DNA of 64,000 nucleotides from a virus, in the IMG/VR virus record IMGVR_UViG_3300035158_000183, positions 110,035 through 174,034 of that record. One strand, written 5' to 3'. Under the pieces are notes generated by a model, which had not been told where the DNA came from, ran no database searches, and worked only from the letters and a program-made list of their open reading frames with translations. How positions within the stretch are numbered: the stretch's first letter is position 1; every line of letters begins with the position of its first letter. Shown piece by piece: positions 1-64,000 of this stretch. The position numbers and the translations under genes were made by a program.

Positions 1-2194
1 CACGGTCAGCAGTTGCTGCGTTCAGGCTACTGACTCCCATGATACGAGCTGGATCCTCTAAAAAGCTTCGGGCCACAGCCTCGCTTCCAGCCAGTGTGCC
101 GGCATCTATCTTGCCAGCGGTTATGAGAGACATAGCCTCCATCTGCTGAGTCAGCTGGGCCATTAGGTTACGTTGGACCAGCTTGCCAGACCACATAGCC
201 TGCACGGCCTGTCCGCCTATCTCTGTAGGTGCGCCGGCTACCCCGAGCATGCCAGCTAATTCTTTCTGCGTTTGAGCCCTACCCATGAACTTAATATCTT
301 CACTGAAAAATTTCCACCACTTATCTCGACCTATGCGGTGCCGTTCGCGTACGTACACCGTAGCGGCATGATCGTCCGTAAGTTCGGCTGCAATAACTTC
401 AGCAGCTTCCCCGCCTGCTTGAGCCTCTGCCCATAGCGGTGCGCCAGTGTGGCGCTCAACTCCTATAAACCCTTCTTGTCCTATAGGAGTAGCGAATTCT
501 CGCACTTCTCCGATGCGAGCACCCTTAAGCTTAGCCAGTATCTCTTCATTCACCCTGAGGCCTTCTCGTAGGTTTATCTTCTTTGCTACAACACGCTCAT
601 ACTCCATCATATCGGCTGCTTGCTCTGCGATAAGTCCCTCTTCCAGGAACATTCTCTTGTTCAGTTCCTCAGCGAGAAAGTTTCCTTCGACCATTCCTCT
701 CTGTAGGGCCTGCTTCTCGTTAGCAGTCTTGGCATAGAACGTTACTAGCTGAGGAGCAGTATAAGCCTCGGCTGCCGTAGCCGCATGTCCACCGTGTACC
801 ATTCTCTGATAGGCTGGGCCCTGAATCTTGCGTTCTAACCGGCTATAGTATTCGCCAAAAGTACCAGCGAATGGTGTGGCCTTAGCCTTAGCTTCCGCCG
901 TGACACCCCACTCTCCCCTAATAAACTGGAAAGGTTGTTGTTCAGTACCCACTAAACGGCCTAGTGGGCCATATAGCTCTTCGGCAGGTGTCATACGCTC
1001 GTGCACGCCTGCCATAAATACACCTCTGGCTACGGGATCCGGACCGCCAACAGGCCACAACTGCCGTCCGCCTGCTGCAGCTTCCTCCACCATCTTTCCG
1101 CGTAATTCTTCAGTCATTTTGCCTGCATACACTGCTTGCTGGCCCAACATCCGTGCTCTAGCCCTGCCTCCAGAAGGCAGCACTGCTTCAGGCAAGGACC
1201 AAACTGCCATTGCTCTGTGTGATGCGTCCCGGTCATGAAGAGCTTCTATGATTCGATGATTTATCTCAATTACTGTGTTCTTAACACCTGTAGTGGTCTT
1301 CTGTCTGGATATGGCGTTGGCCAGAAGATCTACGTACTCATCAGCATAGTTGCGTATAGCTCCTGTCTCACCATAGGCACGCCGGGTTCTATATCTGGCT
1401 GTGAGTCGCTGTCCGCCATAGGCCATCCCTGCACCCTCTAGCGGAATATTTATAGCTTCTCTTCCGATAGCCGCTCTTAGTACAGGAACTTCAGCAAACT
1501 TACCGCCACCTAGTGCTTCCCGGACCATCTCCACACCACGCCAGTCTATCTCCCCGCCAGCTTTGCGCATAGCTTCATCCAGCCTCTCCTGTATGGCCAC
1601 GGCTTTGGGAAAGTCTTGAATAGGTTTTACTGGTCTGTCAATGGTCGTGCCCACAAACTCGCCCGGTGATATGGCTGCCTCCGCTCTGGCCGCCCATGGA
1701 GTGCGTCCGCCTAGAGTGGGATCTGCTGTTAGAGACCGCAGGCGCCCAGCAAAGACATCAGCATCACCCAGCAAATCCTGAATCTCAGCAGCAGCTTGCC
1801 CATAAGCCTTCTTGTATGTAGACTGGCCCATGATATTTTGGAAAGCTGTGTAAGCTTCCTCTTCACTATAACGGCCACCTGCCATAATAGCTTCATAGGC
1901 GGCAGCGGCTATATCATGCTGCAGCACCTTGCCGCCTGGGCCAATCTTGGATAGCTCGTGAATAGCCAGATCTGATGTGTCCACCGTGCTCTTGATGGTG
2001 CGTTGCAGGTTGAACCCACCCATACCAGGTACTCTTGCCGCTACTTCGCCAGCAATATCTCTGGGCATTGTAGTGAAAAGACCCCTGAGAGCGGGATGGG
2101 CCCGGTACAAACCTACGCCAGCACCTCCCAGCAGAGCTGCACCTGCAGTAAACCCCCAGAGTGGTGAACGTTCTTGATAATTGTTATCTGGCAT
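1..2194 (-). CDS. Large virion-associated protein, partial (>=731 aa, runs off window edge)
   Basis: ATG at 2194 overlaps the stop of the giant ORF (TAATG). Begins MPDNNYQERSPLWGFTAGAALLGGAGVGLY with an N-terminal Gly-rich hydrophobic segment. No stop seen; absent from the ORF track, consistent with no stop in the window. Confidence 0.75.
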   Translation of the reverse strand, partial: MPDNNYQERSPLWGFTAGAALLGGAGVGLYRAHPALRGLFTTMPRDIAGEVAARVPGMGGFNLQRTIKSTVDTSDLAIHELSKIGPGGKVLQHDIAAAAYEAIMAGGRYSEEEAYTAFQNIMGQSTYKKAYGQAAAEIQDLLGDADVFAGRLRSLTADPTLGGRTPWAARAEAAISPGEFVGTTIDRPVKPIQDFPKAVAIQERLDEAMRKAGGEIDWRGVEMVREALGGGKFAEVPVLRAAIGREAINIPLEGAGMAYGGQRLTARYRTRRAYGETGAIRNYADEYVDLLANAISRQKTTTGVKNTVIEINHRIIEALHDRDASHRAMAVWSLPEAVLPSGGRARARMLGQQAVYAGKMTEELRGKMVEEAAAGGRQLWPVGGPDPVARGVFMAGVHERMTPAEELYGPLGRLVGTEQQPFQFIRGEWGVTAEAKAKATPFAGTFGEYYSRLERKIQGPAYQRMVHGGHAATAAEAYTAPQLVTFYAKTANEKQALQRGMVEGNFLAEELNKRMFLEEGLIAEQAADMMEYERVVAKKINLREGLRVNEEILAKLKGARIGEVREFATPIGQEGFIGVERHTGAPLWAEAQAGGEAAEVIAAELTDDHAATVYVRERHRIGRDKWWKFFSEDIKFMGRAQTQKELAGMLGVAGAPTEIGGQAVQAMWSGKLVQRNLMAQLTQQMEAMSLITAGKIDAGTLAGSEAVARSFLEDPARIMGVSSLNAATADR

Positions 2195-5100
2195 TACCTA
2201 ACTCCCATCCTCTTGTGGGTTTCTCGCACTAATTCATCTCTAGAGTCAACGATTTCAATATCATACTCATCCGGTCCTTTAGTAGCCAGACCACACCGCA
2301 TCACCCTGCTGCCACTACCTCCATGGACCTTGGCTAGTGTTTCAGCATTCAGCTTGTGTATCATAACATCTTCTAGCTCAGCACGGGCTTGCATATCTCG
2401 TATAAGGTCTTCATTAATATACGGTTTTCTAGCTAGGGCTCGCTTCCGAGCACCCCAAAGATCGAACTCATGATGGTCGAGTCCGGCCATCTGCACATAC
2501 TGAAGCTTAACATCCTCCATATCAACTGATGGACTATTATGATAGATTCCAATTGGAGAACAATACATGTGCTGGTCTTCAACTTCAAAATCGAGCACCG
2601 TGCCTTCGTATTGGGATCTTTCAATGGTCTCTACTCGATAAGCTATAAAGTTTTCACCTACTATAGCTGAAAGAGAAGAGCTAAGTGACTCTACTGCATA
2701 TTGGGCTTTACCATTTCTCTTCTTTGGCCCATGCAAACTAGCAGGAATACCTTGTGCCTCATATAGCCGTTTGGCCATATAGCATAATTGTCTATTAGCA
2801 AGAATAAGTCTCCCCCGCTCATCTTTAGAAGCATCCCCTGTATTAAGGCCATCTAATAAAGCTGCTTGGCTCTTCTGAGTAATATTCTCTAACCAAGAAG
2901 GAGAATATTTTTGATCACAATATCTACCTACCCAATGATTAATAAGCCAACCGAAAATACTATTTGCTACTACTAAATATGCGCTTTCACTCTTAGGCTT
3001 CTTCTTAAATCTGATGATGCTATCTAATCCAAATTTATCTTTAATGATTTTTTGAGCTAATTCTAGAATTGGGACTTCATCTATATGCGCTGTAAACTGT
3101 ACTCCTCTCATTCTGTCTCCAACAGCCCATGTGTTCCCTCCTGCTAAGTAATAGCCAATTAACCAACAAGTAGCTTCATCTAATTTGATAAATCTATTGA
3201 TTGGTTTAATTCTTCCTGTCTTCGGACGTAAAGTATCATCAAGTATCAGAGTATTGTTTGGAAAACAATTAAGCTTACCAATATCTATTACTGGATCTTC
3301 ATCAGTATGTTTTAGTAAAGGAATAGGCAAGTACGTATTTGTTGTAAGTTTACCTATAGGCATCCATTTAGCAGAATAAGATTCATAATGCTTTGTAGTA
3401 CAGAAATTACATTTCCACATTGTTGTTGCATGCGTGCATACAGATTCAGGCTTTAAATTGTATTTGCATCGTTCAGTCTGAATCCCAAGCACAATATGAT
3501 TCTCTGTTGCTGCCATACAATAAACACTGTTGTGATGAGTTTTAACAATTATAATATCTTCATTTGTCTGTCTCTCAAAAACTTGTTTCACTTGGTTTTC
3601 TCCTTGCAAGGTAGTTAAAGACTGATCTAATTTTACGTCACTTGCATGGAGAATTCTACCATCTGATGTTAAGATATCTTGTTTCGGAGGAACACACCAC
3701 CCTAGCCAGTCTGCGCCTGGCAAGGAGTGGGTTTTGAAGTATTCCTTAGCCTTAAGTTCGCGTATCCATTCATCAAATGGGATCTTTCCATCTGTCTCGG
3801 CTCGCCACTGCTCTTCCATCTCCGGTGTGGCCCCGAAGCCTTCGGTCTTGCGCATAAGAGCAGTCGTAATTAGTGTCTGCTCATCTTCCTTGGTGGCTAT
3901 ACCCGCCTGCTCCTTAGCTCTAGCAGCTCCTGCTTCCTGTTGTAACCACTTGGACATATACAGCCGTTGTTCATTCTCAGGTATCAGGGACAGTATCTCC
4001 TCGCGCTCTTCTGGTGATCTGGCACCTGTGAAAGCAGCAAAGAAGTCACGCTCTCTGCGCGGCAAGGCCCTCATAGCAGCCACTGGTGACCCGAAGACGT
4101 CCAGCCCGAACATGGTCCGCTGCTGGAGTTCCTGTTCCTCCCTCACATCTGACCACCTATTATTGTGGCGCGCAATACGTTCTGCACGCTCTGCCTTCAC
4201 CCAATCCAGCATATCGAAATATTCATTAATGTCACGACGTTGGCGAATTTGTTCAGGAATTCTGTTGAAACCTATAGCGTGTAGTGCCATGTCGGCTGCT
4301 GGCTGTAGAAAGTTCTCCACAGGACGATTCCAAAATGCTGCCTGGGTGCCAATAGCCTCTGAAGCTATGTACTCCTCAATGGCTGATCGTTGTCTGATAA
4401 GCTTGGATGCCGGAGACATAGGCGTTAGATACTCCATAGGGGTCTCAATACCATGCAAGATAGTCTCGCTCATGCGTCCAGCCAAACGCTCAGCAGGAGT
4501 AAATCTTAGCTGCTCGAATTCATCGCGTAGCTCCTTGGCCTCGGCATACTTCTGCTCCGCCAGGACTTGCCCGTAGTCCTGGTCGCCCATCATGGCTACA
4601 GCCTTCATGCGGCTGCCGCGCTTGGTCACATCATAGCGGCGGGACTCCATCTGAGGAGCCTTGATAGTAATCTTCTGCCCCTCAAAGTGCTCAGTGGCGA
4701 AGTCCATTGCCTTCTGCATGTTGGTGATGGCGCCCACGCCCTGCAGCTCGATAACCATGTCGCCGAATTCTGCTGCCTTGATACGACGTGGATCTAAGAC
4801 CTCTGTGACGGTGATATCCCTGGTGCCTAGTAGCTCTGGTCTGAAGCGATACTCAGTTATCTTGCGGCGCTGCTTCCTGGACTTGACCTGTTCCTCAACA
4901 GTTCTGACTAGCTGCTTATCTTGATCCGATAGCCTACCAAAGTTTCGCTTAGCCTTCTGTAGCGTCCACTTATATTCGTCTGACCACATAGCCACATCGC
5001 CCAGGATTTTAAGGCGGTGGACGAGTGGATACTCCTCTGGGTGGACCCCAGCTACCTCAGGATGCAGAGCCTCGTACCCAGGACCCGGCAGTCTGATTTC

Positions 5101-8100
5101 AGCTTCCTTGATCTTCTGGAATGGATTGCCATACTTCAGATCTAAGAAGTAGTCTTCGGGCATCCAGGACGGCATGGTATTCTTTAGAGGGTTATAGGTC
5201 TCAAGATAGCTTCTGGTGCGCGGAATAAAACGTCTCACTGGCTCCGAGTTGTGCAGAAGTAAATAATCCCCAACAAAACAATGAGACTCTTCAACTTCTA
5301 TATCAAAAACTTTAACTCCCGTGGCAGGCTCGGCTTTTACATTTCTAACTGAGTAATATAAAAACCCATCCTGAGTAAACTGCCTACCATTAGAGTGTTC
5401 GAAACTTTCTTCCCAATCATTGTCGAGAATAATGCGGCAATATCTATCATGTTGGTCTTTGCTAAACTTAAGATAGGATCTAAGAGTTGGCTTGCGTTGT
5501 TCGCCCTGCGGATATTGATTGTTAGGTTTGGGAATTTCCAAGTAGTCATCTGTCACTGTGGCAAATACACCAAGTCTTGCCAGGACAATCCAAAGATCTC
5601 GCACTAGCCGATTAGACTTACTAGTAAACCCTCCTGAGTATTTCTCTTTATTACTCCACCCATCGCCACCAATTAAACCAGCAATTAGCTTAGGCAATAA
5701 AGAGATGGGCAGATCAATAAGCCACGCCAATTTCTTAGTGCCGGCATCGGTGCCGAATTGCTTAAGCCATCGTGCTAAAGGAATATTGTGTAGCCTTAAA
5801 GCACAACTTCCTTGTTCGGGTTTCGTAGATATGTTATAGCTAAATCCAAATCTGGCTGTGTATATTTCGCCCAAAATATGAGCTATATCCAGCTCTTCTA
5901 AAGCAAGAGTAAAAGTAATATCTCCAGCCTGTGGGTCAGCACTACCCTCAGCAATCCACCACCCCACAAACCAAGCAAGATCACGACCGAATACAACCTT
6001 ACGTGGAGTTCTTTTGGGAGAGTGCTTTTTCCGGTATGAATTTAATGCTTCCTTCGCATATTGATCGGGAACGATTTCTCTTAAATCTTTCCGAGACATA
6101 AGGGGATTATTCTCTAGTGCTTCTATAGCTTTGGCAAAATGTTTAGTGGCCCTAGAATAGATATAGTCGTCTGTCACCGTTGCTGTAGAAGCAGCGTAGG
6201 GACCAAAATCTATAGATATATCTTCGGAAGTAATACCACCGGGCAGCGGCATTACCACAAAATCATTTGGCTCAATAGCATCAGCTCGAACCCATTGCCA
6301 CGCAATCTCTGTGTCACACAATCCACAAACACTGCAATGTTTCTTAGGGCTATGTGGGGTGCATGGTCTGGCATGACTATCTCTACAGGGAATACGTTTA
6401 TAAACAGCAACAGGGTGATTCCCCGTAACTCTTACCGTCTTATTACCAACCCTGGTATTGATAGTAATCATCTGTTCGTCGGAGCCGCAGATCCTTTCAA
6501 AAACATTAAGTACTTGCTTTGTCTTCATACGGTGATCATAAACAGCATCACCTACTTGAATATCCTCGATGTTCTTCAGGCCATCCGGAGTAAAAACCTT
6601 CTCTCCGGCAGGTAAGCATGCACCTAGCGCACCACCCACATTGAGATGGCTCCATAGCCAGTACTCAGATCCGGTCTCCTTGCCCATGACGCCTAATGTT
6701 TGTAGGTTCTGGAAGAACTCCTCCCTACCCGTCATGGCATGCTCAATAGCTCCCTCAGCAAAACCGACAAGACCTACAGCCTCACGTCTGCGGTACATAA
6801 GCTCGTTGAACAACTGGCTACCTTCTTCGGGTACTACCGGCGCTCCAGGACGCAAGCCCCCAAGCTCATACGCTGGCTCGGTTTCCTTGCGGACATCCGG
6901 TCGATGTACATACTCTCCCTCATCTAGCATCCATTCCTCAGGACGTATTAGCTTGCGAGGCTTGAGAGCTTTGCCCACTGTTGCCGCAACAAGAGGACCG
7001 AAAAATGGTACATCTTTACCGTAAGTGCCTGCAAGCGGGGCCGGCCGCTCATACTGATATTTTCTTTCGTAGTGGTACTTCCACTCGTCTGACCCGAACA
7101 GGGCCTTTAATGGATGGAGCCATGGGTCGTGTTCCCACTTCTCTTCTTCAGTACCATACATGCCCTTCTGGAATGCTCTGGTCCGCAACCTCTCCATGAA
7201 GTGAGGGCGGTAGTATTCTATGCGGCCACCCTCGTAAGGAGTAGAATTGTGCACCAAGAATGTACCCGCCTGGAATAGATGATCCGGGTGATCTACTTCG
7301 AAGTCATAGACAATATCATCATAATCTTCTGTTTCTATCGCGCAAATAACAGAGTAAAGTTTAGAATTACAAACTTTATAGAAATATGGAATCCTACCTG
7401 GAGTCCACTTGATCCTATGCCTCCCCCTATAATCATTCTTCTCAAACTTACAAAGATAAGGATATTCTCCTAAGTTTAACAATATAGAGAATATTGCATC
7501 AAGAAGCCCTCGTCTACAAGAAGAGATAACACAGGTTCTTTGATCTAGATGTCCATCTCCACGCCGATAACCCTCAACCAATTGTTCTTTAAAAGCTTTT
7601 GGTGCAGACATAAATACTTGTGGAAATATTTTGTCTTGTTGGCGCTCGCTATTATAAAACAGCTCAAAGAACATTCTGGCAAGCAAAGAACTGCAGATCC
7701 TTACGACCCAACAGCCTTCGTTTGTTTTCTTCTTGCCTTTCTTAAACCTTACTGTTGGTGTAATGCCAAATTCTTTCTCAGATATAGAGACAACATCATC
7801 AACTATCCATCGTTCTGATTTAGCGTGAACAGTTTCTATCATGTGGGGAATATCATTCTTATAAGAAATATTGCCTTCTGCTAAGAAGTAACCGAATAGA
7901 CGGCCTAGTTCTGGTGTTAATGTTACAACTCTAGGGATTGAAGCCCCCCTAGATCTTTGAACCTTGCCACTATACCAATTCTTCTGTGCGGGGAGAAGAA
8001 TATCTTCACAGATTAAGAAAAGACCAGTCTTTATCAAATCTTCAGAAATAAGCTCAGTTGATGTTTCCTTTAGCTGTGGGATAGGTATCTCTACTCTGTC

Positions 8101-10026
8101 GTTTACTCGAAGCCCTTTCGCTTCTACTTCAACAATTTCTTCTCCTCTAAGAACCGGAACCTTATGATTCCCTGTTAGCTTGGTCTCTGTAATCCAACTA
8201 GCTCTTGTTTTGAATTTGATAATATTACCAGAAAACTTTCTTGTAAATATATTGACGACCTTAGCCTCTTCGCCATCTCTGCCTATTAAGACATCACCAA
8301 TACGAACTTCATGGGCTTCCTTAAATGTTCCGGCATAACACATTGGAATCATTGAGGAATTCGCCAAGCACCTCCCGAACTCCCACCACCTACCCTTCCT
8401 GATGGGCACTTCCTTCTCACCAGAGTAAATTGCCTCCAGCTCCTCGGAAGTCTCAGTAGTACCCAGCAAGTTGAGTCCAGGTATAGCCGCCATTAGATTG
8501 CCAGAAAGCAGTCCCATGCCAGTGCTAAGGGCGCCCCAGGCTGCCACTCCACCTAGAAACCCTAGAGCCATTGGGTGCCTAGCCTTAGCAAGCAATCTAC
8601 CCCCGGGTAGTTTCTTGACAGCTTTACCCAGCTTAGACTCCCATACGGCGTCAGCTATCTTATCAACATGTTCTTTACGCAGATCTTCAGTAATATCTGC
8701 GAAGGCACGCTCGGGGCCTGCTGCGTGGCGTTGCCGAACTGCTGCACCCAATAAACCACCATAGCCGGCCAGGCCCCCCGCCAGCATACCTACGCCACCG
8801 AACCCTACGGCAGTCTTAAGGGATACCAGCCCAGGTGTCACAGCTTCCTGTTCTCGCAATGATTCTGATAGACCCAAAGCTTCTGATGCTCTTGCCCGTG
8901 CAAGGTTCAAATCAGTAAACATAGAAGCGACGCCGTAGAATAGACCTTCATCAAATCTAGGGGCTAGGGCCGTATAGAGACCGGTTGCCGCCCCAATAGC
9001 CAGACCAGCAGGTCTAAACATTTGTCCTGGTCGCTTGAACAGAAAGGCGCCAGCTGCGGCACCACCGGCAGTACCAAGGGCTGGTGCCCAAGCACTACCT
9101 TCCGCCCTCAAATAATCGTAATATTCTAGACCCTTATACGCAGCGGCCAGTCCTAAACCTTTCATCATATACCGGCCGGCCATCTGCATAGCAGAGCCAG
9201 GCTGGACCTTCATGCTGCTGACCACAGGTATACGATTTAGGATAGGAAACACCTCGAACGGCTTCGAGAGTAGCATGTTAAGACGGCCCGCCGTAGTAGC
9301 CGCCTTGGCACGCATCAGCTTCCCAAGTATTTCACCCTTAGCCACTCGGCGCTGCATCTTCTCACTGAGCTGTATATCTTTACCAAAAATCCTAATCTTC
9401 TCGCGGAACTTGGCTCCCAATATCAGCTTGCGACGTCTCTCCGAAGGAGCCATCTCATCCAGCCACTCCTTGTAGTCTATCGGGAGATCTAGCATCTCAT
9501 ATTCGCTTCTTAATAGAGCCTCATTGAGTGACTGATATTCTCCTAGTTTGGTCTTGCTAAGCCGTGCGTAGTAGTCGGCAATGGCAGAACCCTTCTGAGT
9601 GCCTGCAGTGATCTGCAGCCCCATCCCGATAGCTTTACTCTCGCGCGTTACATCACCAAATATCGCACCGGTACGCTCCATCGTCAGACCGCCACCTGTA
9701 CCAAAGATATTTCGGAGATATCCTCCGTACTGGCCTGCAGCCTTCAGCTGGGCCTCTGGCAGATCTATTCTAGACCAGGTTTCTAGGGGCGATAGGAACT
9801 CAGAGATACGGAAGGTTCTGAGTATAGCTGCAGGGAAGGCTGTCTCGGCTGTTCTAATTCCCTGTAGGTAAACATCCCACAGTCTCCCGCCACCGTAAGG
9901 TATAAATCCAGACGCCATTATACCTGCACTAGCGAATCCCAGTTTAGCTAGCGGGGATAGTGTCTCGCTTGGTTGTGGGGGCTGTGGCCCGAAGGCTGTT
10001 ATCGGATCAGCTGGCAATAATTTCAC
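2194..10026 (-). CDS. Tape-measure-like/ejected giant virion protein, precursor with three inteins (mature ~1391 aa), with a degenerate SNase-like domain
   Basis: 2610-aa ORF directly after the tail chaperones; Gly/Ala-rich hydrophobic helices in the N-terminal 540 aa; three C...HN/S intein units. Confidence 0.7.
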   Translation of the reverse strand: MKLLPADPITAFGPQPPQPSETLSPLAKLGFASAGIMASGFIPYGGGRLWDVYLQGIRTAETAFPAAILRTFRISEFLSPLETWSRIDLPEAQLKAAGQYGGYLRNIFGTGGGLTMERTGAIFGDVTRESKAIGMGLQITAGTQKGSAIADYYARLSKTKLGEYQSLNEALLRSEYEMLDLPIDYKEWLDEMAPSERRRKLILGAKFREKIRIFGKDIQLSEKMQRRVAKGEILGKLMRAKAATTAGRLNMLLSKPFEVFPILNRIPVVSSMKVQPGSAMQMAGRYMMKGLGLAAAYKGLEYYDYLRAEGSAWAPALGTAGGAAAGAFLFKRPGQMFRPAGLAIGAATGLYTALAPRFDEGLFYGVASMFTDLNLARARASEALGLSESLREQEAVTPGLVSLKTAVGFGGVGMLAGGLAGYGGLLGAAVRQRHAAGPERAFADITEDLRKEHVDKIADAVWESKLGKAVKKLPGGRLLAKARHPMALGFLGGVAAWGALSTGMGLLSGNLMAAIPGLNLLGTTETSEELEAIYSGEKEVPIRKGRWWEFGRCLANSSMIPMCYAGTFKEAHEVRIGDVLIGRDGEEAKVVNIFTRKFSGNIIKFKTRASWITETKLTGNHKVPVLRGEEIVEVEAKGLRVNDRVEIPIPQLKETSTELISEDLIKTGLFLICEDILLPAQKNWYSGKVQRSRGASIPRVVTLTPELGRLFGYFLAEGNISYKNDIPHMIETVHAKSERWIVDDVVSISEKEFGITPTVRFKKGKKKTNEGCWVVRICSSLLARMFFELFYNSERQQDKIFPQVFMSAPKAFKEQLVEGYRRGDGHLDQRTCVISSCRRGLLDAIFSILLNLGEYPYLCKFEKNDYRGRHRIKWTPGRIPYFYKVCNSKLYSVICAIETEDYDDIVYDFEVDHPDHLFQAGTFLVHNSTPYEGGRIEYYRPHFMERLRTRAFQKGMYGTEEEKWEHDPWLHPLKALFGSDEWKYHYERKYQYERPAPLAGTYGKDVPFFGPLVAATVGKALKPRKLIRPEEWMLDEGEYVHRPDVRKETEPAYELGGLRPGAPVVPEEGSQLFNELMYRRREAVGLVGFAEGAIEHAMTGREEFFQNLQTLGVMGKETGSEYWLWSHLNVGGALGACLPAGEKVFTPDGLKNIEDIQVGDAVYDHRMKTKQVLNVFERICGSDEQMITINTRVGNKTVRVTGNHPVAVYKRIPCRDSHARPCTPHSPKKHCSVCGLCDTEIAWQWVRADAIEPNDFVVMPLPGGITSEDISIDFGPYAASTATVTDDYIYSRATKHFAKAIEALENNPLMSRKDLREIVPDQYAKEALNSYRKKHSPKRTPRKVVFGRDLAWFVGWWIAEGSADPQAGDITFTLALEELDIAHILGEIYTARFGFSYNISTKPEQGSCALRLHNIPLARWLKQFGTDAGTKKLAWLIDLPISLLPKLIAGLIGGDGWSNKEKYSGGFTSKSNRLVRDLWIVLARLGVFATVTDDYLEIPKPNNQYPQGEQRKPTLRSYLKFSKDQHDRYCRIILDNDWEESFEHSNGRQFTQDGFLYYSVRNVKAEPATGVKVFDIEVEESHCFVGDYLLLHNSEPVRRFIPRTRSYLETYNPLKNTMPSWMPEDYFLDLKYGNPFQKIKEAEIRLPGPGYEALHPEVAGVHPEEYPLVHRLKILGDVAMWSDEYKWTLQKAKRNFGRLSDQDKQLVRTVEEQVKSRKQRRKITEYRFRPELLGTRDITVTEVLDPRRIKAAEFGDMVIELQGVGAITNMQKAMDFATEHFEGQKITIKAPQMESRRYDVTKRGSRMKAVAMMGDQDYGQVLAEQKYAEAKELRDEFEQLRFTPAERLAGRMSETILHGIETPMEYLTPMSPASKLIRQRSAIEEYIASEAIGTQAAFWNRPVENFLQPAADMALHAIGFNRIPEQIRQRRDINEYFDMLDWVKAERAERIARHNNRWSDVREEQELQQRTMFGLDVFGSPVAAMRALPRRERDFFAAFTGARSPEEREEILSLIPENEQRLYMSKWLQQEAGAARAKEQAGIATKEDEQTLITTALMRKTEGFGATPEMEEQWRAETDGKIPFDEWIRELKAKEYFKTHSLPGADWLGWCVPPKQDILTSDGRILHASDVKLDQSLTTLQGENQVKQVFERQTNEDIIIVKTHHNSVYCMAATENHIVLGIQTERCKYNLKPESVCTHATTMWKCNFCTTKHYESYSAKWMPIGKLTTNTYLPIPLLKHTDEDPVIDIGKLNCFPNNTLILDDTLRPKTGRIKPINRFIKLDEATCWLIGYYLAGGNTWAVGDRMRGVQFTAHIDEVPILELAQKIIKDKFGLDSIIRFKKKPKSESAYLVVANSIFGWLINHWVGRYCDQKYSPSWLENITQKSQAALLDGLNTGDASKDERGRLILANRQLCYMAKRLYEAQGIPASLHGPKKRNGKAQYAVESLSSSLSAIVGENFIAYRVETIERSQYEGTVLDFEVEDQHMYCSPIGIYHNSPSVDMEDVKLQYVQMAGLDHHEFDLWGARKRALARKPYINEDLIRDMQARAELEDVMIHKLNAETLAKVHGGSGSRVMRCGLATKGPDEYDIEIVDSRDELVRETHKRMGVR
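2536..3696 (-). mobile_element. Intein 3 (387 aa) with degenerate LAGLIDADG endonuclease and Cys-rich insert
   Basis: WLGW/CVPPKQ start; ATENH; IGYYLAGG and LDGLNTGDA; ends GIYHN/S; strongly AT-rich. Confidence 0.92.
5248..6618 (-). mobile_element. Intein 2 (457 aa) with LAGLIDADG endonuclease and Cys-rich insert
   Basis: ALGA/CLPAGEKV start; VTGNH; VGWWIAEG and IAGLIGGDG; ends LLLHN/S. Confidence 0.94.
7246..8370 (-). mobile_element. Intein 1 (375 aa) with LAGLIDADG homing endonuclease
   Basis: EFGR/CLANSS start; block B LTGNH; FGYFLAEG and VEGYRRGDG; ends FLVHN/S; AT-richer than flanks. Confidence 0.93.
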
Positions 10027-10739
10027 CTGCCTCGGCGATACATTTTGCGCTTAAATTCCAGCTCTTGCTGTCTGGCACGCTGGATAGCTTCTTCTCTAAT
10101 CTTCTGCATACGTGCTCTACCCTCAGGATCTTCGTCGGCCGGCCTATCAAACTCTTGATATGCTTCGGTATCTTGCCTAAGCACATCTTCTACCAGATAT
10201 GGCTTCTCCACCTCATCCTCAGGCTTCTGAAATGCATGTTCTTCTTCTATTATACCGCGATCTAACAGGACTTTCTCGGCTTGGATGAAGTTATAGACTA
10301 GCTGTTGATAGTTGAGGCTGTCCAGAGATTCGAATGTATATCCAGCAAATACAATGCAGATTACACGCTTCATGTAATCGGCAGTAACATTCAGCTGTTT
10401 CCGGTAGGTCTTGTATAGCTCTTCGGTATAATCTTGAGAATCAACATCTACACCTGACAAAAACAGTGCAAGCCTGGCAGTGGTCTCTGAGATGCCTGCC
10501 GGTAACTGATTGAAATTCTTCTCAGTTTGCCACTCATTCTCGACTATCTGCTCGAAGATACTATCATATATAGCACTTTTCAGGCTAACCTTGGGGGCCA
10601 TATCCAGAAGCAAGGCATATTGGCTGGCCTGCTTTATAGATGGCAGACGGAAGATAACCTCTACACCCTCTACTTCGAAGGCATACAGGTCTTCGGATTT
10701 CTTCTGGATTGCCTCCAGGGCCCGCGTGAGACCATCCAT
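10023..10739 (-). CDS. Putative tail assembly chaperone 2
   Basis: Lies between tube genes and the tape-measure-like gene; shares a VIFR...IFE...LPAG pattern with its neighbour. Confidence 0.55.
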   Translation of the reverse strand: MDGLTRALEAIQKKSEDLYAFEVEGVEVIFRLPSIKQASQYALLLDMAPKVSLKSAIYDSIFEQIVENEWQTEKNFNQLPAGISETTARLALFLSGVDVDSQDYTEELYKTYRKQLNVTADYMKRVICIVFAGYTFESLDSLNYQQLVYNFIQAEKVLLDRGIIEEEHAFQKPEDEVEKPYLVEDVLRQDTEAYQEFDRPADEDPEGRARMQKIREEAIQRARQQELEFKRKMYRRGR

Positions 10740-10742
10740 CGG

Positions 10743-11483
10743 CTACATCTTGATAGTCATCTGGGCGACGAACCCTGGCTCCAGGAATAGACTCTGGAGA
10801 CGGACCTGCTGGACAACCATCCCCATAGCACCAGCGGGTAGTGCCGCTCGCTGTACAGGATCCATCCCAGGCCACAGGACACACTTATCAAAGATCATTT
10901 CTTCGACCTGATGCTCCTGCATCTCGTTGAATCGCGGGTTTGCGTTGATCTGAATCCACTCCTGGCGCTTCAGATAACGGTAAATAAACACATGATTCTC
11001 GATGTTTAGCAGGAATACGTCCCCATGCATACGCTTCCACTCCATTATTGCCTGTGGACCTGGAGCATTGGGATTGATTTGCTTCAGCCTCTCACAGATA
11101 GCCTTGACTCTCTCCACAGGGTCCTCTGGGAAGTCCTCAGGCGGCTCCTGGGGAGATGTAGTCGCTGGTGCGACCTCTGAAGCCTCCGGCATCTGTGGGA
11201 CGGCTGTAGCGGTCTCTGGGGCCGCTGGGGGAACCTCAGGGACTGCTGCAGGCGGAGCGTTATTAGCTTCCGCATCAGCTACCTGCTCGGCCGTGAGCAT
11301 ACCGGCACCGCCGCCGAATCCAGCTGCACTCATAGCAGCCTTGTCCGCACCCATGTCAAAGGGCTTGTCGTCGCCATAGACCTCACTGAAAGACTTCTTG
11401 CCAGCCTTCATCATCTTCTCGGCCTTACGGGCGAGTTCCTGCTCTCGTGGCCCTACCGCCACTTTGCGTTTCTGTTTAGTCAT
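10743..11483 (-). CDS. Putative tail assembly chaperone 1 (Pro/Ala/Glu-rich N-terminus)
   Basis: WKRMHGDVF...FIYRYLKRQEW...CVLWP...LPAG pattern and synteny. Confidence 0.6.
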   Translation of the reverse strand: MTKQKRKVAVGPREQELARKAEKMMKAGKKSFSEVYGDDKPFDMGADKAAMSAAGFGGGAGMLTAEQVADAEANNAPPAAVPEVPPAAPETATAVPQMPEASEVAPATTSPQEPPEDFPEDPVERVKAICERLKQINPNAPGPQAIMEWKRMHGDVFLLNIENHVFIYRYLKRQEWIQINANPRFNEMQEHQVEEMIFDKCVLWPGMDPVQRAALPAGAMGMVVQQVRLQSLFLEPGFVAQMTIKM

Positions 11484-11498
11484 GTTGTAACTCCTTGG

Positions 11499-12365
11499 TT
11501 AAACGATATTTCTTGCTATGAATTGGAACTCTTCTAGGATGGGCTCCCCTGAGACTTCTATTGACTGAGATTGCCCCGTGAAGGAGACATCCATGAGTTT
11601 CTTGACTGTATGATTGGCAGACGGCTTGCTGGTGTCGCCGTACACGATCCAAATGTCTATAGGTGGGTACTGGTCTGCTCTGCGGTGCGAAAGAGCATCC
11701 TCAGTGGCCAACAGCTGGTCCTCAGGGAGGTTTTTACTAAAGAGCCGCTCCCTGAGCAGGGGGTTGGCAGTATCACTGCCATACCATATGGCATCCTCAA
11801 ATACTTCCGCCCACTGCTCGAACCTATCGTCTGGTAAGTTACCGAGATCTCTAAAGAATTGATTGTATGCCTGCTGGGCATTCTTCTTATCCTTAGCAGC
11901 AGCCCATTCCATGGACTGCTCCACATTGGCCTTCATAGTCTTATGTTTCTCAGCTTCACGAGCAGCTGAAAGGAATGTGCCAGGTGTGTCTCCTACCCTA
12001 TATCCTTTAGTCAGACGGCCTTCCTTATTCAGGGTGTAGCGGGGAGTAGTCCACTCTCCACCAAGTTTGAGGTTCTGGTAGCGTATCATCGGATAGCTGA
12101 GATATCCGGATTCCTTGAAGGCCAACATGATAGCTCCTTGTACCACAACCTTGCCTTCTCCTACAAATGAATAGTACTGGCTGGCGTATCCCCATACAGG
12201 TGTCTTCTGCTGAACCGCATTAAAGCTTACAGCGACAGCTGAGTCTATGACTACATCTCCGAACATCACATTGATCTGTGACCCAGAGAAGTAATCGTAC
12301 TCATACGTTGTCTCCCCTACGAATGGAGGAGTAATAAGCTCGCCTTTATGGTTCCTGAGTGCCAT
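11499..12365 (-). CDS. Tail tube-like protein (paralog 3)
   Basis: YFSGSQINVMFGD...QQKTPVWGYAS...VQGAI; ends EEFQFIARN. Confidence 0.6.
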   Translation of the reverse strand: MALRNHKGELITPPFVGETTYEYDYFSGSQINVMFGDVVIDSAVAVSFNAVQQKTPVWGYASQYYSFVGEGKVVVQGAIMLAFKESGYLSYPMIRYQNLKLGGEWTTPRYTLNKEGRLTKGYRVGDTPGTFLSAAREAEKHKTMKANVEQSMEWAAAKDKKNAQQAYNQFFRDLGNLPDDRFEQWAEVFEDAIWYGSDTANPLLRERLFSKNLPEDQLLATEDALSHRRADQYPPIDIWIVYGDTSKPSANHTVKKLMDVSFTGQSQSIEVSGEPILEEFQFIARNIV

Positions 12366-13321
12366 TAAATAAATGGATTCCTACGTCTGATATGAGCTGA
12401 AAACATCTGCTCCTTCATAAGATCAGATGCTGTCTTATTCCAGCTCTTGCTTACCCCATGACCGTCGATGGCTCGGGTTTCCACAAGCCTCATGGGGTCT
12501 AGGTCTCTTGCCACATACTGTACCACGTTCTCTGAGTAGATGTCTTCTATAGAGAAGGTCTGGCCTTCCTGGAAGAACTCTACCCCCCACAGGCCCATAT
12601 GAGAAATAGCACCATACTCATTAGCGAAAACCAGGCTGATATCAATGGGAGGCATCTGGTCGGCCAGCATGGTGGTGTAAAGCTGATTGTCGAAGTCACT
12701 AGAGCCAGTACTAAACTGTCTAAGTTTAAGCCGCATAATGTCTGCGAATACGTGTTCATGGAAGATAGTAAATACCATACTACCTGAGATAGTACGAGGC
12801 CCTCTGGTATATGCACGCGGATACACAGCCCCCAAGGGTCGGACTGGAGCTTTATCCCTAAAACTGCCTATAGAGATAGTCTGAATGTCTCCCAGTGTCT
12901 TGGATGTAGGTAAATTCCGGATGTTTTGCAGGATTGCATCCAGTTCACTCAATTCACTATTTCTTACCTGCTGAGCTTGTATATAGTCGGCAAGCTGTTT
13001 GGTGGTCAAGATCTCCCGATTGTTTTCATACCAAATTTCTGCCTTTATGGCCTCTTTCTCTATCGCCCACATCTCGTCCAGCAACAGCTTGTCGTCTATA
13101 GGGTCATGGGGATAGTGAACTACTACCTTGATGTCAGCGCCACTATATGTCCCATAGAATTTGGCGTAATCTGATACGACAGCAGGATTCTTGCTATTCT
13201 GGGCCTTCTTGGCCATAGGGCTATCCGGATGTGGCGGCGGGGGTGGCTTATACACATAGTGTCGTGCAAGGGCGTCCTCGCTGGGCATGGGGCGCTTGGC
13301 GACTATACTAGAATAAACCAT
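12365..13321 (-). CDS. Tail tube-like protein (paralog 2)
   Basis: YSGADIK...IQTISI...RDKAPVR...RGPRTISGSMVF...ADQMPPIDI...ANEYG aligns by eye with 13398..14078. True start may be 13288. Confidence 0.7.
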   Translation of the reverse strand: MVYSSIVAKRPMPSEDALARHYVYKPPPPPHPDSPMAKKAQNSKNPAVVSDYAKFYGTYSGADIKVVVHYPHDPIDDKLLLDEMWAIEKEAIKAEIWYENNREILTTKQLADYIQAQQVRNSELSELDAILQNIRNLPTSKTLGDIQTISIGSFRDKAPVRPLGAVYPRAYTRGPRTISGSMVFTIFHEHVFADIMRLKLRQFSTGSSDFDNQLYTTMLADQMPPIDISLVFANEYGAISHMGLWGVEFFQEGQTFSIEDIYSENVVQYVARDLDPMRLVETRAIDGHGVSKSWNKTASDLMKEQMFSAHIRRRNPFI

Positions 13322-13346
13322 ATTTTAGACCTTCAGGAGATGGGAG

Positions 13347-13376
13347 AACCGGGTCAGGCTTAGTCCTGACCCGGTT
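13347..13376 (-). terminator. Stem-loop after tail tube gene
   Basis: Perfect 12-bp inverted repeat AACCGGGTCAGG/CCTGACCCGGTT with 6-nt loop; weak U-tail. Confidence 0.6.
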
Positions 13377-13397
13377 TATGGGCAGATTGAACACAGA

Positions 13398-14078
13398 TTA
13401 CGATGGGTTAATACCCTGCATTGCTACGTGCTGACCCTGGGACTGCCAAGGAAGCATACCGTGAGCAATATATGTGAAACTGTGCTCGGAGACAATATCG
13501 TCAACTGATACCCCGTAGCCGGAGTTCATCAGCTCGACGCCTAGAATCTTCATGATGGCTAGTGCGCCGTACTCATTTGCAGCTGCTAGTACGATATCGA
13601 ATGGTGGAATCTGGTCAGCGTACCATGGAATCGCTGGCTTCTGATCAGAACCTGCCGATGTTATCTCACTCTCCTGCTGTTGTGCTGTAGCACCCGGGAC
13701 GTTGATACCTTCAGGATCTGCCGCTACACTTGTCTCTCCGACAACGATTTCCTGACTGTACTCTGGACGCAGGTCGTCTACATCGGACAGGAAGTAGAGG
13801 CGTCTTGCTTCTTCTCCTGGTGCTCGGTTCGCAAGCTCCCACATCAATGGGTCTTCGTCGAACTGGATGAATACCAGTGACCCTGCGATGCCACGCTTGC
13901 CTCTTGCGAAGGCACGTGGGTCCGCAGATCCCATTGTATAGATGGGCGCTTTCTCTCGAGAGATAGAATAGCTGATTCCCTGTAGGGTACCGATCACCTT
14001 GGTCCCGAATGTGGCCTTGATGTCGATCCCAGAGAAGCTATTATACCCTCTGGTGAATTCGCTCTGTTGTACTGCCAT
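13398..14078 (-). CDS. Major tail tube protein
   Basis: Immediately follows the sheath gene; FSGIDIKATFG...LQGISYSISREKAPIYTMG...GKRGIAGSLVF. Confidence 0.75.
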   Translation of the reverse strand: MAVQQSEFTRGYNSFSGIDIKATFGTKVIGTLQGISYSISREKAPIYTMGSADPRAFARGKRGIAGSLVFIQFDEDPLMWELANRAPGEEARRLYFLSDVDDLRPEYSQEIVVGETSVAADPEGINVPGATAQQQESEITSAGSDQKPAIPWYADQIPPFDIVLAAANEYGALAIMKILGVELMNSGYGVSVDDIVSEHSFTYIAHGMLPWQSQGQHVAMQGINPS

Positions 14079-14099
14079 AGTCTATCTCGACCTCCCTAG

Positions 14100-16016
14100 T
14101 TAGCCTGATTTCGAAACCGAAACCGTTACTGTGACCTGACGCAGCTCGAAAGCTGGGATCAGAGTCAGATTGATATCAGCTTTACCCTGAACCTCCATCT
14201 GAGGTGTCTGGATAATCTCGAATGGACGGTAGTCCTGGAGGTAACGAGCTGTCTTGGCTGCCAAGAGAACCTTCTCTACAGATGTCTGCATAGAGGCCCT
14301 TGTGGCATCCGACATACCCTCGCCCAGGAACGGATCGACTGCAGCACGTACTCCGTCAATGACGGCCTTCACAATACGTACTGTGGACAGGCGGTTCCAG
14401 TCACTGGTTGGCAGGGCGGCTGTGGGAGCATCTGCTACTACCAGACCAGTTGTCTTCTGGCGGAGGCAGGTGTACCCGGCACCGGCCATATCATCCAGAG
14501 CCTGGAGACCGAGACGGAAGATCAGTGTCGAGTTAGCTACCCGCTTGTTTGTGGGTGCGCTAGCTGGCGACATGTTGATATAGAACCCGCCGTATGAGGC
14601 TGCGAAGCTTGCCGGATAGGCGGTTGAGCTAAAACTGTTTCTGAGCAGTGGGTAATCCACCACAACAGAGAAGTATTTACCGAGGTCTACCGGAATCTCG
14701 TTATCGTCTTCGATCTCGGCTCCGGAGTCCATGAATTTACCTTCTGTAGCGATGAAGCCACCGCCGAAGGCACCTGAGCGATGCTCATACTTGCCAGCCA
14801 TAAACTTATTACCAACCAGACCACTGCCGTTATCATTGGCAGAGGCGATGTGATAGAGGCCAGACGCCGTATCGAGCGTCCATGTGGGCTCGCGGCCCAC
14901 CCAACGTGCCTTGTCTACGAGGGAGTTGGAAGCTGGTGGCAGAACGCCAATAACACCCGTCGCATCCACGACATTGGTGGAGTACTCATACAGGAAGCGG
15001 CCCAGCTGATAAGCGAAGTTGACCTCGTGGAAGTCATCTCCAGTCAGAGTTGTGCCGTCAATCTTGGTTGTGGCTGTTGCAGAACCTGGAGCATCCGTCG
15101 GCCATATATCAGCCGAGGCAAATACGCCAGAACCGTCATTGAACCACCACCAGAAGTAGTACTCGCCCTCATACTCTTCTACGAAGAGCCTACCCAGAGC
15201 ATCGACATCCTGACCTGGACGATAGCGGCCCTTGGTCGGGTATGTGTTGGCGGATGGAGACTCAGGCGTAATAGCACCCAGGTAGTGTCCCTGATTAACT
15301 ACATTGTAGTCATCTAGGTAGACATCCATTGGTACGATCACGTCGAAGTCTGTTTGCTTGATGTTCTCGTATGCTACGTAAAGCTCCTCGTACATCTCCA
15401 TTCTGGACATACCCAGGCCATCATCCCCAGCTGTGAAGGAAGTCCCTGCATATGTGCTCGGGTCCACGTCTTCGAGGTTGATAAAGGCACTTGCTGAGCC
15501 AATGTCCGGTCCGCCACCAGAGTGACGATAACCGCTAACGATTACCTCGTATCTCTCGATGGGGCTGGTCTCGTCATTATCGAAAACAATGACGTCGTCC
15601 GTGTTGCGCTTCACTACCAGGCGGTCGGTACTGTCGTCGTAATACATAGCGTAGTTACCACCAGCATCTGCGTCTTGCTCGACAGTCTCAATCTTGTAAC
15701 CGCCTGCACCACCTGCAGAGTTACCTACACCCTCCAGAATGGCGGGCTTGGAACCAATACGGTACATGGCGATTTCGTCTGCGCCTGCAGCTTTGACTTC
15801 CCACATACCGCGAAGTAGTGTACCGTCATTGCCAAACTCAGACTTAGCCTGTGTGGTAGAGGGGACCAGGTATGTTAGGTGGCCTTGCCCCTTCCCCGAT
15901 GTACCTACGATCATAGCCCTTGGGGCAACAGCTGTAGCCTCGGGGGCGAGGTTGCCGTCGTTCTTGTAAACGATCACACCAGCGAGATTTTCATACTGCA
16001 CGCTTGTGTCGGTCAT
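14100..16016 (-). CDS. Tail sheath protein
   Basis: 638 aa; C-terminal LSTVRIVKAVIDGVR...FLGE...LIPAFELRQVTVTV typical of contractile sheaths. Confidence 0.85.
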   Translation of the reverse strand: MTDTSVQYENLAGVIVYKNDGNLAPEATAVAPRAMIVGTSGKGQGHLTYLVPSTTQAKSEFGNDGTLLRGMWEVKAAGADEIAMYRIGSKPAILEGVGNSAGGAGGYKIETVEQDADAGGNYAMYYDDSTDRLVVKRNTDDVIVFDNDETSPIERYEVIVSGYRHSGGGPDIGSASAFINLEDVDPSTYAGTSFTAGDDGLGMSRMEMYEELYVAYENIKQTDFDVIVPMDVYLDDYNVVNQGHYLGAITPESPSANTYPTKGRYRPGQDVDALGRLFVEEYEGEYYFWWWFNDGSGVFASADIWPTDAPGSATATTKIDGTTLTGDDFHEVNFAYQLGRFLYEYSTNVVDATGVIGVLPPASNSLVDKARWVGREPTWTLDTASGLYHIASANDNGSGLVGNKFMAGKYEHRSGAFGGGFIATEGKFMDSGAEIEDDNEIPVDLGKYFSVVVDYPLLRNSFSSTAYPASFAASYGGFYINMSPASAPTNKRVANSTLIFRLGLQALDDMAGAGYTCLRQKTTGLVVADAPTAALPTSDWNRLSTVRIVKAVIDGVRAAVDPFLGEGMSDATRASMQTSVEKVLLAAKTARYLQDYRPFEIIQTPQMEVQGKADINLTLIPAFELRQVTVTVSVSKSG

Positions 16017-16018
16017 TA

Positions 16019-16744
16019 TTAACCCTCCTCAATGTTAGTTGATACATTTACGTTCAGCGCCAGACGCTTAAGCTCCTGAGAGCCGAACTGATACGTATCT
16101 TCAGTCCTTACCATGAAGGTAATAGGATATTTAGTTAGTGGCAGCTCGCCAATGGTTACTCTCGCTCTGTCTCCAACGCCCTCTTCAATAGTCTTAATCC
16201 TGTGCAGTCCGAAATACCATCGGTAGCTATCCATCACGTTCTCAAACCATAAGACACGCTTAAAAGCTGTGTAGTCGTCTCGGGCGTATATATTAAATAC
16301 AACCCAGTTATCATAGAAGCGCCCCATGGTCACCAGCTTCTCACTTGGATGTTCGGGGTGCTGTTGTATACTTCTTACATGGGCTACTACTTCTCGCACT
16401 CTTCCAGTACCCGCAGGGCCCTTATTAAACTGTCCTGGCGCTCGGGCCCTCATGAAGAAGGTGATAGCCTCTGTGTCAACGGACTCAGGCGGGTCATCCG
16501 CCAGAACCAGCAGCCTCTTGTCATCTGGTACATGCTCGGAGGCCTGCCTGGAAGCGACAGCTTCCTGGACAAGCTCGTAGAAGCCCAGAAGATTGGCTCC
16601 TGGGTGTGTGGCAGTATCTACAGCACCGATGTTCTGGATATATCTATTGATAGCCAGAGCAGCGTCTGCTTCAGAAAGCCTAACAGCCCCTCCTAGATCT
16701 GGAATAGCTGTTATATTGTCTGTTTTTGACACCATACCATACAC
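16019..16744 (-). CDS. Putative tail terminator/neck protein
   Basis: Directly upstream of the sheath gene; GRFYDNWVVFNIYA. Confidence 0.5.
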   Translation of the reverse strand: MYGMVSKTDNITAIPDLGGAVRLSEADAALAINRYIQNIGAVDTATHPGANLLGFYELVQEAVASRQASEHVPDDKRLLVLADDPPESVDTEAITFFMRARAPGQFNKGPAGTGRVREVVAHVRSIQQHPEHPSEKLVTMGRFYDNWVVFNIYARDDYTAFKRVLWFENVMDSYRWYFGLHRIKTIEEGVGDRARVTIGELPLTKYPITFMVRTEDTYQFGSQELKRLALNVNVSTNIEEG

Positions 16745-17252
16745 TCCACTCGCGTCTATACTGCGCCGTGACTTGCCAAAATTCTACCCTTCCTCTATCG
16801 GCCCTAAACTGGTCAGCGCTCACAATCTCGTAAACTGCACTGCGCTCCACCGGCTGTGCGGGCCGGCCTTCATTATCTAACACGACTTCGACTATAAAGT
16901 CGCTTGATGAGACATCCACATTGTACTCGAGGTAGAATAATCCCTTACCTCCATCTTGGAATGACTCATTATTCTTATAATACACTATTTTGTACTCATC
17001 CCAAAAGTATCCATGCCCATGACAGTACCGGCAAAAGCTGTCTCTGTCGGGTTCATCCGTGATCCTGCTTCGACACGGACACCTCAATAGCTCACCATCA
17101 CTGCCTTCCCGCATCTTCCTCAGCAGACCTACCTTCCCCTTGGCTATTTCGCCTGCCGATCCATACAATAACTGGCTCAGCTCCTCCCGGAGGTCCAGCT
17201 CGATACCGCCGCTGCGGGCGGTACCATATGGATTAGTCATACTCGCGGTCAT
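16680..17252 (-). CDS. Putative head-closure/neck protein with CxC...CxxCxG motif
   Basis: RCPCR...FCRYCHGHGY, RADRGRVEFW; synteny. Confidence 0.55.
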   Translation of the reverse strand: MTASMTNPYGTARSGGIELDLREELSQLLYGSAGEIAKGKVGLLRKMREGSDGELLRCPCRSRITDEPDRDSFCRYCHGHGYFWDEYKIVYYKNNESFQDGGKGLFYLEYNVDVSSSDFIVEVVLDNEGRPAQPVERSAVYEIVSADQFRADRGRVEFWQVTAQYRREWSVWYGVKNRQYNSYSRSRRGC

Positions 17253-19041
17253 AACTCGACTCTCTACGTTTCCTAAATGTCCTCAGATCTCTGCGGCCTG
17301 AGGCATATCGTGAGCTGTTGGCAGCCGACTGACTGCTATGCACGCCCACGCCTGATGTGGGCTCCCATTGTCTATTTACAAATATGAAATCCTCTGCCAA
17401 AGCACCCTTGACCGAGTACTGCGGTTTCAGGCTACCGGCAGGATGTATCTCGCCGCCAGACTGGACAGATACTTCCCAGCTGGCTGCACAGTCTTCTAGC
17501 TGTGCTAGAATATTACGTAAATTGCCTGGTCCACCAGCTCTGGACACACTGAGGTCTCCCAGGGTCTTGGACATCCTATCCGCCAGACTGCTGTCGCCCA
17601 GAAGGGCTCTAACCAGTATGAACTCTGCCAGGCATGTGGTGTACTGTCTGCGAGCTTGATTAAAGAAGGTAGCTTGGGTAATGGTCTTGAATCTGATGGC
17701 ATCAGCCTGAAGGCTGGCCTCTAGGATAGCCAGCATAATGGTCTCATCAGGTACATCCACCAGAAGCGGACCCAGGTCAAGACGGATACGCCTTAGGCTC
17801 GAGTATAGTGGTGTATAAGGTGTTGTAAAGTAAGATTCATAATCCGAGCCCAAAGCGTTTCCGTTTAAGTCAGCTATATCCTTATCGAGCTTTAAGCGAA
17901 CTATATTATTCTCGTACAGCTGCCCTGGGTCCAATTGGATTGTCAGGACACTGCCCGCTAGCGTGGATACAAAGTCTAGCTCACCTGTTGCCAGGAAGGC
18001 ATCTTCGTCACCATTAGCCGGCTCCGACCATACATCTATTGCATTGGCTAGAGTTGCCGTAGCTGGTGGGTCTGAGAAAGTAACTTCAATGATTTCGCCA
18101 TTATACGGGTCGGTACTTATGGCTACACCATATTCCATATCAGGCGGGTCTACCTCAGAGACGCTAAATGAGGAGGCAGTTACCGACTCTCCTATTACGT
18201 TACTTAGAACACTCTCAATCCCTGAAGTAGGAGAATCTGACGGTGGAGTCAGGATGGCGCCACTGCCTGCAAAGAAACTCCAGCGGTAGGTATTGGGTAA
18301 TACTACAGACGGTATCACCTTGCATTCGAAGGTGTCTCCTACGGTGAAACTGCCGTCATGGTGGCAGGTGATATAGATACCATCCTCTAATTCTCTAGCC
18401 CCTGTGCTGGTAATACCATTATAGGTTGTAAGCGGATCATTCTTGTTCCACCACATATACTCTGCATCACCAGTGGGACCGCCTGCCGTAATCTCCACAA
18501 CATACTCTCTAGTATTGTCACCAGTATATCCACCATGGAAGGTTAGGTAGTCTGGGCCAGCAGGAGAGCGTTGGGTGTCGAATACAGTCCTAGTACGGAC
18601 ACCCGTATCGAAGTCATCAGCAGGCTTCTCGTCACCCAGGATAATGGCCATGTATTGTACATTAGGCTTAAGTGGTTTGTCCGGAGTCAGGATAGCAACT
18701 GTACGCCACAGGTTTCCGGCACCGGTATAGTCCTTAACGCTATCATCTACAGGAGCACCAGAAGCGTCTTCTCTGGAAAATGAAATAGTTGCCTTGACAT
18801 AGCCCTTGAAATATGGTGAGGACAGAATATCCTCATCATCAAAGCCCGGAACATCTAGTGGTGTAACATCTATAGGCCCAAATACCGGAGCGTCATCCGG
18901 ACCAGTTAAAACTAAAGTACCCTCATTAATGGAGTCGAGATCCATCTCCTGGTCGAATACCACTCTGACTTGGTCACCAATAGGTATACCTGTAGCATCT
19001 GGAGCTGGATACACACTAACGACTTGTGGAGTTGTCGCCAT
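17233..19041 (-). CDS. Ig-like-domain virion protein with C-terminal head-tail adaptor-like domain
   Basis: PQVVSVYPAPDATGIP...VVFDQEMD (Big_5-like); IADLNGNAL...FTT; C-terminal PLYSSLRRIR...KTLGDLSVS. Confidence 0.6.
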   Translation of the reverse strand: MATTPQVVSVYPAPDATGIPIGDQVRVVFDQEMDLDSINEGTLVLTGPDDAPVFGPIDVTPLDVPGFDDEDILSSPYFKGYVKATISFSREDASGAPVDDSVKDYTGAGNLWRTVAILTPDKPLKPNVQYMAIILGDEKPADDFDTGVRTRTVFDTQRSPAGPDYLTFHGGYTGDNTREYVVEITAGGPTGDAEYMWWNKNDPLTTYNGITSTGARELEDGIYITCHHDGSFTVGDTFECKVIPSVVLPNTYRWSFFAGSGAILTPPSDSPTSGIESVLSNVIGESVTASSFSVSEVDPPDMEYGVAISTDPYNGEIIEVTFSDPPATATLANAIDVWSEPANGDEDAFLATGELDFVSTLAGSVLTIQLDPGQLYENNIVRLKLDKDIADLNGNALGSDYESYFTTPYTPLYSSLRRIRLDLGPLLVDVPDETIMLAILEASLQADAIRFKTITQATFFNQARRQYTTCLAEFILVRALLGDSSLADRMSKTLGDLSVSRAGGPGNLRNILAQLEDCAASWEVSVQSGGEIHPAGSLKPQYSVKGALAEDFIFVNRQWEPTSGVGVHSSQSAANSSRYASGRRDLRTFRKRRESSYDREYD

Positions 19042-19043
19042 AG

Positions 19044-19340
19044 TTAATCTTCCTCAATAATCTCAAAGCTTTCTGCCAGCTCTAGCTCCTTGGCATTAGA
19101 GGGTACATAGGGTAAGTCCTGTACCGCCCGAGCCTGTATTTCAAGCTGTTCGGCTGCCTGGGCAGCCTGCTGGCGCCTAGCTTCTCGCCGCAGGTACTGT
19201 ATAAACTCAAAGCCTTCTGAAATGGTTACCTTGCCAGTCTCTACCGAGAACTCAAGATTCTTCTTAATCTTAGCCCACTCTTCTTCTGTGGGTGGCCTGC
19301 TCATCTTCTCCCTGAGTTGTAGTAGCTCTGCTTTTTCCAT
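19044..19340 (-). CDS. Hypothetical protein
   Basis: ORF in the co-oriented operon; ATG at 19340 abuts the previous stop. Confidence 0.6.
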   Translation of the reverse strand: MEKAELLQLREKMSRPPTEEEWAKIKKNLEFSVETGKVTISEGFEFIQYLRREARRQQAAQAAEQLEIQARAVQDLPYVPSNAKELELAESFEIIEED

Positions 19341-19341
19341 T

Positions 19342-19890
19342 CTAGTACTCCGATATAGCTGTCTCAATAGCATTCAAGACACTAGAACGCTTCTTGCCTT
19401 CTCGCTCTACTTCTTCACAGGCATGTAGTAGTGTCAGGTTGTCGTCTTCCTGCGGCAGCGCCTTAATGTACTTGATGATGGTACTGTGGTGCTTGTCTAA
19501 GAGGATATCGGCCTCGTCATAGAATTTCTTCTCAATAACCCAGCCATCTTCCTCTACAGCCTGTTCCTCTAAATCTTCAGGGCTTATGGTAGTCACCGAT
19601 ATGATTTCAGGTATTGTATCCTGTTCCTCAGGTATATCTTCGGTGTCTACTGTATTCCCATCAAACATGATTATCTGGTCTGTAGTACCTGGTATTACCT
19701 CCTGGGAGGCATCCCCAGACAGCAGGATTACCTCACGAGCTAATATACTCTTATCGATAATATCTTTCTGTGTGGGAGTGAGCTTATCGATGTCGAGAAG
19801 CGGACTAATCCGGTTGCCCGGATGAAGCTTGATAGGGTTAAGAATCCAAAATGGTGCCATTCCTATCAGCTTCAATCTGGCGAGTCTCAT
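19342..19890 (-). CDS. Hypothetical protein downstream of capsid gene
   Basis: 182-aa ORF with AGGAG SD; C-terminal E..GKKRSSVL.AI. Confidence 0.65.
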   Translation of the reverse strand: MRLARLKLIGMAPFWILNPIKLHPGNRISPLLDIDKLTPTQKDIIDKSILAREVILLSGDASQEVIPGTTDQIIMFDGNTVDTEDIPEEQDTIPEIISVTTISPEDLEEQAVEEDGWVIEKKFYDEADILLDKHHSTIIKYIKALPQEDDNLTLLHACEEVEREGKKRSSVLNAIETAISEY

Positions 19891-19920
19891 ATCATACTCC
19901 TTGGCTAGAGACCTCTATCA

Positions 19921-19964
19921 AACAAAAGGGGAGAAGGAGCATGTTCACTCCTACTCCCCTTTCG
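19921..19964 (-). terminator. Rho-independent terminator after major capsid gene
   Basis: Minus strand AAAGGGGAGTAGGAGT-loop-GCTCCTTCTCCCCTTTT followed by GTTT. Confidence 0.75.
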
Positions 19965-19987
19965 AGCTACGATGATGAGACCGACGC

Positions 19988-21256
19988 TTATAGACCGCTG
20001 ATAGCTGTCGTTACGTCCAGCTCATCCAGAGAACCAGCAGAAGAAATCGTTGGGTGTACTGGAAGTGCGATTTCGTTTGCCTTGATAGGTACGTTTCGCA
20101 TCACGCCGACGGCGAGACCATCTTCGTACACTGCAAATGCATAACGCTCTTTCAGTTTCACCTTCATGATATCCGCATTCATATCTTCCCACTGATCCGT
20201 GCTGACATCCTCATCCACAACCAGCGCACCGAGGTTTGCCGAGTCGAAGATCATGATGTCGCATGTGTGGTTGTCCTCGTTGAACGGAACGAATGGACTT
20301 ACCAGCACACGCAGCGGGTACGGGAAGTAGTTCGGAATCACTGCTGGGCTGTTGAGGTTCTGGTCGATCTGATTCGCATTCTCCGGATCAGATGCTGTCG
20401 CACCAGCCGCATTCTCCGGCGGTGTGTACTGACCATAGCCACCCTGCATACCCATCTTGCTCTGGTTCGCAGAGTTCCATGGGAGACCCTGTTTCGCCAT
20501 GTTATGGCGCTGGAACCACTGACCGTTGCCTGTATTCTTAGCGATAGTCTGCAGGAACGGATCAATCATCCACATGGACCATGCCAGTGGGTGAAGCAGA
20601 ATAGTATCAGGAGTATAGCCCTGCATCATGATATGGGAATACCCCTTCAGAAGGTCTTCCATGCGGCAGGAGCCGTTGCCAGCACCTGTCATGGAGCGCC
20701 CTGTGCAGGTCCCATACATAGATTCCGTTGGGTTCTTGTTGTCGAACAGTGATACGCCCATCCCAGAGATGAAGTCCATACCCTTCTTCTCCTTATGACG
20801 GTCCAGACCACGACGGCCGGCTCTGACGTGCATGTTCATGATGTCATACTGGGAGTACTTCTGCATTTCCTCAGTAATCTTAAACATAATACCCGTCTTA
20901 CCAACGTTGATGGTCACGGAACCAGGTGCTACGTTCAGGCTCTGTTCTGGATAGGTCTGACCTTCTGCAAGGTCGAAAGCTACCATGGCGCCCATTGCCG
21001 GGAACGTAATTCTGGCCGCTGGGGTGTAGGCGATACGATCTAGAAGAGACGGGATGATGAGCATCGGCTCTACCGGCTCACGCACGATCTCTTCAATAAC
21101 CTTCGGCATCCAAATCGCTGCCTGGGGAGTTGCCAGGAGATCCCTGAACTCCACCTTGGACTGCGTAGGAACGTTGAACCCGAAGTTGAACCAGGTGTCC
21201 CTATACAGTTTGTATTCGTCGCCGAAGGCCTTGGCTGAATCAAATTTCTTACTCAT
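19988..21256 (-). CDS. Major capsid protein (HK97-like)
   Basis: 422 aa; IWMPKVIEE, LAEGQTYPE, KTGIMFKITEEM, TPDTILLHP, KLKERYAF; downstream of protease, followed by a terminator. Confidence 0.85.
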   Translation of the reverse strand: MSKKFDSAKAFGDEYKLYRDTWFNFGFNVPTQSKVEFRDLLATPQAAIWMPKVIEEIVREPVEPMLIIPSLLDRIAYTPAARITFPAMGAMVAFDLAEGQTYPEQSLNVAPGSVTINVGKTGIMFKITEEMQKYSQYDIMNMHVRAGRRGLDRHKEKKGMDFISGMGVSLFDNKNPTESMYGTCTGRSMTGAGNGSCRMEDLLKGYSHIMMQGYTPDTILLHPLAWSMWMIDPFLQTIAKNTGNGQWFQRHNMAKQGLPWNSANQSKMGMQGGYGQYTPPENAAGATASDPENANQIDQNLNSPAVIPNYFPYPLRVLVSPFVPFNEDNHTCDIMIFDSANLGALVVDEDVSTDQWEDMNADIMKVKLKERYAFAVYEDGLAVGVMRNVPIKANEIALPVHPTISSAGSLDELDVTTAISGL

Positions 21257-21277
21257 TGGTTTTTCCTCCGACTTAGG

Positions 21278-22672
21278 TTATCGACCGATAAGGTTGACTA
21301 TGACCATTCGCTCTGCGCCGCCCGCATATGTGAGTTGATCACTTCGCCCACCGGTTGCAGAACCAGGTGTACGCATATTTGCTGCAGTCTGGCCTGCGTA
21401 TGCTGTTTTTACCTTCTCCAGGTAGTCTCGTGGATACTCATTGACACCAATGATCTGACCTACGATACCATTCTGGTGATTCTGAATTGCCTGCTCAAGC
21501 TGTGCGGAGATGTCTGCATCTGCGCCCGTACCGTAGTTTGGGTCAGCACTGTAGACAGCAAACGAAGAGTTATAACCTTCTGCAGTACCGATATCCAGTG
21601 AGGCCTTGACCAGGTTACTGGACTCGTCGTAGGTGAGGAAGTCACCGAACGAGAGATTTCCTGTGGCACACATGTAAGTGTTGCCTGCCGACGCTACAGC
21701 ATCCTCGTAGTTGTAATACGTGATAGTTGCGCCAGTTGTCCATGGGGATGGGATAGCGTTGCCGCCAGCCTCATACAGGAACAGGAGACCCAGCTCTGTG
21801 TCCAGGAAGTAGTCTCCAGCAGCTGAGATAGCTGTCACGGAGCCAACTTTCTTGGTCAGACCCGATACGGATGGAGTGAGTGGTGTATCCATCGTGATGG
21901 CTGCCAGCGGGAACTTGGCGAACAGGTAGCAAACTACGTTGTCGCCTGCAGATACGTCGTTGGAGTACTTCACGATTTCAGTGATCTGCGTTGAGCTGAA
22001 CCATCCACCGGCACGAGGTGTCGTACCATCCAGCTGGTTCTGAAGCAGCGCTGCCGCTCCACCCGTGTTGTCATTAGCCATTGTTTCTGTAGCTTCCTCT
22101 GCTGGTACCACTGGAACAGTGATGCAGTAGTCACAGGTTACGGCTGTAAGAGCCTGTGGGCGGAAGTTGTGCTGGTAAAGCTCGCCTGGGTTGAAATGAT
22201 CTGGCCCAGCTGCTTTCCAGTAGTTATAGGACGACACGCCGATAGGCTTCGAAATGAAGTCCATGGCTCTCTCGCCTTCACGGATCAGGCCGCGTTCTTT
22301 GAGAGCGTCAGAGACCTGCTCTTCAGTGTAGCTAACAGCGCCTGCCACTGCTACACCTGTGGTGAGGTCGATGACGTTCTCTGCGGCGTCTGTAGCCGTA
22401 TAGGTGAGAATAGTCGTTCCACTTGCTTTGTTCCAGGCCTTGCGCAGACCTGCTGGGACGAGGTGTCCTCTTCGATCTTCCGCCACTACCTTACCTGCGG
22501 AGATGACAATGTAGTACTCATATTCATAGTCGTACCGCTGTACAGGCAGCCAGGGAGCAGCGAAGCTTTCAAAGTGAGGACGCTCAGAGTGGGAGTACTC
22601 CACGTTGGGAGTAACACGGCCCATGCGATCCCAGAATTTGTGATTGGGATTATATCCTCTGTCGATTGCCAT
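21278..22672 (-). CDS. Putative head decoration/minor capsid protein
   Basis: 464-aa beta-rich ORF between protease/scaffold and capsid genes. Confidence 0.55.
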   Translation of the reverse strand: MAIDRGYNPNHKFWDRMGRVTPNVEYSHSERPHFESFAAPWLPVQRYDYEYEYYIVISAGKVVAEDRRGHLVPAGLRKAWNKASGTTILTYTATDAAENVIDLTTGVAVAGAVSYTEEQVSDALKERGLIREGERAMDFISKPIGVSSYNYWKAAGPDHFNPGELYQHNFRPQALTAVTCDYCITVPVVPAEEATETMANDNTGGAAALLQNQLDGTTPRAGGWFSSTQITEIVKYSNDVSAGDNVVCYLFAKFPLAAITMDTPLTPSVSGLTKKVGSVTAISAAGDYFLDTELGLLFLYEAGGNAIPSPWTTGATITYYNYEDAVASAGNTYMCATGNLSFGDFLTYDESSNLVKASLDIGTAEGYNSSFAVYSADPNYGTGADADISAQLEQAIQNHQNGIVGQIIGVNEYPRDYLEKVKTAYAGQTAANMRTPGSATGGRSDQLTYAGGAERMVIVNLIGR

Positions 22673-22694
22673 AGTTGGTTACCTCCTAGTACAT

Positions 22695-24860
22695 CTACTC
22701 AGCGGCACTATCTGATTCCGCTGAAAGGCTTTCAAAAGTCAATTCGTCGGTAAACATATCCAATGCCTTCATTCTATCATAAATCTTCTGTGCATCGGAA
22801 ATTTGCCCATCGGCGATCAACTCTTTGATATTGTTGATAGCTTCCACGGCTGGAGCAGAGAGACCCTCTGGCAGCTGTGTATTGTTCTTGTCTGTGTTGA
22901 CTGTCGGGTTATCCACAGAGCCGTCTGGCTCACGAGACATCCCATCATTCAGTTTATTTACAATGACTTGCAGATCAAAGCCATCTGTGATGGCAGCTTC
23001 CTGCTTGTCGAGGTCTGCATCCTTGAGGGCCTCCTGAGCTTTCTCGATATCCTCGAATTTGCCATTCAGGACGCCTACTAAGGCCAAATTATCGGCTCTG
23101 GCTTTGTAGAGAGACGCGCCAAGCTCCACATAGGAGTCTACCTGTGCACGGTAGTCCTCGTATGCTCTCTGCAGCTCTCCACGGAGAACCTGGAGAGTAT
23201 CCTGCAGGCTTTCAAGCTCCTGCTTGGCCTCTGTGGCTGCTGCCTCAGCTGTTTCAGCCTTCTCTTGGTGTACAGCACAGTCGCTGCAGTCACGCTGGAC
23301 CTTCAGGTCGCGGCTGATGAGTTCTAGCTCAGCTGAGTGGAATAGAGTGCGGAGATCCTCATTGTTGAGGTCTTTCAGCTGGTCCTCTGCACATGGTGAA
23401 GTGTTGCTGTCGGCTGGTGAAGTATCAGGCGCACTATCTGCAGAATCGTTGTTCTTGGACCCTCCACAGCCCAGGGCCTTCGCCTTACGTGCCACACATG
23501 CAAGAATCCTAGACTTATCGCCAGGACCCTTATAGCGGCCGATAAGTCGTCTGGCTGCTGTTACATGTGCACAATCCGGGACTGGGAAGGAACGATCCGG
23601 GCCACAGAATGTTGAGCCGGCTAGACCCTTACGCTGCTTGGCAGTAAGTCTGGCGTCAGCTGCGTCAAACTCTTCCTGCGTAATAAGCCCTTCATCTAAC
23701 ATAGCCTTAAGCTCAACCTGCATATTGTCTGCTACTTCATCAGCATTTACTTTCTGATCTGCTGTTTCCAGGTCTTCCAGAGCATACTGAATCGCTGTTT
23801 CCTCATCCAGCTCAGCCTCTTCCTGGAATGGGAAGAACTCGGCGTCGCCCTTGAGAGCTGCGATCTTCTGCGCAAAGTCAGCCAAGACCTTCTCCTCTGC
23901 TTCCTTGCGGAGCTTCTTGAGGGTCTCAAAGACCTTCTTCTCAGCATCAGAAAGAACGATTTCGTCTTTAGCTGATTTTGCCATATCGTCCTCCTTGTTG
24001 TGGTAATCCTTAAACTCGAAGACAGTATCCGTAAGAATATCAAATACTTCCTCTTGTTTATTAAGTACAGTTACTACCTTATTATTGTCAGCGTTAGCCT
24101 CATCCATAATCTGGACAGCCACTAGAGTGTCGCCCTCCAGAGCTACGAAGCTAGTCTCTAGGTATTGGTGTACGCCAGGGATGGCCAGGGCGGGGAACTT
24201 ATGACCATCCTCTGCATCATCCTCGTACATTTCCCCCATATCGTGCTCGCAGAAGCCATCGGCGGCCCAGTTTTGGCCACAGATCAGGCAGTGTGCGGCG
24301 CCTGGGGAGCGGAAATGTGTGGATACGGCGTCAAAGCGGCCATCTCTGACCTGCTCAATGGTTTCCTTGTCATAAATGTCAGCATACAGCTCGATGTAAC
24401 CAAGTCCTCGCCACTCTTCCTTCTCCGTGATACCAGCACGCATAAGGTTTCTGGCAGCCTTCAACTGGTCCTTCATGGGAGCACTACTGCTCATAAGGGA
24501 CTGGATGTCAGGGTTATCCTGTAGCTCTTCAGGTATAGTCGGGACGAACCTGGCGCTACGAACTACACCTACTGGATCCGATTCTAGATCGTGGTGCTTA
24601 AGGATCTTGGTGGGCTTTTCGCCTACCCTGAAGGTGCCTACTCCTTCAGCCATGCGCGATGGGATATAGAAACGCCTATTCCGATTTAATACCCCAGCAT
24701 GGCTAGCCTCCATGCGGATACGCAGAGCCTTAGATAGAGGGGCCGCACTGAGAAAATCCGTCCATTCATCGACCTGTTGCTCTGTAGGCTTGGTCAGCCT
24801 AAAGTAGTCAGTGAACGTAAGATTGATTGTCATACTGTTACACTCCTTAGCCACCGACAC
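22695..24860 (-). CDS. Prohead protease fused to acidic coiled-coil scaffold
   Basis: ASHAGVLNRNRRFY, ILKHHD...PVG, DGRFDAVS, CLICG...CEH, ETSFV; acidic helical C-half. Confidence 0.8.
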   Translation of the reverse strand: MSVAKECNSMTINLTFTDYFRLTKPTEQQVDEWTDFLSAAPLSKALRIRMEASHAGVLNRNRRFYIPSRMAEGVGTFRVGEKPTKILKHHDLESDPVGVVRSARFVPTIPEELQDNPDIQSLMSSSAPMKDQLKAARNLMRAGITEKEEWRGLGYIELYADIYDKETIEQVRDGRFDAVSTHFRSPGAAHCLICGQNWAADGFCEHDMGEMYEDDAEDGHKFPALAIPGVHQYLETSFVALEGDTLVAVQIMDEANADNNKVVTVLNKQEEVFDILTDTVFEFKDYHNKEDDMAKSAKDEIVLSDAEKKVFETLKKLRKEAEEKVLADFAQKIAALKGDAEFFPFQEEAELDEETAIQYALEDLETADQKVNADEVADNMQVELKAMLDEGLITQEEFDAADARLTAKQRKGLAGSTFCGPDRSFPVPDCAHVTAARRLIGRYKGPGDKSRILACVARKAKALGCGGSKNNDSADSAPDTSPADSNTSPCAEDQLKDLNNEDLRTLFHSAELELISRDLKVQRDCSDCAVHQEKAETAEAAATEAKQELESLQDTLQVLRGELQRAYEDYRAQVDSYVELGASLYKARADNLALVGVLNGKFEDIEKAQEALKDADLDKQEAAITDGFDLQVIVNKLNDGMSREPDGSVDNPTVNTDKNNTQLPEGLSAPAVEAINNIKELIADGQISDAQKIYDRMKALDMFTDELTFESLSAESDSAAE

Positions 24861-27800
24861 CCAATTCGACCGTGCAGGTACAATGGGGGTGTAAAGGTGG
24901 CAGTTCTTCGTAGATTATAGCATCTGAGTTTTTGTAATTCAAAGGATGTTTATCACAGATTTCGCAAGGTTCACTTCCGTGACGGTGAGAAACCAGCTCT
25001 TCGAAGTCCAAAACCCGGTATCCACTGGCCTTGCCATAGTTGTAGGCCCTCATAATCTCACTGTTGTCTATCATGGCTGTTCTGTGGCGCAGGGCCTGTA
25101 GCATCAGGCCGGCGAATATGGCATCCTCAGCCTTCAGGCCTGGAGATTTCATAGTATACCGATCTAAGCTCTGAATGACCTCTTTCCTGAGTTTCATCAT
25201 ATATCTGGTGATGTGGTCGTTGATCTTCTCGTCAGCTCTCCCGGCATTTACTTGCCATATTTCGACATTTATGTCTCGTATACCCTGTCTATAGGCTTGG
25301 CGGGCCAGTAAGCTGAGGCGTTCTGCTGCCTTGCCGAAGGCTGCGTCTACCATAACCTGGAGTTCCTTGGTGCGGGCACCACGGTTCCGGATCTGGATAT
25401 CGATATCATTTCTGAGGATATCGTAAGCTGTCTGAAGAGGCGGCTGCTGGCTGAATATGTAATCTAGTGTAGGAACGGCATTTCGCAGGCCGAAGTTGTC
25501 CTTGTTGACCTTGGCACTGGCTCTGGTGCCATGCTGGTTAGCAGGCTTGTTCTTATTAGTAACAGAGTTGCCGCCAGCAGACTTGGTTTTGTTTTGTGCC
25601 GTTCTGGAGACTGCTTCGGACTGGGATGTTGCAGTTCCTGGCTCGTCGAGGGACTGGAGTATAACCTTGTCTCTCTCGATCAGCCCATATTGAGTCATAG
25701 CCCAATCTCCATCACCCTTCACGAACATACGACCCTTGCTATTGGAGGTCGGCCAACCCTCACCCTCAAATGGCTCGTAGCCTAGCTCGATACGCATCTC
25801 TGGATGGGTGATGGCGTTCTTCAGGAAGATATCCACAAAGTGATTCTCTTTAGCCTGGCGGGCCTCGAAGTCAATCTCCTTGAACTTGAGGTATACCTTG
25901 TTCTCTTCGTCGAAGAGCGAGCCATCCGAGAAGGTACTCTCCAACATGAGTTCGCGTATTATGAATGACTCGAACTGTGAGGCAAATTCTTTCTGATCAG
26001 CCTTGGTGTCGTCGATGAGGTTGCGTGACATGGTCTGGGCAGTAGAGTTCCCCTGAATGCTGATCTTTCCATTTCTTCTAACAACTAATACATGATTCGG
26101 GACCTCAAAAGCCCATACCTTGTCTCTGTAAAAAACCTTTTTGATTTGATGATCTCTTACTTCGACCACTGTCTTTGGATGGATATTAATCCTGCCAACG
26201 CCCTTATGGGCTGGTCCTAATGAAGACCGAAGACCCAACCTTGATGTTAGTTCTTGTATACCATCTAACAGCTCTTTACTACTTGAGCTATATGAAAAAC
26301 CCTTACGACCTGGCCTAGAATCATAAGATCCATCTCCTGAAACCAAAGCCACAAGAAGTAACCAAAGTTGTTTTGCTGGTAGGTTTAGAAATTCTCTTGG
26401 AATCTTTTTGTTATCGCTATAAGTACCAACATTCTCTGCCAAATATGTCCAAAGCGATTTACAATTTATCCAGAACCTAGAGCAAGAATCAGAATCGTTT
26501 ATATACTCATTAAACCTAAACGGCAATCTCTCAAGTACTGTTCTAATCTTGATTACTTTTTCAGGATTAGTCTTATTGCTTTGAGAGATAGAGATAGCCC
26601 ATTTATTATCTTGTTTGGCTAAAGTTCCCTCGGATATAAAATACCCTAAAAACTCAAGCCAATCATCCATGTCTATATTATTAAATGGACCAAGGTTGTC
26701 ATGATTGGTTATATTAGGGCTATAATCTACTTGAGGAAGATCAAATGTAGACTGTTCTGTCCCTTCTACTTCTGATGGAGAAGCTAATAAACAAAACTTC
26801 TTTACGTCAATATCTTGAACTTCTCTTAACTCCCAAGTAATTTTATCTTTCCAGCCAATTCTCCCAAAATATAATTTGTGATTTGGCGTCACGACAAGAT
26901 CAACATGACGATTACTAATCTTATAAAGTTCCCCCTCATAATCATAAGTAAGCAAACCATCAACTGGCTTCTGAAATTCTAATTGTTGGGTTTCAGGATT
27001 AATAGTACCAACCTTGTCACCATCCCTATAGTCCCAATAATTTTTCCAACCAGAATCTGTAAGAATTTGGGTCTGGTTATCAAAACACCGGTTGGCTGTA
27101 CCACCCTCACCCATATCCACCGAGCTATTGCCAAGACCAGTAAATATCCTCTGCTTGAAGTGAGCTATTACCTTCTCAACTGCTACGGGGCCGGCCTTGG
27201 TAGCCAGTGGAATGATTTCGTGCCGCTCCGGTGTAACCCAGCAACCATCTGTAGGCATTTGGGCCACCTTCAACTGTATCTCTTGGACTTCATCTTTACC
27301 ATCGGGGTTCACAGCAGCAGGGTTATTCTCTGTACCAACCTTGTAGTGGAATAATGGGAAAAGATGCTGGTAGACCAGAAGCTCTATATTCTCTTCAATA
27401 CGGCGCAGAGCGCGGATATCATCCTTAACTGAGGCCAGAACAGGGGTACCCACAGAGTAGCCCTCCCGCTTGTCATAGTAGAAGTGTACCACGTCATCAG
27501 GGCTGAACTCCTTAGCGGTCTTGCCGTAGACCTCCTGCTGGTACTTCTTAAGCCTACCGTATTCGTCTCTCTTGAATCTGACAGTCTCCGGAGCCATTAA
27601 GAAGTAACCCGCTACAGGCTGTAGCTTCTTGCCGTCAGGTGTAGTTCTGACACGACCGCCAGATGCCGGCTCCTTGCGCACCTTCACCCAGAAGGCATTC
27701 GAGGTACGTATTAATGCCCAGATAGTCTGGCTGATCAGGACCGGGAACGGAGTTCCGGTAGCTGTTTCCATTTGCTGGAAGCGTCTCTTGACATAACGCA

Positions 27801-28104
27801 CCCTCTCGGGCTTGGTTCCAACAAACTCGTAGCCCTCCTTCAGGAACAGGTTCTTCTTATTGCGGAATGCTCTGCGAACATAGGATTCGGTATCTATGAT
27901 ACGCCCACATTCTGCCAGATCCCATTCTGGAGCCTCCCAGCGCAATGATGGGGCGCGAGACCTGCCAATATTATTTGTGTATACCTTGGTGGGTGCTGGG
28001 ATGACCCTGGGTATAATAGCTCGCTTAGTCGTTCCCTTTGGCCCCTTACCAAAGCCATCATTCTTGGGCACTATAGTTTTAGCTGTGGTAGATGCCTTAG
28101 CCAT
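24847..28104 (-). CDS. Portal protein with intein and C-terminal head-morphogenesis (SPP1 gp7/MuF-like) motif
   Basis: SNAFWVK, DDVVHF, GTPVLASVKDDIRALR, ITHPEMRIELGYEP; C-terminal SEIMRAYNYG...CEIC...PPLHPHCTC. Confidence 0.82.
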   Translation of the reverse strand: MAKASTTAKTIVPKNDGFGKGPKGTTKRAIIPRVIPAPTKVYTNNIGRSRAPSLRWEAPEWDLAECGRIIDTESYVRRAFRNKKNLFLKEGYEFVGTKPERVRYVKRRFQQMETATGTPFPVLISQTIWALIRTSNAFWVKVRKEPASGGRVRTTPDGKKLQPVAGYFLMAPETVRFKRDEYGRLKKYQQEVYGKTAKEFSPDDVVHFYYDKREGYSVGTPVLASVKDDIRALRRIEENIELLVYQHLFPLFHYKVGTENNPAAVNPDGKDEVQEIQLKVAQMPTDGCWVTPERHEIIPLATKAGPVAVEKVIAHFKQRIFTGLGNSSVDMGEGGTANRCFDNQTQILTDSGWKNYWDYRDGDKVGTINPETQQLEFQKPVDGLLTYDYEGELYKISNRHVDLVVTPNHKLYFGRIGWKDKITWELREVQDIDVKKFCLLASPSEVEGTEQSTFDLPQVDYSPNITNHDNLGPFNNIDMDDWLEFLGYFISEGTLAKQDNKWAISISQSNKTNPEKVIKIRTVLERLPFRFNEYINDSDSCSRFWINCKSLWTYLAENVGTYSDNKKIPREFLNLPAKQLWLLLVALVSGDGSYDSRPGRKGFSYSSSSKELLDGIQELTSRLGLRSSLGPAHKGVGRINIHPKTVVEVRDHQIKKVFYRDKVWAFEVPNHVLVVRRNGKISIQGNSTAQTMSRNLIDDTKADQKEFASQFESFIIRELMLESTFSDGSLFDEENKVYLKFKEIDFEARQAKENHFVDIFLKNAITHPEMRIELGYEPFEGEGWPTSNSKGRMFVKGDGDWAMTQYGLIERDKVILQSLDEPGTATSQSEAVSRTAQNKTKSAGGNSVTNKNKPANQHGTRASAKVNKDNFGLRNAVPTLDYIFSQQPPLQTAYDILRNDIDIQIRNRGARTKELQVMVDAAFGKAAERLSLLARQAYRQGIRDINVEIWQVNAGRADEKINDHITRYMMKLRKEVIQSLDRYTMKSPGLKAEDAIFAGLMLQALRHRTAMIDNSEIMRAYNYGKASGYRVLDFEELVSHRHGSEPCEICDKHPLNYKNSDAIIYEELPPLHPHCTCTVELGVGG
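26047..27087 (-). mobile_element. Intein 4 (347 aa) in portal, LAGLIDADG endonuclease, ends Gly-Asn
   Basis: TANR/CFDNQTQILTDSGWK; VTPNH; LGYFISEG and LVSGDG; ends ISIQGN/S; AT-rich. Confidence 0.92.
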
Positions 28105-30181
28105 TCGTGCTGCCTCTCTTCTCGAAGTCGGCTATCCAGCTACGAACCTGCTCTAGCTCGTCCTGAGCGACGTTCTTAAAGCAATCTTTGATAATTGTAC
28201 CTGATTCCACAAACTTTTGCTTGTCAGCAGGCTTCTTTGGAGCACTAATAGTTTCTCCTGGTACTGTACCCGGGACCACTGCTTCCGGAACCTGCTCAAC
28301 ACCGCTAGGTGTAGTCTCCAGCGTCGGAGTGTGATCTTGCACATCAGGACCAGCTTGCCGACCTGGGGGGATAACCGCTACGGTCCCGTCATCCTGCACC
28401 TCAAATTGTGTGGCAGAGTGGCGGTTTAACTCGCCCTCAAGTATAAATTTCATTTGACTCGGATTGAAATTTGTGTGGGTTCCACACTCGAGACCATTCT
28501 CAGACACAGCCTTAATCATAGCCTTGACTAGCATAATTAGCTGTATCAGTCTCGATTTGAGCATTGTGGTATCGGCCTTCTTGGTCATCCACCCCAGATC
28601 GGTGCCGAGCAAATCATGAACCATTTGGGTGACATAGGTGAACCAGTCCCTGACATACTGCACTGCGCCCTGTAGTATATTACGTAAGTGTACAATGGAG
28701 GCCACAATAGGTGAGGTGACGTAGTATTCTGTAGCCGGAATAGGTTTGGCCTGCTTCTCAGGTGGGTGGTAGCCCGCCTCAAACTCACCACCTACCATAT
28801 ACTTCTCAGAGTTAGGTATATCGTCCTTACTCCAGCGGGTGCCGTCATGCTGCTCATACCTGAGCGGAGGAGGTATATACTGTCTCTTGGCTCGTTCCTG
28901 GGCACGCATTTCCTTCCACCGCTCATCACGCTCTCTGCGCTCTTCTTCGGTCAGGGCTGGGTCCCACTCCTCATCAATCTCCAGAGCAGCTAGCTCTGTT
29001 TCCTCCAACGGATAGTCAGGGATAGTGGGGTTGTATTTTTGCGAGTCAGGTGTTCTAAAGACTTCTGCTTCCCAGTTACCCCAGACACCAGCCTTTGGAT
29101 CCAGAGCACCAGGCTCTATAATACCTTTCTCTGGGTCGCCCAGACCTGCTGTACCGCCTATACCCATAGGATTAGCGATATTAACATGCCCAGGCCCAGC
29201 CACACCTACATCCAGATCGATATTACCCCCGACTTGAGCTAGCGGTATACGAGCACTCTGAGCTATAAGGATAGTCTCATTGATATGGTCAATGACACAG
29301 ATAATAGGACCCAAGATGAGCTGTACCCACTTGTCAAGCCAGGCTGACAGAGCATCCAGGAATGGACTCAGTATGGGGCCTACCAATTGTATAATGAAGT
29401 CAATATTGAATTTAACATCCAGATTGAGCTTGGCCAGATATTGTGTGAGCAGAGCCAAAATGGCCAGGAGATCCTGAGGACACAGGTGCTTGAGAAGATT
29501 GAGCAGCTCACAAATATCTACAAATGCACCAGGGTCCTTGAACAGAGACTTTACCTTATCCAGGATATCGGTACGTACCTTAATATTGAGAGCATGGATT
29601 TCCAGCAAGTCACCGTCAGGCAGCAAGTTACCCGGGTCTAGAAGCCTGTCAAAACAGGGCACACACTCGGTAAGCAGCCTGCCTATATTTTCAGCTCTAG
29701 TCTTAGCAGACACATCTGAGCCAAATATCTTGGTGTAGTCAAAGTCTTCCTGGCTCTGGCGGAGCCCACTCATGAAAGCATCTGGGCTATCCATGGCTGT
29801 ATCCCAGTAATCTAGCCTCTTCTCACTCTTCTTCTTAGCTTCTGTGTAGAAGGGATCAGTCTCAGGTGCTGCTCCAGTTACCTGGTGCATACCAGGATAG
29901 TACCGCATCTGCAGCCTGGTGCGCTCTGCAAAGTTCCTAGTAGAGTACACATCACGATAGTGATACGCCTTGGCATAGTCTTCGCGCGTCCAGTTGGCAG
30001 CATCTAGCTCAAAAGTCTTGATAATTATTGCATAATCCTGCTGCGCAAACGTATTGTCAGGATTTACATATACACCAAACTCGCCTGTCTCGGCCTTACC
30101 CTTGGTCCAATCGGGTGTGGCCTTGAAAGCAGCCTCAGAAGAGGTCTCAACAGGTATATATTCATCCTGAGTAAATGACAT
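28097..30181 (-). CDS. Hypothetical protein, probably virion-associated (694 aa)
   Basis: Long ORF between terminase and portal. Confidence 0.65.
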   Translation of the reverse strand: MSFTQDEYIPVETSSEAAFKATPDWTKGKAETGEFGVYVNPDNTFAQQDYAIIIKTFELDAANWTREDYAKAYHYRDVYSTRNFAERTRLQMRYYPGMHQVTGAAPETDPFYTEAKKKSEKRLDYWDTAMDSPDAFMSGLRQSQEDFDYTKIFGSDVSAKTRAENIGRLLTECVPCFDRLLDPGNLLPDGDLLEIHALNIKVRTDILDKVKSLFKDPGAFVDICELLNLLKHLCPQDLLAILALLTQYLAKLNLDVKFNIDFIIQLVGPILSPFLDALSAWLDKWVQLILGPIICVIDHINETILIAQSARIPLAQVGGNIDLDVGVAGPGHVNIANPMGIGGTAGLGDPEKGIIEPGALDPKAGVWGNWEAEVFRTPDSQKYNPTIPDYPLEETELAALEIDEEWDPALTEEERRERDERWKEMRAQERAKRQYIPPPLRYEQHDGTRWSKDDIPNSEKYMVGGEFEAGYHPPEKQAKPIPATEYYVTSPIVASIVHLRNILQGAVQYVRDWFTYVTQMVHDLLGTDLGWMTKKADTTMLKSRLIQLIMLVKAMIKAVSENGLECGTHTNFNPSQMKFILEGELNRHSATQFEVQDDGTVAVIPPGRQAGPDVQDHTPTLETTPSGVEQVPEAVVPGTVPGETISAPKKPADKQKFVESGTIIKDCFKNVAQDELEQVRSWIADFEKRGSTNG

Positions 30182-30540
30182 TATAGTTCGCCTACAGCAC
30201 CGAGAGCGGCTTTGGTAGCCTTGCCCCCACCTTCCTTGATAGCTTCCTTCTGCTTGGCCAACAGACGAGAAGCGCTCCTGGGGAAAGATCCATTATACTT
30301 TGTCAGCACCTTTCCTTGACCTGGCGCGACAGTCGAACCAGATTGTGCCGCAGGCCCGCCTGTTGTGGTTACAGCCTGGCCTGGATTTGTATGCGTGGGC
30401 AGGTTACTGGGCTTCATCATCTCAATGGCATCTTTCCTGGTCAAGAAGTCCTCCATGATTAGAGGGAATAGCTTACAATAGCCGATTTGTACCTGAGCTA
30501 CCTCATAGGCCTGGTCATTTAGTGGAGTAAAGGTCATCAT
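30181..30540 (-). CDS. Hypothetical protein
   Basis: Tightly packed operon ORF. Confidence 0.6.
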   Translation of the reverse strand: MMTFTPLNDQAYEVAQVQIGYCKLFPLIMEDFLTRKDAIEMMKPSNLPTHTNPGQAVTTTGGPAAQSGSTVAPGQGKVLTKYNGSFPRSASRLLAKQKEAIKEGGGKATKAALGAVGEL

Positions 30541-30542
30541 AG

Positions 30543-30962
30543 CTACAGGTCCTCCGGATTGGGTATATTGCTGTTGGCTATCTTGGCCATCTCAGATACG
30601 CATGTCTGGTACATCTGGAATGTGATTTCCCGACCATCACCACCGAACACACGCTTGACAGCCTCAATGATGCGTAACTGGTTATCTGGGTTCAGAGTAA
30701 TCTTAACATTCTTGCAACGGTCACTAATCTCGTCCTCAAGCTGTTTGCACTCTTCAATAATCTTGCCGTAACCATCAAAGACTTCCTTCGCTTTGTCCTG
30801 ACGAAAAGCCAGAGTAGTACGGTCCTTTGTCTTGTCTTCCTCTCTTATATATGGTCGCAGAACATCAGCTGGCTCCGGAGGCACCCACTTAGTTGCACTA
30901 GTAGCATCCAGTATAGAGTGGTCTCTGGGCGATAGCATCCTGCGAAGTTCGGCTTCATTCAT
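30543..30962 (-). CDS. Hypothetical protein
   Basis: Tightly packed operon ORF. Confidence 0.6.
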   Translation of the reverse strand: MNEAELRRMLSPRDHSILDATSATKWVPPEPADVLRPYIREEDKTKDRTTLAFRQDKAKEVFDGYGKIIEECKQLEDEISDRCKNVKITLNPDNQLRIIEAVKRVFGGDGREITFQMYQTCVSEMAKIANSNIPNPEDL

Positions 30963-31426
30963 TATGGCACCACGGCATTTTCGGTATAGCTCACGTTGAG
31001 CACGATGTCAGTCTTGACCTTGGCGTCAGTGTTGGGCGGACAGGTAATTAGATACCAGAAGGGGAAGTATGTGGTTGTGTCTGCACCGCTGTCGCTGCCA
31101 ACACTCTCCATATCAATTTCATTGCCCCAATCTATGTCCTCCCATTCACCTGCAGTGGGTTCTTCCCCACCTGCATTGAGCTTAACGCCCCAGCCTGTCT
31201 CATCATAAGCTACATCGCCATACGGGCTAGCATCCACCAGATCTATGGGCTTGATACGTAGATTGGAGAACCACTTACTTACATCAGCATTTCTCAAATA
31301 TAAACAGACAGTTATGGTATCTCCTGGCTTGCCATCATGTACTGTGGTCAGCGGAGTGGAGAGATCCTGGTCCGATGACATCTCGACAAACTGGTCATCT
31401 TCCTTGTAGTAGATTGCTAGGCCCAT
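30962..31426 (-). CDS. Hypothetical beta-rich protein
   Basis: GGAGG SD; LYLRN...FPFW pattern. Confidence 0.65.
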   Translation of the reverse strand: MGLAIYYKEDDQFVEMSSDQDLSTPLTTVHDGKPGDTITVCLYLRNADVSKWFSNLRIKPIDLVDASPYGDVAYDETGWGVKLNAGGEEPTAGEWEDIDWGNEIDMESVGSDSGADTTTYFPFWYLITCPPNTDAKVKTDIVLNVSYTENAVVP

Positions 31427-31435
31427 GAAATCCTC

Positions 31436-33388
31436 CTAGATATTGGTACGCGAAGGTCGTTGTTTATGTACATTAGCGCGGCGACGCTTTCTTTGCAACC
31501 ATTCAGCTTTACGTTGTGCTTCCATATCGCTTTCCCAGCCAACCCGATTGGTCTTGGCCACATCAGCAGCACTACTAATTCTACCAGGCATCATGTATGA
31601 TTGCCTACTGTTAGCTGGGATTTCTTCCATACGGCGATCTTCTGGACGATGGATCTCTGGTCTAGCCTGTTGCTGGTCAGCTATTCGGTTCTCCCGGTCC
31701 TGTAGAGACTCTGGCCTCTGAACAGTACGTGGATCTGGAACCGCTATTACTGTAGTGATAAACTTAGAGGCATGTAGGTCATCGAACTCCAGGTGGAATG
31801 CCACCAGAGCTAGGTTGAGTGCATCTAGCCGGTGATCCAGAACCTTAGGTTCACGGAGGCCAAAAACCTGTACCTTAGTGGGCGTAACACGCTCTACAAT
31901 ATAGTTTCGTAGCTGCTTCTCCAAGACATGGTCATGAGAGGAAATAATAATTCTCTCCTGCTCAAAAGCCCTCACGGAAGCACTGACCATGAACGGTTTG
32001 GCTGGCTTCTTGATCTTCTCATGGGTGATAGGGTCACGCACCTGCAGAGATGCCCCGGAGTCATATTTCTTCAGTATATCCAGTAACTTAGCAGTCTGTA
32101 AGTCCCCGCCCTTCCTGCGCTCTTTGTAAGCAGTCTGTCTCAATAGCTCATAGTTAGTACTCCCGCCTCCGGCATCAATATACACAAACGACGGTCGCCA
32201 CTTCCTATTCATTTCCAGAAGCTTTTGCACACCAGTGAGCTGTGTGAACTCAGTCTTAGGCACCAGCACTGCATCTACTATCTGGAATTTGCCAGTGAAA
32301 GTATTATGCCCTACGACTACTATCTCCGTACCATGCTGCTCGTTCCAGTCAGTGCCAATACAGTACCTCCATGTAGATGACCTCTTGTGTTCGCCGTACT
32401 GGTAGTCCGTAAGAGCCGTATCGATATACTCAGGTTTATAGACGCCCGCTTCCGAAGAACCCCACTCTGCCAAGTACTCATGGGTCCAGTCCTCCTCAGT
32501 GAAAGAGGAGCGTTCCATCTCCACATTCTTCCAGTGGGGCAGCACCTTGTAGTTATGATGGTACTCCTTATAGTGTGGGTTTCCAGTACAGAACTTATAG
32601 TATGGTGTCTGAAAGCCAGATGGAGTTGAGAATCCTACCAGTGCAGTATCAGGAGATGTCTGCAACAGCGGGATGACAGCGCCAGTAATAGCCTTCTCGT
32701 CAATATAGTCCATCTCCTCCAGGTACAATCTGTCAGCATCCTGTCCTCGGATAGAGACACCCTCAGATTTGCCCTTGGTGCCGGCAGCAAAACCACGGAG
32801 TCTTGCACCATTGGTAAGCTTGATCTCATAGTATGGCGCAGATACATCACGCACTACCATATTAGCTAACTCTGGATTGCTATGGATAAACGCCCGGACT
32901 CTGGTGATAATTTCTTCAGTATGGGATTTTTGTGGACCCGCTACCACTATCTTGATATTGGGTTCGGTAAATAGGTAGTAACATATCTCAATGCAGATCA
33001 GGTCGGTTTTGCCAGTACGTCGAGCAGTCCGGAGGACTTTACGCCTGGAGGTACAGCGCAAAATGCGTCCCTGGTACCATCTGGCTATCCATGGATCGTC
33101 TGTCGGAAGCTTAAGGTACCGCGCAGCCCACTTCACAATATCAGCTACTGCTTCCAGCTCCGCCCATGCCTCATCCGTAAAGGCAGTTCTCATATTTGGG
33201 TCTAGTTGGTTCCTGGGTATCCCTGTACAGGGAACTAGAAACTTACCACGAGCAGCCTTGCCATGCTCATCGACAAACTTCTCATATTTCTTAAGCTGTT
33301 TACGGACACAGTCGTGGCATTGATCTTCGACCTCATCCAGGACGAAGGGTAGCTTAAACTTCCGCAGATCCGTGCATGCATCTTCCAT
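31436..33388 (-). CDS. terL: Terminase large subunit
   Basis: Walker A ARRTGKT, Walker B LYLEE, FSTP motif III, HEYLAEW linker, RNase H-like IGTDW...YID...DHRLDA. Confidence 0.92.
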   Translation of the reverse strand: MEDACTDLRKFKLPFVLDEVEDQCHDCVRKQLKKYEKFVDEHGKAARGKFLVPCTGIPRNQLDPNMRTAFTDEAWAELEAVADIVKWAARYLKLPTDDPWIARWYQGRILRCTSRRKVLRTARRTGKTDLICIEICYYLFTEPNIKIVVAGPQKSHTEEIITRVRAFIHSNPELANMVVRDVSAPYYEIKLTNGARLRGFAAGTKGKSEGVSIRGQDADRLYLEEMDYIDEKAITGAVIPLLQTSPDTALVGFSTPSGFQTPYYKFCTGNPHYKEYHHNYKVLPHWKNVEMERSSFTEEDWTHEYLAEWGSSEAGVYKPEYIDTALTDYQYGEHKRSSTWRYCIGTDWNEQHGTEIVVVGHNTFTGKFQIVDAVLVPKTEFTQLTGVQKLLEMNRKWRPSFVYIDAGGGSTNYELLRQTAYKERRKGGDLQTAKLLDILKKYDSGASLQVRDPITHEKIKKPAKPFMVSASVRAFEQERIIISSHDHVLEKQLRNYIVERVTPTKVQVFGLREPKVLDHRLDALNLALVAFHLEFDDLHASKFITTVIAVPDPRTVQRPESLQDRENRIADQQQARPEIHRPEDRRMEEIPANSRQSYMMPGRISSAADVAKTNRVGWESDMEAQRKAEWLQRKRRRANVHKQRPSRTNI

Positions 33389-33392
33389 AATA

Positions 33393-34211
33393 TTACCTAT
33401 GTACGAACATAGCTTCCCGGCCCAGGAGGGACCGGGCAGACATGGTGCCGCGATTCATCATGGACAGAGATTGCTGTCTCATGGTGTGGGCCCGTTGGGT
33501 GTTGAAGGCTGGGCTTTGTACGCCCCAGTTGAGGCGACGCTTGCTCTGTTCACGCTCTACTAGCCTGTCGGGAATCCTGGTTAGGGCTTCTGTCATACTA
33601 CCACCGGCTATCGCTCCCGCCATACCACCAGCCAGGTATCCTACGCCTGCACCTATGGCTGTGCCCACAATTGGTATAGCACTACCTATGGCTGCACCAA
33701 TACCCATACCAGCTTTGCTGCCTACTTCCCAGCCTATAAAGTCTGCAATACCTATAGTGGCACCTCGAGCGGCCTCAACACCTTCCTGGCCAGCACCCGC
33801 CTCCATAGCGCCTAGGGTGGCAAATATAGCAGAGGTTACAAAAGCTCCTCCGAGAGCATACTTGATAGCACCGGCTCCGGCAAAACCTCCTCCGCCCATC
33901 TTCCGAGCTTCTTTCAAGGCCTTGGCAATGCCAGTGTCTCCCTTGTGCATCCTCTGAAGCTCTGTAAGGCGCCTGATATATTTCGGGCTGCCTGCAGCAT
34001 GTTTGTGCCGCCATGGGTTTATCAACATTTCCTTACGGTTAGGAGCAAATATTGTAGCCGCCATTCCGCCCCTGGCATAACTCTTGGCGAATTGTGCCCG
34101 ACCCCATTGGTGAGCACGATATCTTGCACGCGTTCCCAGGTCAGCCCCGGGAGGCGGTCGATCTGGTTGTCCGGTAAACCAGTTGAGATACGGATTGGAA
34201 AAATCTGCCAT
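33393..34211 (-). CDS. Gly-zipper membrane-type protein, possibly ejected from the virion
   Basis: GIGAAIGSAIPIVGTAIGAGVGYLAGGMAG. Confidence 0.6.
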   Translation of the reverse strand: MADFSNPYLNWFTGQPDRPPPGADLGTRARYRAHQWGRAQFAKSYARGGMAATIFAPNRKEMLINPWRHKHAAGSPKYIRRLTELQRMHKGDTGIAKALKEARKMGGGGFAGAGAIKYALGGAFVTSAIFATLGAMEAGAGQEGVEAARGATIGIADFIGWEVGSKAGMGIGAAIGSAIPIVGTAIGAGVGYLAGGMAGAIAGGSMTEALTRIPDRLVEREQSKRRLNWGVQSPAFNTQRAHTMRQQSLSMMNRGTMSARSLLGREAMFVHR

Positions 34212-34239
34212 ACTATACTAGACCTGGATGGAGTGGTTC

Positions 34240-34731
34240 TTAATAGCTACGATTGGATCCGAGTATGGAGTTTCCGATATAGGCGCCAGATCCCATACCC
34301 AGAGCTGCGAAACTTCCTGCACCCCATTTGTTAATACTCATAAAATTACGACCAATCAAGGCATTAGCTCCACGCGCACCGGCCTGTAGGTGTCCGCCAC
34401 CCACAATAGCAGCAGATCCTAGCCCCCCTAATTTACCTTGATTACTCATTATTCTTCCAGCGCCCCAGTCCATCATACGTCCGCCCGCCCCAGCGAGTCG
34501 GTTAGCCCCTGTGCCCAGAGCACCTGCGATACTTTTGATTCCATGTCCGCGACCCAGTGCGCCAATTCCTCTTGCAGCAGGGCCCAAAAGCATACCAGCT
34601 GCTGCGCCGCCCAGCGCTCCGCCTGCTATACCACCATAATCTCCCCAGTCGCCAACTGCCCCCATGGCTCCACCTGCAGCGGCACCAGCGAAACCTCTAC
34701 CTATTAAGCCTCTTGCGAAAAATCCTGGCAT
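34240..34731 (-). CDS. Gly-rich hydrophobic small protein
   Basis: Repeated GxxxG; ends GNSILGSNRSY. Confidence 0.65.
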   Translation of the reverse strand: MPGFFARGLIGRGFAGAAAGGAMGAVGDWGDYGGIAGGALGGAAAGMLLGPAARGIGALGRGHGIKSIAGALGTGANRLAGAGGRMMDWGAGRIMSNQGKLGGLGSAAIVGGGHLQAGARGANALIGRNFMSINKWGAGSFAALGMGSGAYIGNSILGSNRSY

Positions 34732-34747
34732 GTTGTTGATCTCCTAA

Positions 34748-35170
34748 TTAGTAGGGTCGGTTGGACTCTAATATTGTTGAGCCGATTAGTCCTGAAGCGC
34801 CTATTCCCCCAGCCGCAGTAAGGGCTGTTGTCAAGCCACGACGAGTAAAGCCTCTTCCTCCTACCTCTCGCATCCCCTCTATTAGAGGCCCAGTCCTACC
34901 AAACCAGCCCCCTGCCGCAGCATTACTACGCATCTTACTGCCCAGAAATGCAAATCCACGACGGCCCCATCTACTTCCCATTAGTGCACCGGTTGCGGCG
35001 CCAAAGCCTGTACCTGCTAGTTGGCTTTGATCACCACTCATTAAAGCACCACCTATTATGGAGTATCCCAGACCGCCCACGCCTCCTCTAACTGCGCCAG
35101 CGCCGACACCTCGGCCCATACCCAAGCTACTCGGAACACCAGCAAACCAAGAAGGTTTAAAAAATGCCAT
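34748..35170 (-). CDS. Gly-rich hydrophobic small protein, paralog of neighbour
   Basis: Repeated GxxxG; ends GSTILESNRPY; AAGGAGG SD. Confidence 0.65.
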   Translation of the reverse strand: MAFFKPSWFAGVPSSLGMGRGVGAGAVRGGVGGLGYSIIGGALMSGDQSQLAGTGFGAATGALMGSRWGRRGFAFLGSKMRSNAAAGGWFGRTGPLIEGMREVGGRGFTRRGLTTALTAAGGIGASGLIGSTILESNRPY

Positions 35171-35215
35171 AAATACCTCCTTACAGAGTGATACACTTTA
35201 AATTATAGTATGATT

Positions 35216-38200
35216 TTATACTCCTGTCGAGGCAAACTTCTCATGTCTATGCCCGGCTCCACGTGAAGCCCTCAGACCGATGCCCACAGCAGCCTGGCTG
35301 TCGTTATAGAATCTCTTATTGCGCTTCAGTATGTAGTCATCGTAGCGCTGGCGCTTCTGAGCCCGCCAATTCACTAAATATTCTGAAGCCTTACGCTTGC
35401 GTCTTGCCTGATATTCATTCCAGGCCTTATAAGCTTTCTTCGTTAGCTCCCGACGGCTTATTTGGTGGCTCTCTAGATTTTGATCCCATAGTGGGCTTTC
35501 CGTGCTAGGATTATAACCAGAGCCAAACTCAGAAAAGCTTTTGACCATTTGGCCGCCTATCGAGTGCTCTGAACTGGGATTTATTCCATGTAGTTTAACG
35601 GTATCCTTCTTGCGGCCAATTAACATATTCACAGCTTCTTCTACATCAGGCTTCAGGTCCTCTATCCAATTTACTGGGGCTTCAGCTACAATGCCAGGCC
35701 GTGGGACACCCTCTACAAGACGTATTTTTAGCAGCTGCTCCTCTTCAAAGCGCCACTGTTCCATCATCTTGAAGAAGTCTTCATGCTCCCCACCACCAGC
35801 TAGTAATTTAGCTCTGTCTTCAGCTTTCTTCATTTCACGCTCTGCCTGACGTAGCTTAAACGCGTTATCCTGCCGCACCCTGACCATATTAGCAAAATGC
35901 TGCTCGCCCTTGAATCCCGCTAATTCGCCCCCTAGTGGCGCTGATAGAGGTTGTAAAACCGGCCTTTGAGCAGCATGCGCTGCTCGGCGTTCTCGGACAA
36001 CGCGAACAAACTCCTCCTCGCTGGAGAATTTACCTATCAGTGGCCTAGAGGGTCTCCTGAATATCTTGCCCAAGAATCTAGGCATCCAGCCAGAACCAAA
36101 CTCAGAATGGGCTCTAATAGATTGAGCGCCGAGATCTTCTGAGCCGGGGTGGATGCCATCTATAGGCTGCAAGGCTTTATTCGGCCCACCACCTATAGTG
36201 TCAAGTACAACATGTACATCTTGTTTGAGCCCAGCAGATTTGGCTCTGGCCAGATGCTCCTCCATCTTTCCCCAGTGGTATGCCATGGACGCTTCCATTG
36301 TAGCCACAGGCGACTGGACGCCAGCTGCTCTAGAAGCCATTCCGAAATCAATCCAAGATACATGTCCGCTTTCGGGACTGTAAAGGATGTTGGCCATATT
36401 GGGGTCGATATTCATCCACCCCTTGCCGACCACACCCGACATCTGCTTTCTCATCTCGGATTCGATATGCTTCTTAGGAACGGATATTCCCATCTTCCTC
36501 AGTTCGTAGATAGGAGTACCGGGCATGTACTCCATAAATAAGCGATCATCTTTCAGGCCATACGCCGTTGGGGTGATCTCTCCAGAAATTTCTCGCAGAA
36601 CATCGTATTCCTTCCTGATGGAACCTACAGACCTCTGCTTCAGAAACTTCAGTGCTTTAGGAAATTCTCTACTTTCCTTCAGGACATACTTGAAGGCGTG
36701 ACCTTCAACCTCAGACTCAAACAGATGGGCCATTCCAGATTGCCCATGGCCAAGTTTTTTGACCTCCGTTCCCTTCTGAAGGGCAGAAGCAAATCTTCTA
36801 CTACTGAGGAGTTTCTTATAGGCCTCTTCTGCCGGAAGGTCCTTGAATATTTTTCTGGCTATCTGTCTTAAAGGATCCCAGCCGCTACCGAACTCAGAGT
36901 GAGACCGCACAGACTGAGCCCCCATGCCTTCTGAGCCAGGATGAAGACCATTTATAGGCTTATAGGCTCTGTTGCGCCTTGGGAAGCGTCGAGCATAAAC
37001 CTCATTGTAGTATGCTAGCTCTTCTTGATAGGTTCGCCAGAGGCCTGGTAGATCTTTAACTTCCTCTTCAAGTTGAGCCCGCTCCCGGGCAGACTCTCTT
37101 TCCATAGTCTCTATAGAAGCACCATACTGTATATCTTCTTCGGCCAGACGACCAGCTTCTAGATCAGCCATCACCTTGGCCTTCACGCGCTCAAGCTTCT
37201 CTACATCAGCTTGGAACTTAGCCTCATCGAATGGGACTTCTATCATCGCCCTCTCGGAAGGGTCTTCACGGCTGATGTATTCTAGATAGCCCTTCTCTTG
37301 GCCGAGAGCATGCATGTAAAACCGCAACTGAGCCTCATGCTTCTTAAAGGCTCCACGCTCTCTGATATGCTGTAGCCGTCTAGCACTGACTGTCTTGATG
37401 TCGCCTGGTATGCCGCCTGGATAGAGAACATCAATAAACCCTGCCATGCCCAACTCTGGGTCATGCACAAATCTTTCGACATCCTCTACCTCACCACGCG
37501 CATACTGAGCTGCCTCAAAGAATCTGTGGCCCGCCACACCAGCCATGGAGGCTGCTGTCAGCATCTCAGTTTCTCGCTGCTCCTCGGTAAGATACTTGTA
37601 GATTTCCCTCTCGCTTGCCCCTAGCTTACTTGGAGCGAAACGTGTGTACTTAGGTACCTCTTTACGCTGGTGCCACTCAGGTTGTAGCCATGGGTTGGGC
37701 CCCCTATAGCCAGAACCGAAGTCTGAGTGTGCTCGCATGGCCTGGGCGCCCGTACCTTCAGACCCGGGGTGCATACCCTGAATCCTATTAAATGTGAAAC
37801 GTCCAGGGTGTCGGATATCTTGCCACTCGTCCATCGCCTGCTGGAGGGTTTCTTTAGAGATTTCCTCGGTAGCAATCTTATGGTAGTCAGCTACCTGGTA
37901 TAGGCCGACAGCAGTACGCCGGAGGTGCGGTGGGACCCAGCGTGTATACTTTTCAACTACAGACTCCAGTTCCGGATTCTGTGGAAGTGTGTATGTTCCT
38001 ATATTGTATACCTGTAGGGCGCCTCGGTGAGCAAACATCTCGTTGGCTACCCATTCCACATAAGGGTTATCCGGGTCTTCTCGGACAGTCTGTTGGGCTA
38101 TTCGGATATTGCGGTTGTAGACTGGTGCCTTGGCGGCCAGGTGAGCTATATCTTCCTTAGAGGTCATCCTGCCGCTCAGCAGCTGCCTCTGGGCTTCTCG

Positions 38201-40132
38201 GATGAAAGTAGCCTTATCTTCTGGGTCGATATCCAAATCCCAGAGAGCATGAAGACCTTCATGCAGTGTCGTCTCTCGAACCTTGATTGGAGAGATGTAC
38301 TTCATCAATTCTCTGGTCCCATAAACTCCTGCCTTGCTGGTTATATGGGAACCTATAATAACTTCACTGGGATCGAGGATACCGCCGATGTTTAGCTCGT
38401 CCTTGGCAGGATAATAGGAACCAAAGGCACCTATAGATTCTCTCTCTGTAAAGGCGGCATTAACCTTAGCAAGATTCTTATAGTCTCGCCAGAAAATTTC
38501 ACGTGATAGCACCTTGAAGGCATCAGGCCCACTAAGCATCAGCATAGACTTGTCCATCTCTTGAGCCCGCACTGCCTTGCGTACCAACTTGCGGTACTCT
38601 TTAGCAGTTAGCAGCCTATCCTCCAGCATCTCCTTCTCAATAGTTGGCTGTGTAATACCTCTGTAGCCAGACCCGAAGTCCGTGAGTTGCCTACGGGTAC
38701 GCTGTGCCATACCTCCGTCCCGCATACCCTCTATGAGCTTATAGTCCTCATCCCTGGAGGAGATGGCCAGCCCTACTAGCCCTAGGCCAGCCACAACACC
38801 GGCACCCTTGAGCGCTCCACCCCAGGTAGGTTTGAATCTCCTGATATCTACAAACGATCTATTAGATTTAATCTCGGGATAGAACTTACCCAGATGCTCA
38901 TGAAATGGTCTGGCGTACTCTGCCTCGCTAGCCAGCATCTTAGAGGCATAATCCTGAAACCGCATACCCTCGTCAATTAGCTGCAACTTCTGACCCGTAC
39001 CACGATGTACGGCTGCCTGGAAGACATCGAAGTTCTGCAGGAAAGTCTGTCTGGCGGCTTTGTGGTCTTTAAGTTTATCCCAGATAAACTCTGTCATTTG
39101 CACATCAAAACCAGCACCATGGGCACCTATCGCTGCTCCCTTGAAGCCTAGTGTCTCGGCCACAGCAGCCAGCTGCCAGCCTCTAGGTTTCAGCCTGAGG
39201 TCTTCGAACATACCAGCTTGCCAGCCCACTACCTTCCTGCCTATGGTATTGGACAGAAAAGCTTGGGTATGCTCAGCGACATCCAGAAGGTGAGTCTGCT
39301 TGAGGGCTCTATGTAGCTCATCCTGCAGCCCATGTCGAGAGGCCTGCTCCATGAGTATTGGGATATCAAACTGCTTTATGTTGTACCCCATTACAGTGCG
39401 ACCCGGGGTGAGCTGTTTGATAAACTTCTTGACTACTTGCTTCTCGGTAAGAGTGGTCTGTCCGGAGACTGCCAGGGCCTGCCGATACTTCGGGATGATG
39501 GTTTCCTCAATATAAGGATCATATCTCTTGGTAGGGTCCAGGTGCCCAAAGAACTCGGAGACCTGGCCACGCTGATGCATGCCAACAGTAAGAATACGAG
39601 AATCTCTACCCAGGAGACCTGTGGTTTCGAGGTCGAATATAAGTGGGTCCACCACACCAGGTCGCTGGAGGGCCTTCATCACTGAGACATCTGCCAGCCC
39701 TTCAAATAGTGGAGCACGGCCAGTGGCCTGACCGAAGCTGACAACGCCTCCGAAGAGACTACGGTTAACACTCTTGGCCTGGAGGCCTCTCCCACTGCCC
39801 CTGGTGTACTCTACAGGGTTAATGGGGACTCCCCACTGGTCAGGACCATAGTAGCTAGGTAGGTGGCCCAGCTCTAGTCTGCGCTTATGGTAGAACTGCC
39901 ACCAGCGCTGCCCACTAGTCTCCTTGACAGTCTCTTCCAGATAGTTCCGGACGAAGAATAGCTCTTCCTGGGTCCTGGCGGCCCGGATGAGCTGCTCAGG
40001 AGAATACAGATGCATTAGGCTCTTATCTATCTCGCGGAACCAGCGATTCCTGTACTGCTCCCAGATAGGTCGGCCAGGGGCCTCTAGAATATCATCTAGT
40101 AATTCCGATATGTTAGGATCTTGTGTGGGCAC
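35216..40132 (-). CDS. Multidomain protein: DEDDh exonuclease + HExxH zincin + Cas4-like PD-(D/E)xK nuclease + protein-kinase-like domain, joined by repeated linkers
   Basis: FDLETTG/GYNIKQFD/AHGAGFDV; LHEGLHALW...NEMFA; GHRFFE/GFIDV/DIKT/QLRFY; LGHGQSG/VLKE/MEYMPG/IDPNMAN/IDFG. Confidence 0.85.
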   Translation of the reverse strand: MPTQDPNISELLDDILEAPGRPIWEQYRNRWFREIDKSLMHLYSPEQLIRAARTQEELFFVRNYLEETVKETSGQRWWQFYHKRRLELGHLPSYYGPDQWGVPINPVEYTRGSGRGLQAKSVNRSLFGGVVSFGQATGRAPLFEGLADVSVMKALQRPGVVDPLIFDLETTGLLGRDSRILTVGMHQRGQVSEFFGHLDPTKRYDPYIEETIIPKYRQALAVSGQTTLTEKQVVKKFIKQLTPGRTVMGYNIKQFDIPILMEQASRHGLQDELHRALKQTHLLDVAEHTQAFLSNTIGRKVVGWQAGMFEDLRLKPRGWQLAAVAETLGFKGAAIGAHGAGFDVQMTEFIWDKLKDHKAARQTFLQNFDVFQAAVHRGTGQKLQLIDEGMRFQDYASKMLASEAEYARPFHEHLGKFYPEIKSNRSFVDIRRFKPTWGGALKGAGVVAGLGLVGLAISSRDEDYKLIEGMRDGGMAQRTRRQLTDFGSGYRGITQPTIEKEMLEDRLLTAKEYRKLVRKAVRAQEMDKSMLMLSGPDAFKVLSREIFWRDYKNLAKVNAAFTERESIGAFGSYYPAKDELNIGGILDPSEVIIGSHITSKAGVYGTRELMKYISPIKVRETTLHEGLHALWDLDIDPEDKATFIREAQRQLLSGRMTSKEDIAHLAAKAPVYNRNIRIAQQTVREDPDNPYVEWVANEMFAHRGALQVYNIGTYTLPQNPELESVVEKYTRWVPPHLRRTAVGLYQVADYHKIATEEISKETLQQAMDEWQDIRHPGRFTFNRIQGMHPGSEGTGAQAMRAHSDFGSGYRGPNPWLQPEWHQRKEVPKYTRFAPSKLGASEREIYKYLTEEQRETEMLTAASMAGVAGHRFFEAAQYARGEVEDVERFVHDPELGMAGFIDVLYPGGIPGDIKTVSARRLQHIRERGAFKKHEAQLRFYMHALGQEKGYLEYISREDPSERAMIEVPFDEAKFQADVEKLERVKAKVMADLEAGRLAEEDIQYGASIETMERESARERAQLEEEVKDLPGLWRTYQEELAYYNEVYARRFPRRNRAYKPINGLHPGSEGMGAQSVRSHSEFGSGWDPLRQIARKIFKDLPAEEAYKKLLSSRRFASALQKGTEVKKLGHGQSGMAHLFESEVEGHAFKYVLKESREFPKALKFLKQRSVGSIRKEYDVLREISGEITPTAYGLKDDRLFMEYMPGTPIYELRKMGISVPKKHIESEMRKQMSGVVGKGWMNIDPNMANILYSPESGHVSWIDFGMASRAAGVQSPVATMEASMAYHWGKMEEHLARAKSAGLKQDVHVVLDTIGGGPNKALQPIDGIHPGSEDLGAQSIRAHSEFGSGWMPRFLGKIFRRPSRPLIGKFSSEEEFVRVVRERRAAHAAQRPVLQPLSAPLGGELAGFKGEQHFANMVRVRQDNAFKLRQAEREMKKAEDRAKLLAGGGEHEDFFKMMEQWRFEEEQLLKIRLVEGVPRPGIVAEAPVNWIEDLKPDVEEAVNMLIGRKKDTVKLHGINPSSEHSIGGQMVKSFSEFGSGYNPSTESPLWDQNLESHQISRRELTKKAYKAWNEYQARRKRKASEYLVNWRAQKRQRYDDYILKRNKRFYNDSQAAVGIGLRASRGAGHRHEKFASTGV
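35513..38734 (-). repeat. Five dispersed 24-27-aa linker repeats, consensus IxGxHPGSExxGAQxxRxHS(D/E)FGSG(Y/W)
   Basis: Copies at 38663-38734, 37706-37783, 36878-36955, 36086-36163 and 35513-35593. Confidence 0.93.
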
Positions 40133-40142
40133 ACAGAGTCAC

Positions 40143-40937
40143 CTACTTGGCTTCCCAGTCGGCCTCTTCGATTGACTCGTCAGCTAGCTTTTCAGCGTCA
40201 GCCTTGATGTCTTCTATGGAAACGCCCTTCCTCTTGGCCATAGCACCTATAGCTTCCTTCAAGTAAGCGAAGTGCTGGCCAACATCGCCATCCTCACGGC
40301 GCTTAAGAGCAGCAGCTCTCTTGTATTTCTCTTTCCTGGTAGCCGCCAAGCTCTCTAGAATCTGCGCCCTAACCTTCTGGACCTTGTCCTTCACCTCTAG
40401 TATGGGGTGTGGGTTCAGGGTCTCGGAGGTAGCCTTGTCACCCTCAGTGACGTCCAGGCGGAGCAGATTCCATGCCTCCTCATCCGTCGAGAGACCATTA
40501 TTAGCTCTATAGTCAATTATATCGCATTCTACTAGCTTATTAACAAGAACCATCTCAGTCCGGCTCTCGACATCCACCTGCAGGTCCTCCACATAGCTCT
40601 GAAGCCAGGTGGAGATAAGATTTGCCTCCACAGGACAGGGGTCTGATATTGGATAATCTTGCCCATCATGGAACGGGCATGACTTGTTGGGGCATTTCTT
40701 CCCACCACAGAGCATGGGTATAGCGGCCGAGGTACCGACCTTCATCCTCACGATATGATTACGGAATTTGAGGGCCTGCTCCGGAGTCATGGTCTTCTCC
40801 AGCTTGGCCAGCTGTTGCCTGGGCAGCTCGAGAAAGTTAAAGAAGTCTGTCTTGGACACATTGCCCAGAGCATCTACCTGAGTGCCATCCAACTTCAGGA
40901 GAGCTGCCTTGGGAGTACCTGATCCACTGCCACCCAT
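40143..40937 (-). CDS. Cys-cluster helical protein, possible terminase small subunit
   Basis: CGGKKCPNKSCP...CPVE followed by helices with HPILEVK...LESLAATRK; lies near terminase-like genes. Confidence 0.4.
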   Translation of the reverse strand: MGGSGSGTPKAALLKLDGTQVDALGNVSKTDFFNFLELPRQQLAKLEKTMTPEQALKFRNHIVRMKVGTSAAIPMLCGGKKCPNKSCPFHDGQDYPISDPCPVEANLISTWLQSYVEDLQVDVESRTEMVLVNKLVECDIIDYRANNGLSTDEEAWNLLRLDVTEGDKATSETLNPHPILEVKDKVQKVRAQILESLAATRKEKYKRAAALKRREDGDVGQHFAYLKEAIGAMAKRKGVSIEDIKADAEKLADESIEEADWEAK

Positions 40938-41488
40938 TACTTAGCCACCCAATTTCCTTCTAGCTCGGTCTGATACTGGTCATCAGTATAGTAGGTCTTC
41001 GCCTCGTGAACTTTATCCAAACCATCTTCAAGATACAGGCTGCCTGCCTGGAACTTAACAGCAGGATAGATATCCCACAGTTTCTTGGCCAGCGGAGGCT
41101 CTTCATGGTCATATATCTTGGGCGAGGAGAAGAGTATTTTCTGGGTATCACCCATAGCACTGAATATCAGCCCAAGAGCATCTTCTCTAACAGATGCGAA
41201 CTCCTCGACAAGAATACAATCGAACTCACGTGCTCTTATCGCCTCAGCAGTAGATGCGAAGAATACATTGTCGGTAGGGTCCATGCGTCCCTTGACCTCT
41301 TCCCAGATGGCTTTCACCGGTGCGAGTATCAGTAGGTGCTGGCCAGCAGCTGCTTTCTCGTTCGCAATCTCGACCAGCAGATCAGTCTTGCCAATTCTCC
41401 TCGGCAGGACCGCCATGACATGCATATCTGTGTCTATTGCAGTCTTGAGGATATTATGACAGAGAGCAGTTAGATCATTATTAGCCAT
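40937..41488 (-). CDS. Stand-alone terminase-type ATPase domain (no nuclease domain)
   Basis: PRRIGKT, LILAP, ILVEEF, FSSP; ends YQTELEGNW. Confidence 0.75.
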   Translation of the reverse strand: MANNDLTALCHNILKTAIDTDMHVMAVLPRRIGKTDLLVEIANEKAAAGQHLLILAPVKAIWEEVKGRMDPTDNVFFASTAEAIRAREFDCILVEEFASVREDALGLIFSAMGDTQKILFSSPKIYDHEEPPLAKKLWDIYPAVKFQAGSLYLEDGLDKVHEAKTYYTDDQYQTELEGNWVAK

Positions 41489-41870
41489 CTTTGAACTCCT
41501 CTATCTCCATTTGCTTCGGCTTGCGGGGAAGGGTAGGCTGGTAGTCAAAGGGCCTGGCCTGATCCGGATCTACCGGCCCGATGCCAACCACGAAGGCCTC
41601 TGCATCGAAATATCTGGCAAAGACATACTCTGGCATAGCGTACAGGTGGCCGCCACCAGCGACGGTCACCCAACCGTTATATTTGTCCTGAGCGACAACA
41701 TCATAGACGGTATTCTTCTTAAATACTGCACAGAAGTCTTCTTTACAGACCGTAACGGCTCCGGAGGGCACCCTGAACTCACAGTTGGGCGTATTGGGAT
41801 GCACGACCCACCAGCCCTCACTAGGCTTGATGGGGAATTCTTTAGGATCTATTCTGATATGTCTCATCAT
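41481..41870 (-). CDS. Hypothetical protein
   Basis: Overlapping start/stop in operon. Confidence 0.6.
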   Translation of the reverse strand: MMRHIRIDPKEFPIKPSEGWWVVHPNTPNCEFRVPSGAVTVCKEDFCAVFKKNTVYDVVAQDKYNGWVTVAGGGHLYAMPEYVFARYFDAEAFVVGIGPVDPDQARPFDYQPTLPRKPKQMEIEEFKDG

Positions 41871-42163
41871 TCCACCGCCAACATACCATCATACTTCAGG
41901 AAGAGGAACTTCTCGCCCCTTATACTGAAGTTGATACCAACCTTGCCGTAGTAGACCACAGTATCGCCAACCTTGTAGGGCAGCTCCCTGGGCTGGTCCT
42001 CATCCTTGTTCATAATGTAGGATATATCCTCTGAAATCTGCGTAACCTTAGCCTTCTTGATGTCCTCACTACCCGGTTTTTTGGCAATTAAAATACCGCC
42101 TTCCGATACTTCATCCTCTGCAGTGATGGGTGAGGCAATGATCCATTCGTTTACAGGTTTCAT
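41867..42163 (-). CDS. groES: Co-chaperonin GroES (Cpn10)-like
   Basis: MKPVNEWII...SEGGILI...KVGDTVVY...GEKFLFLKYDGMLAV. Confidence 0.88.
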   Translation of the reverse strand: MKPVNEWIIASPITAEDEVSEGGILIAKKPGSEDIKKAKVTQISEDISYIMNKDEDQPRELPYKVGDTVVYYGKVGINFSIRGEKFLFLKYDGMLAVE

Positions 42164-42166
42164 TTC

Positions 42167-42466
42167 TTACTCCTTGGTTTCGTAGGTCCTGGCCCAGTTA
42201 TGGTATAGCCAGCATATTACAGCTGCAGCATCGGCTGCCTGGTTCTGGAGGAAGAACTCCTTGGCCGCTACAGCATATTTACAGTCCACTCCATCTGTGG
42301 AGTTATGACAGAACCAATCGAACCTCTCAATCATTGAGCTATCCTCATAGCCGGTCTTCTCCAGGAACTCAGCCAATCTACTGAGTATCTTGGGATCCAT
42401 TAATTGCCTGAGGTTTTTGCGGAACGCGGACAAATTCAGCATAACCTGATCCTTCTGTGGAAGCAT
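42167..42466 (-). CDS. Hypothetical protein
   Basis: GGAGG SD; 99-aa ORF. Confidence 0.6.
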   Translation of the reverse strand: MLPQKDQVMLNLSAFRKNLRQLMDPKILSRLAEFLEKTGYEDSSMIERFDWFCHNSTDGVDCKYAVAAKEFFLQNQAADAAAVICWLYHNWARTYETKE

Positions 42467-42521
42467 ACTTCCTCCGGTAATACTCTTTGTATCAGAAATT
42501 TGCGTACCTGTAAAGGTCTTT

Positions 42522-43304
42522 CTATGGGTCTACAGAATGATTTATGGCGGTAGGTCTGCGGACCTTGATCCTGCGGCTGTGGAGGAGGATCTCGTGTATC
42601 TTATTTACCTTGTCGCTGGTGTTATCAACCTTGGACTTCTGGGACTTGAGGGCACCCTTGATCTCTGTGATATCCTTGTTGTAGACCTTCTGCTGGACAT
42701 ACTTATCCTCGACATCCTTCTTGGCCTCTTCAGTGGCGAAATGATCCTTCTCAACGACATACTCCCTGAGGTCGGAGTGGGCCTTGCTGGCCCAGACTGC
42801 GGCACCCACACAGAGTGCCACAATGGTGATCACTGCCCCTATGGGGATAGCCTTGGTGGCCCTGCCATTTATAGGAGCCGAGGGCGGGTATGACTTCTGT
42901 TGTACTGCATACCTGATGGACCTCTCCAGATCATAGCTGGTCAGCCTGGGCTTATGGAGATAATCAGCCGCCCCAGCCCTGAGGAGCTGTGTATCAATTG
43001 GCTGATGTTCATTGCCTGTCATCACGATTAGGGGCACCTTCCATCCATTTCTGGAGGCTTCTTCCATGAGGTTATCCCCGTTTTGTCGGGAGAGTCGGTT
43101 ATCTACGAGGCAGGCATCATACTGTTTTGTGGCAAGGGCGATCTTGGCAGCGGAGTAGGTACTGACCCAGTCCGCCTTGAAGAATCGGCCATACACCTCC
43201 GTGAGCATGTCACGGGTCTTGTGGAAATCAGGTTCGGAATCTTCTAGTATAAGGACCCTGGTGATCTCAGAATCTGCCAGGGGGAAATCAGTATCTTCAG
43301 GCAT
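42522..43304 (-). CDS. Response-regulator receiver domain fused to TM helix and coiled coil
   Basis: VLILED, YDACLVD, LIVMTG, GAADYLHK; then IPIGAVITIVALCVGAAVWA. Confidence 0.85.
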   Translation of the reverse strand: MPEDTDFPLADSEITRVLILEDSEPDFHKTRDMLTEVYGRFFKADWVSTYSAAKIALATKQYDACLVDNRLSRQNGDNLMEEASRNGWKVPLIVMTGNEHQPIDTQLLRAGAADYLHKPRLTSYDLERSIRYAVQQKSYPPSAPINGRATKAIPIGAVITIVALCVGAAVWASKAHSDLREYVVEKDHFATEEAKKDVEDKYVQQKVYNKDITEIKGALKSQKSKVDNTSDKVNKIHEILLHSRRIKVRRPTAINHSVDP

Positions 43305-44478
43305 ATAGATATCTCCTATTAGGTGTAGAGGTTGTATACCCTGATTGTATCATAAATTATGCAGTATAGCCGGAATGGGGCCTTCAGTGGGGTGTGTTTC
43401 GGCGGGTCCGGAGAAGTCAAGGCCATATGGGGTAGATTTTGAGAAAAAATATATTTCATATTTCGCAATGTGAAATCCTGTATATGGAAATGAATACAGA
43501 TATTTGTATTGGATATTGATTTGGAGTCCATATGGAACCCAAAATGAACATTCCGAGTGAATACCTAGTATGTGTGGGTGGTGGTAGGGGCCACAACCTG
43601 CGTTCGGAGCCCACGGGGTGGTCTCGTGGGACCGAGTTCTGTCTTCATCCACCCTGGATGGATGATTGACTGAACACGCTGCGGATGGTCTGCAGCACTG
43701 TGTCAGACAGTATTCTGACAGCTCTCTCAGCGAGGAGATATCCACTCCCCGAGCCTACTGAGAAGAGATAATTACATGGTACTGAACAGCAGAGTCAGTA
43801 CCAGTAGGATTTAAAACCTGTGGATTACTACTTCTTCTACTCTGATACACTCACCAGTCTGGCATCACTGAAAGGTTGTGTAATTCAACCTGTGGTGTAC
43901 ATCAGCGTCATATCACTATATGTGATAGGTGTACTACCATCAGTGCTGTATATCAGATACTACATATCACTGTAGATATACATTAAGCTCTGAAATAAGT
44001 AGGAGATATATGTATATCCGTCCCTGAGAAGGAACAGTTAGATATGTACTGCCATACTGACTGGTGGTTATATCCCATATAGCTGGGTCAGTAATGCGTA
44101 GTAGTGGGCGCATGAACGACAGCTATCCTACCCCAGCTGGTGTGAGGGGAACAGCACATAGGAACAGCAGTGGTCCAGGGACACTGCCTAGTACGGTGCT
44201 CAGTACCGCACACCAGAGTACTCGATCTATGACTAGCCTCTAGTAGGTGTTGTGTAACCGAAGATGCACAGCACAGTGTACACATACACAGATAGGTTAA
44301 TTAATAAACACTGACCTACGATGTACACACTACTACGCTAGTCATAAATCCACCCCTCTATCATGCCCATGTGCCTGGTATACATGGGCAGCATAGATGG
44401 ATGGATATGCAAGGCAAACCAAGAAAAATCCTGCAACGGATTTGGTAAACAAAGCCCTAACGGGCAAAGGAGGAAGGC

Positions 44479-44805
44479 ATGAAGAAGTTCAAGATTGCAT
44501 TGCTGGCACCACTGCATGGGTGGGTAACCCTGCTGGCGAAAGACGCCCAGACCGCTCTCGACGGCATCCACGACATGACCGGCTGCAAGGTCAAGGTCAT
44601 GGAGGTAACTCCGCTCTGCAAGTGCTCTGACGAAGAGCAGCAGGCAGCAGAACAGGCCAAAGGCCTCGAAGCGGTCATCCTGGAACGCAACACTTGGCAG
44701 CCCGTAACTGCCGAGAACTACCAGGAGATCATGGCACAGATGACCGGGAGGGCCCTCAAGAAGATCGCAAAGCACATTAGCCGCCTGGACGACCTAGACA
44801 AGTAA
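44479..44805 (+). CDS. Hypothetical protein (first plus-strand gene)
   Basis: AAGGAGG SD; 108 aa. Confidence 0.75.
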   Translation: MKKFKIALLAPLHGWVTLLAKDAQTALDGIHDMTGCKVKVMEVTPLCKCSDEEQQAAEQAKGLEAVILERNTWQPVTAENYQEIMAQMTGRALKKIAKHISRLDDLDK

Positions 44806-44836
44806 CCATGAAGACCCTCTAGTCTCAACAGCCGAC

Positions 44837-44887
44837 AGGAGTGGGGTACTAAGCCTCTGCAGCAAGGTGCAATTCCTTGTGCTCCTA
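44837..44887 (+). ncRNA. tRNA-like element 1 (acceptor stem + T-arm, 51 nt)
   Basis: AGGAGTG/TGCTCCT+A; CAAGG-TGCAATT-CCTTG. Confidence 0.55.
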
Positions 44888-44918
44888 TAACCGCCCTAAC
44901 GGGCAGGAAGGGGTCAAC

Positions 44919-45110
44919 ATGACTACCGCAGTAGAGAAAGCCATTGCCAGTGTGCTGGCAACGCTGACCAAGGAAGAGAGGGAAGGCAATCCTACTCCTC
45001 TGGTCAATGACACCACAATCGTCCTCAACAAGATCGAGCTGATGTTGAGGCGCAAGGAAGAGGCTATCGACGCCAAGATCGACAGCATCTGCCCCAAGCC
45101 GACCTGGTAG
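44919..45110 (+). CDS. Hypothetical protein (63 aa)
   Basis: ATG follows the hairpin+SD motif. Confidence 0.7.
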   Translation: MTTAVEKAIASVLATLTKEEREGNPTPLVNDTTIVLNKIELMLRRKEEAIDAKIDSICPKPTW

Positions 45111-45174
45111 TACCCAACCAACCGTATCCCACCAAGCCGGTCCTCTGGGCAAGACCTAAAACTGCCCTATCTAT

Positions 45175-45246
45175 GGCACGGCACCAAGGGTTTAATTCCC
45201 TGAAGTGCACATGGCTCAAAGGTAGGTTCGAATCCTACCCGTGCCA
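45175..45246 (+). ncRNA. tRNA-like element 2 (72 nt, non-canonical D/anticodon region)
   Basis: GGCACGG/CCGTGCC+A; GTAGG-TTCGAAT-CCTAC. Confidence 0.7.
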
Positions 45247-45279
45247 CTAACCGCCCTAACGGGCAGGAAGGAGATGGTC

Positions 45280-45486
45280 ATGAAGGCTATCAAGATCGCC
45301 ATGAGAGTGGCACAGGCAATCAAGAGGGCCGAGCAGGCTCTGGTAAGGGCCCAGAACGAGGCCAAGCACATGGTGCAGGAAGCCAGCAACTGGGACAACC
45401 ACAAGGCTGCAGCAGCACACGTAGCCATGGCCGACAGGAAAGTGCGGGTGGCCAAGGCCCGTCTGGCTGAAGCGAAGGCCAGGTAG
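45280..45486 (+). CDS. Hypothetical Ala-rich helical protein
   Basis: ATG follows the hairpin+SD motif. Confidence 0.7.
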   Translation: MKAIKIAMRVAQAIKRAEQALVRAQNEAKHMVQEASNWDNHKAAAAHVAMADRKVRVAKARLAEAKAR

Positions 45487-45493
45487 TATGACG

Positions 45494-45552
45494 AGTGCAG
45501 GCAGGTGCTAGGGACTACACATCCCTACAGGGTTCGACACCCTGCTGTGCTA
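45494..45552 (+). ncRNA. tRNA-like element 3 (D-armless, 59 nt)
   Basis: AGTGCAG/CTGTGCT+A; TAGGGA-CTACACA-TCCCTA; CAGGG-TTCGACA-CCCTG. Confidence 0.65.
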
Positions 45553-45583
45553 TTGAAGCCCGCAAGGGCAGGAAGGAGCAACC

Positions 45584-45751
45584 ATGGATTACCTGACCAT
45601 GGTGATCAACAAGTATTCGGCTACACCGGAGCCGGAGAAGGATAAGGAGATTGTGCCTTATCGGGACCGACCAACCAAACAAGCTGCCATGGAGACAACC
45701 TTGGCACAGTTCTGCTATCAGTGCGCTGAGGCAGAGAAGGAGGATGTGTAA
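45584..45751 (+). CDS. Small hypothetical protein (55 aa, below ORF-track cutoff)
   Basis: AAGGAG SD; MDYLTMVINKY...EKEDV; stop overlaps next ATG. Confidence 0.65.
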   Translation: MDYLTMVINKYSATPEPEKDKEIVPYRDRPTKQAAMETTLAQFCYQCAEAEKEDV

Positions 45752-46056
45752 TGTCCAAGAAAACAAAACTGCTGCACAAGGTCGGCAAGGGCCTAATCAA
45801 GGCCGGGGCCGCTGTAGACTCGGCATTTGGTGCCGTAGATGCGGTGGAGAAGAAGATCGGCAGAGGCAAGATGCTCGATGACCGCATCGAAGATGGCGCC
45901 AAGTGGACCGCCAACAAAATCAAGGCTGGGTTCCATAAGGCCAAGGACGTGGTGATCGAAAGTACCACCAAGGCCAAGGAGAAGGTCGCCAAGATCAAAC
46001 CTACCAAGGTGGTAGAACCCGAGAAGGCCAAGCCGTGGTCTGTGGACCAGAGCTGA
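45751..46056 (+). CDS. Lys/Ala-rich amphipathic protein
   Basis: AAGGAGG SD; 101 aa. Confidence 0.7.
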   Translation: MSKKTKLLHKVGKGLIKAGAAVDSAFGAVDAVEKKIGRGKMLDDRIEDGAKWTANKIKAGFHKAKDVVIESTTKAKEKVAKIKPTKVVEPEKAKPWSVDQS

Positions 46057-46070
46057 AATGGAGGTAAATA

Positions 46071-47144
46071 ATGTCGAAGATGTCCAACAAGGCATTGGTG
46101 GAATGGGACACTGGAACTGCAGAGAAATTCAACAGGCCTAACAAGGTCAGGAAGGAATCGAGGATGAAGGAATTCAAGGACCCGAATGTCGTACTCAACT
46201 ACGACGAAGTGGCCATCAACTACGCAACTCCCTGGTGGGAGGACCGCACCACCATCCAGGAGCTGGCTGACTTCCTACAACCGCTCTTCGGCACGGAACT
46301 CTGTGCGGATATGCTCCCGCCCCAGGACATCTCTTGGTACCTCAGGGACCAGGAGACCCGCCTCTACTGGATGCACAGGGATATGCGCGAGCTGCCCGCT
46401 AGAATCGTAGAAGCCCAGGACAAGGCCGATGAGGCCTTCGCTGCGGCTCAGGCTGCTTCTGCTGCCATCGAGGTGGACCTCGAGGACGGAATGCCCGACC
46501 ACTTCATGATTGAGGCCAAGGTAGAGTGCAAGAAGCTCTGGAACAAGGCCAAGAAGCTCCAGGCTGAGGTCGGCTACATGGAGTACTACCTGGAGCATCT
46601 GCCCCAGATAATCCTGGACACGGAGGCTGCTACCGATAGGGCTGAGTGGCGGAAGAACCAGCCTGAGGAGTACTTCAAGACTGAGGCTGACAAGGAGGAA
46701 GCGAAGCAGGAGTGGAACTTCCACTGGGCCCAGGCCAAGAGATACTGGCAGCACGTGCTTGCCTGGCTCGTTGACAACGGCGAGAGCCGCATGTCGGATG
46801 CCAAGGCCAAGATGCTGTTCCGCAGCCTGGACCACAAGCTGGCCAGGAAGGAGATAAGCTCCTGGTATTACTACGCTATCTCCATGGAGGTGGTAAGGAT
46901 CCGCAACAACAGGCAGCCCCATGCTATCTGGGAGCAGGAGCTGGACAGGCTGACTAGGTATGCTGCCGGCTGCAAAGCCAGGGCAGAGGCCGATGGCAAC
47001 ACCTGGGGCACTCCCATACCCAAGGAGTACGAGCCCATGGAGATGGAGTACACCTTCATGTCGGACAGGTGCAACCTGTCTGAAGATGAGATGATCCATG
47101 CCATCGATGAGAGGGGAGCTTTCCGGAACAAATACCGGAACTAG
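46071..47144 (+). CDS. Hypothetical helical protein (357 aa)
   Basis: GGAGG SD; followed by a GC-rich hairpin. Confidence 0.75.
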   Translation: MSKMSNKALVEWDTGTAEKFNRPNKVRKESRMKEFKDPNVVLNYDEVAINYATPWWEDRTTIQELADFLQPLFGTELCADMLPPQDISWYLRDQETRLYWMHRDMRELPARIVEAQDKADEAFAAAQAASAAIEVDLEDGMPDHFMIEAKVECKKLWNKAKKLQAEVGYMEYYLEHLPQIILDTEAATDRAEWRKNQPEEYFKTEADKEEAKQEWNFHWAQAKRYWQHVLAWLVDNGESRMSDAKAKMLFRSLDHKLARKEISSWYYYAISMEVVRIRNNRQPHAIWEQELDRLTRYAAGCKARAEADGNTWGTPIPKEYEPMEMEYTFMSDRCNLSEDEMIHAIDERGAFRNKYRN

Positions 47145-47555
47145 CCCCCCCCCGACCAAAGGGAGGGGAGCCCCCTTGGGGGCACTAATGTATGTCTTGA
47201 CTGATTGCTGGTTAGTGTGCGCGGCGCCAGACCGAATAAGCTTCAAGTACCCCTTCGACAAATTGGAGACTCCGTTCGGTACGGTCACCGTCTTCGACCG
47301 TAATGTCTAACTATATTCGGTATCACGCTTCGCACCAGCCCCGTCTGCGCCTGAAATACCCTGCTAATCACGCTTCGCCTGCTTCAAATGGTAGTCGACT
47401 CCCTCGCTACGCTCGGTCAAACATCAAATCATATACTATATACGTACTGGTACGTCTTACTGTTCACGGTATTATACAGTAATACTGTAGCCCGTAAGGG
47501 CTTACCTGTATATACTGTTATAACTGTTAACTGTATAGGGCCTTTAGGCCCTTAA

Positions 47556-47676
47556 TGCCTTCAAGAGTATATGTAAGTGTGCGGAATAGTCGTGTTTATC
47601 GGCAACTCCAGGAAGGTAGTGGGCCCGTGGGGCCTATACTGCTTTCCCCGGAGCGCGCACTACACTCTTGAAGGTA
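47556..47676 (+). ncRNA. Candidate rod-shaped structured RNA
   Basis: Nested helices CCTTCAAGAGT/ACTCTTGAAGG, GTGTGCG/CGCGCAC, CTCC/GGAG, GGAAGGTAGT/ACTGCTTTCC, GGGCC/GGCCT. Confidence 0.5.
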
Positions 47677-47909
47677 AACCACTAAAATCATTACATTCTG
47701 CTCTTCTCATGTGGGAGAACAGGCAAAATGTATCCAACTGCCTGGTACTGGTTTGGTATAGTATTAGTACTGGTGCTGGTGTGGTACTGGTAGAGTACTG
47801 GTGCAGTATTAGCATTGGTACGGTATCGGTACAGCATTGGTACAGTACCAGTATTGGTACTGGTAGGAGATAGACAGAATCTAGGTAAAACAACTGAAAG
47901 GATGGTTTC

Positions 47910-48221
47910 ATGGGTAAACTGTATAATATCTACAATGTGTGTCCGGCGGATGGGGAAGGAACTAAACCAGATGTCACCATTGTAAAGCAGCGTGTGGAGC
48001 TAACCGACACTGAGGTGGAGTACTACAGAGAATACTGTATGTACGAGGTGGAGGAGATGCAGGACCGTGACGTGCTTATCAGTTCTTGTGACAACTGTGG
48101 CCTGCTTACACTACAAGAGTATCGTGTGTTGCCGGTTGAGGACGAACACTACCCCGGTACAACAGCCTTGCTGAAATGTCAGTGTAGGAAATGCAACCAT
48201 AAACAGGAAGTGCTGGTTTAG
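47910..48221 (+). CDS. Zn-ribbon hypothetical protein
   Basis: CDNCG...CRKCNH. Confidence 0.65.
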   Translation: MGKLYNIYNVCPADGEGTKPDVTIVKQRVELTDTEVEYYREYCMYEVEEMQDRDVLISSCDNCGLLTLQEYRVLPVEDEHYPGTTALLKCQCRKCNHKQEVLV

Positions 48222-48230
48222 GAGGAAGCA

Positions 48231-48443
48231 ATGTTCAAACTCTATGCAGTCAAGTGTGAAGGCGAGTACTACAACTTCGGTACCATGAAGTGGGAGGAAA
48301 ACCTGGAACTGGATTGCCTAGCCTACAATCAGTGGAGTGCCGAAGAGAAGGCAATACAGACCGAGGGTGCTCAGGTTATCGTCTTTAGGTGTAAGCGCGA
48401 ACGCGCTTATGTGCCGGTCTCCTGGGTACAGGGAGGCTGGTAA
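48231..48443 (+). CDS. Hypothetical protein
   Basis: AGGAGG SD. Confidence 0.65.
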   Translation: MFKLYAVKCEGEYYNFGTMKWEENLELDCLAYNQWSAEEKAIQTEGAQVIVFRCKRERAYVPVSWVQGGW

Positions 48444-48923
48444 CCAAACTCAGAGATGAGTGGAAAGGAAAGTAGGGAGGAGACGATGAAGTTCGTAAAG
48501 AACTGGTTCTCTAACTTCTTGCCTATGGATACGCCGATCCAGGACAGAGGAGTTAAATTCCATACTGTGGAGCACTTCTTCCAGGCCATGAAGTGTGAAC
48601 GTGACGATTTGGCCGGCCGGAGGGAGATAGCTGAGGCTGCCACTCCAGGCCAGGCCAAGAGACTTGGCAGGAAAGTCATACTTCGCACTGGTTGGGATGG
48701 AATGAAGCTTGAAGTCATGGAATTCGCGCTCCGCCACAAGTTCGCACCTGGTACGTCCTGGCATAAGAAGCTCATGGAGACCACTGAAGAGATAACAGAG
48801 TGGAATAACTGGCATGACAACTTCTGGGGTCACTGCAAGTGTGACCGCTGTGCCGATAAGCCACACCAAAATCATTTGGGCAGACTGCTAACCAAACTCA
48901 GAGATGAGTGGAAAGGAAAGTAG
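48441..48923 (+). repeat. 35-bp perfect direct repeat flanking the NADAR gene
   Basis: TAACCAAACTCAGAGATGAGTGGAAAGGAAAGTAG at 48441-48475 and 48889-48923. Confidence 0.95.
48486..48923 (+). CDS. NADAR (YbiA-like) family protein
   Basis: WFSNF, TVEHFFQAMK, PGQAKRLGR, WD...VM..ALRHKF, E.N.WHDNFWG, NHLGRLL..LR; GGAGG SD before 48486. Confidence 0.92.
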   Translation: MKFVKNWFSNFLPMDTPIQDRGVKFHTVEHFFQAMKCERDDLAGRREIAEAATPGQAKRLGRKVILRTGWDGMKLEVMEFALRHKFAPGTSWHKKLMETTEEITEWNNWHDNFWGHCKCDRCADKPHQNHLGRLLTKLRDEWKGK

Positions 48924-48924
48924 T

Positions 48925-49110
48925 ATGAAACGAGATGCGTACAAACGACGGATGGTTCTGGCTGCTGACTCTGCCATGTGCAAAGTCATCTTCGGTGCGT
49001 GCCCGCTCAAGTGGGCCATGCTCGATGCTGCCAGGAGGTTCAATGTAAGCTTCAAGGCCGTGGCCTATGAGGTTGACATTCGCGGACTGGATGCCCTGGC
49101 TACCGACTAG
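48925..49110 (+). CDS. Hypothetical protein
   Basis: Abuts the NADAR stop. Confidence 0.55.
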   Translation: MKRDAYKRRMVLAADSAMCKVIFGACPLKWAMLDAARRFNVSFKAVAYEVDIRGLDALATD

Positions 49111-49139
49111 TCAGAGTCATCAAATCTTAGGAGGACAAA

Positions 49140-49424
49140 ATGAAAAACACAATCTTGGTAGGAATCATCGCCGGCCTGGCGCTGGCACTGATAGTCATCT
49201 GGTCAGGTGGCTGCTCCAGCAATGGCATCATCGGTCTGGACAACTATGAGCATGGTGTAGCACTATGTGAGTCCAAGTACTCCGCAGTGGTACATCCGAA
49301 CAAGGCTCATGTCTGGAACGATGGAACAGCCACATTTGTCATCAATGAGGGTCACTACCATGATCCCGAGGTCAAAGAACTGGTCAAGCTGGCACACAAG
49401 GAGTGCGCTAAGTTCAGCAACTAA
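49140..49424 (+). CDS. Signal/TM-anchored protein, possible lipoprotein
   Basis: Hydrophobic N-terminus ending SGGC; AGGAGG SD. Confidence 0.65.
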   Translation: MKNTILVGIIAGLALALIVIWSGGCSSNGIIGLDNYEHGVALCESKYSAVVHPNKAHVWNDGTATFVINEGHYHDPEVKELVKLAHKECAKFSN

Positions 49425-49459
49425 AGGATGTTTCTGCCATACTACAGGGAGAACATGGA

Positions 49460-49570
49460 ATGAAGTGTTACACTGGTGTTGGCTTGCGCAATACGCCTAA
49501 AGACATCTTGGATGTTATGACAGCACTTGCGCGATACCTCGCAAACAATGGCTAGACGCTGCGCAGATGA
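49460..49570 (+). pseudogene. SLOG/DprA-like gene remnant
   Basis: MKCYTGVGLRNTPKDILDVMTALARYLANNG*TLR resembles the phage SLOG N-terminus (Y.G.GSR.TP...G.TLRSG); TAG at 49553; remainder missing. Confidence 0.65.
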
Positions 49571-49700
49571 CCATGACATCAAGGATGCAGCCCAGGCCAT
49601 ACTCTCAGAATATGAGTAAGGAAATACATAGCCCTAGCCTACGAGATATCACAATGGAGGAGGACCAAATGTCTAAGCCAAAACTGTCAAAGGTGGCGCC

Positions 49701-50399
49701 ATGACTCGCATATATGGCTGGCACTTCCTGCGCAACAATGGCACCACGAGAGGTGCTACCAGTCCCGAATCCGGGGGACTGGAGGTGTGGGACAAGGAAT
49801 TGATAATGGACGCACAGGGGCTGCATATGAGCAGGCAACCGATTGACGCATTGGACCATGCAGAGAGCGGCATAGTGCGTCGCGTGTACGCGTATGGCGA
49901 CATCGTTGAAGGCGACAATAAACTGGTTGCAAGCCACCGCAAGGAGGTGTGGCGCATCGACGCAACGCAGACCCTGCATTGGTTTGTGGTGTGGTGTGCT
50001 CGACGGGCGCTGCAATTGGATTTGTGGGACGACGATGGACCGGACCCCCGCAGCATTGCGGCGATTAACACAAAAGACAAGTGGCTGCGTTGCAAGGCCA
50101 CGAACGAAGAATTGGCCGTAGCCAGGATCGCAGCCTGGGAGGCAACCGGGAACCCAACCAGGGACGCAGCCAGAGCCAGAGCCAGGGACGTATCCTGGGC
50201 CGCAGCCACCGCCGCATCCAGGGCCGCATCCTGGGCCACAGCCAGGGACGTATCCAGGACCACAGCCTGGGCCACAGCCGGTGACGCATTCAGTGACACA
50301 TCCTGGGCCGCAGCCAGGGCCGCACAAAACGACAAACTTACCGCCATGCTCAAGGCACAACACCGAGAGGAGAGAGGAAGTAATGCGAATCCAGTGTGA
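49701..50399 (+). CDS. Phage protein with Ala/Trp-rich C-terminal repeats
   Basis: WHFL...GLH.S...DAL...KLVAS; RDVSWAAA/RAASWATA repeats at ~50115-50325. Confidence 0.75.
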   Translation: MTRIYGWHFLRNNGTTRGATSPESGGLEVWDKELIMDAQGLHMSRQPIDALDHAESGIVRRVYAYGDIVEGDNKLVASHRKEVWRIDATQTLHWFVVWCARRALQLDLWDDDGPDPRSIAAINTKDKWLRCKATNEELAVARIAAWEATGNPTRDAARARARDVSWAAATAASRAASWATARDVSRTTAWATAGDAFSDTSWAAARAAQNDKLTAMLKAQHREERGSNANPV

Positions 50400-50688
50400 C
50401 ATCAAGTACCACAAGGGCGAGGCCGAAGTGGTATTTGATCAGTACCGAGATGGCAGCCCTGCCATCCAGCTCGTGACCTTCGATGAGGGCTGGCCGGAGC
50501 CAATAGCAATTGCCACTGTGTGGGTGCCAGACCTCGGAGAGAACGAAGTTGCCATCAAGAACTACTCAGAGAATGAAGGAATCCTACAAACACTGGTTAA
50601 TGCCGGTATTGTAGCAGCTCCCCATCGGGAGATGACCAATGGGTTTGTAACCATTTCCATATGTGCCCTGCTCAAGGAGCAGGCATAA
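50383..50688 (+). CDS. Hypothetical phage protein
   Basis: EPIAIATV...IKNYSENEGILQTLVNAGIV. Confidence 0.7.
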   Translation: MRIQCDIKYHKGEAEVVFDQYRDGSPAIQLVTFDEGWPEPIAIATVWVPDLGENEVAIKNYSENEGILQTLVNAGIVAAPHREMTNGFVTISICALLKEQA

Positions 50689-50736
50689 CTGGAAAACAGC
50701 CAAGAAGATGCGCAAGAGCGCAGAGAGGAAAGAACA

Positions 50737-51228
50737 ATGCTATGTGACAAGTGTTACGAGGAACTGAAGAAGGACAATCCCGAAGACGCAGCTAGCCTAC
50801 GTAAACTGGCATATCCATCCGTAAGGAGTACGAGGAGCGCAGCCCTGAGACTTGTCTGCAGGACTAACACGTGCCAGGAGCTGGCTAAGTGGATAGAACC
50901 ATGCGACGTCGCACTTCAAGAGACTGAGGAGGAAGAAGAAGAGACTGCTACCGAAAAGTTCCGTAAGGAGTACGAAGAGCACAGAGATGACATGAAGGGT
51001 GTTTTCGGCGTGGCCGGAGAGATAATCGAGGACCTGGGCCCAGACGTTAAGGCAGTCCTAGAGAAGTACATCAGGCTTCTCCACGACGCCGCCAGCAGGA
51101 TCGAGCTTTCCGAGGAGATGGCCAAAACACAGGCCAAGAACTATGCCAGGCTATTCAATGCTCTGGCAGCTGAGAACTTCACCAAAGAAGAGACCATGGC
51201 CATCATCTGCAGGCCGAGGGTATTCTGA
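50737..51228 (+). CDS. Hypothetical protein
   Basis: 163-aa ORF with SD. Confidence 0.65.
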   Translation: MLCDKCYEELKKDNPEDAASLRKLAYPSVRSTRSAALRLVCRTNTCQELAKWIEPCDVALQETEEEEEETATEKFRKEYEEHRDDMKGVFGVAGEIIEDLGPDVKAVLEKYIRLLHDAASRIELSEEMAKTQAKNYARLFNALAAENFTKEETMAIICRPRVF

Positions 51229-51264
51229 GAAAAACTATCCAGTATTTCCTGCAAGGAGGAACCA

Positions 51265-51702
51265 ATGTGTCTAAAGCTTACAAGAGACTCAGCCAGACTG
51301 AAGAGGAACCTTCGACGTAGGAAGAGGCCAATAATAGCCTATAAACTACTGAATACCGACAATACATCACAGATTAGCCCATACCAATGGGAACCAGGCC
51401 CCAACGAATCTAGCAGGGCCTCAGCAGTTCTAGTATCAGGAGAAATACTGACTAGAGAAGTTCATCAGGGGTTCCACTTCTTCCTAGAAGAGCCTAAGGG
51501 TTGTCCCCGTCCGTGTCAGTGTCGCTGTCCGTGTCTGTATCCGTGTCAGAATCGGTGTCGGTATCGATGTACAGATACATTTCCTACAAACAAAGTGGTC
51601 AAGTTCCGCATTGAACCAACAGATATAGTAGCAGTCGGCAAATGGGACAGCATAGACTGTCTAGTAGCTACCAAGGCCACCATGATAAAGGAGGAGTCAT
51701 GA
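51265..51702 (+). CDS. Phage protein with alternating-Cys insert
   Basis: IIAYK...GFHFF...DIVAVG with insert CPRPCQCRCPCLYPCQNRCRYRC. Confidence 0.7.
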   Translation: MCLKLTRDSARLKRNLRRRKRPIIAYKLLNTDNTSQISPYQWEPGPNESSRASAVLVSGEILTREVHQGFHFFLEEPKGCPRPCQCRCPCLYPCQNRCRYRCTDTFPTNKVVKFRIEPTDIVAVGKWDSIDCLVATKATMIKEES

Positions 51703-51896
51703 AGCATCCAGATAACTCATACTTCCAGGACATGGAGCTATTCCAGGTCTTCATTAGCAGAATGGTGGCCCTGGCCAAGGAAGTTAATGAGAACTTCGAG
51801 GGCGGTCCTGTGTTTGCCCTCGGCTTCATTGAACAGGCCGTCCGGGACAGGATAGCTGAATGTTCACAGGAGGAGCCAGATGGAGAAGATACTTGA
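51699..51896 (+). CDS. Hypothetical protein
   Basis: GGAGGAG SD; ATGA overlap. Confidence 0.6.
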   Translation: MKHPDNSYFQDMELFQVFISRMVALAKEVNENFEGGPVFALGFIEQAVRDRIAECSQEEPDGEDT

Positions 51897-52215
51897 GGTC
51901 CTGAACCAGGACTTCCGCAACGCGACCCACGACACGCTAGCACTCAGTGACGAGGACGGGGAGACCGTAGGATACTTGATGCCCCAACGGACAATCCGCA
52001 TCACCAGCCACAGCGCTAACACTAAGGGCAGATACTTCCGTGGTTCCACGAACGAGGCCGACCCAGTATGCTTCGCAATCCCGGAAGACAATATGTTCCA
52101 TAGCATCAAGATAAGACTGCTGGAACCCCTGGGGAAGGCACCCGAAGCCCTGACAGATGATGAGCACGCTGGCATGGTATATAACCCCTACACCAAGAGG
52201 TGGAGCTTCCTATGA
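51880..52215 (+). CDS. Hypothetical protein
   Basis: GGAGG SD. Confidence 0.65.
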   Translation: MEKILEVLNQDFRNATHDTLALSDEDGETVGYLMPQRTIRITSHSANTKGRYFRGSTNEADPVCFAIPEDNMFHSIKIRLLEPLGKAPEALTDDEHAGMVYNPYTKRWSFL

Positions 52216-52505
52216 AACCGATCAAGGACATGAACTGGCCAGAGATAGGTAGCCTAGTAATAAGGCTAAACATACTAAGCAGGGACCTTAAAGACCTTGC
52301 TGGCCGAGCACAGGGCAATAGGAAGTGCCAGTGGCTCAACCGTAGTGCTCACGCTTCAGCTGCCAGTATCCGCCTCCGAGACATCAAGGGAGTTATCCCA
52401 GATGGTGAAGAGACTGACCAGATAGCTATGGCAAGGGGTATATTCCGCACTCCTGCCATACTTCAAGAAGCAGTCAACACCTGGCTTAGAATGGGCTGGT
52501 TGTAA
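52212..52505 (+). CDS. Hypothetical protein
   Basis: ATGA overlap with the previous gene. Confidence 0.6.
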   Translation: MKPIKDMNWPEIGSLVIRLNILSRDLKDLAGRAQGNRKCQWLNRSAHASAASIRLRDIKGVIPDGEETDQIAMARGIFRTPAILQEAVNTWLRMGWL

Positions 52506-52543
52506 TAATAGATGCCCCAGAGAGGGGCAGAGAGGAGTTGCAA

Positions 52544-52963
52544 ATGTGCAACAGCAAACTGACCGACATCATCCTAACCAATGGCAACGTGCTTCCATTG
52601 TATAGTAAGCTGCCAGCATCCTACATCCACTCGGATGAGCCGCTGGAGCACCCCACGTACCTCTGGAACGGTGAAGTCGAGGTCAACGAACTGTCGAAGG
52701 ACGCCACCCTGGCTGTCATCGACACATTCGCCTACCATGCCCGTCACCAGGAGACTGGAGACATCGTCCGTATTCGTACCGGGAGCTTCAAGCACAGAGG
52801 CCGCCAGTTCTGCCTCAAGCTGCTCGCCGTTATCGACGGCGACAAGCTGCAGCTGGTGGTCGAGCCTGCCAAGGAGCATATGTCTGACATCGCTCCGCTG
52901 TCGCCTGTAAAGATATCTGGGGTATCCCAGGCAGTCCGGAAATTCCGCTCCGAGGCCGCCTAG
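52544..52963 (+). CDS. Hypothetical protein
   Basis: GCCCC-AGAGA-GGGGC hairpin then GAGGAG SD. Confidence 0.65.
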   Translation: MCNSKLTDIILTNGNVLPLYSKLPASYIHSDEPLEHPTYLWNGEVEVNELSKDATLAVIDTFAYHARHQETGDIVRIRTGSFKHRGRQFCLKLLAVIDGDKLQLVVEPAKEHMSDIAPLSPVKISGVSQAVRKFRSEAA

Positions 52964-53172
52964 GATTCTCTTCTCCCAAATCTCCCCGACAGAGTGCCCA
53001 AAGTAGCTATTCCAGGTACCAAAAGTATCTGTCAGGGAATACATTCTACCTGTAATAATCAGTAGTTAATTCAACCGCTATCGGAGTATGTACCAAAAGT
53101 TGTACATTTTCGTCAAAGTTATATGTAAGTTAAGCATTGTTATATGCTCTACTTCATAGAGGAGGAACAATA

Positions 53173-53619
53173 ATGTGCGGCTCATTAAGACTCGAAGGAC
53201 AGAAAGACTTCGTACCAAGAGGCAGCCCAATAGATAGCATCTACCTCGAGGGCAGCCACCAGGACATCACCTCATATGCTTGGGACGGCTATGCCCGGAC
53301 TGACGGTAGGAAAGATGGCACCAAAACTATGGCTGAACAGTGGTCAGACAAGGAGTGGAGAGCCACAACTGTCAAGATTGAGCAGTTCACAGAGTACTGC
53401 AAAGACACTGGCAAGCTGCACAATTTCAATGCCAGCAGAATCGGCGCCATCATCAATAAGCGGGGCCAGCTGAAGATACTGACCCGCCCGGCAAAGACAC
53501 AGCAGGAGGTCGCTATACATCATAGGATGCCAAGCCGCCTTCCCAAGGATATGAGCCTACAGGATTATACCCAGGCTCTCAATAAGGTCACTGGCGGGGA
53601 TTATAAACCCGCTGAATGA
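53173..53619 (+). CDS. SRAP/HMCES (YedK)-like protein, reduced
   Basis: Starts MCG after a GGAGG SD; ...FTE...ILTRPA...IHHRMP. Confidence 0.7.
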   Translation: MCGSLRLEGQKDFVPRGSPIDSIYLEGSHQDITSYAWDGYARTDGRKDGTKTMAEQWSDKEWRATTVKIEQFTEYCKDTGKLHNFNASRIGAIINKRGQLKILTRPAKTQQEVAIHHRMPSRLPKDMSLQDYTQALNKVTGGDYKPAE

Positions 53620-53628
53620 CAGAAAGGA

Positions 53629-54066
53629 ATGACAATGTCACGACACAAGATCAAGATCGACAGGAATGAAGCCACGAAGCGCCGTATGCTCAAGGAAATT
53701 GAGACCGCTGCTGCAGTGCGTAAGCCTGCATGGTGGAAGCGGGCTCTCAACGCCACAGCTGGTAGCCTGAAGACGGCTGCTAAGGCCACCGCCAGGGGAA
53801 CCGCTGTGGCTGCTAAAGCCACAGGCAAGGGCTGCACCACCGGTGCCAAGGCCACAGGATCCTTCTGCAAGGACCAGTACGAGCGTGCTCACAATATGGC
53901 CTATGGTTTTCTGGCCAATGTGAAGAAGGGTGAGAAGCTGGCTGAAGAGCTGGATGAGCAGCTCGAGGCTGCACAACCCTCCATGAACAGGAAGGCTCTC
54001 TTCGATGCTGCTACTGAGCTGAGGGAGCGAGCCAACGTGCTGGAAGCCATAGCCAAGAGGTCGTAG
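53629..54066 (+). CDS. Ala/Lys-rich repeat protein
   Basis: 11-aa periodic AKAT.. repeats. Confidence 0.65.
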   Translation: MTMSRHKIKIDRNEATKRRMLKEIETAAAVRKPAWWKRALNATAGSLKTAAKATARGTAVAAKATGKGCTTGAKATGSFCKDQYERAHNMAYGFLANVKKGEKLAEELDEQLEAAQPSMNRKALFDAATELRERANVLEAIAKRS

Positions 54067-54068
54067 CC

Positions 54069-54182
54069 ATGTACCCACAGATCATGGACTGTCCGAGTTG
54101 TGGTAAACCCAGCAGCGCCTATGAAGACAGCTTCTGCGGCGGCTGCGAAATCTACTCGTTCGACGAGTGGTGCCGACCGTAA
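54069..54182 (+). CDS. 37-aa Zn-finger microprotein
   Basis: MYPQIMDCPSCG...FCGGCE; fills the gap between genes. Confidence 0.5.
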   Translation: MYPQIMDCPSCGKPSSAYEDSFCGGCEIYSFDEWCRP

Positions 54183-54194
54183 CCAGGAGTAACC

Positions 54195-54698
54195 ATGACC
54201 ATCATTCATGTCAAGGGCACCCAGTGCTCAGGTAAGAGCTGCACCATAGCTCCATTCAGAGACGACCCAGACATCGCTGTCTTTGATGTGCTCGACTTCT
54301 ACAAGAAGAAGGGTGCCATTAAAGCAGATAATACGATGGACTGGGACATCTGGGAGACCATCAAATATGAGGTGGCCTATGCTCTGGATACATTCCTGGA
54401 CAGTAATGCCGGCAAGCTAAGAATTGTAGAGTCTGGCAGCAACCTGGTTGTGAACCAGACACTCATCCAGCGGCCGGAGTCCATCACCACACTGGAACTG
54501 AAGACCCCAGATGATACTGTCCTCAAGGCCAGAGCCAAAGAGGTAGGCTTAAAAGAAGATAGAGTAATTGATTTCAAGCAGATGTACCTCCGGAGGCACG
54601 CCGACCGTGAGGAGAATGCATACACCACAGAGGCTGCACAGGAGGTAATCCGCAGCCAGCTCGAGAAACTCAAGGAGGCTAAGAGAGAGGAAGACTAA
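54195..54698 (+). CDS. P-loop nucleotide/nucleoside kinase-like protein
   Basis: IIHVKGTQCSGKS, IVESG, LKAR lid. Confidence 0.75.
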   Translation: MTIIHVKGTQCSGKSCTIAPFRDDPDIAVFDVLDFYKKKGAIKADNTMDWDIWETIKYEVAYALDTFLDSNAGKLRIVESGSNLVVNQTLIQRPESITTLELKTPDDTVLKARAKEVGLKEDRVIDFKQMYLRRHADREENAYTTEAAQEVIRSQLEKLKEAKREED

Positions 54699-55291
54699 TG
54701 TTCTGGAAGAAGAAGCCCAGAAAGACTGCTATTCGGTTCCTGAAGATCTATGATGGAATCGATATGCACCCCAAAGTCGTCTCAGCACCACCGGAGGTGA
54801 CAGAAAAGACACTAAAGGACATAGTCAAGCACCCAAAACGGTATGCCTTTGACGCCCAGCAGCGTGACGGACTAGCATGTCAGCCACGCATCAAGATAGC
54901 TAAGCTTGAGACACCCGAGTATGTAGCTGAACATGACATCGACATCGTCGCCGAGGTCACATATCTATATGATACGCCGCCGCCGCCACGTAGGATGAGC
55001 GGACTAGGAAAGCTACTACTTGCCATCACCATCTGGTTCATACTAGGTAGCCTGGTGCTCATAGTTGGGCATCACCACGCTGCACGTAAATCTGCTATCA
55101 GTGCAGCCTGCTACTATTTCACCCGTGACGGTGTTCCTAACTTCATCGAGATAGATGGAATCCGTTACAACCTTAATCCAGATGGTAGCATAGATGAGGT
55201 AGACAACTTAACAATGGGTGCCTGGCACAGGCAGGTAGTAGCAGAAGGTAAATGTATACGGGTTGATTCAACAGGAAGGAGGATAGAATGA
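54698..55291 (+). CDS. Single-TM protein
   Basis: LLLAITIWFILGSLVLIVG. Confidence 0.7.
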   Translation: MFWKKKPRKTAIRFLKIYDGIDMHPKVVSAPPEVTEKTLKDIVKHPKRYAFDAQQRDGLACQPRIKIAKLETPEYVAEHDIDIVAEVTYLYDTPPPPRRMSGLGKLLLAITIWFILGSLVLIVGHHHAARKSAISAACYYFTRDGVPNFIEIDGIRYNLNPDGSIDEVDNLTMGAWHRQVVAEGKCIRVDSTGRRIE

Positions 55292-55656
55292 GTATTGTTG
55301 GATTACTACTCATTGCATTCGGTTCGGCATTTGCCGTGGTCTACCTGATAAGCCACTACGTACCACTCATATCCACCTGGTTCGGCAAGACATGGAGCCC
55401 AAGGCTCCTCATCTGCTCTGCGTTCCTAGGTCCATTCGATGTACTGGTCACCACCATCCTGATATGTGGAGCATGGATAGGCGTCACTACTGCCGTAACA
55501 GGCGTCGGTATGATGATCTACAACGTTCTGACCAGCATTGGGCTGTCAATCGGCGTTATCTTCACCAAGAAAGTCCTAGCACCACGATGGCGCAGGAAAT
55601 ACAACGAGATCGTTGATGAACAGAAAGCGGTCTCAGTGAAAGGAGAATTGCTATAA
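55288..55656 (+). CDS. Multi-TM membrane protein
   Basis: Three hydrophobic segments. Confidence 0.7.
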   Translation: MSIVGLLLIAFGSAFAVVYLISHYVPLISTWFGKTWSPRLLICSAFLGPFDVLVTTILICGAWIGVTTAVTGVGMMIYNVLTSIGLSIGVIFTKKVLAPRWRRKYNEIVDEQKAVSVKGELL

Positions 55657-55895
55657 TGGAAACCCTCGGATTTATTCTAATTGCCACTGGCATGGTCCTC
55701 TTGAAACTAATAATAGTCTTCATCGTGGCCATTCCTACTGGCATGGGTCTCGGAATCGGCCTCTATGCTGTCAAGAAGTGGTTCGCTAAGTGCGAGGCCA
55801 AGAAACTTCTGGACAAACACGGCAAGGAAGTCAAAGAGGTCGAAGCCGAGGAAGCCGTCGCAGGCGGCGTCACAGCAGCCGGAGCTACCGCATGA
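55656..55895 (+). CDS. Small membrane protein
   Basis: Hydrophobic N-half. Confidence 0.65.
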   Translation: METLGFILIATGMVLLKLIIVFIVAIPTGMGLGIGLYAVKKWFAKCEAKKLLDKHGKEVKEVEAEEAVAGGVTAAGATA

Positions 55896-56392
55896 GGAGG
55901 CTCCTCAATTGGTTCGGTCGTGGTACAAGGAGGCTCACATTCTGGGTCTCTAAGGCCACGACGGCTGTTGTTGCAATCCTTGCAGCCCTGACCGGTCTAA
56001 CAACTATGGATGGCCTCTTCCAGGTCCCACGGCTGGTCGTAGCCTTCTTCATCTTCATCTTCGGCCTGCCCATAGGACTCGCAATATTCGGAGGCTCATT
56101 TAATATATTCCTGTGGCTCGCTACCGTAGTAGTCGTACTATTCGCAATGAATCTGCACAACACCTGGGAGGTAATTACCACCCTGCGTGCTGGCGGTCTC
56201 GATTTCATGATGGCCAGCCAAGCAGTTAGTGCAGTGAATTCAATGGTACCGACACCCGAAGGTATGCGAGACCTACAGATAAAGATTAATAGAGTCAACA
56301 AGAATTACGCGAACCTGTTGGCAGCCTGTGAAGGTGACTATGAGGGTAGGATCTTAGACGATTTCGAGGTACCGAAGCTGAAGAAAGGATAA
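55892..56392 (+). CDS. Membrane protein, paralog of 59056..59409
   Basis: MRRLL...IFIFGLPIGL...LWLA. Confidence 0.7.
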   Translation: MRRLLNWFGRGTRRLTFWVSKATTAVVAILAALTGLTTMDGLFQVPRLVVAFFIFIFGLPIGLAIFGGSFNIFLWLATVVVVLFAMNLHNTWEVITTLRAGGLDFMMASQAVSAVNSMVPTPEGMRDLQIKINRVNKNYANLLAACEGDYEGRILDDFEVPKLKKG

Positions 56393-56396
56393 AGTC

Positions 56397-56798
56397 ATGG
56401 ACGCTGAGGCAGCAGAAGACATCCTCGAGAACCAGGACGAGGCAGAGGACCGAGACCCGGAAGATGAGGCCAGCAATAAGGCACTCCCGTCCGATCCGTC
56501 AATGTTGTACGCTGACGGCGAGGTCTATGACCTAAAGGACCCGGACCAGGTCAGCGACCTCCAGGAGAACCTCCAGGCCAAACGGAACGACCTCAAAGCT
56601 GGACAGCTGAAGAGGTATGAGAACCACTCAACCGAATGGGGCGGTGGCGGCAGGAGCCGGCTGTTATACGATAGCGTCAGGGCTAATCTGGCTCAGCAGT
56701 ACCATGCTGGTGAGCATGACATGACCTGGCAAGAGCAGCACGAAGAAGCCGAAAAGGTCAAGAGAATCGTGGCCATCCGCAACAGGCATAAATACTAA
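56397..56798 (+). CDS. Acidic hypothetical protein
   Basis: 133-aa ORF. Confidence 0.65.
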   Translation: MDAEAAEDILENQDEAEDRDPEDEASNKALPSDPSMLYADGEVYDLKDPDQVSDLQENLQAKRNDLKAGQLKRYENHSTEWGGGGRSRLLYDSVRANLAQQYHAGEHDMTWQEQHEEAEKVKRIVAIRNRHKY

Positions 56799-56835
56799 TG
56801 ATTCGTCAATCACTATTATGGAGAGGAGGACTGTA

Positions 56836-57084
56836 ATGTCAGCTAAATACATACATGACTGTCCGGGCTGCGAATTCATACAAAACCTGACTGTCGAAGG
56901 AGTCATGTATGACATCTACCGCTGCCCCGGTAGAATCATGGGTCCCTCATGGATAGGCCGCTGGAGCAGCAAACCATCGCAGTATTGGAGCATGCCCTGG
57001 GATGTCCTGAGTACAGCAGACATCGAGAACATGACTCCCTTAGCCCAGGCTATATACAAGATAGCTGACGGATACGAAGAGTAG
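56836..57084 (+). CDS. Hypothetical protein
   Basis: GAGGAGG SD; HDCPGC. Confidence 0.6.
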   Translation: MSAKYIHDCPGCEFIQNLTVEGVMYDIYRCPGRIMGPSWIGRWSSKPSQYWSMPWDVLSTADIENMTPLAQAIYKIADGYEE

Positions 57085-57155
57085 GGGAGCCTGTTTACCA
57101 AAACCGCGAAGTAATAGACCTTGCATACTCTCAAGTTCAAGACCAGGAGAAAGAA

Positions 57156-57422
57156 ATGAAACGTCACCTGATAGCCGGCCTGCTAATTGGACTACTGGTA
57201 GCACCAGTGGTCTGGTTTACTCTACCTGCTGGCGCCCAAAATAAACAAGAAAACCCTGTAAGACATATATGGGGAACTGCAACACCCAGAATGTCTGGCC
57301 TCTGCATTGAAGGAGTGAAGTATGTGGTAATTGAAGGGCCCAGTGGTGTGGACCTTGAACCACTTCTTGGCCGAACTGGCAACTTACGCAAATGTATCTA
57401 CAGAGGGAAACACTATGAGTAA
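57156..57422 (+). CDS. Signal-peptide protein
   Basis: MKRH followed by a hydrophobic stretch and AGA; CIEGVKY. Confidence 0.65.
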   Translation: MKRHLIAGLLIGLLVAPVVWFTLPAGAQNKQENPVRHIWGTATPRMSGLCIEGVKYVVIEGPSGVDLEPLLGRTGNLRKCIYRGKHYE

Positions 57423-57657
57423 TTTCAAGGACCCTAAATGTCCCGAGTGTGGCTCGGACCAGCTCTTCTACATTGAGGGCCGCGAGAACCACTACCCCAT
57501 AACAGTCCTCAAGGATGATGGTATGGATGTATGCGGTACTCTATGTGAGAGCTTTACCACAGGGGACAGCAGATTCGAATGCGACGACTGTGAGACAGAG
57601 TGGAGCACCCGTGACGACCTGCTGCATGCCATCAAAGGGAGCCAGGATGCTAAATGA
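57415..57657 (+). CDS. Zn-ribbon protein
   Basis: CPECGS...CDDCE. Confidence 0.65.
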   Translation: MSNFKDPKCPECGSDQLFYIEGRENHYPITVLKDDGMDVCGTLCESFTTGDSRFECDDCETEWSTRDDLLHAIKGSQDAK

Positions 57658-57820
57658 ATGTTCTTGCGGGTCTGGCGAATACCCGCACCCACTATATGAT
57701 GGATACAATATCTTCCTAACCTATGCTTGTAGCAAGTGTGAGGAGGAGAAGTTAAGTAAGTTTCGTCCAGATATCCTGGACCATTATGAGTGCGACGAAC
57801 CCATCGAACCGGAGAAGTAA
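57647..57820 (+). CDS. Small Cys-containing protein
   Basis: CSCGSG...CSKCE. Confidence 0.6.
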   Translation: MLNECSCGSGEYPHPLYDGYNIFLTYACSKCEEEKLSKFRPDILDHYECDEPIEPEK

Positions 57821-57944
57821 ACGGCCCGCACGGAACCACAGATATGTGTGGGTGAGAGAGCACTCTTTAAACTACACGCGATGACCATAACTGTGACAGC
57901 CTGCTGAAGAGCCGGCTATATCCCTGACTTTCAAAGGAGAAGTC

Positions 57945-58679
57945 ATGAAAGACACAATCATTATCGACGGTAAAGAGTATGTTGCAAAGGAGTTCTACGA
58001 TAAACGGATTGGAGAAGCCGTTGATAGGTTCCTGAGCGACGTGACTGACGTACTAGCCGATAGGAAGAGGACGGTCAAGCCCCATATTCAGCCTAAGGCC
58101 AAGGCTAGGAAGAAACCAGCCAGGAAACATAAACACTCACAGTCTCACTATTCCCCAAGGCTTAGCGAGGACCAGCTTGCCAACGCCCTCACTGGCAGGT
58201 TTGGCGCTAGGCCATTTACCCCAGCCGATGCGAGTAAAGCCCTTGGGAGGAATAGGCCAGCACTACTTGTACGGCTGAAGAGGCTCCAGGATAACGGTAT
58301 GGCCAACTGCATTGCCGAAGGTGCCGGCCGCCAGCATTCAGTCTGGCAAATGACTGCAGAACTGACACAAGGCTCAGGTAGATACCCAGTAACGCCATTG
58401 CTGCCCAAGATATGCTCAACCATCCGCAAGGATATGCAAGACAGGGGCATCCACAAGGCCAGCGTCACGGAACCAGTAGAAGAGGCTCTAACACTAGCAG
58501 GCTACCCAACTAATAGGACCAAGGGTATTGCCATCCGGCAGCTACTCAAAAAGCCGGACATTGCATCCAGGTACGGTCTTACCTTCACCAAGGATAAGAA
58601 GGAGGGTGTAGTCGCAGTTCTGGGCCTTCCCAGTAATGCAGACCTATCACCATCTATCCCCCGGGCCAAGAAGGTTTAG
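57945..58679 (+). CDS. Probable winged-HTH DNA-binding protein
   Basis: FTPADASKALGRNRPALLVRLKRLQDNG. Confidence 0.55.
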   Translation: MKDTIIIDGKEYVAKEFYDKRIGEAVDRFLSDVTDVLADRKRTVKPHIQPKAKARKKPARKHKHSQSHYSPRLSEDQLANALTGRFGARPFTPADASKALGRNRPALLVRLKRLQDNGMANCIAEGAGRQHSVWQMTAELTQGSGRYPVTPLLPKICSTIRKDMQDRGIHKASVTEPVEEALTLAGYPTNRTKGIAIRQLLKKPDIASRYGLTFTKDKKEGVVAVLGLPSNADLSPSIPRAKKV

Positions 58680-58714
58680 GTGGATAGTTAATAGCTCAAG
58701 CTAAAGGAGGTAGT

Positions 58715-59059
58715 ATGAGCAAACTGATAGCCCAAATGAAGCGTCTCTTCAGTGGCATCTGGAGGGTAACCTCCGGCGCTGCACGCAAAGCCACCAATGG
58801 GACCAACACCGCCGTGAAGGCAGTAGGATCTGGCTTAGCCTGGTTAGGCACGTCAATCCTATTCGTAGCACTGCTAATCTGTATCACGCTGGCCGCAGTT
58901 CCAGCCGGTATATTCAGCTTCGCAAAGCTGAAACCCGAAACGCAGGAACAGAGTGTCGCTGGAGTGAAGAAACCTGAGGCCGAAACTGTCGAGGACTCGG
59001 GGGTTGCTAACCCAAAACCCGACAGTAAACCTGCCAAGGATGATAAGGCAACGGGATGA
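58715..59059 (+). CDS. Membrane protein
   Basis: AAGGAGG SD; TM segment. Confidence 0.65.
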   Translation: MSKLIAQMKRLFSGIWRVTSGAARKATNGTNTAVKAVGSGLAWLGTSILFVALLICITLAAVPAGIFSFAKLKPETQEQSVAGVKKPEAETVEDSGVANPKPDSKPAKDDKATG

Positions 59060-59409
59060 AGAGGCTACTCCGAAAGCTTGTCCGGAAGTGCTCCAACTTC
59101 ACCAGAGGCGTACTTCTGGTATTTGGCCGCCTGCTCGGAATCAAGAGGGACGGCCCTCATCGGTACGACACAGGTCAGCTGACTACAGCCGCATGGATAT
59201 TCTTCCTCGGCATACCAATCGGCCTGATACTGACAGGAACAGAGTTCCCACTATGGATCTGGGCAGCCATCGTACTGGGAGTCCTAGCAATCTCAAACGC
59301 GGACCCAGCCATGATGTTGGTAGCCAGGATAGCAGAGGATGGCGTAGATGGCGTGGTAGAGGAGGAAGAACCACGAGTGATACCAGGACCAGGAGACAGC
59401 TATGCATGA
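59056..59409 (+). CDS. Membrane protein, paralog of 55892..56392
   Basis: MKRLL...IFFLGIPIGL...IWAA. Confidence 0.7.
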   Translation: MKRLLRKLVRKCSNFTRGVLLVFGRLLGIKRDGPHRYDTGQLTTAAWIFFLGIPIGLILTGTEFPLWIWAAIVLGVLAISNADPAMMLVARIAEDGVDGVVEEEEPRVIPGPGDSYA

Positions 59410-59614
59410 ATTAGCAACCCTATACCTAACACTCGGTGTTATCACCGCCCTATTCATGGGATATATTGCCACCGAGGGCGGCACGAAACCACGCCAGCAT
59501 TCAACCCTGACCTACATACTTGTGGTGTTAGCCTGGTGGATGGTAATCGCAATGGTTGCTACCATCCGGTGGAAACGCAAGAGGAAGGAGAAGAAACAAG
59601 CAGGTGAGGCCTGA
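59402..59614 (+). CDS. Small two-TM protein
   Basis: Two hydrophobic segments and a basic tail. Confidence 0.65.
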   Translation: MHELATLYLTLGVITALFMGYIATEGGTKPRQHSTLTYILVVLAWWMVIAMVATIRWKRKRKEKKQAGEA

Positions 59615-59695
59615 TAGTTATTTGTTTTTCTGATGTACTCGATGAAATCCAGAGAGTGTTGAGTGGGGTGATCCCACCAACCAAAGGAGGACGAA

Positions 59696-60313
59696 ATGGA
59701 TATTGAACTTGTAGGCGTTATCGGCAACAAGGGGATGAAACCCCGGATAACCTGGGACTGGCGCAAGCGGCAGGGCAAAACTGTCAAGGCGCCGTTCATC
59801 AGGTTCTCCATGTTCGTCGAGGACAAAACCAAGGCCCCGGATAGAACCACGGGCCGTAGACCCAGGGAAGTCTGGCAGGTCATCTTGCCGGAAACCCAGC
59901 GTGGCCAGAAACTCTTTGAGTATCTCAGGCCAGGCCGGCAGGTATTCGTGCGGGGGCGTGCAACCCTAGCTCCAGGCGTCGGAACCAACTCCGAGGGCCA
60001 GCAGCAGATGTACGCCAATGCCAAGTGCTACATGGGCGAGATCCAGTTCCTGGATTCACCGCCAGAGCGCGTGGCAGAGCGGATGCTCCGCACCATGCAC
60101 GAGGACATGAAAATCATCGACGATGACCAGCATAAGGCAATGTCCGACTCCGTGACGAACTACTATCGCAGGCTGGACGAGGAGGACCCGCCTCGCATCA
60201 TCGAGGACCGGACCACCACAGAAGCCAGCGACAGGGCACCGGAAGAGGTCGACAACGACCCAGACCCGGATGCACCGGAGTTCCCGGATGGCGTTGACGA
60301 CGACCCCATCTAG
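59696..60313 (+). CDS. ssb: Single-stranded DNA-binding protein (divergent)
   Basis: IELVGVIG...RFSM...YLRPGRQVFVRGR...IQFL; acidic tail ending DDDPI. Confidence 0.78.
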   Translation: MDIELVGVIGNKGMKPRITWDWRKRQGKTVKAPFIRFSMFVEDKTKAPDRTTGRRPREVWQVILPETQRGQKLFEYLRPGRQVFVRGRATLAPGVGTNSEGQQQMYANAKCYMGEIQFLDSPPERVAERMLRTMHEDMKIIDDDQHKAMSDSVTNYYRRLDEEDPPRIIEDRTTTEASDRAPEEVDNDPDPDAPEFPDGVDDDPI

Positions 60314-60333
60314 CTCACAACTGCTTCTCCATT

Positions 60334-60396
60334 GTGGGAGGGGCTGTAGGGTAAGGACAAGTCATCTCGGCGTCATAACTCTACAGCCTCTCCCGC
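60334..60396 (+). promoter_or_regulatory. 19-bp stem-loop between ssb and the HTH gene
   Basis: GTGGGAGGGGCTGTAGGGT/ACTCTACAGCCTCTCCCGC; 3 G-U pairs; 25-nt loop. Confidence 0.65.
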
Positions 60397-60421
60397 TCCT
60401 TCCCAACAGAAGGCACTACTA

Positions 60422-60685
60422 ATGGGCAGCCTCTATACCATGAAAACTTTCAGTCTACGTCGAGCCATGCAAGATGCCGGGCTTAACTGTTCACAGTTGA
60501 GCCGGAAAGCAGGCATAAGCCGTTCAACTATTAGCAACCTCATGCGTGGCAAGTGCGATGAGGTAAGAGAGGAGACACTCCGGAAGCTGTCTAAAGCCCT
60601 GGGGCTTCAGCCCAACCATTTGGTAGGTTACTTAGGTAAACGTAAGCTCAAGGCTTTATTCGGTGACGATGACATCAAATTCTGA
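60422..60685 (+). CDS. XRE-family HTH regulator
   Basis: LRRAMQDAGLNCSQLSRKAGISRSTISNL...TLRKLSKALG. Confidence 0.88.
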   Translation: MGSLYTMKTFSLRRAMQDAGLNCSQLSRKAGISRSTISNLMRGKCDEVREETLRKLSKALGLQPNHLVGYLGKRKLKALFGDDDIKF

Positions 60686-60711
60686 CATGTGACAACAGAA
60701 AGAGGGGCAAC

Positions 60712-62934
60712 ATGTCACACACACGCAAGCGCATCTGGACGAAACGTGGCTGGCAAGATATACCAGTTACGGGAGAAGACCTAGAACGACTCATGTCTCC
60801 CCGGGCTCGTAGGTCGTCATACGAGGAAATCCCGGAGAGCACAGCACCGCCAAGTGAGATGAGCTTGGTACAGGAGGCACACAACGCAATACAAGTCGAG
60901 CCTATTGGATCCAAGCTTGACGAGTTGCCGGGGCCGCTGAGGGATATAGTCTCACAGCCTGACGAATGGCACATAGTCAACAACAAGCTATTCAGAGTTG
61001 TAGACGAAATCACACAGGTTGTGGAACGGAAACACTGGGGCTCAGACAAGGATGATGCCGATGCCGACCCATTGGCCACGCCTGACACCACCAGCAGGCT
61101 CTTCTTGGAGGAGCTAGGGCTGGTCTATCCTGAAGCCACGAGCACGGAGATTACTGACATCCTGGGGTCCGCAGCAGCTGCCGATGGCGGCTACCAGGTG
61201 TATGACACTTCTCAGGGCACACGGGTAGACGTAGACCCATCCCACATATCCATTGTACCCGGTGGAGCATTCTTCGACGAAGACGTGGAAGCCGGCTACA
61301 GCGGCCATGATCACAACGAGATCGTGATGCAACGTGGCCTGAAGACGTTCACAGCCAACATGCCCGACCTGCCGGATGAGGCATACGCGAAACTAGCCGA
61401 AATCAAAGACGAATATGATGCTCTTATAGCCAGGGTCAAGGATGACAAGGAGCTGGAACTGCTATACGTCATGTTTGAGCAGGCTCTGGACAGGGTGATC
61501 AACCCATACCTGACGCTAGCGCTCAATTCACCCTACTGTGGCAGAGGCTACTCAGCTCCCCAGCGGGAGCACATATTCATCAATACTCCCCAGGTATTCC
61601 CAGCCAGCGAGGCAGCAGACGAGAGAGAACGGTTCTTCTACCAACTGATAGGTGAGGCAGGCTCATGCTCGAACTGGAATGACCTCTTCGGGCCACGCCT
61701 AACCACCAGGACTGTAGGACCTGATGGCAACGACCTGATCAGTACAACAAGGCCTGGAGGCTTCTTCGGGAAAGTACGCGGGATGTATGCCCATGATAAG
61801 GAGCTTAGCAATAAGTGGGGCCTAGTCGACCGGTACGACAAGGATGGCAACCTAGTACAGGAGTCAGCCTTCACCAAGGAACGGAAACAGTTCATCCGCC
61901 AGTACAGAGAGCAGAACAAGGGTGACGAAGAGGCTCTCAGGATTGCAGTCTGGGTGTGGTTCGACCGGATAGCCGGAGAAATCCCTGCTGTATACGACGG
62001 AGATGAGCTGGTACAACCGCGTAGGCGATTCAGGGACAGCATCTGGCGGCAGCGAAGGACCAAGGCCCTACAGGACCTGTTCCTCAAGCGCAGGCACTGG
62101 GACGCCATCTACGACATGCTAGGCGTAGTAAAGCAGCGGCTCCAGCTGTCCAAGAATCCTACTGAGGAGCGCCGGGACACACTTAAGAAGCTCGCCAAGT
62201 ACTTCCGGAAGGTCCAGTCATTATCCGACCTGAAGAGGTACATGGCATGGGCCCAGAAGCGCAGGGTAACCAGGACACGTGAGGCCGTAGACTGTAGTCA
62301 GTGCCGACAGCGGAGGCTATTCAGGCTACAGAGTGGCAACCGCACAGAGCTATGCATGGCCGCCGCAGGACCTGACGGATGGCAGATGCCACTGGACATA
62401 CTGCTCAGCAGGAAAGACCTGAAGTGCGCCCGGAAGAACCGAGGCGGAAAGTGCAAGAATTACCAGCCGTTCCAGAGGGCTCAGGACTGCACAGTAATAC
62501 CTAGCCTGCTAGACAGAGTATCAGTTAATGACGAGTATCTCTGGAAGAAGTCCTGCACCAAGAAGGAACGCTATCTGCTGGGCCGACTCCAGCTATTCGC
62601 AGCTCTCCACGAACAGGTCAAGTCTAACGAGCCTACTGACCTGGAGGATATCTCCATAACCTGCCCATACCTGACAAAGGAACGACACCAGGATGGCCGT
62701 GAGTATACTGTACCATGTGACTGTATGGCTACAGGCCAGCCGGAATTCTTCGAGCTGGATAATAACAGAGGCCTGCTGGGCATCCGGTGCGATGGCTGTA
62801 ATAAGATCGTCTGGCTATTACACCATAAGGAGAGTCCTGAGCTACTGACAAAGAGTGAACTGGCCGGAAGGTTCCATGTGGAAGGAGAAGACGGATGGAC
62901 ATTGGAATTATCACTCCCAAAGGATGGAGAATAG
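60712..62934 (+). CDS. Large hypothetical protein with C-terminal Cys motifs (740 aa)
   Basis: Long ORF; CSQC, CPY...CDC...CDGC. Confidence 0.75.
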   Translation: MSHTRKRIWTKRGWQDIPVTGEDLERLMSPRARRSSYEEIPESTAPPSEMSLVQEAHNAIQVEPIGSKLDELPGPLRDIVSQPDEWHIVNNKLFRVVDEITQVVERKHWGSDKDDADADPLATPDTTSRLFLEELGLVYPEATSTEITDILGSAAAADGGYQVYDTSQGTRVDVDPSHISIVPGGAFFDEDVEAGYSGHDHNEIVMQRGLKTFTANMPDLPDEAYAKLAEIKDEYDALIARVKDDKELELLYVMFEQALDRVINPYLTLALNSPYCGRGYSAPQREHIFINTPQVFPASEAADERERFFYQLIGEAGSCSNWNDLFGPRLTTRTVGPDGNDLISTTRPGGFFGKVRGMYAHDKELSNKWGLVDRYDKDGNLVQESAFTKERKQFIRQYREQNKGDEEALRIAVWVWFDRIAGEIPAVYDGDELVQPRRRFRDSIWRQRRTKALQDLFLKRRHWDAIYDMLGVVKQRLQLSKNPTEERRDTLKKLAKYFRKVQSLSDLKRYMAWAQKRRVTRTREAVDCSQCRQRRLFRLQSGNRTELCMAAAGPDGWQMPLDILLSRKDLKCARKNRGGKCKNYQPFQRAQDCTVIPSLLDRVSVNDEYLWKKSCTKKERYLLGRLQLFAALHEQVKSNEPTDLEDISITCPYLTKERHQDGREYTVPCDCMATGQPEFFELDNNRGLLGIRCDGCNKIVWLLHHKESPELLTKSELAGRFHVEGEDGWTLELSLPKDGE

Positions 62935-63428
62935 ATCCAGGCCGTGGGGTACCAATACCACTGGTCATTACCCATGGCGCCGAACACAACAGGATCAAGT
63001 TCTTCCCACTCCTCGCCGCTCAACCATTCGATGATGAGATGGATAACATCGGGAAGACTGTCCTCATAACCGGCAAGGAGTACGTGATTAACAACAGGAG
63101 GTATGACCTCAGCTCAGGCTATGCCCTTGAAGCCTGGCTACTACCGCAAGGTACACTAATCCCTAAGCTAAGACGGTCAACAGGCCGTGAGGCCGACATC
63201 ATTCGTGATGAACACGGATTCCCAGCAAATGGATATTGGCCCGTGGTCAAACGAGTATGGGAAGACGAGCCAGAACCAGCTGAGGAGCCCTCCGCCCAAC
63301 CGCCAACACCTAACGACTTCATTGAACAGGCTATGGACGTACTATCCGAACTTACAGACATATCGGAATCATTCAACCTAGATGACAATGACGAAGAGGC
63401 TGAAGACACAGAACCAGGGCCGGAATAA
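62895..63428 (+). CDS. Hypothetical protein with acidic tail
   Basis: 177-aa ORF. Confidence 0.6.
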   Translation: MDIGIITPKGWRIDPGRGVPIPLVITHGAEHNRIKFFPLLAAQPFDDEMDNIGKTVLITGKEYVINNRRYDLSSGYALEAWLLPQGTLIPKLRRSTGREADIIRDEHGFPANGYWPVVKRVWEDEPEPAEEPSAQPPTPNDFIEQAMDVLSELTDISESFNLDDNDEEAEDTEPGPE

Positions 63429-63553
63429 TGGTGTTCTCCCTGTAAGACATTACCTCTTGGGTGGTTACACTTTCCTGTTGCCCCTCGATAGGTGCCACCC
63501 AGCCCACCTGGGTACGTGGGTCCAGTAAACTGCCCAACCTATAAGGAGAACAC

Positions 63554-63898
63554 ATGGCCTCCAAGCAGAAGCTAATATTGGAGTTCGAGAATGGCCACCT
63601 ACGGAAGTGGACTGTTAAGGGCTGGCCGCCACCAGGCGAGCCTGATGCACTTAAAGACATACGGTCCAGGCTGTCCAAGCTCGAGGCCGACTGGGGAAGT
63701 GCAATGTGCCTCCTCAGCATGGCCATACCACGGATAATACGGCAGAACGAGCACCACAAAGACCTGGACGACTTCGACTGCCATATGCTGTTTTTGAAGA
63801 ACTCAGGAGCAGTCGAGCAGGCCTTGGCCCAGCTCCTGAGGACGCAGAAAGACGAAAACGGCTTGCCCATAGCTCCTAACGGGAGTATAGTCAATTGA
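63554..63898 (+). CDS. Hypothetical protein
   Basis: AAGGAG SD. Confidence 0.65.
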   Translation: MASKQKLILEFENGHLRKWTVKGWPPPGEPDALKDIRSRLSKLEADWGSAMCLLSMAIPRIIRQNEHHKDLDDFDCHMLFLKNSGAVEQALAQLLRTQKDENGLPIAPNGSIVN

Positions 63899-63901
63899 TT
63901 G

Positions 63902-63977
63902 CCGGGTGTAGCGTAGCCTGGCTTAACGCGGGTGCCTTGGGTGCATCAGAACGGGGATTCGAATCCCTCCACCCAGA
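63902..63977 (+). tRNA. trnP: tRNA-Pro(TGG), imperfect stems, no encoded CCA
   Basis: Full cloverleaf: D stem GCGT/ACGC, anticodon arm GGTGC-CTTGGGT-GCATC, T-loop TTCGAAT; one C-A mismatch each in the acceptor and T stems. Confidence 0.8.
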
Positions 63978-64000
63978 TAGGGAAGATCATGACTGATAAA

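What the first reader, a model, noticed from the sequence alone, without database searches (positions are those of the whole stretch)
2194..10026. Three inteins in a single tail/ejection structural protein
Seen: inteins of 375, 457 and 387 aa, all Cys1...His-Asn/Ser+1, make up 1219 of 2610 aa and are AT-richer than the exteins. Known: phage inteins favour conserved motifs of terminases, polymerases, helicases and RNR; the terminase here has none. Inference: the insertion sites (GRWWEFGR|STPY, GGALGA|SEPVRR, DWLGW|SPSVD) mark unusually conserved motifs, so this may be more than a passive tape measure.
Basis: partly seen in the sequence, partly recalled or inferred. Interest (0 to 1): 0.7.

Follow-up and report, generated by a model that had tools for sequence, protein, structure and literature searches.

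The report
Three inteins in phage tail-module protein
One 2610-codon gene of an uncultured 174-kb phage carries three genuine self-splicing inteins in an almost cysteine-free virion protein that is probably not the tail ruler, and about a third of that protein's sampled relatives also carry inteins, at 14 different positions.

Summary
ORF 2194-10026 (-) encodes 2610 aa with three inteins of 375, 457 and 387 aa. Each has Cys1, TxxH, two LAGLIDADG motifs and HN|Ser+1, and each is AT-richer than the exteins. The spliced product is 1391 aa, matching intein-free homologues of 1386-1393 aa that run straight through all three junctions.

The host protein is a homologue of Bacillus phage 0305phi8-36 gp145. 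That virion protein lies between the tail chaperonins and gp146, the gene the literature assigns as tape measure.

The family is very large (1577 clusters). Of 297 sequences, 100 carry inteins, at 14 separate sites that all fall in conserved motifs. Three inteins per protein was the most I saw.

The C-terminal ~980 residues fold confidently (pTM 0.82) into a globular module. Its only recognisable part is a non-conserved SNase-like domain. The intein-rich core has no relative among solved structures.

The extein has 1 Cys in 1391 aa. Its neighbour in the tape-measure position has none and carries an invariant DxDxD motif like that of RNA polymerase. Both are probably tail-lumen cargo, which is an inference.

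The inteins themselves are ordinary; the host family as an intein hotspot is the new part. Earlier notes show this scan already met the same family, with inteins, on other genomes.

The parts
2194..10026 (-). Precursor ORF, 2610 aa: a gp145-family virion protein interrupted by three inteins. The last three bases are the stop codon, which overlaps the start of the next gene by one base.
8371..10026 (-). Extein 1 (aa 1-552). Carries Gly-rich uncharged hydrophobic stretches at aa 24-42, 310-330, 405-430 and 484-524, and ends in the conserved motif RKGRWWEFGR.
7246..8370 (-). Intein 1 (375 aa) at family site a. Has Cys1, TGNH, LAGLIDADG motifs LFGYFLAEGN and LVEGYRRGDG, and VHN|S. GC 0.39.
6619..7245 (-). 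Extein 2 (209 aa), part of the conserved core domain.
5248..6618 (-). Intein 2 (457 aa) at family site b. Has Cys1, TGNH, a Cys-rich insert after block B, LAGLIDADG motifs FVGWWIAEGS and LIAGLIGGDG, and LHN|S. GC 0.43.
3697..5247 (-). Extein 3 (517 aa): the end of the core domain, the SNase-like OB domain (about window 4501-4839) and a helical C-terminal module.
2536..3696 (-). Intein 3 (387 aa) at family site f. Has Cys1, TENH, a Cys4-like insert and YHN|S. Its first LAGLIDADG motif reads LIGYYLAGGN, with Gly (codon GGA at 3139-3141) where 8 of 10 other site-f alleles have Glu and one has Asp, so the homing endonuclease is probably inactive. GC 0.36.
2197..2535 (-). Extein 4 (113 aa), the C-terminal end. 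It holds the only extein cysteine.
10743..11483 (-). Upstream tail-chaperonin homologue (0305phi8-36 gp143 / ME3 gp033 type).
   Evidence: BLASTP E 2e-11 to 3e-9
10023..10739 (-). Second small gene in the gp144 (second chaperonin) position. No detectable similarity to gp144.
1..2194 (-). First 731 codons of the downstream 1497-aa gene, which is translationally coupled, cysteine-free and Ala/Gly-rich and sits in the tape-measure position. Its invariant RHPxxGPxSxQ...GDxDxD motif lies outside the window.

Best explanation
The gene encodes the precursor of a 1391-residue, almost cysteine-free virion protein of the 0305phi8-36 gp145 family. That family is encoded in the contractile-tail gene block, between the tail chaperonins and the gene in the tape-measure position.

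Three unrelated class-1 inteins (about 22% identical to one another) have invaded it independently, at three conserved motifs that I call family sites a, b and f. Each carries a LAGLIDADG homing endonuclease.

After translation each intein should excise itself by the standard pathway. Cys1 makes a thioester, the chain is transferred to Ser+1, the terminal Asn cyclises, and an O-to-N shift restores the peptide bond. This leaves a scarless protein at sites a and b and a His-to-Ser change at site f.

The endonucleases spread the inteins into intein-free alleles during co-infection. Intein 3 has lost one catalytic acid of its endonuclease and is probably decaying.

Shown here: intein anatomy, contiguity of the exteins, family membership, synteny, the family-wide hotspot, and the globular fold of the C-terminal two thirds.

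Inferred: splicing activity, and the role of the mature protein. I read it as a tail-lumen protein that leaves the particle with the DNA, together with its cysteine-free neighbour that carries a DxDxD motif, rather than as the length ruler.
For: - **Intein anatomy.** Pfam intein and LAGLIDADG hits; blocks A, B, F and G and Ser+1 in all three.
- **Separate origin.** Intein GC is 0.36-0.43 against 0.53 in the exteins.
- **Exteins are contiguous.** Intein-free homologues of 1386-1393 aa, up to 69% identical overall, align straight through the junctions.
- **Homing.** Same-site inteins are mostly 31-77% identical and different-site inteins at most 27%; intein identity does not track extein identity.
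- **Family and synteny.** tblastn and BLASTP to gp145 of 0305phi8-36, WH1, Edson, MTATph1 and ME3. The gene order tube, tube paralogue, gp142, chaperonin, gp145, large protein is shared.
- **Hotspot.** 100 of 297 family sequences carry verified inteins at 14 sites, and the sites lie in conserved motifs: 8 separate sites beat all but 6 of 100,000 random draws.
- **Fold.** pLDDT 85.9 and pTM 0.82 for 986 aa; 87.2 and 0.85 for the core domain alone.
- **Cysteine depletion.** 1 Cys in 1391 aa and 0 Cys in 68 of 71 homologues, against 1.06% Cys in the genome's long ORFs.
- **Neighbour.** 0 Cys and invariant D1095/D1097/D1099 in 30 syntenic homologues.
- **Precedent.** A tape-measure-fused virion RNA polymerase is known in Thermus phage P23-45 (PMC10770324).
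Against: - No splicing or virion data exist for this phage.
- Virion presence is known only for 0305phi8-36 gp145, from that record's annotation.
- The core domain has no structural or sequence relative of known function, so the ejection role rests on gene position, hydrophobic Gly-rich segments and lack of cysteine.
- Intein 2 (34.4 bits) and intein 3 (23.7 bits) fall below Pfam's Intein_splicing cut-off of 35.8 when scored alone.
- The neighbour's polymerase reading rests on motifs only; it has no PDB or Pfam match by sequence.
- 0305phi8-36 gp146 lacks the DxDxD motif.
Confidence: 0.8

Rival explanations
1. The protein is the tail tape measure itself, or the first half of a two-gene tape measure, and the inteins simply sit in a ruler protein.
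For: It directly follows the chaperonin genes, the usual place of a tape measure. It has Gly-rich hydrophobic segments like tape measures. The part before the core domain varies in length among relatives: the BLAST match starts at about residue 350 in ME3, 600 in 0305phi8-36, 810 in MTATph1 and 960 in WH1. Inteins in tape measure proteins have been reported in actinobacteriophages (bioRxiv 10.1101/2025.01.02.630785).
Against: Hardies et al. assign the tape measure of 0305phi8-36 to orf146 from tail length, and say the chaperonins are one gene removed from it (PMC2147016). The C-terminal 980 residues are a compact globular fold rather than an extended helix. The core is conserved across 1577 clusters, whereas the same paper notes that tape measures diverge quickly. 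There are no Pfam or PHROG tape-measure hits.
Confidence: 0.12
2. The mature protein is an injected enzyme (a nuclease or a cell-envelope hydrolase), and the inteins mark its active site, as they do in polymerases and ribonucleotide reductases.
For: The only invariant charged residues of the core (R31, K132, E248, R251, R252, R298 in A2 core-domain numbering) include E248/R251/R252, one to five residues after site b, and R31, close to site a. An SNase-like OB domain is present, at Z about 10, rmsd 2.6-3.0 over about 100 residues. Unchecked earlier notes of this scan report a PD-(D/E)XK nuclease domain in other family members.
Against: No fold or sequence match to any enzyme was found for the core. 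The SNase-like domain is the least conserved part (conservation 0.39-0.40) and is missing from the roughly 1260-aa subfamily. By eye it lacks the SNase acidic and Arg constellation. At site f the conserved His is replaced by Ser in every intein-bearing allele, so that residue is dispensable.
Confidence: 0.2
3. The Hint domains are not selfish inteins. Instead they act as regulatory or autoprocessing modules that time the maturation of the virion protein.
For: Three inteins must all splice before assembly. Conditional protein splicing is known in other systems (general knowledge, not tested here).
Against: Presence is sporadic among close relatives: homologues 69% identical have none. Homing-endonuclease domains are present. 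GC content is foreign. Intein and extein identities are uncoupled. One endonuclease is decaying. All of this is the signature of the homing cycle.
Confidence: 0.05

Closest known systems
Class-1 inteins with LAGLIDADG homing endonucleases, including multi-intein hosts and neighbouring sites (for example haloarchaeal MCM, PMC10643990)
   Same: Cys1, TxxH, terminal HN and a +1 nucleophile are present, with two LAGLIDADG motifs between the splicing halves. Insertion is into conserved motifs, and several alternative sites occur in one host protein. Neighbouring sites (a with a2; f with f2 or g) were never occupied together in my sample.
   Different: The host is a tail-module virion protein of unknown function, not a replication, repair or nucleotide-metabolism enzyme. 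The +1 residue is Ser or Thr in 125 of 130 cases, in keeping with a cysteine-free extein.
Bacillus thuringiensis phage 0305phi8-36 gp145 (ORF145, 'virion structural protein', found in the virion by mass spectrometry according to the record)
   Same: Homologous over the core and the C-terminal module. It holds the same place after the tube paralogues and chaperonins and before a giant protein and the hub. It has no cysteine.
   Different: gp145 is 1930 aa, has a longer N-terminal part and carries no intein. None of the six cultured phages with a homologue has an intein in it.
Thermus phage P23-45 gp96, a tape measure fused to a virion RNA polymerase (PMC10770324)
   Same: It is a precedent for large cargo in the tape-measure position that passes through the tail. 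The window phage's downstream neighbour has an invariant DxDxD motif preceded by an RxP...S.Q motif, like the beta-prime barrel.
   Different: The resemblance concerns the neighbour, not the intein host. It rests on motifs only and there is no detectable sequence homology. P23-45 is a siphovirus.
Inteins in actinobacteriophage tape measure, portal and minor capsid proteins (bioRxiv 10.1101/2025.01.02.630785)
   Same: Shows that phage structural proteins can host inteins.
   Different: Those are different protein families, and no comparable multi-site hotspot is described in the passages I read.

Membership tests
Class-1 intein | N-terminal nucleophile (Cys1 or Ser1) at the upstream junction | tested here: met
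   CLANSS, CLPAGE and CVPPKQ directly follow the N-extein motifs.
Class-1 intein | Block B TxxH and block G ending in His-Asn, followed by a Ser/Thr/Cys +1 residue | tested here: met
   TGNH, TGNH and TENH; VHN|S, LHN|S and YHN|S.
Class-1 intein | Match to Hint / intein splicing domain profiles above the curated threshold | tested here: met
   PF14890 scores 82.4 bits on the whole protein (cut-off 35.8). Scored alone, intein 1 gets 42.4 bits, intein 2 gets 34.4 and intein 3 gets 23.7; the last two are below cut-off but significant, at E 2e-8 and 5e-5.
Class-1 intein | Removing the element restores a contiguous, conserved host protein | tested here: met
   The spliced length of 1391 aa matches homologues of 1386-1393 aa, and alignments run through all three junctions.
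Class-1 intein | Protein splicing actually occurs | not testable with these tools
   Needs expression and mass spectrometry.
LAGLIDADG homing endonuclease (double-motif) | Two LAGLIDADG motifs, each with a catalytic acidic residue | tested here: met
   Inteins 1 and 2 have E and D. Intein 3 has G and D, so the feature is not met for intein 3. Of the 10 other site-f alleles, 8 keep E, one has D and one showed no motif match.
0305phi8-36 gp145 family | Significant sequence similarity over the core and C-terminal module | tested here: met
   tblastn E 7e-30 to 2e-11; BLASTP E 4e-43 to ME3 gp035; Foldseek against viral models hits the gp145 model A7KUR9.
0305phi8-36 gp145 family | Gene position between the tail chaperonins and the giant tape-measure-position gene | tested here: met
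0305phi8-36 gp145 family | Presence in the virion | not testable with these tools
   Known only from the annotation of the 0305phi8-36 record.
Tail tape measure protein | Extended, mostly helical ruler without a compact tertiary fold | tested here: not met
   Residues equivalent to spliced 414-1391 fold compactly (pTM 0.82). The N-terminal 413 residues were not folded.
Tail tape measure protein | Match to tape-measure profiles (Pfam, PHROGs) | tested here: inconclusive
   No hit in Pfam or PHROGs for any extein, but tape measures are often missed by profiles.
Staphylococcal-nuclease-like (SNase/OB) domain | SNase fold | tested here: met
   Z 9.8-10.1, rmsd 2.5-3.0 over 93-106 residues to 1sta, 3bdl and extended Tudor domains. 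Foldseek E 2e-3 to 5e-2.
Staphylococcal-nuclease-like (SNase/OB) domain | Catalytic Ca-binding Asp/Asp/Thr and Arg/Glu/Arg residues | tested here: inconclusive
   The family consensus in this stretch (VTVxxVxxP...LQGxG) shows no DGD or DTPE equivalents, but no residue-level structural alignment was available.

The most novel reading that the evidence does not exclude
The gp145-type protein and its cysteine-free neighbour with a DxDxD motif form a two-protein cargo that a very large clade of uncultured (and a few cultured) big myoviruses loads into the tail lumen with dedicated chaperonins and sends into the cell ahead of the DNA. The neighbour would act as a virion RNA polymerase. The gp145 core would be a fold with no solved relative, serving an essential, slowly evolving step such as forming the envelope conduit or piloting the DNA or polymerase. 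That constraint would explain why it has become one of the densest intein hotspots outside replication enzymes.
Probability: 0.3. Interest if true: 0.75.

Novelty: new member of a known kind. Interest (0 to 1): 0.55.

Why it matters
Surveys of inteins find them mostly in replication, repair and nucleotide-metabolism enzymes. The same phage follows that rule elsewhere: class II ribonucleotide reductase (two inteins), RecA and DNA polymerase III alpha.

A tail-module virion protein with at least 14 insertion sites, and inteins in about a third of its sampled members, widens that picture. Because inteins persist only at sites that cannot drift, it also marks an uncharacterised domain with no solved structural relative as functionally constrained.

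The map of sites gives exact places to mutate. It also gives ready-made junction peptides for virion proteomics in cultured relatives (Acinetobacter phage ME3, Bacillus phages 0305phi8-36 and WH1). Those experiments could settle whether gp145-type proteins and their neighbours are injected.

The site-specific intein families, all using Ser or Thr at +1, may also be useful as orthogonal splicing tools.

Tried and rejected
- **PHROGs and Pfam on every extein, and on seven diverse family members at E up to 1.** Nothing meaningful.
- **Profile of 71 homologues against PDB sequences.** Only chance hits at E of 0.4 or more.
- **Foldseek against PDB.** The 986-aa model found only the SNase-like domain. 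The 379-aa core model found nothing; best E was 3.
- **VIA-align wide search with the core model.** Best Z 5.5, on a helical hairpin only.
- **ESM Atlas feature search.** Only unnamed viral clusters at 0.76, below the level of a lead.
- **Megablast of the gene against GenBank phages.** No match.
- **Single-protein scan of IMG/VR.** No close relative; the alignment-based scan worked.
- **Idea that gp145 or gp146 of 0305phi8-36 is the YonO-like polymerase named in PMC7824862.** Rejected: accession ABS83659.1 falls 44 entries before gp145 (ABS83703.1), which by serial order puts it near ORF101.
- **Two upstream small proteins sharing a domain, as gp143 and gp144 do.** No similarity found.
- **Downstream 1497-aa protein.** No BLAST similarity to gp146 of the cultured phages, no Pfam hit and no PDB hit by profile.
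- **Introns rather than inteins.** Rejected, because the frame is open throughout and the Hint motifs are present.
Full report
**Observation**

The window has one open frame on the minus strand from 10026 to 2194: GTG start, 2610 codons. It adjoins the upstream gene's stop codon with no gap and overlaps the start of the downstream gene by one base.

| Segment | Residues | Length (aa) | Window coordinates | GC |
|---|---|---|---|---|
| Extein 1 | 1-552 | 552 | 8371-10026 | 0.53 |
| Intein 1 | 553-927 | 375 | 7246-8370 | 0.39 |
| Extein 2 | 928-1136 | 209 | 6619-7245 | 0.54 |
| Intein 2 | 1137-1593 | 457 | 5248-6618 | 0.43 |
| Extein 3 | 1594-2110 | 517 | 3697-5247 | 0.53 |
| Intein 3 | 2111-2497 | 387 | 2536-3696 | 0.36 |
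| Extein 4 | 2498-2610 | 113 | 2197-2535 | 0.47 |

The inteins total 1219 aa and the exteins 1391 aa. The three AT-rich troughs also show in the sliding composition profile.

**Are they inteins?**

- Pfam finds Intein_splicing (82.4 bits, cut-off 35.8) and LAGLIDADG_3 (73.5 bits) on the whole protein. Both families hit each intein scored alone.
- All three begin with Cys, carry TxxH (TGNH, TGNH, TENH), have two LAGLIDADG motifs and a block F, and end in His-Asn followed by Ser.
- They are only about 22% identical to one another. They therefore arose by three separate invasions, not by duplication within the gene.

**Contiguity of the exteins**

- The spliced product is 1391 aa.
- A search with extein 3 found 179 relatives. 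Many are intein-free proteins of 1386-1393 aa, up to 73% identical over extein 3 and 69% over the whole length.
- These relatives align without a break across all three junctions. So do the homologues in cultured phages.

**What the host protein is**

tblastn against GenBank phages finds only six distinct cultured phages:
- Bacillus phages 0305phi8-36, vB_BceM_WH1, Edson and KLEB27-3
- Moorella phage MTATph1
- Acinetobacter phage ME3

The hit in every case is the homologue of 0305phi8-36 ORF145. That record calls it a virion structural protein identified by mass spectrometry.

Gene order is shared one gene at a time.

| Window or genome position | Match |
|---|---|
| Window 14100-16016 | Tail sheath |
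| Window 13398-14078 | Tail tube, gp140 homologue (E 1e-38) |
| Window 12365-13321 | gp141 homologue |
| Window 11499-12365 | gp142 homologue |
| Window 10743-11483 | gp143-type tail chaperonin (E 2e-11 to 3e-9) |
| Window 10023-10739 | Small gene in the gp144 slot; no detectable similarity |
| Window 2194-10026 | This gene (gp145 homologue) |
| Genome 107735-112228 | 1497-aa gene in the tape-measure position |
| Genome 101258-107728 | 2156-aa gene in the hub position |

Hardies et al. assign the tape measure of 0305phi8-36 to orf146 from tail length. They note that the chaperonin genes are one gene removed from it (PMC2147016). The intein host is therefore the tape measure's upstream neighbour, not the annotated ruler.

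**Structure**

- I folded an intein-free homologue that covers spliced residues 414-1391, using a 71-sequence alignment. The model has mean pLDDT 85.9 and pTM 0.82. That is a compact multi-domain protein, not an extended ruler.
- The only part with relatives among solved structures is a staphylococcal-nuclease/OB-like domain at about spliced 898-1010 (Z about 10, rmsd 2.5-3.0 over about 100 residues).
- That domain is the least conserved stretch and is absent from the roughly 1260-aa subfamily. By eye it lacks the nuclease's acidic constellation.
- The conserved core (spliced 517-895) holds most intein sites. Folded alone it gives pLDDT 87.2 and pTM 0.85. It matches nothing with Foldseek (best E 3) or with VIA-align (best Z 5.5, on a helical hairpin).
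- The N-terminal 520 residues were not folded. They contain four Gly-rich uncharged stretches of 19-41 residues, as seen in tape measures and other membrane-inserting phage proteins.

**A family-wide intein hotspot**

- A profile of the core domain finds 1577 clusters (at 50% identity) with E of 1e-3 or better, and 1135 with E of 1e-30 or better.
- I mapped insertions of 120 aa or more with an HMM of the intein-free protein. I then checked each one for Cys/Ser1...xN|[Ser/Thr/Cys] boundaries (His before the Asn in 128 of 130).
- Of 297 family sequences (some duplicated between sources), 100 carry verified inteins: 74 have one, 22 have two and 4, including the window, have three.
- Three was the most I saw. 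The combination a+b+f occurred only in the window.
- The +1 residue is Ser in 103, Thr in 22 and Cys in 5.
- Neighbouring sites (a with a2; f with f2 or g) were never occupied together. This fits the interference described for haloarchaeal MCM (PMC10643990).

| Site (spliced coordinate) | Junction context | Inteins found |
|---|---|---|
| a (552) | RWWEFGR\|S | 41 |
| a2 (558) | YEG\| | 8 |
| about 590 | | 1 |
| about 623-626 | ERPAPL\| | 4 |
| about 703-706 | | 5 |
| 744 | | 1 |
| b (761) | GGxxGx\|[ST]E | 17 |
| c (787) | | 5 |
| about 805 | GDPF\| | 6 |
| d (819) | LPGxGY\| | 7 |
| e (843) | KIL\| | 4 |
| f2 (1275) | DW\| with Cys+1 | 4 |
| f (1278) | DWLGW\|S | 19 |
| g (1296) | | 7 |

**Are the sites conserved?**

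- Local conservation (ten residues around each junction, measured on 71 intein-free homologues) puts the window's sites at the 95th, 81st and 97th percentiles.
- Random triples of junctions reach their mean in 414 of 100,000 draws.
- Eight well-separated family sites are matched in only 6 of 100,000 draws.

**Homing**

- Same-site inteins are homologous, mostly 31-77% identical to the window's. Inteins at other sites are at most 27% identical.
- Intein identity does not follow extein identity. For example, one allele is 77% identical in the intein but 56% in the extein; another is 46% against 65%.
- The closest relatives of the window protein have no intein at all.
- This is the pattern of repeated invasion and loss.

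**The His-to-Ser scar at site f**

At site f, every intein-bearing allele has Ser where the listed intein-free alleles have His or Asn, none Ser. The mature protein therefore carries a His-to-Ser scar. That conserved His is evidently dispensable.

**A decaying endonuclease in intein 3**

The first LAGLIDADG motif of intein 3 reads LIGYYLAGGN. The Gly (codon GGA, window 3139-3141) replaces the Glu that 8 of the 10 other site-f alleles keep; one has Asp and one showed no motif match. This endonuclease is probably inactive. Inteins 1 and 2 keep both acidic residues.

**Cysteine depletion and the neighbour**

I followed these two leads after reading earlier notes of this scan, and tested them here.
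- The spliced extein has 1 Cys in 1391 aa, and 68 of 71 intein-free homologues have none. Long ORFs of this genome contain 1.06% Cys. The three inteins hold 31 Cys.
- The gp145 homologues of all four cultured phages I fetched are also cysteine-free.
- The downstream 1497-aa protein has no cysteine either. Nor do 34 syntenic homologues, or the gp146-position proteins of those four cultured phages.
- In an alignment of 30 syntenic homologues, the very few invariant residues include R1041, S1049 and D1095/D1097/D1099, within RHPxxGPxSxQ...SPMVGxxGDxDxD.
- From my own knowledge, this looks like the beta-prime barrel of multisubunit RNA polymerases (RAPTLHRLGIQ...NADFDGD).
- ME3 gp036 carries the motif. 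0305phi8-36 gp146 and the MTATph1 homologue do not.
- A tape-measure-fused virion polymerase is established in Thermus phage P23-45 (PMC10770324).

**Reading**

The inteins are ordinary selfish elements.

The host protein and its neighbour share four features. Both are cysteine-free. The two genes are translationally coupled. They follow dedicated chaperonins. Both carry Gly-rich hydrophobic segments. I read them as tail-lumen cargo that leaves with the DNA, and put this at about 50%. The rivals are set out in their own section.

**Novelty**

- Inteins of this class, multi-intein proteins and inteins in phage structural proteins are all known.
- In the papers I could search, I found no description of the gp145 family as an intein host. 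None of the cultured members has an intein.
- Earlier notes of this same scan report the same family with two to four inteins on other genomes, and about 20 sites. Within the scan, then, this is a repeat finding on new DNA.

**Context in this genome**

The record is a 174,034-bp IMG/VR virus contig, estimated about 91% complete. The window is its last 64 kb. It carries at least eight inteins:
- three in this gene
- two in a class II ribonucleotide reductase
- one in RecA
- one in DNA polymerase III alpha
- one in the portal protein

Noticed in passing
window 24847-28104 (-): The 1085-aa portal protein also carries an intein with a LAGLIDADG domain. It runs from about aa 340 (GGTANR|CFDNQ) to about aa 686 (ISIQGN|STAQ). 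The penultimate residue appears to be Gly rather than His. The C-terminal junction was not checked against intein-free portals.
   Followed up: partly
window 1-2194 (-) and genome C1:107735-112228 (L071:7239-11729:-): The 1497-aa gene in the tape-measure position has no cysteine and is rich in Ala and Gly. It carries an invariant RHPxxGPxSxQ...GDxDxD motif (D1095/1097/1099) in 30 syntenic homologues, resembling the catalytic barrel of RNA polymerase beta-prime. ME3 gp036 has the motif and 0305phi8-36 gp146 does not. No PDB or Pfam match by sequence.
   Followed up: partly
genome C1:27715-32676, 34230-36323, 39309-43883 (L070:1716-6677, 8231-10324, 13310-17884): Further inteins outside the window: two in a class II ribonucleotide reductase (1653 aa), one with a LAGLIDADG_2 endonuclease in RecA (697 aa), and one in DNA polymerase III alpha (1524 aa). 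The genome has at least eight inteins in all.
   Followed up: partly
window 5248-6618 and 2536-3696 (-): Inteins 2 and 3 each carry a Cys-rich insert just after block B (C-x8-C-x9-C-x2-C-x2-C, and C-x10-C-x8-C-x2-C). Same-site alleles share 4-6 Cys in that stretch. It may be a zinc-binding module of the DNA-recognition region.
   Followed up: partly
window 35216-40132 (-): A 1638-aa protein in the packaging block combines an RNase H-like exonuclease, a Cas4-like nuclease (PHROG 1706) and an ABC1/protein-kinase-like domain. It looks like a polyvalent protein.
   Followed up: no
window 11499-14078 (-): Three consecutive paralogous genes related to the tail tube (homologues of 0305phi8-36 gp140, gp141 and gp142). 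PHROGs labels this family 'major head protein', which is evidently a propagated misannotation.
   Followed up: partly
L056, P0194, P0014, P0134 (family members): Other three-intein alleles exist with different site combinations: 706+c+e, a+d+f, and 626+d+f. Mini-inteins of 150-190 aa occur at sites a and b (P0030, P0071, P0153, P0242, P0010, L064).
   Followed up: partly

Follow-up and report, generated by a model that had tools for sequence, protein, structure and literature searches.

How a phage protein comes to carry several unrelated enzymes on a single chain, and what joins them, is the question raised by a giant gene in the genome of an uncultured phage (a 174-kb IMG/VR record), analysed here within a window of 64,000 nucleotides. 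Multi-domain phage effector proteins are known; to our knowledge, the way in which they are assembled and diversified is poorly understood. The gene is a single ORF on the minus strand (35216-40132, stop codon at 35216-35218) that encodes a protein of 1638 aa, designated P0001. Its GTG start lies 10 nt past the stop codon of the preceding gene and is preceded, 6 nt to its 5' side, by the Shine-Dalgarno sequence AGGTGA, while the public gene call begins at Met40 and yields a product of 1599 aa. The initial annotation of this locus described unrelated enzyme modules strung on a repeated linker, a description upheld by Pfam, PHROG and zincin-like fold matches; the Pfam and PHROG domain matches fall between the linkers (Table 1).

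Table 1. Features of the giant gene and of its neighbours in the window (aa, residues of P0001)
Feature	Position	Strand	Evidence or remark
gp112-like upstream neighbour, 264 aa	40143..40937	-	homologue of 0305phi8-36 gp112, ME3 gp009
DEDDh 3'-5' exonuclease module (aa 161-393)	38954..39652	-	Pfam RNase_H_2 E 4e-6; phrog_192 E 7e-13
Gly/Ala-rich hydrophobic helix (aa 436-457), adjoining linker 1	38762..38827	-	Kyte-Doolittle peak 1.75 at aa 439-457
Linker 1, type A (aa 458-492)	38657..38761	-	linker HMM
Zincin-like module (aa 493-779), HEGLH at 624-628	37796..38656	-	invariant HExxH, AF2, structural matches
Linker 2, type B HPGSEG (aa 780-812)	37697..37795	-	linker HMM
PD-(D/E)xK nuclease module, RecB/Cas4 type (aa 813-1052)	36977..37696	-	phrog_1706 E 6e-10
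Linker 3, type B (aa 1053-1087)	36872..36976	-	linker HMM
Atypical protein-kinase-like module (aa 1088-1315)	36188..36871	-	Pfam ABC1 E 2e-6, above cut-off; Pkinase E 4e-4
Linker 4, type B (aa 1316-1351)	36080..36187	-	linker HMM
Unknown-function module (aa 1352-1505)	35618..36079	-	singleton in module clustering
Linker 5 (aa 1506-1542), most divergent copy of P0001	35507..35617	-	independent HMM, i-Evalue 0.02
Basic C-terminal tail (aa 1543-1638)	35219..35506	-	aligned in 17 homologues
Three Gly/Ala-rich small proteins (140, 163, 272 aa), giant gene to TerL	33393..35170	-	
Large terminase subunit (TerL)	31436..33388	-	phrog_2 E 9e-34; Pfam Terminase_6N

All five linker sequences quoted in the initial annotation are present and coincide with module boundaries, their FGSG tetrapeptides being located at residues 486, 805, 1081, 1345 and 1536; the motif is nevertheless longer than the text then quoted and begins upstream of it. 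It measures about 35-38 aa (33-37 aa in the five copies of P0001), ends in FGSG[WY] and follows the family consensus FSGKDDAYNTIEGLxHGGxAxxxR[KR]xLTDFGSG[WY]xG. An HMM built solely from the linkers of other proteins retrieved 5/5 of the P0001 linkers, with i-Evalues (database size 1e6) of 3e-11, 4e-11, 1e-13, 2e-9 and 0.02 from the first to the fifth. A six-frame search of the whole 174-kb genome with the linker HMM detected no such motif outside the P0001 ORF, the capsid, scaffold-protease and portal proteins included. As had also been remarked from the DNA, the copies vary at synonymous sites (TTC/TTT, GGG/GGT/GGC, TCT/AGC), and conservation therefore operates at the level of the peptide and not of the DNA. 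Two linker subtypes can be distinguished, the common type A and a rarer type B defined by HPGSEG, P0001 having one linker of the former and four of the latter. The idea that types A and B are used at different places in the string was rejected, as their positions do not differ.

A linker HMM applied to other proteins, the check proposed in the initial annotation, revealed homologues with different cargo and with one to seven linker copies each. Among 1.84 billion representatives searched, the linker profile matched 536 protein clusters at E<=1e-3, a number that falls to 362 when the threshold is tightened to E<=1e-10. The median spacing between linkers is 238 aa, i.e. domain-sized, and the 156 proteins retrieved display 140 architectures, their modules forming 155 clusters of which 108 are singletons. 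Cassettes in these relatives are mostly SNase domains, kinases and exonucleases, and Pfam cargo identified in 36 members included SNase (14), ABC1/Pkinase (11) and RNase_T (6). Across 436 aligned linkers from the 156 proteins, FGSG never varies, and almost the same holds for positions occupied by G, R, T and D. Five near-complete genomes each contain one linker gene and no other protein with the linker. Consistent with the earlier statement that the linker is not a described family, no Pfam or PHROG model matches it, NCBIfam gave nothing useful, and literature searches with FGSGW, FGSGY and NTIEGL returned unrelated papers only, with no description of the linker. Neither P0001 as a whole nor a six-linker homologue (P0014) had a tblastn match in 50,697 cultured-phage records, among which the linker family has no member. 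No match was obtained by megablast of the locus DNA, by a single-protein scan of IMG/VR with the giant protein, by a PDB sequence search with P0001 (E<=1) or, in usable form, by a search of the ESM Atlas with the helix-plus-linker region; a linker scan of 185,579 GTDB genomes, made as a prophage check, gave no confirmed relative. The pattern scan of IMG/VR for the linker relied on a five-row alignment. The family consists of polymorphic multi-enzyme proteins from an uncultured clade of large myophages, distant kin of Bacillus phage 0305phi8-36.

Comparisons within this family indicate how such diversity arises. When blocks of at least 60% identity were delimited between proteins, 22 of their 24 internal ends lay no more than 2 aa from a linker end, where chance would give about 1.8 and 200 randomisations gave at most 5, and 9 of 10 internal starts fell within 10 aa of a linker start. 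At the protein level, L007g/P0043 and P0033 are 99.2-99.4% identical over the 491 aa that end in ...TDFGSG; beyond this point they are unrelated except for their last 41 aa, and the lengths of their neighbouring called genes largely agree. Since homology blocks break at linkers, the linker is a joint for cargo swapping, as the initial annotation had supposed, and the view that this junction is where cassettes enter or leave the string and pass from one phage to another is well supported. Some linkers of the homologue P0003 are degenerate, 25 of 318 inter-linker spacings are shorter than 50 aa, and one tail protein has a single linker and no cargo, from which it follows that single copies can be scars and not functional sites.

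The modules of P0001 differ widely in how far they are shared within the family. The RNase_H_2 and PHROG 'DNA polymerase exonuclease' match spans aa 164-393, where the exonuclease motifs DLETTG, NIKQFD and HGAGFD can be read, and the profile of this module matched 109 family members. The hydrophobic helix that follows is also recurrent, with 71 cases in the family of a hydrophobic segment that precedes a linker by no more than 25 aa (median gap, 3 aa). In the zincin-like module, HExxH is invariant in the eight proteins that share it, together with a further E and H downstream; its AF2 model (pLDDT 71) retrieved by VIA-align almost exclusively zinc metallopeptidases, with Z scores of only 5-6.8 and Foldseek E values of at least 0.7. 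The next module had been called a Cas4-like nuclease, an assignment that holds for the RecB/Cas4-type PD-(D/E)xK class, given its match at aa 828-970 to phrog_1706 (annotated as 'CRISPR/Cas system associated') and the presence of a RecB-type PD-(D/E)xK site and QxxxY, read as IDV...GDIK and QLRFY. Residues 813-1052 contain no Cys, so that the four iron-sulfur-cluster cysteines of Cas4 are absent and the module is not Cas4 proper; its profile matched 33 family members. The kinase-like module, with an ABC1/Pkinase match at aa 1124-1285, is the commonest of the family (137 profile matches). Residues 1352-1505 matched no Pfam or PHROG family and gave one profile match in the linker family, this nearly unique module being confined almost wholly to P0001. 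The basic tail conserves the motif KRNKRF..S..AVGIGLR.....G[KR].H..F.ST across its homologues, and a looser version, GG[KR]xH, was seen in many tails from the wider family set.

Where the giant gene resides bears on its possible function. The gp112-like gene directly precedes it in 46 of 56 loci, and the order gp112-like, giant, Gly-rich, TerL, w154, w139, w694, portal is found in 53 of 56 IMG/VR loci. The window TerL has tblastn matches to the TerL of 0305phi8-36, ME3 and MTATph1, and the 272-aa Gly/Ala-rich protein is homologous to 0305phi8-36 gp115 and to the C-terminus of ME3 gp012. Between gp112 and TerL, 0305phi8-36 encodes gp113, gp114 and gp116, all recorded as virion proteins by mass spectrometry. 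None of the three has detectable sequence similarity to the giant protein, and the argument from 0305phi8-36 is therefore positional; the comparative-genomics paper on this phage does not discuss gp112-gp116. In ME3, the slot is occupied by gp011, which combines a DEDDh exonuclease with a hydrophobic helix, has no linkers, and shows homology to the N-terminal module in 26 targets, which comprise family proteins as well as locus ORFs. No comparable gene was found in the region before TerL of Moorella phage MTATph1.

A second carrier of the linker was identified in three loci (L048, L049 and L057), where it occurs beside hydrophobic helices in the tail protein of the tape-measure slot, a gene position that follows the sheath, the tube and a pair of small chaperone-like genes and precedes those of the baseplate. 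In L057, an SNase lies between the hydrophobic helices of this protein with a linker at both sides. The tape-measure-slot gene of the window (ORF 2194-10026) has no linker, the linker gene being placed instead between the gp112-like gene and TerL. The 'endonuclease' matches of a 2610-aa ORF were considered as cargo and rejected, as they correspond to intein homing endonucleases. The fixed head/packaging slot, the virion proteins that 0305phi8-36 encodes there and the linkers of the tape-measure slot indirectly support the proposal that the giant protein would be packaged in the capsid and injected.

Taken as a whole, the explanation that we consider best, and somewhat probable, is that of a polymorphic polyvalent protein, in which a carrier with swapped cassettes would be delivered by the virion and its linker recognised in trans. 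The carrier part is formed by the N-terminal DEDDh exonuclease, the Gly/Ala-rich hydrophobic helix and the conserved basic C-terminal tail. Between these parts are inserted the cassettes, each bounded by the FGSG[WY] peptide; in P0001 these comprise the zincin-like module, the RecB/Cas4-type nuclease and the atypical kinase, together with one module of unknown function. Incorporated into the virion alongside its Gly-rich neighbours, the giant protein would exit at infection and bring ready-made nucleases and a kinase into the host ahead of phage gene expression, while the strict conservation of the linker peptide may reflect its recognition by a trans-acting partner. A bolder version, somewhat unlikely in our estimate, would make the FGSG unit a portable 'cargo socket'. 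Its recognition in trans would serve processing or a hand-over at ejection, and by its means almost any enzyme could be plugged into proteins that leave the virion, namely the head-module carrier and the tape-measure-slot protein.

What the linker itself does can be approached from its predicted structure. Modelled alone by AF2 (mean pLDDT 68), it has a short helix as the sole structured element in the motif, the chain being otherwise extended; without a predicted fold, it behaves like an exposed linear motif. Self-cleaving elements of the HNH, intein, NPTH or SEA type were rejected, as their defining residues are not conserved. Cleavage of the linkers by the prohead protease, the protein's own zincin or a host protease, with cassettes released following packaging or delivery and enzymes freed in the capsid or the host, is a possibility that we advance tentatively. 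Linkers that are exposed, largely unstructured and located exactly between modules would suit it, as would the linker at both sides of the tail-version SNase, which excision needs. The phiKZ head protease cleaves at S/A/G-x-E sites, which the G-S-E of type B linkers resembles, but the Glu is absent from the predominant type A, and 35-38 conserved residues greatly exceed the usual length of a protease site. Not far from the giant gene, the N-terminal domain of ORF 22695-24860 constitutes a prohead protease, a homologue of 0305phi8-36 gp123. However, the capsid, scaffold and portal proteins, also cut by this enzyme, contain no linker-like sequence, and a linker-bearing tail protein would not encounter it; a linker restricted to the giant ORF of the 174-kb genome fits poorly with a cleavage or targeting signal common to head proteins. 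A complex prediction that paired the prohead-protease domain (aa 1-275) with the linker alignment reached 0.02, the mark being 0.32, a result that counts neither way on binding. As to the zincin-like module, its HExxH is invariant and metallopeptidase domains have been proposed as processors of polyvalent proteins (Iyer, Burroughs, Anand, de Souza & Aravind 2017, PMC5512222), but no more than about 8 among some 157 relatives (~5%) possess it and it is thus not the general processing enzyme, the same scarcity having led us to reject an in-cis zincin as the explanation of the linker.

It is rather improbable that the linkers serve for multivalent docking or retention, by binding a repeated site of the particle (the inner wall of the capsid, the scaffold, the portal or the lumen of the tail tube) or a host factor so as to tether the cargo and secure its packaging or exit. 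A long linear motif with an invariant aromatic-Gly-Ser-Gly-aromatic core would suit a binding interface, and both the nearly cargo-free tandem linkers and the cargo-less linker of the tail protein would fit a role of the linker's own. Short peptides do load cargo into HK97-fold shells, among them the cargo-loading peptides of encapsulins, the tail at the C-terminus of the HK97 protease and the capsid-targeting sequence of T4. Yet no partner of the linker was found, its occurrence in both head-module and tail-module proteins makes a capsid-only site unlikely, and, for a targeting signal, the more conventional candidate is the conserved tail at the C-terminus.

Equally improbable is a linker that would be a hinge only, allowing independent folding and offering a shared sequence for exchange with no specific partner. 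Cassette exchange at the linker, its lack of a predicted fold when alone and the degenerate, scar-like copies all agree with this reading, but an invariant FGSG combined with synonymous differences points to selection on the peptide far stricter than a hinge requires, and recombination by itself would conserve DNA, not protein. Some further role of the linker is fairly unlikely. Finally, a late cytoplasmic multi-enzyme (involved, e.g., in host DNA breakdown or in DNA processing during packaging) that sits in the packaging operon by chance would agree with the adjoining terminase genes and a cargo made mostly of nucleases, but is very unlikely given the virion proteins encoded in the equivalent slot of 0305phi8-36, the hydrophobic helix of P0001, the co-encoded Gly-rich, tape-measure-like small proteins, the linker-plus-cargo inside a tape-measure-slot protein of related phages, structural on the usual reading, and a cassette turnover that is fast, as is typical of conflict effectors and unlike housekeeping enzymes.

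Whatever its biochemical role, one conserved peptide serves here as a standard joint, used serially up to seven times and in two carrier proteins. Its profile of about 38 aa provides a searchable marker for a family that would otherwise go unseen, with about 500 protein clusters from uncultured large phages, and also delimits many modules of unknown function, such as the singletons mentioned above. Should the proteins of this family be conflict effectors, as their cassette turnover suggests, these modules would be candidate host-takeover or anti-defence enzymes. If the linker is a true processing or delivery signal, it would represent a new cargo-handling mechanism in tailed phages and a tool for loading proteins into particles; a genuine 'cargo socket' would mean that these phages possess a modular platform for protein delivery, of natural origin and with joints of a standardised kind.

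Several known systems share features with this family. MuF and LPD domains are typical of polyvalent proteins; the Pfam scan of P0001 listed five families, and the hallmarks MuF, DarA-N, LPD and MPTase were not among them. The zincin-like module may correspond to MPTase, within the limits of its low-scoring structural matches. Like polyvalent proteins (PMC5512222), P0001 is one large phage polypeptide that unites several enzymatic effector domains of unrelated kinds, has its gene among late/virion genes (TerL, portal and capsid are near), and belongs to a family that sometimes includes a zincin-type peptidase; polyvalent proteins are thought to enter the host with the DNA, and the same delivery is proposed for P0001 from its gene position. 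The description of polyvalent proteins (PMC5512222) does not use the word 'linker' and reports no repeated junction motif, whereas in the present family a single conserved peptide, in up to seven copies, stands between the domains and is the place where exchange occurs.

The junctions of CdiA and Rhs are comparable in behaviour only, identity dropping abruptly after the peptide as between P0033 and P0043. In these polymorphic toxins, CdiA VENN and Rhs PxxxxDPxGL mark the border between a constant carrier and an exchangeable C-terminal effector, with one junction per protein and a toxin-immunity pair, and the Rhs motif doubles as a self-cleavage site. The phage linker is unrelated in sequence (VENN and DPxGL are absent), is serially repeated, has no immunity gene and belongs to a phage virion-module carrier.

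Tape measure proteins with embedded enzymatic motifs, such as those of mycobacteriophage TM4 and T5 (pb2), recall the L057 SNase, which rides on a tape-measure-slot protein that would leave via the tail; the window's linker gene, in contrast, is not in that slot, and we know of no tape measure in which a conserved, portable motif delimits the embedded cargo. Processed internal head proteins, including the T4 IPs and Alt with their capsid-targeting sequence and the phiKZ inner-body proteins, are packaged in the head through a peptide signal recognised in assembly. These signals are N-terminal and common to other head proteins cut by the same protease, whereas the linker is internal, repeated and limited to one gene per genome in the near-complete genomes. 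Further counterparts are ME3 gp011 and the gp112-gp116 block of 0305phi8-36, the giant gene occupying the same slot upstream of TerL. Acinetobacter phage ME3 and 0305phi8-36 have neither the FGSG linker nor strung cargo, and the linker system is an elaboration found only in their uncultured relatives.

The giant ORF (P0001) is a single reading frame with a GTG start, lying 10 nt past the stop codon of the preceding gene and 6 nt downstream of an AGGTGA Shine-Dalgarno sequence; the public gene call begins at Met40. All five linkers of the initial annotation were found, with FGSG at residues 486, 805, 1081, 1345, and 1536, and they delimit modules as proposed, the Pfam and PHROG domain matches being located between linkers (see table). 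The peptides originally quoted are present, but the conserved unit extends further, to about 35-38 residues. A profile made solely from linkers of other proteins recovered all five copies, four of them at i-Evalues from 1e-13 to 2e-9 and the fifth, a divergent one, at 0.02 (nominal database size 1e6). The complete virus record (174,034 bp), translated in six frames, showed no further linker motif outside this ORF. There are two linker types, the common type A (..HGG.A...R[KR].LTDFGSG[WY]) and type B, which is rarer and has HPGSEG inserted; the giant ORF has them in the order A-B-B-B-B.

Features of the window, the giant ORF, and the linker proteins found in the tape-measure slot
Feature	Position	Strand	Description
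Late structural module		-	TerL, portal with LAGLIDADG intein, protease-scaffold fusion, capsid protein, sheath and tube paralogues, 2610-aa ORF in tape-measure slot
2610-aa ORF	window 2194-10026	-	tape-measure slot, past sheath, three tube paralogues, and two ~240-aa proteins
Portal	window 24847-28104	-	1085 aa, LAGLIDADG-type intein
Two small Gly/Ala-rich proteins	window 34240-35170	-	C-termini ..SNRSY and ..SNRPY
Giant ORF	window 35216-40132	-	1638 codons
Exonuclease module	aa 164-393		match to RNase_H_2 / exonuclease PHROG
Hydrophobic helix	aa 439-457		adjoining linker 1
Third module	aa 828-970		Cas4-type PHROG match
Kinase module	aa 1124-1285		ABC1/Pkinase match
Module without assignable function	aa 1352-1505		nearly unique to giant ORF
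Terminase-like protein	window 40937-41488	-	183 aa, phrog_2 E 2e-5, Walker-A-like RRIGKT; two genes upstream of giant ORF
GroES/Cpn10-like protein	window 41867-42163	-	98 aa, upstream of gene block
Tape-measure-slot linker proteins	L057:8162-13672; L049:9008-11686; L048:7688-14920		

The exonuclease module carries the DEDDh motifs DLETTG, NIKQFD, and HGAGFD. The second module contains an HEGLH motif and is also present in seven other proteins, with the HExxH and further E and H residues being invariant. Structural matches of its AF2 model (pLDDT 71) were nearly all zinc metallopeptidases, and we call the predicted fold zincin-like, the match scores being modest (VIA-align Z 5-6.8, Foldseek E at least 0.7). 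The third module, earlier labelled "Cas4-like", is a PD-(D/E)xK nuclease of the RecB/Cas4 type; because it has no cysteine, it is not Cas4 proper. The kinase is the module found most often across the linker family. The protein ends in a basic tail of 96 residues; the tail motif (KRNKRF..S..AVGIGLR.....G[KR].H) is conserved across the first 17 homologues and occurs in a looser form, GG[KR]xH, at many C-termini of the wider set.

These 17 homologues (900-1900 aa), identified by a word-indexed search, all share the linker and differ in Pfam content. An exhaustive linker-only profile search of 1.84 billion representatives detected 536 proteins at E<=1e-3, of which 362 reached E<=1e-10. The varied cargo and copy number anticipated for such homologues were borne out by the 156 retrieved linker proteins, in which copies per protein ranged from 1 to 7: 1 (1 protein), 2 (53), 3 (58), 4 (33), 5 (6), 6 (4), and 7 (1). 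The median distance between linkers was 238 aa (interquartile range 188-290), and 25 of the 318 spacings fell below 50 aa. Cutting at linkers and clustering resulted in 155 module clusters (108 singletons) and 140 different architectures, with a tendency for exonuclease-type modules at the start and the kinase plus tail at the end. Among 36 sampled members, Pfam content included SNase (14/36), atypical kinases (11/36), and RNase_T (6/36). A degenerate linker lacking FGSG (PGMPDRGFAPGTRESLTEF) separates the nuclease and kinase modules of family protein P0003 (residues 515-533), which shows that single linkers can decay with the flanking modules still fused.

Family members were compared in all pairs for blocks of at least 60% identity stopping within both proteins. 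Block ends fell within 2 residues of a linker end in 22 of 24 cases, against a mean of 1.8 and a maximum of 5 in 200 trials of random placement, and 9 of 10 internal block starts were no more than 10 residues away from a linker start. The family proteins L007g (equivalent to P0043) and P0033 are 99.2-99.4% identical across 491 residues through ...QMTDFGSG and then share nothing until a 41-residue C-terminal tail (68% identical); their called neighbour genes are mostly equal in length. Such breaks provide direct sequence evidence that cassettes are exchanged between phages at the linker. Cargo swapping at a joint is the best-supported part of what the initial annotation had deduced.

The late structural module of the window lies on the minus strand; its TerL and capsid protein are about 28-33% identical to their counterparts in Bacillus phage 0305phi8-36, Acinetobacter phage ME3, and Moorella phage MTATph1. 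The giant ORF is flanked upstream by a 264-aa homologue of 0305phi8-36 gp112 and ME3 gp009, and downstream by a 272-aa Gly-rich homologue of gp115 and of the ME3 gp012 C-terminus. The corresponding slot is occupied in 0305phi8-36 by gp113, gp114, and gp116, annotated as virion proteins by mass spectrometry, and in ME3 by gp011, in which a DEDDh exonuclease precedes a hydrophobic helix. Linkers are absent from ME3 gp011, and 26 targets, counted over family proteins plus locus ORFs, have an N-terminal module homologous to it. The motif was found in 56 IMG/VR loci, with exactly one linker-bearing ORF each, and 53 of them display the order gp112-like, giant, Gly-rich (gp115-like), TerL, w154, w139, w694, portal. 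Linkers are confined to that one ORF in five near-complete genomes (155-191 kb; two with terminal repeats). Numerous linker genes (loci L007-L062) lie 1-15 kb from a contig end, which fits a gene block beside the genome terminus; in 0305phi8-36, likewise, gp108-TerL come after a 6.5-kb terminal repeat.

Several other features of this region were observed. For the portal, PHROG matches to families of ribonucleotide reductase and of thymidylate synthase probably stem from its intein, and inteins also occur in TerL genes of several related loci (L002, L003). The terminase-like protein is similar to the ATPase core found in large terminases and is distinct from the real TerL; few of the related loci (L030, L038, L050, L059) have a stand-alone copy. 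Locus L003 carries HSP20 and Cpn10 genes at the place equivalent to that of the GroES/Cpn10-like gene. GC and AT skews switch sign at window ~42000-44000, and long ORFs are on the minus strand before ~42 kb and mainly on the plus strand past ~46 kb, suggesting a divergent transcription boundary. ME3 gp011 ends in ..NRNKHYMY, and the first small Gly/Ala-rich protein ends in other loci in GLVQGLHRGRHG, reminiscent of the G[KR]xH motif in the giant protein's tail; these C-termini and those of the window's two small proteins may be shared signals of a co-assembled protein set.

In the three remaining loci (L048, L049, L057), the linker belongs to a giant ORF that lies past the sheath, three tube paralogues, and two ~200-aa proteins and ahead of a further giant ORF and a lysozyme-like protein, namely in the tape-measure slot. 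Over ~800 C-terminal residues, these proteins share homology with the 2610-aa ORF of the window, from which the linker is absent. The L057 protein is arranged as hydrophobic helix, linker, SNase, linker, hydrophobic helix, and that of L049 as helix, single linker, helix, with no cargo; the latter is seemingly split in two ORFs relative to L057. "Endonuclease" matches in the 2610-aa ORF were rejected as cargo, as they correspond to two inteins (Intein_splicing, Hint, two LAGLIDADG matches), one of which splits a conserved WWEFG / TPxEGG segment that is intact in L057. The N-terminal 550 aa of this ORF include several Gly/Ala-rich hydrophobic helices. Since the linker sits in both the giant ORF and tape-measure-slot proteins, the linker-plus-cargo cassette is a portable unit, used by two unrelated carriers. 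In both, the linker tends to adjoin hydrophobic helices; family-wide, a hydrophobic segment lies within 25 aa upstream of 71 linkers (median gap 3 aa).

Folded alone (96 aligned copies), the linker had a mean pLDDT of 68, the sole structured element being a short helix within the motif, and in this model it looks like an exposed linear motif rather than a domain. Across 436 aligned instances from 156 proteins, all four FGSG residues are invariant, with G-17, G-12, R-6, T-2, and D-1 near invariant, a strictness far beyond what a hinge requires. DNA conservation cannot account for this, since comparison of all copies confirmed that the five in the giant ORF differ at synonymous sites (e.g., TCT vs AGC for the invariant Ser). 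On these two grounds, we infer recognition by some putative partner. Of the roles weighed, a cleavage site is the likeliest, though at less than even odds; the zincin in cis was rejected as a general processing enzyme, only ~5% of relatives carrying that module. That the linker is a docking peptide is unlikely, and a capsid-only partner is disfavoured by its occurrence in the tail-protein version. A role as hinge only is improbable too, given the strictness of the invariant FGSG and near-invariant positions. A signal shared with other head proteins is disfavoured by the linker's absence from the genome's other proteins.

The giant protein is in kind a phage polyvalent protein, a class described in PMC5512222. 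The linker, which the initial annotation did not recognise as a described family, indeed has no model among Pfam, PHROGs, or NCBIfam, no match in cultured phages or GTDB genomes, and was not found in the papers searched, including two Aravind-group papers on polyvalent proteins and jumbo phages. In polymorphic toxins, such as CdiA (VENN) and Rhs (DPxGL), identity collapses right after a conserved junction peptide. The linker behaves like these junction motifs, with an abrupt loss of identity past the peptide. What appears to be new is a single junction peptide repeated many times in series, its presence in two carriers, and the restriction of the family to uncultured relatives of 0305phi8-36-like phages.
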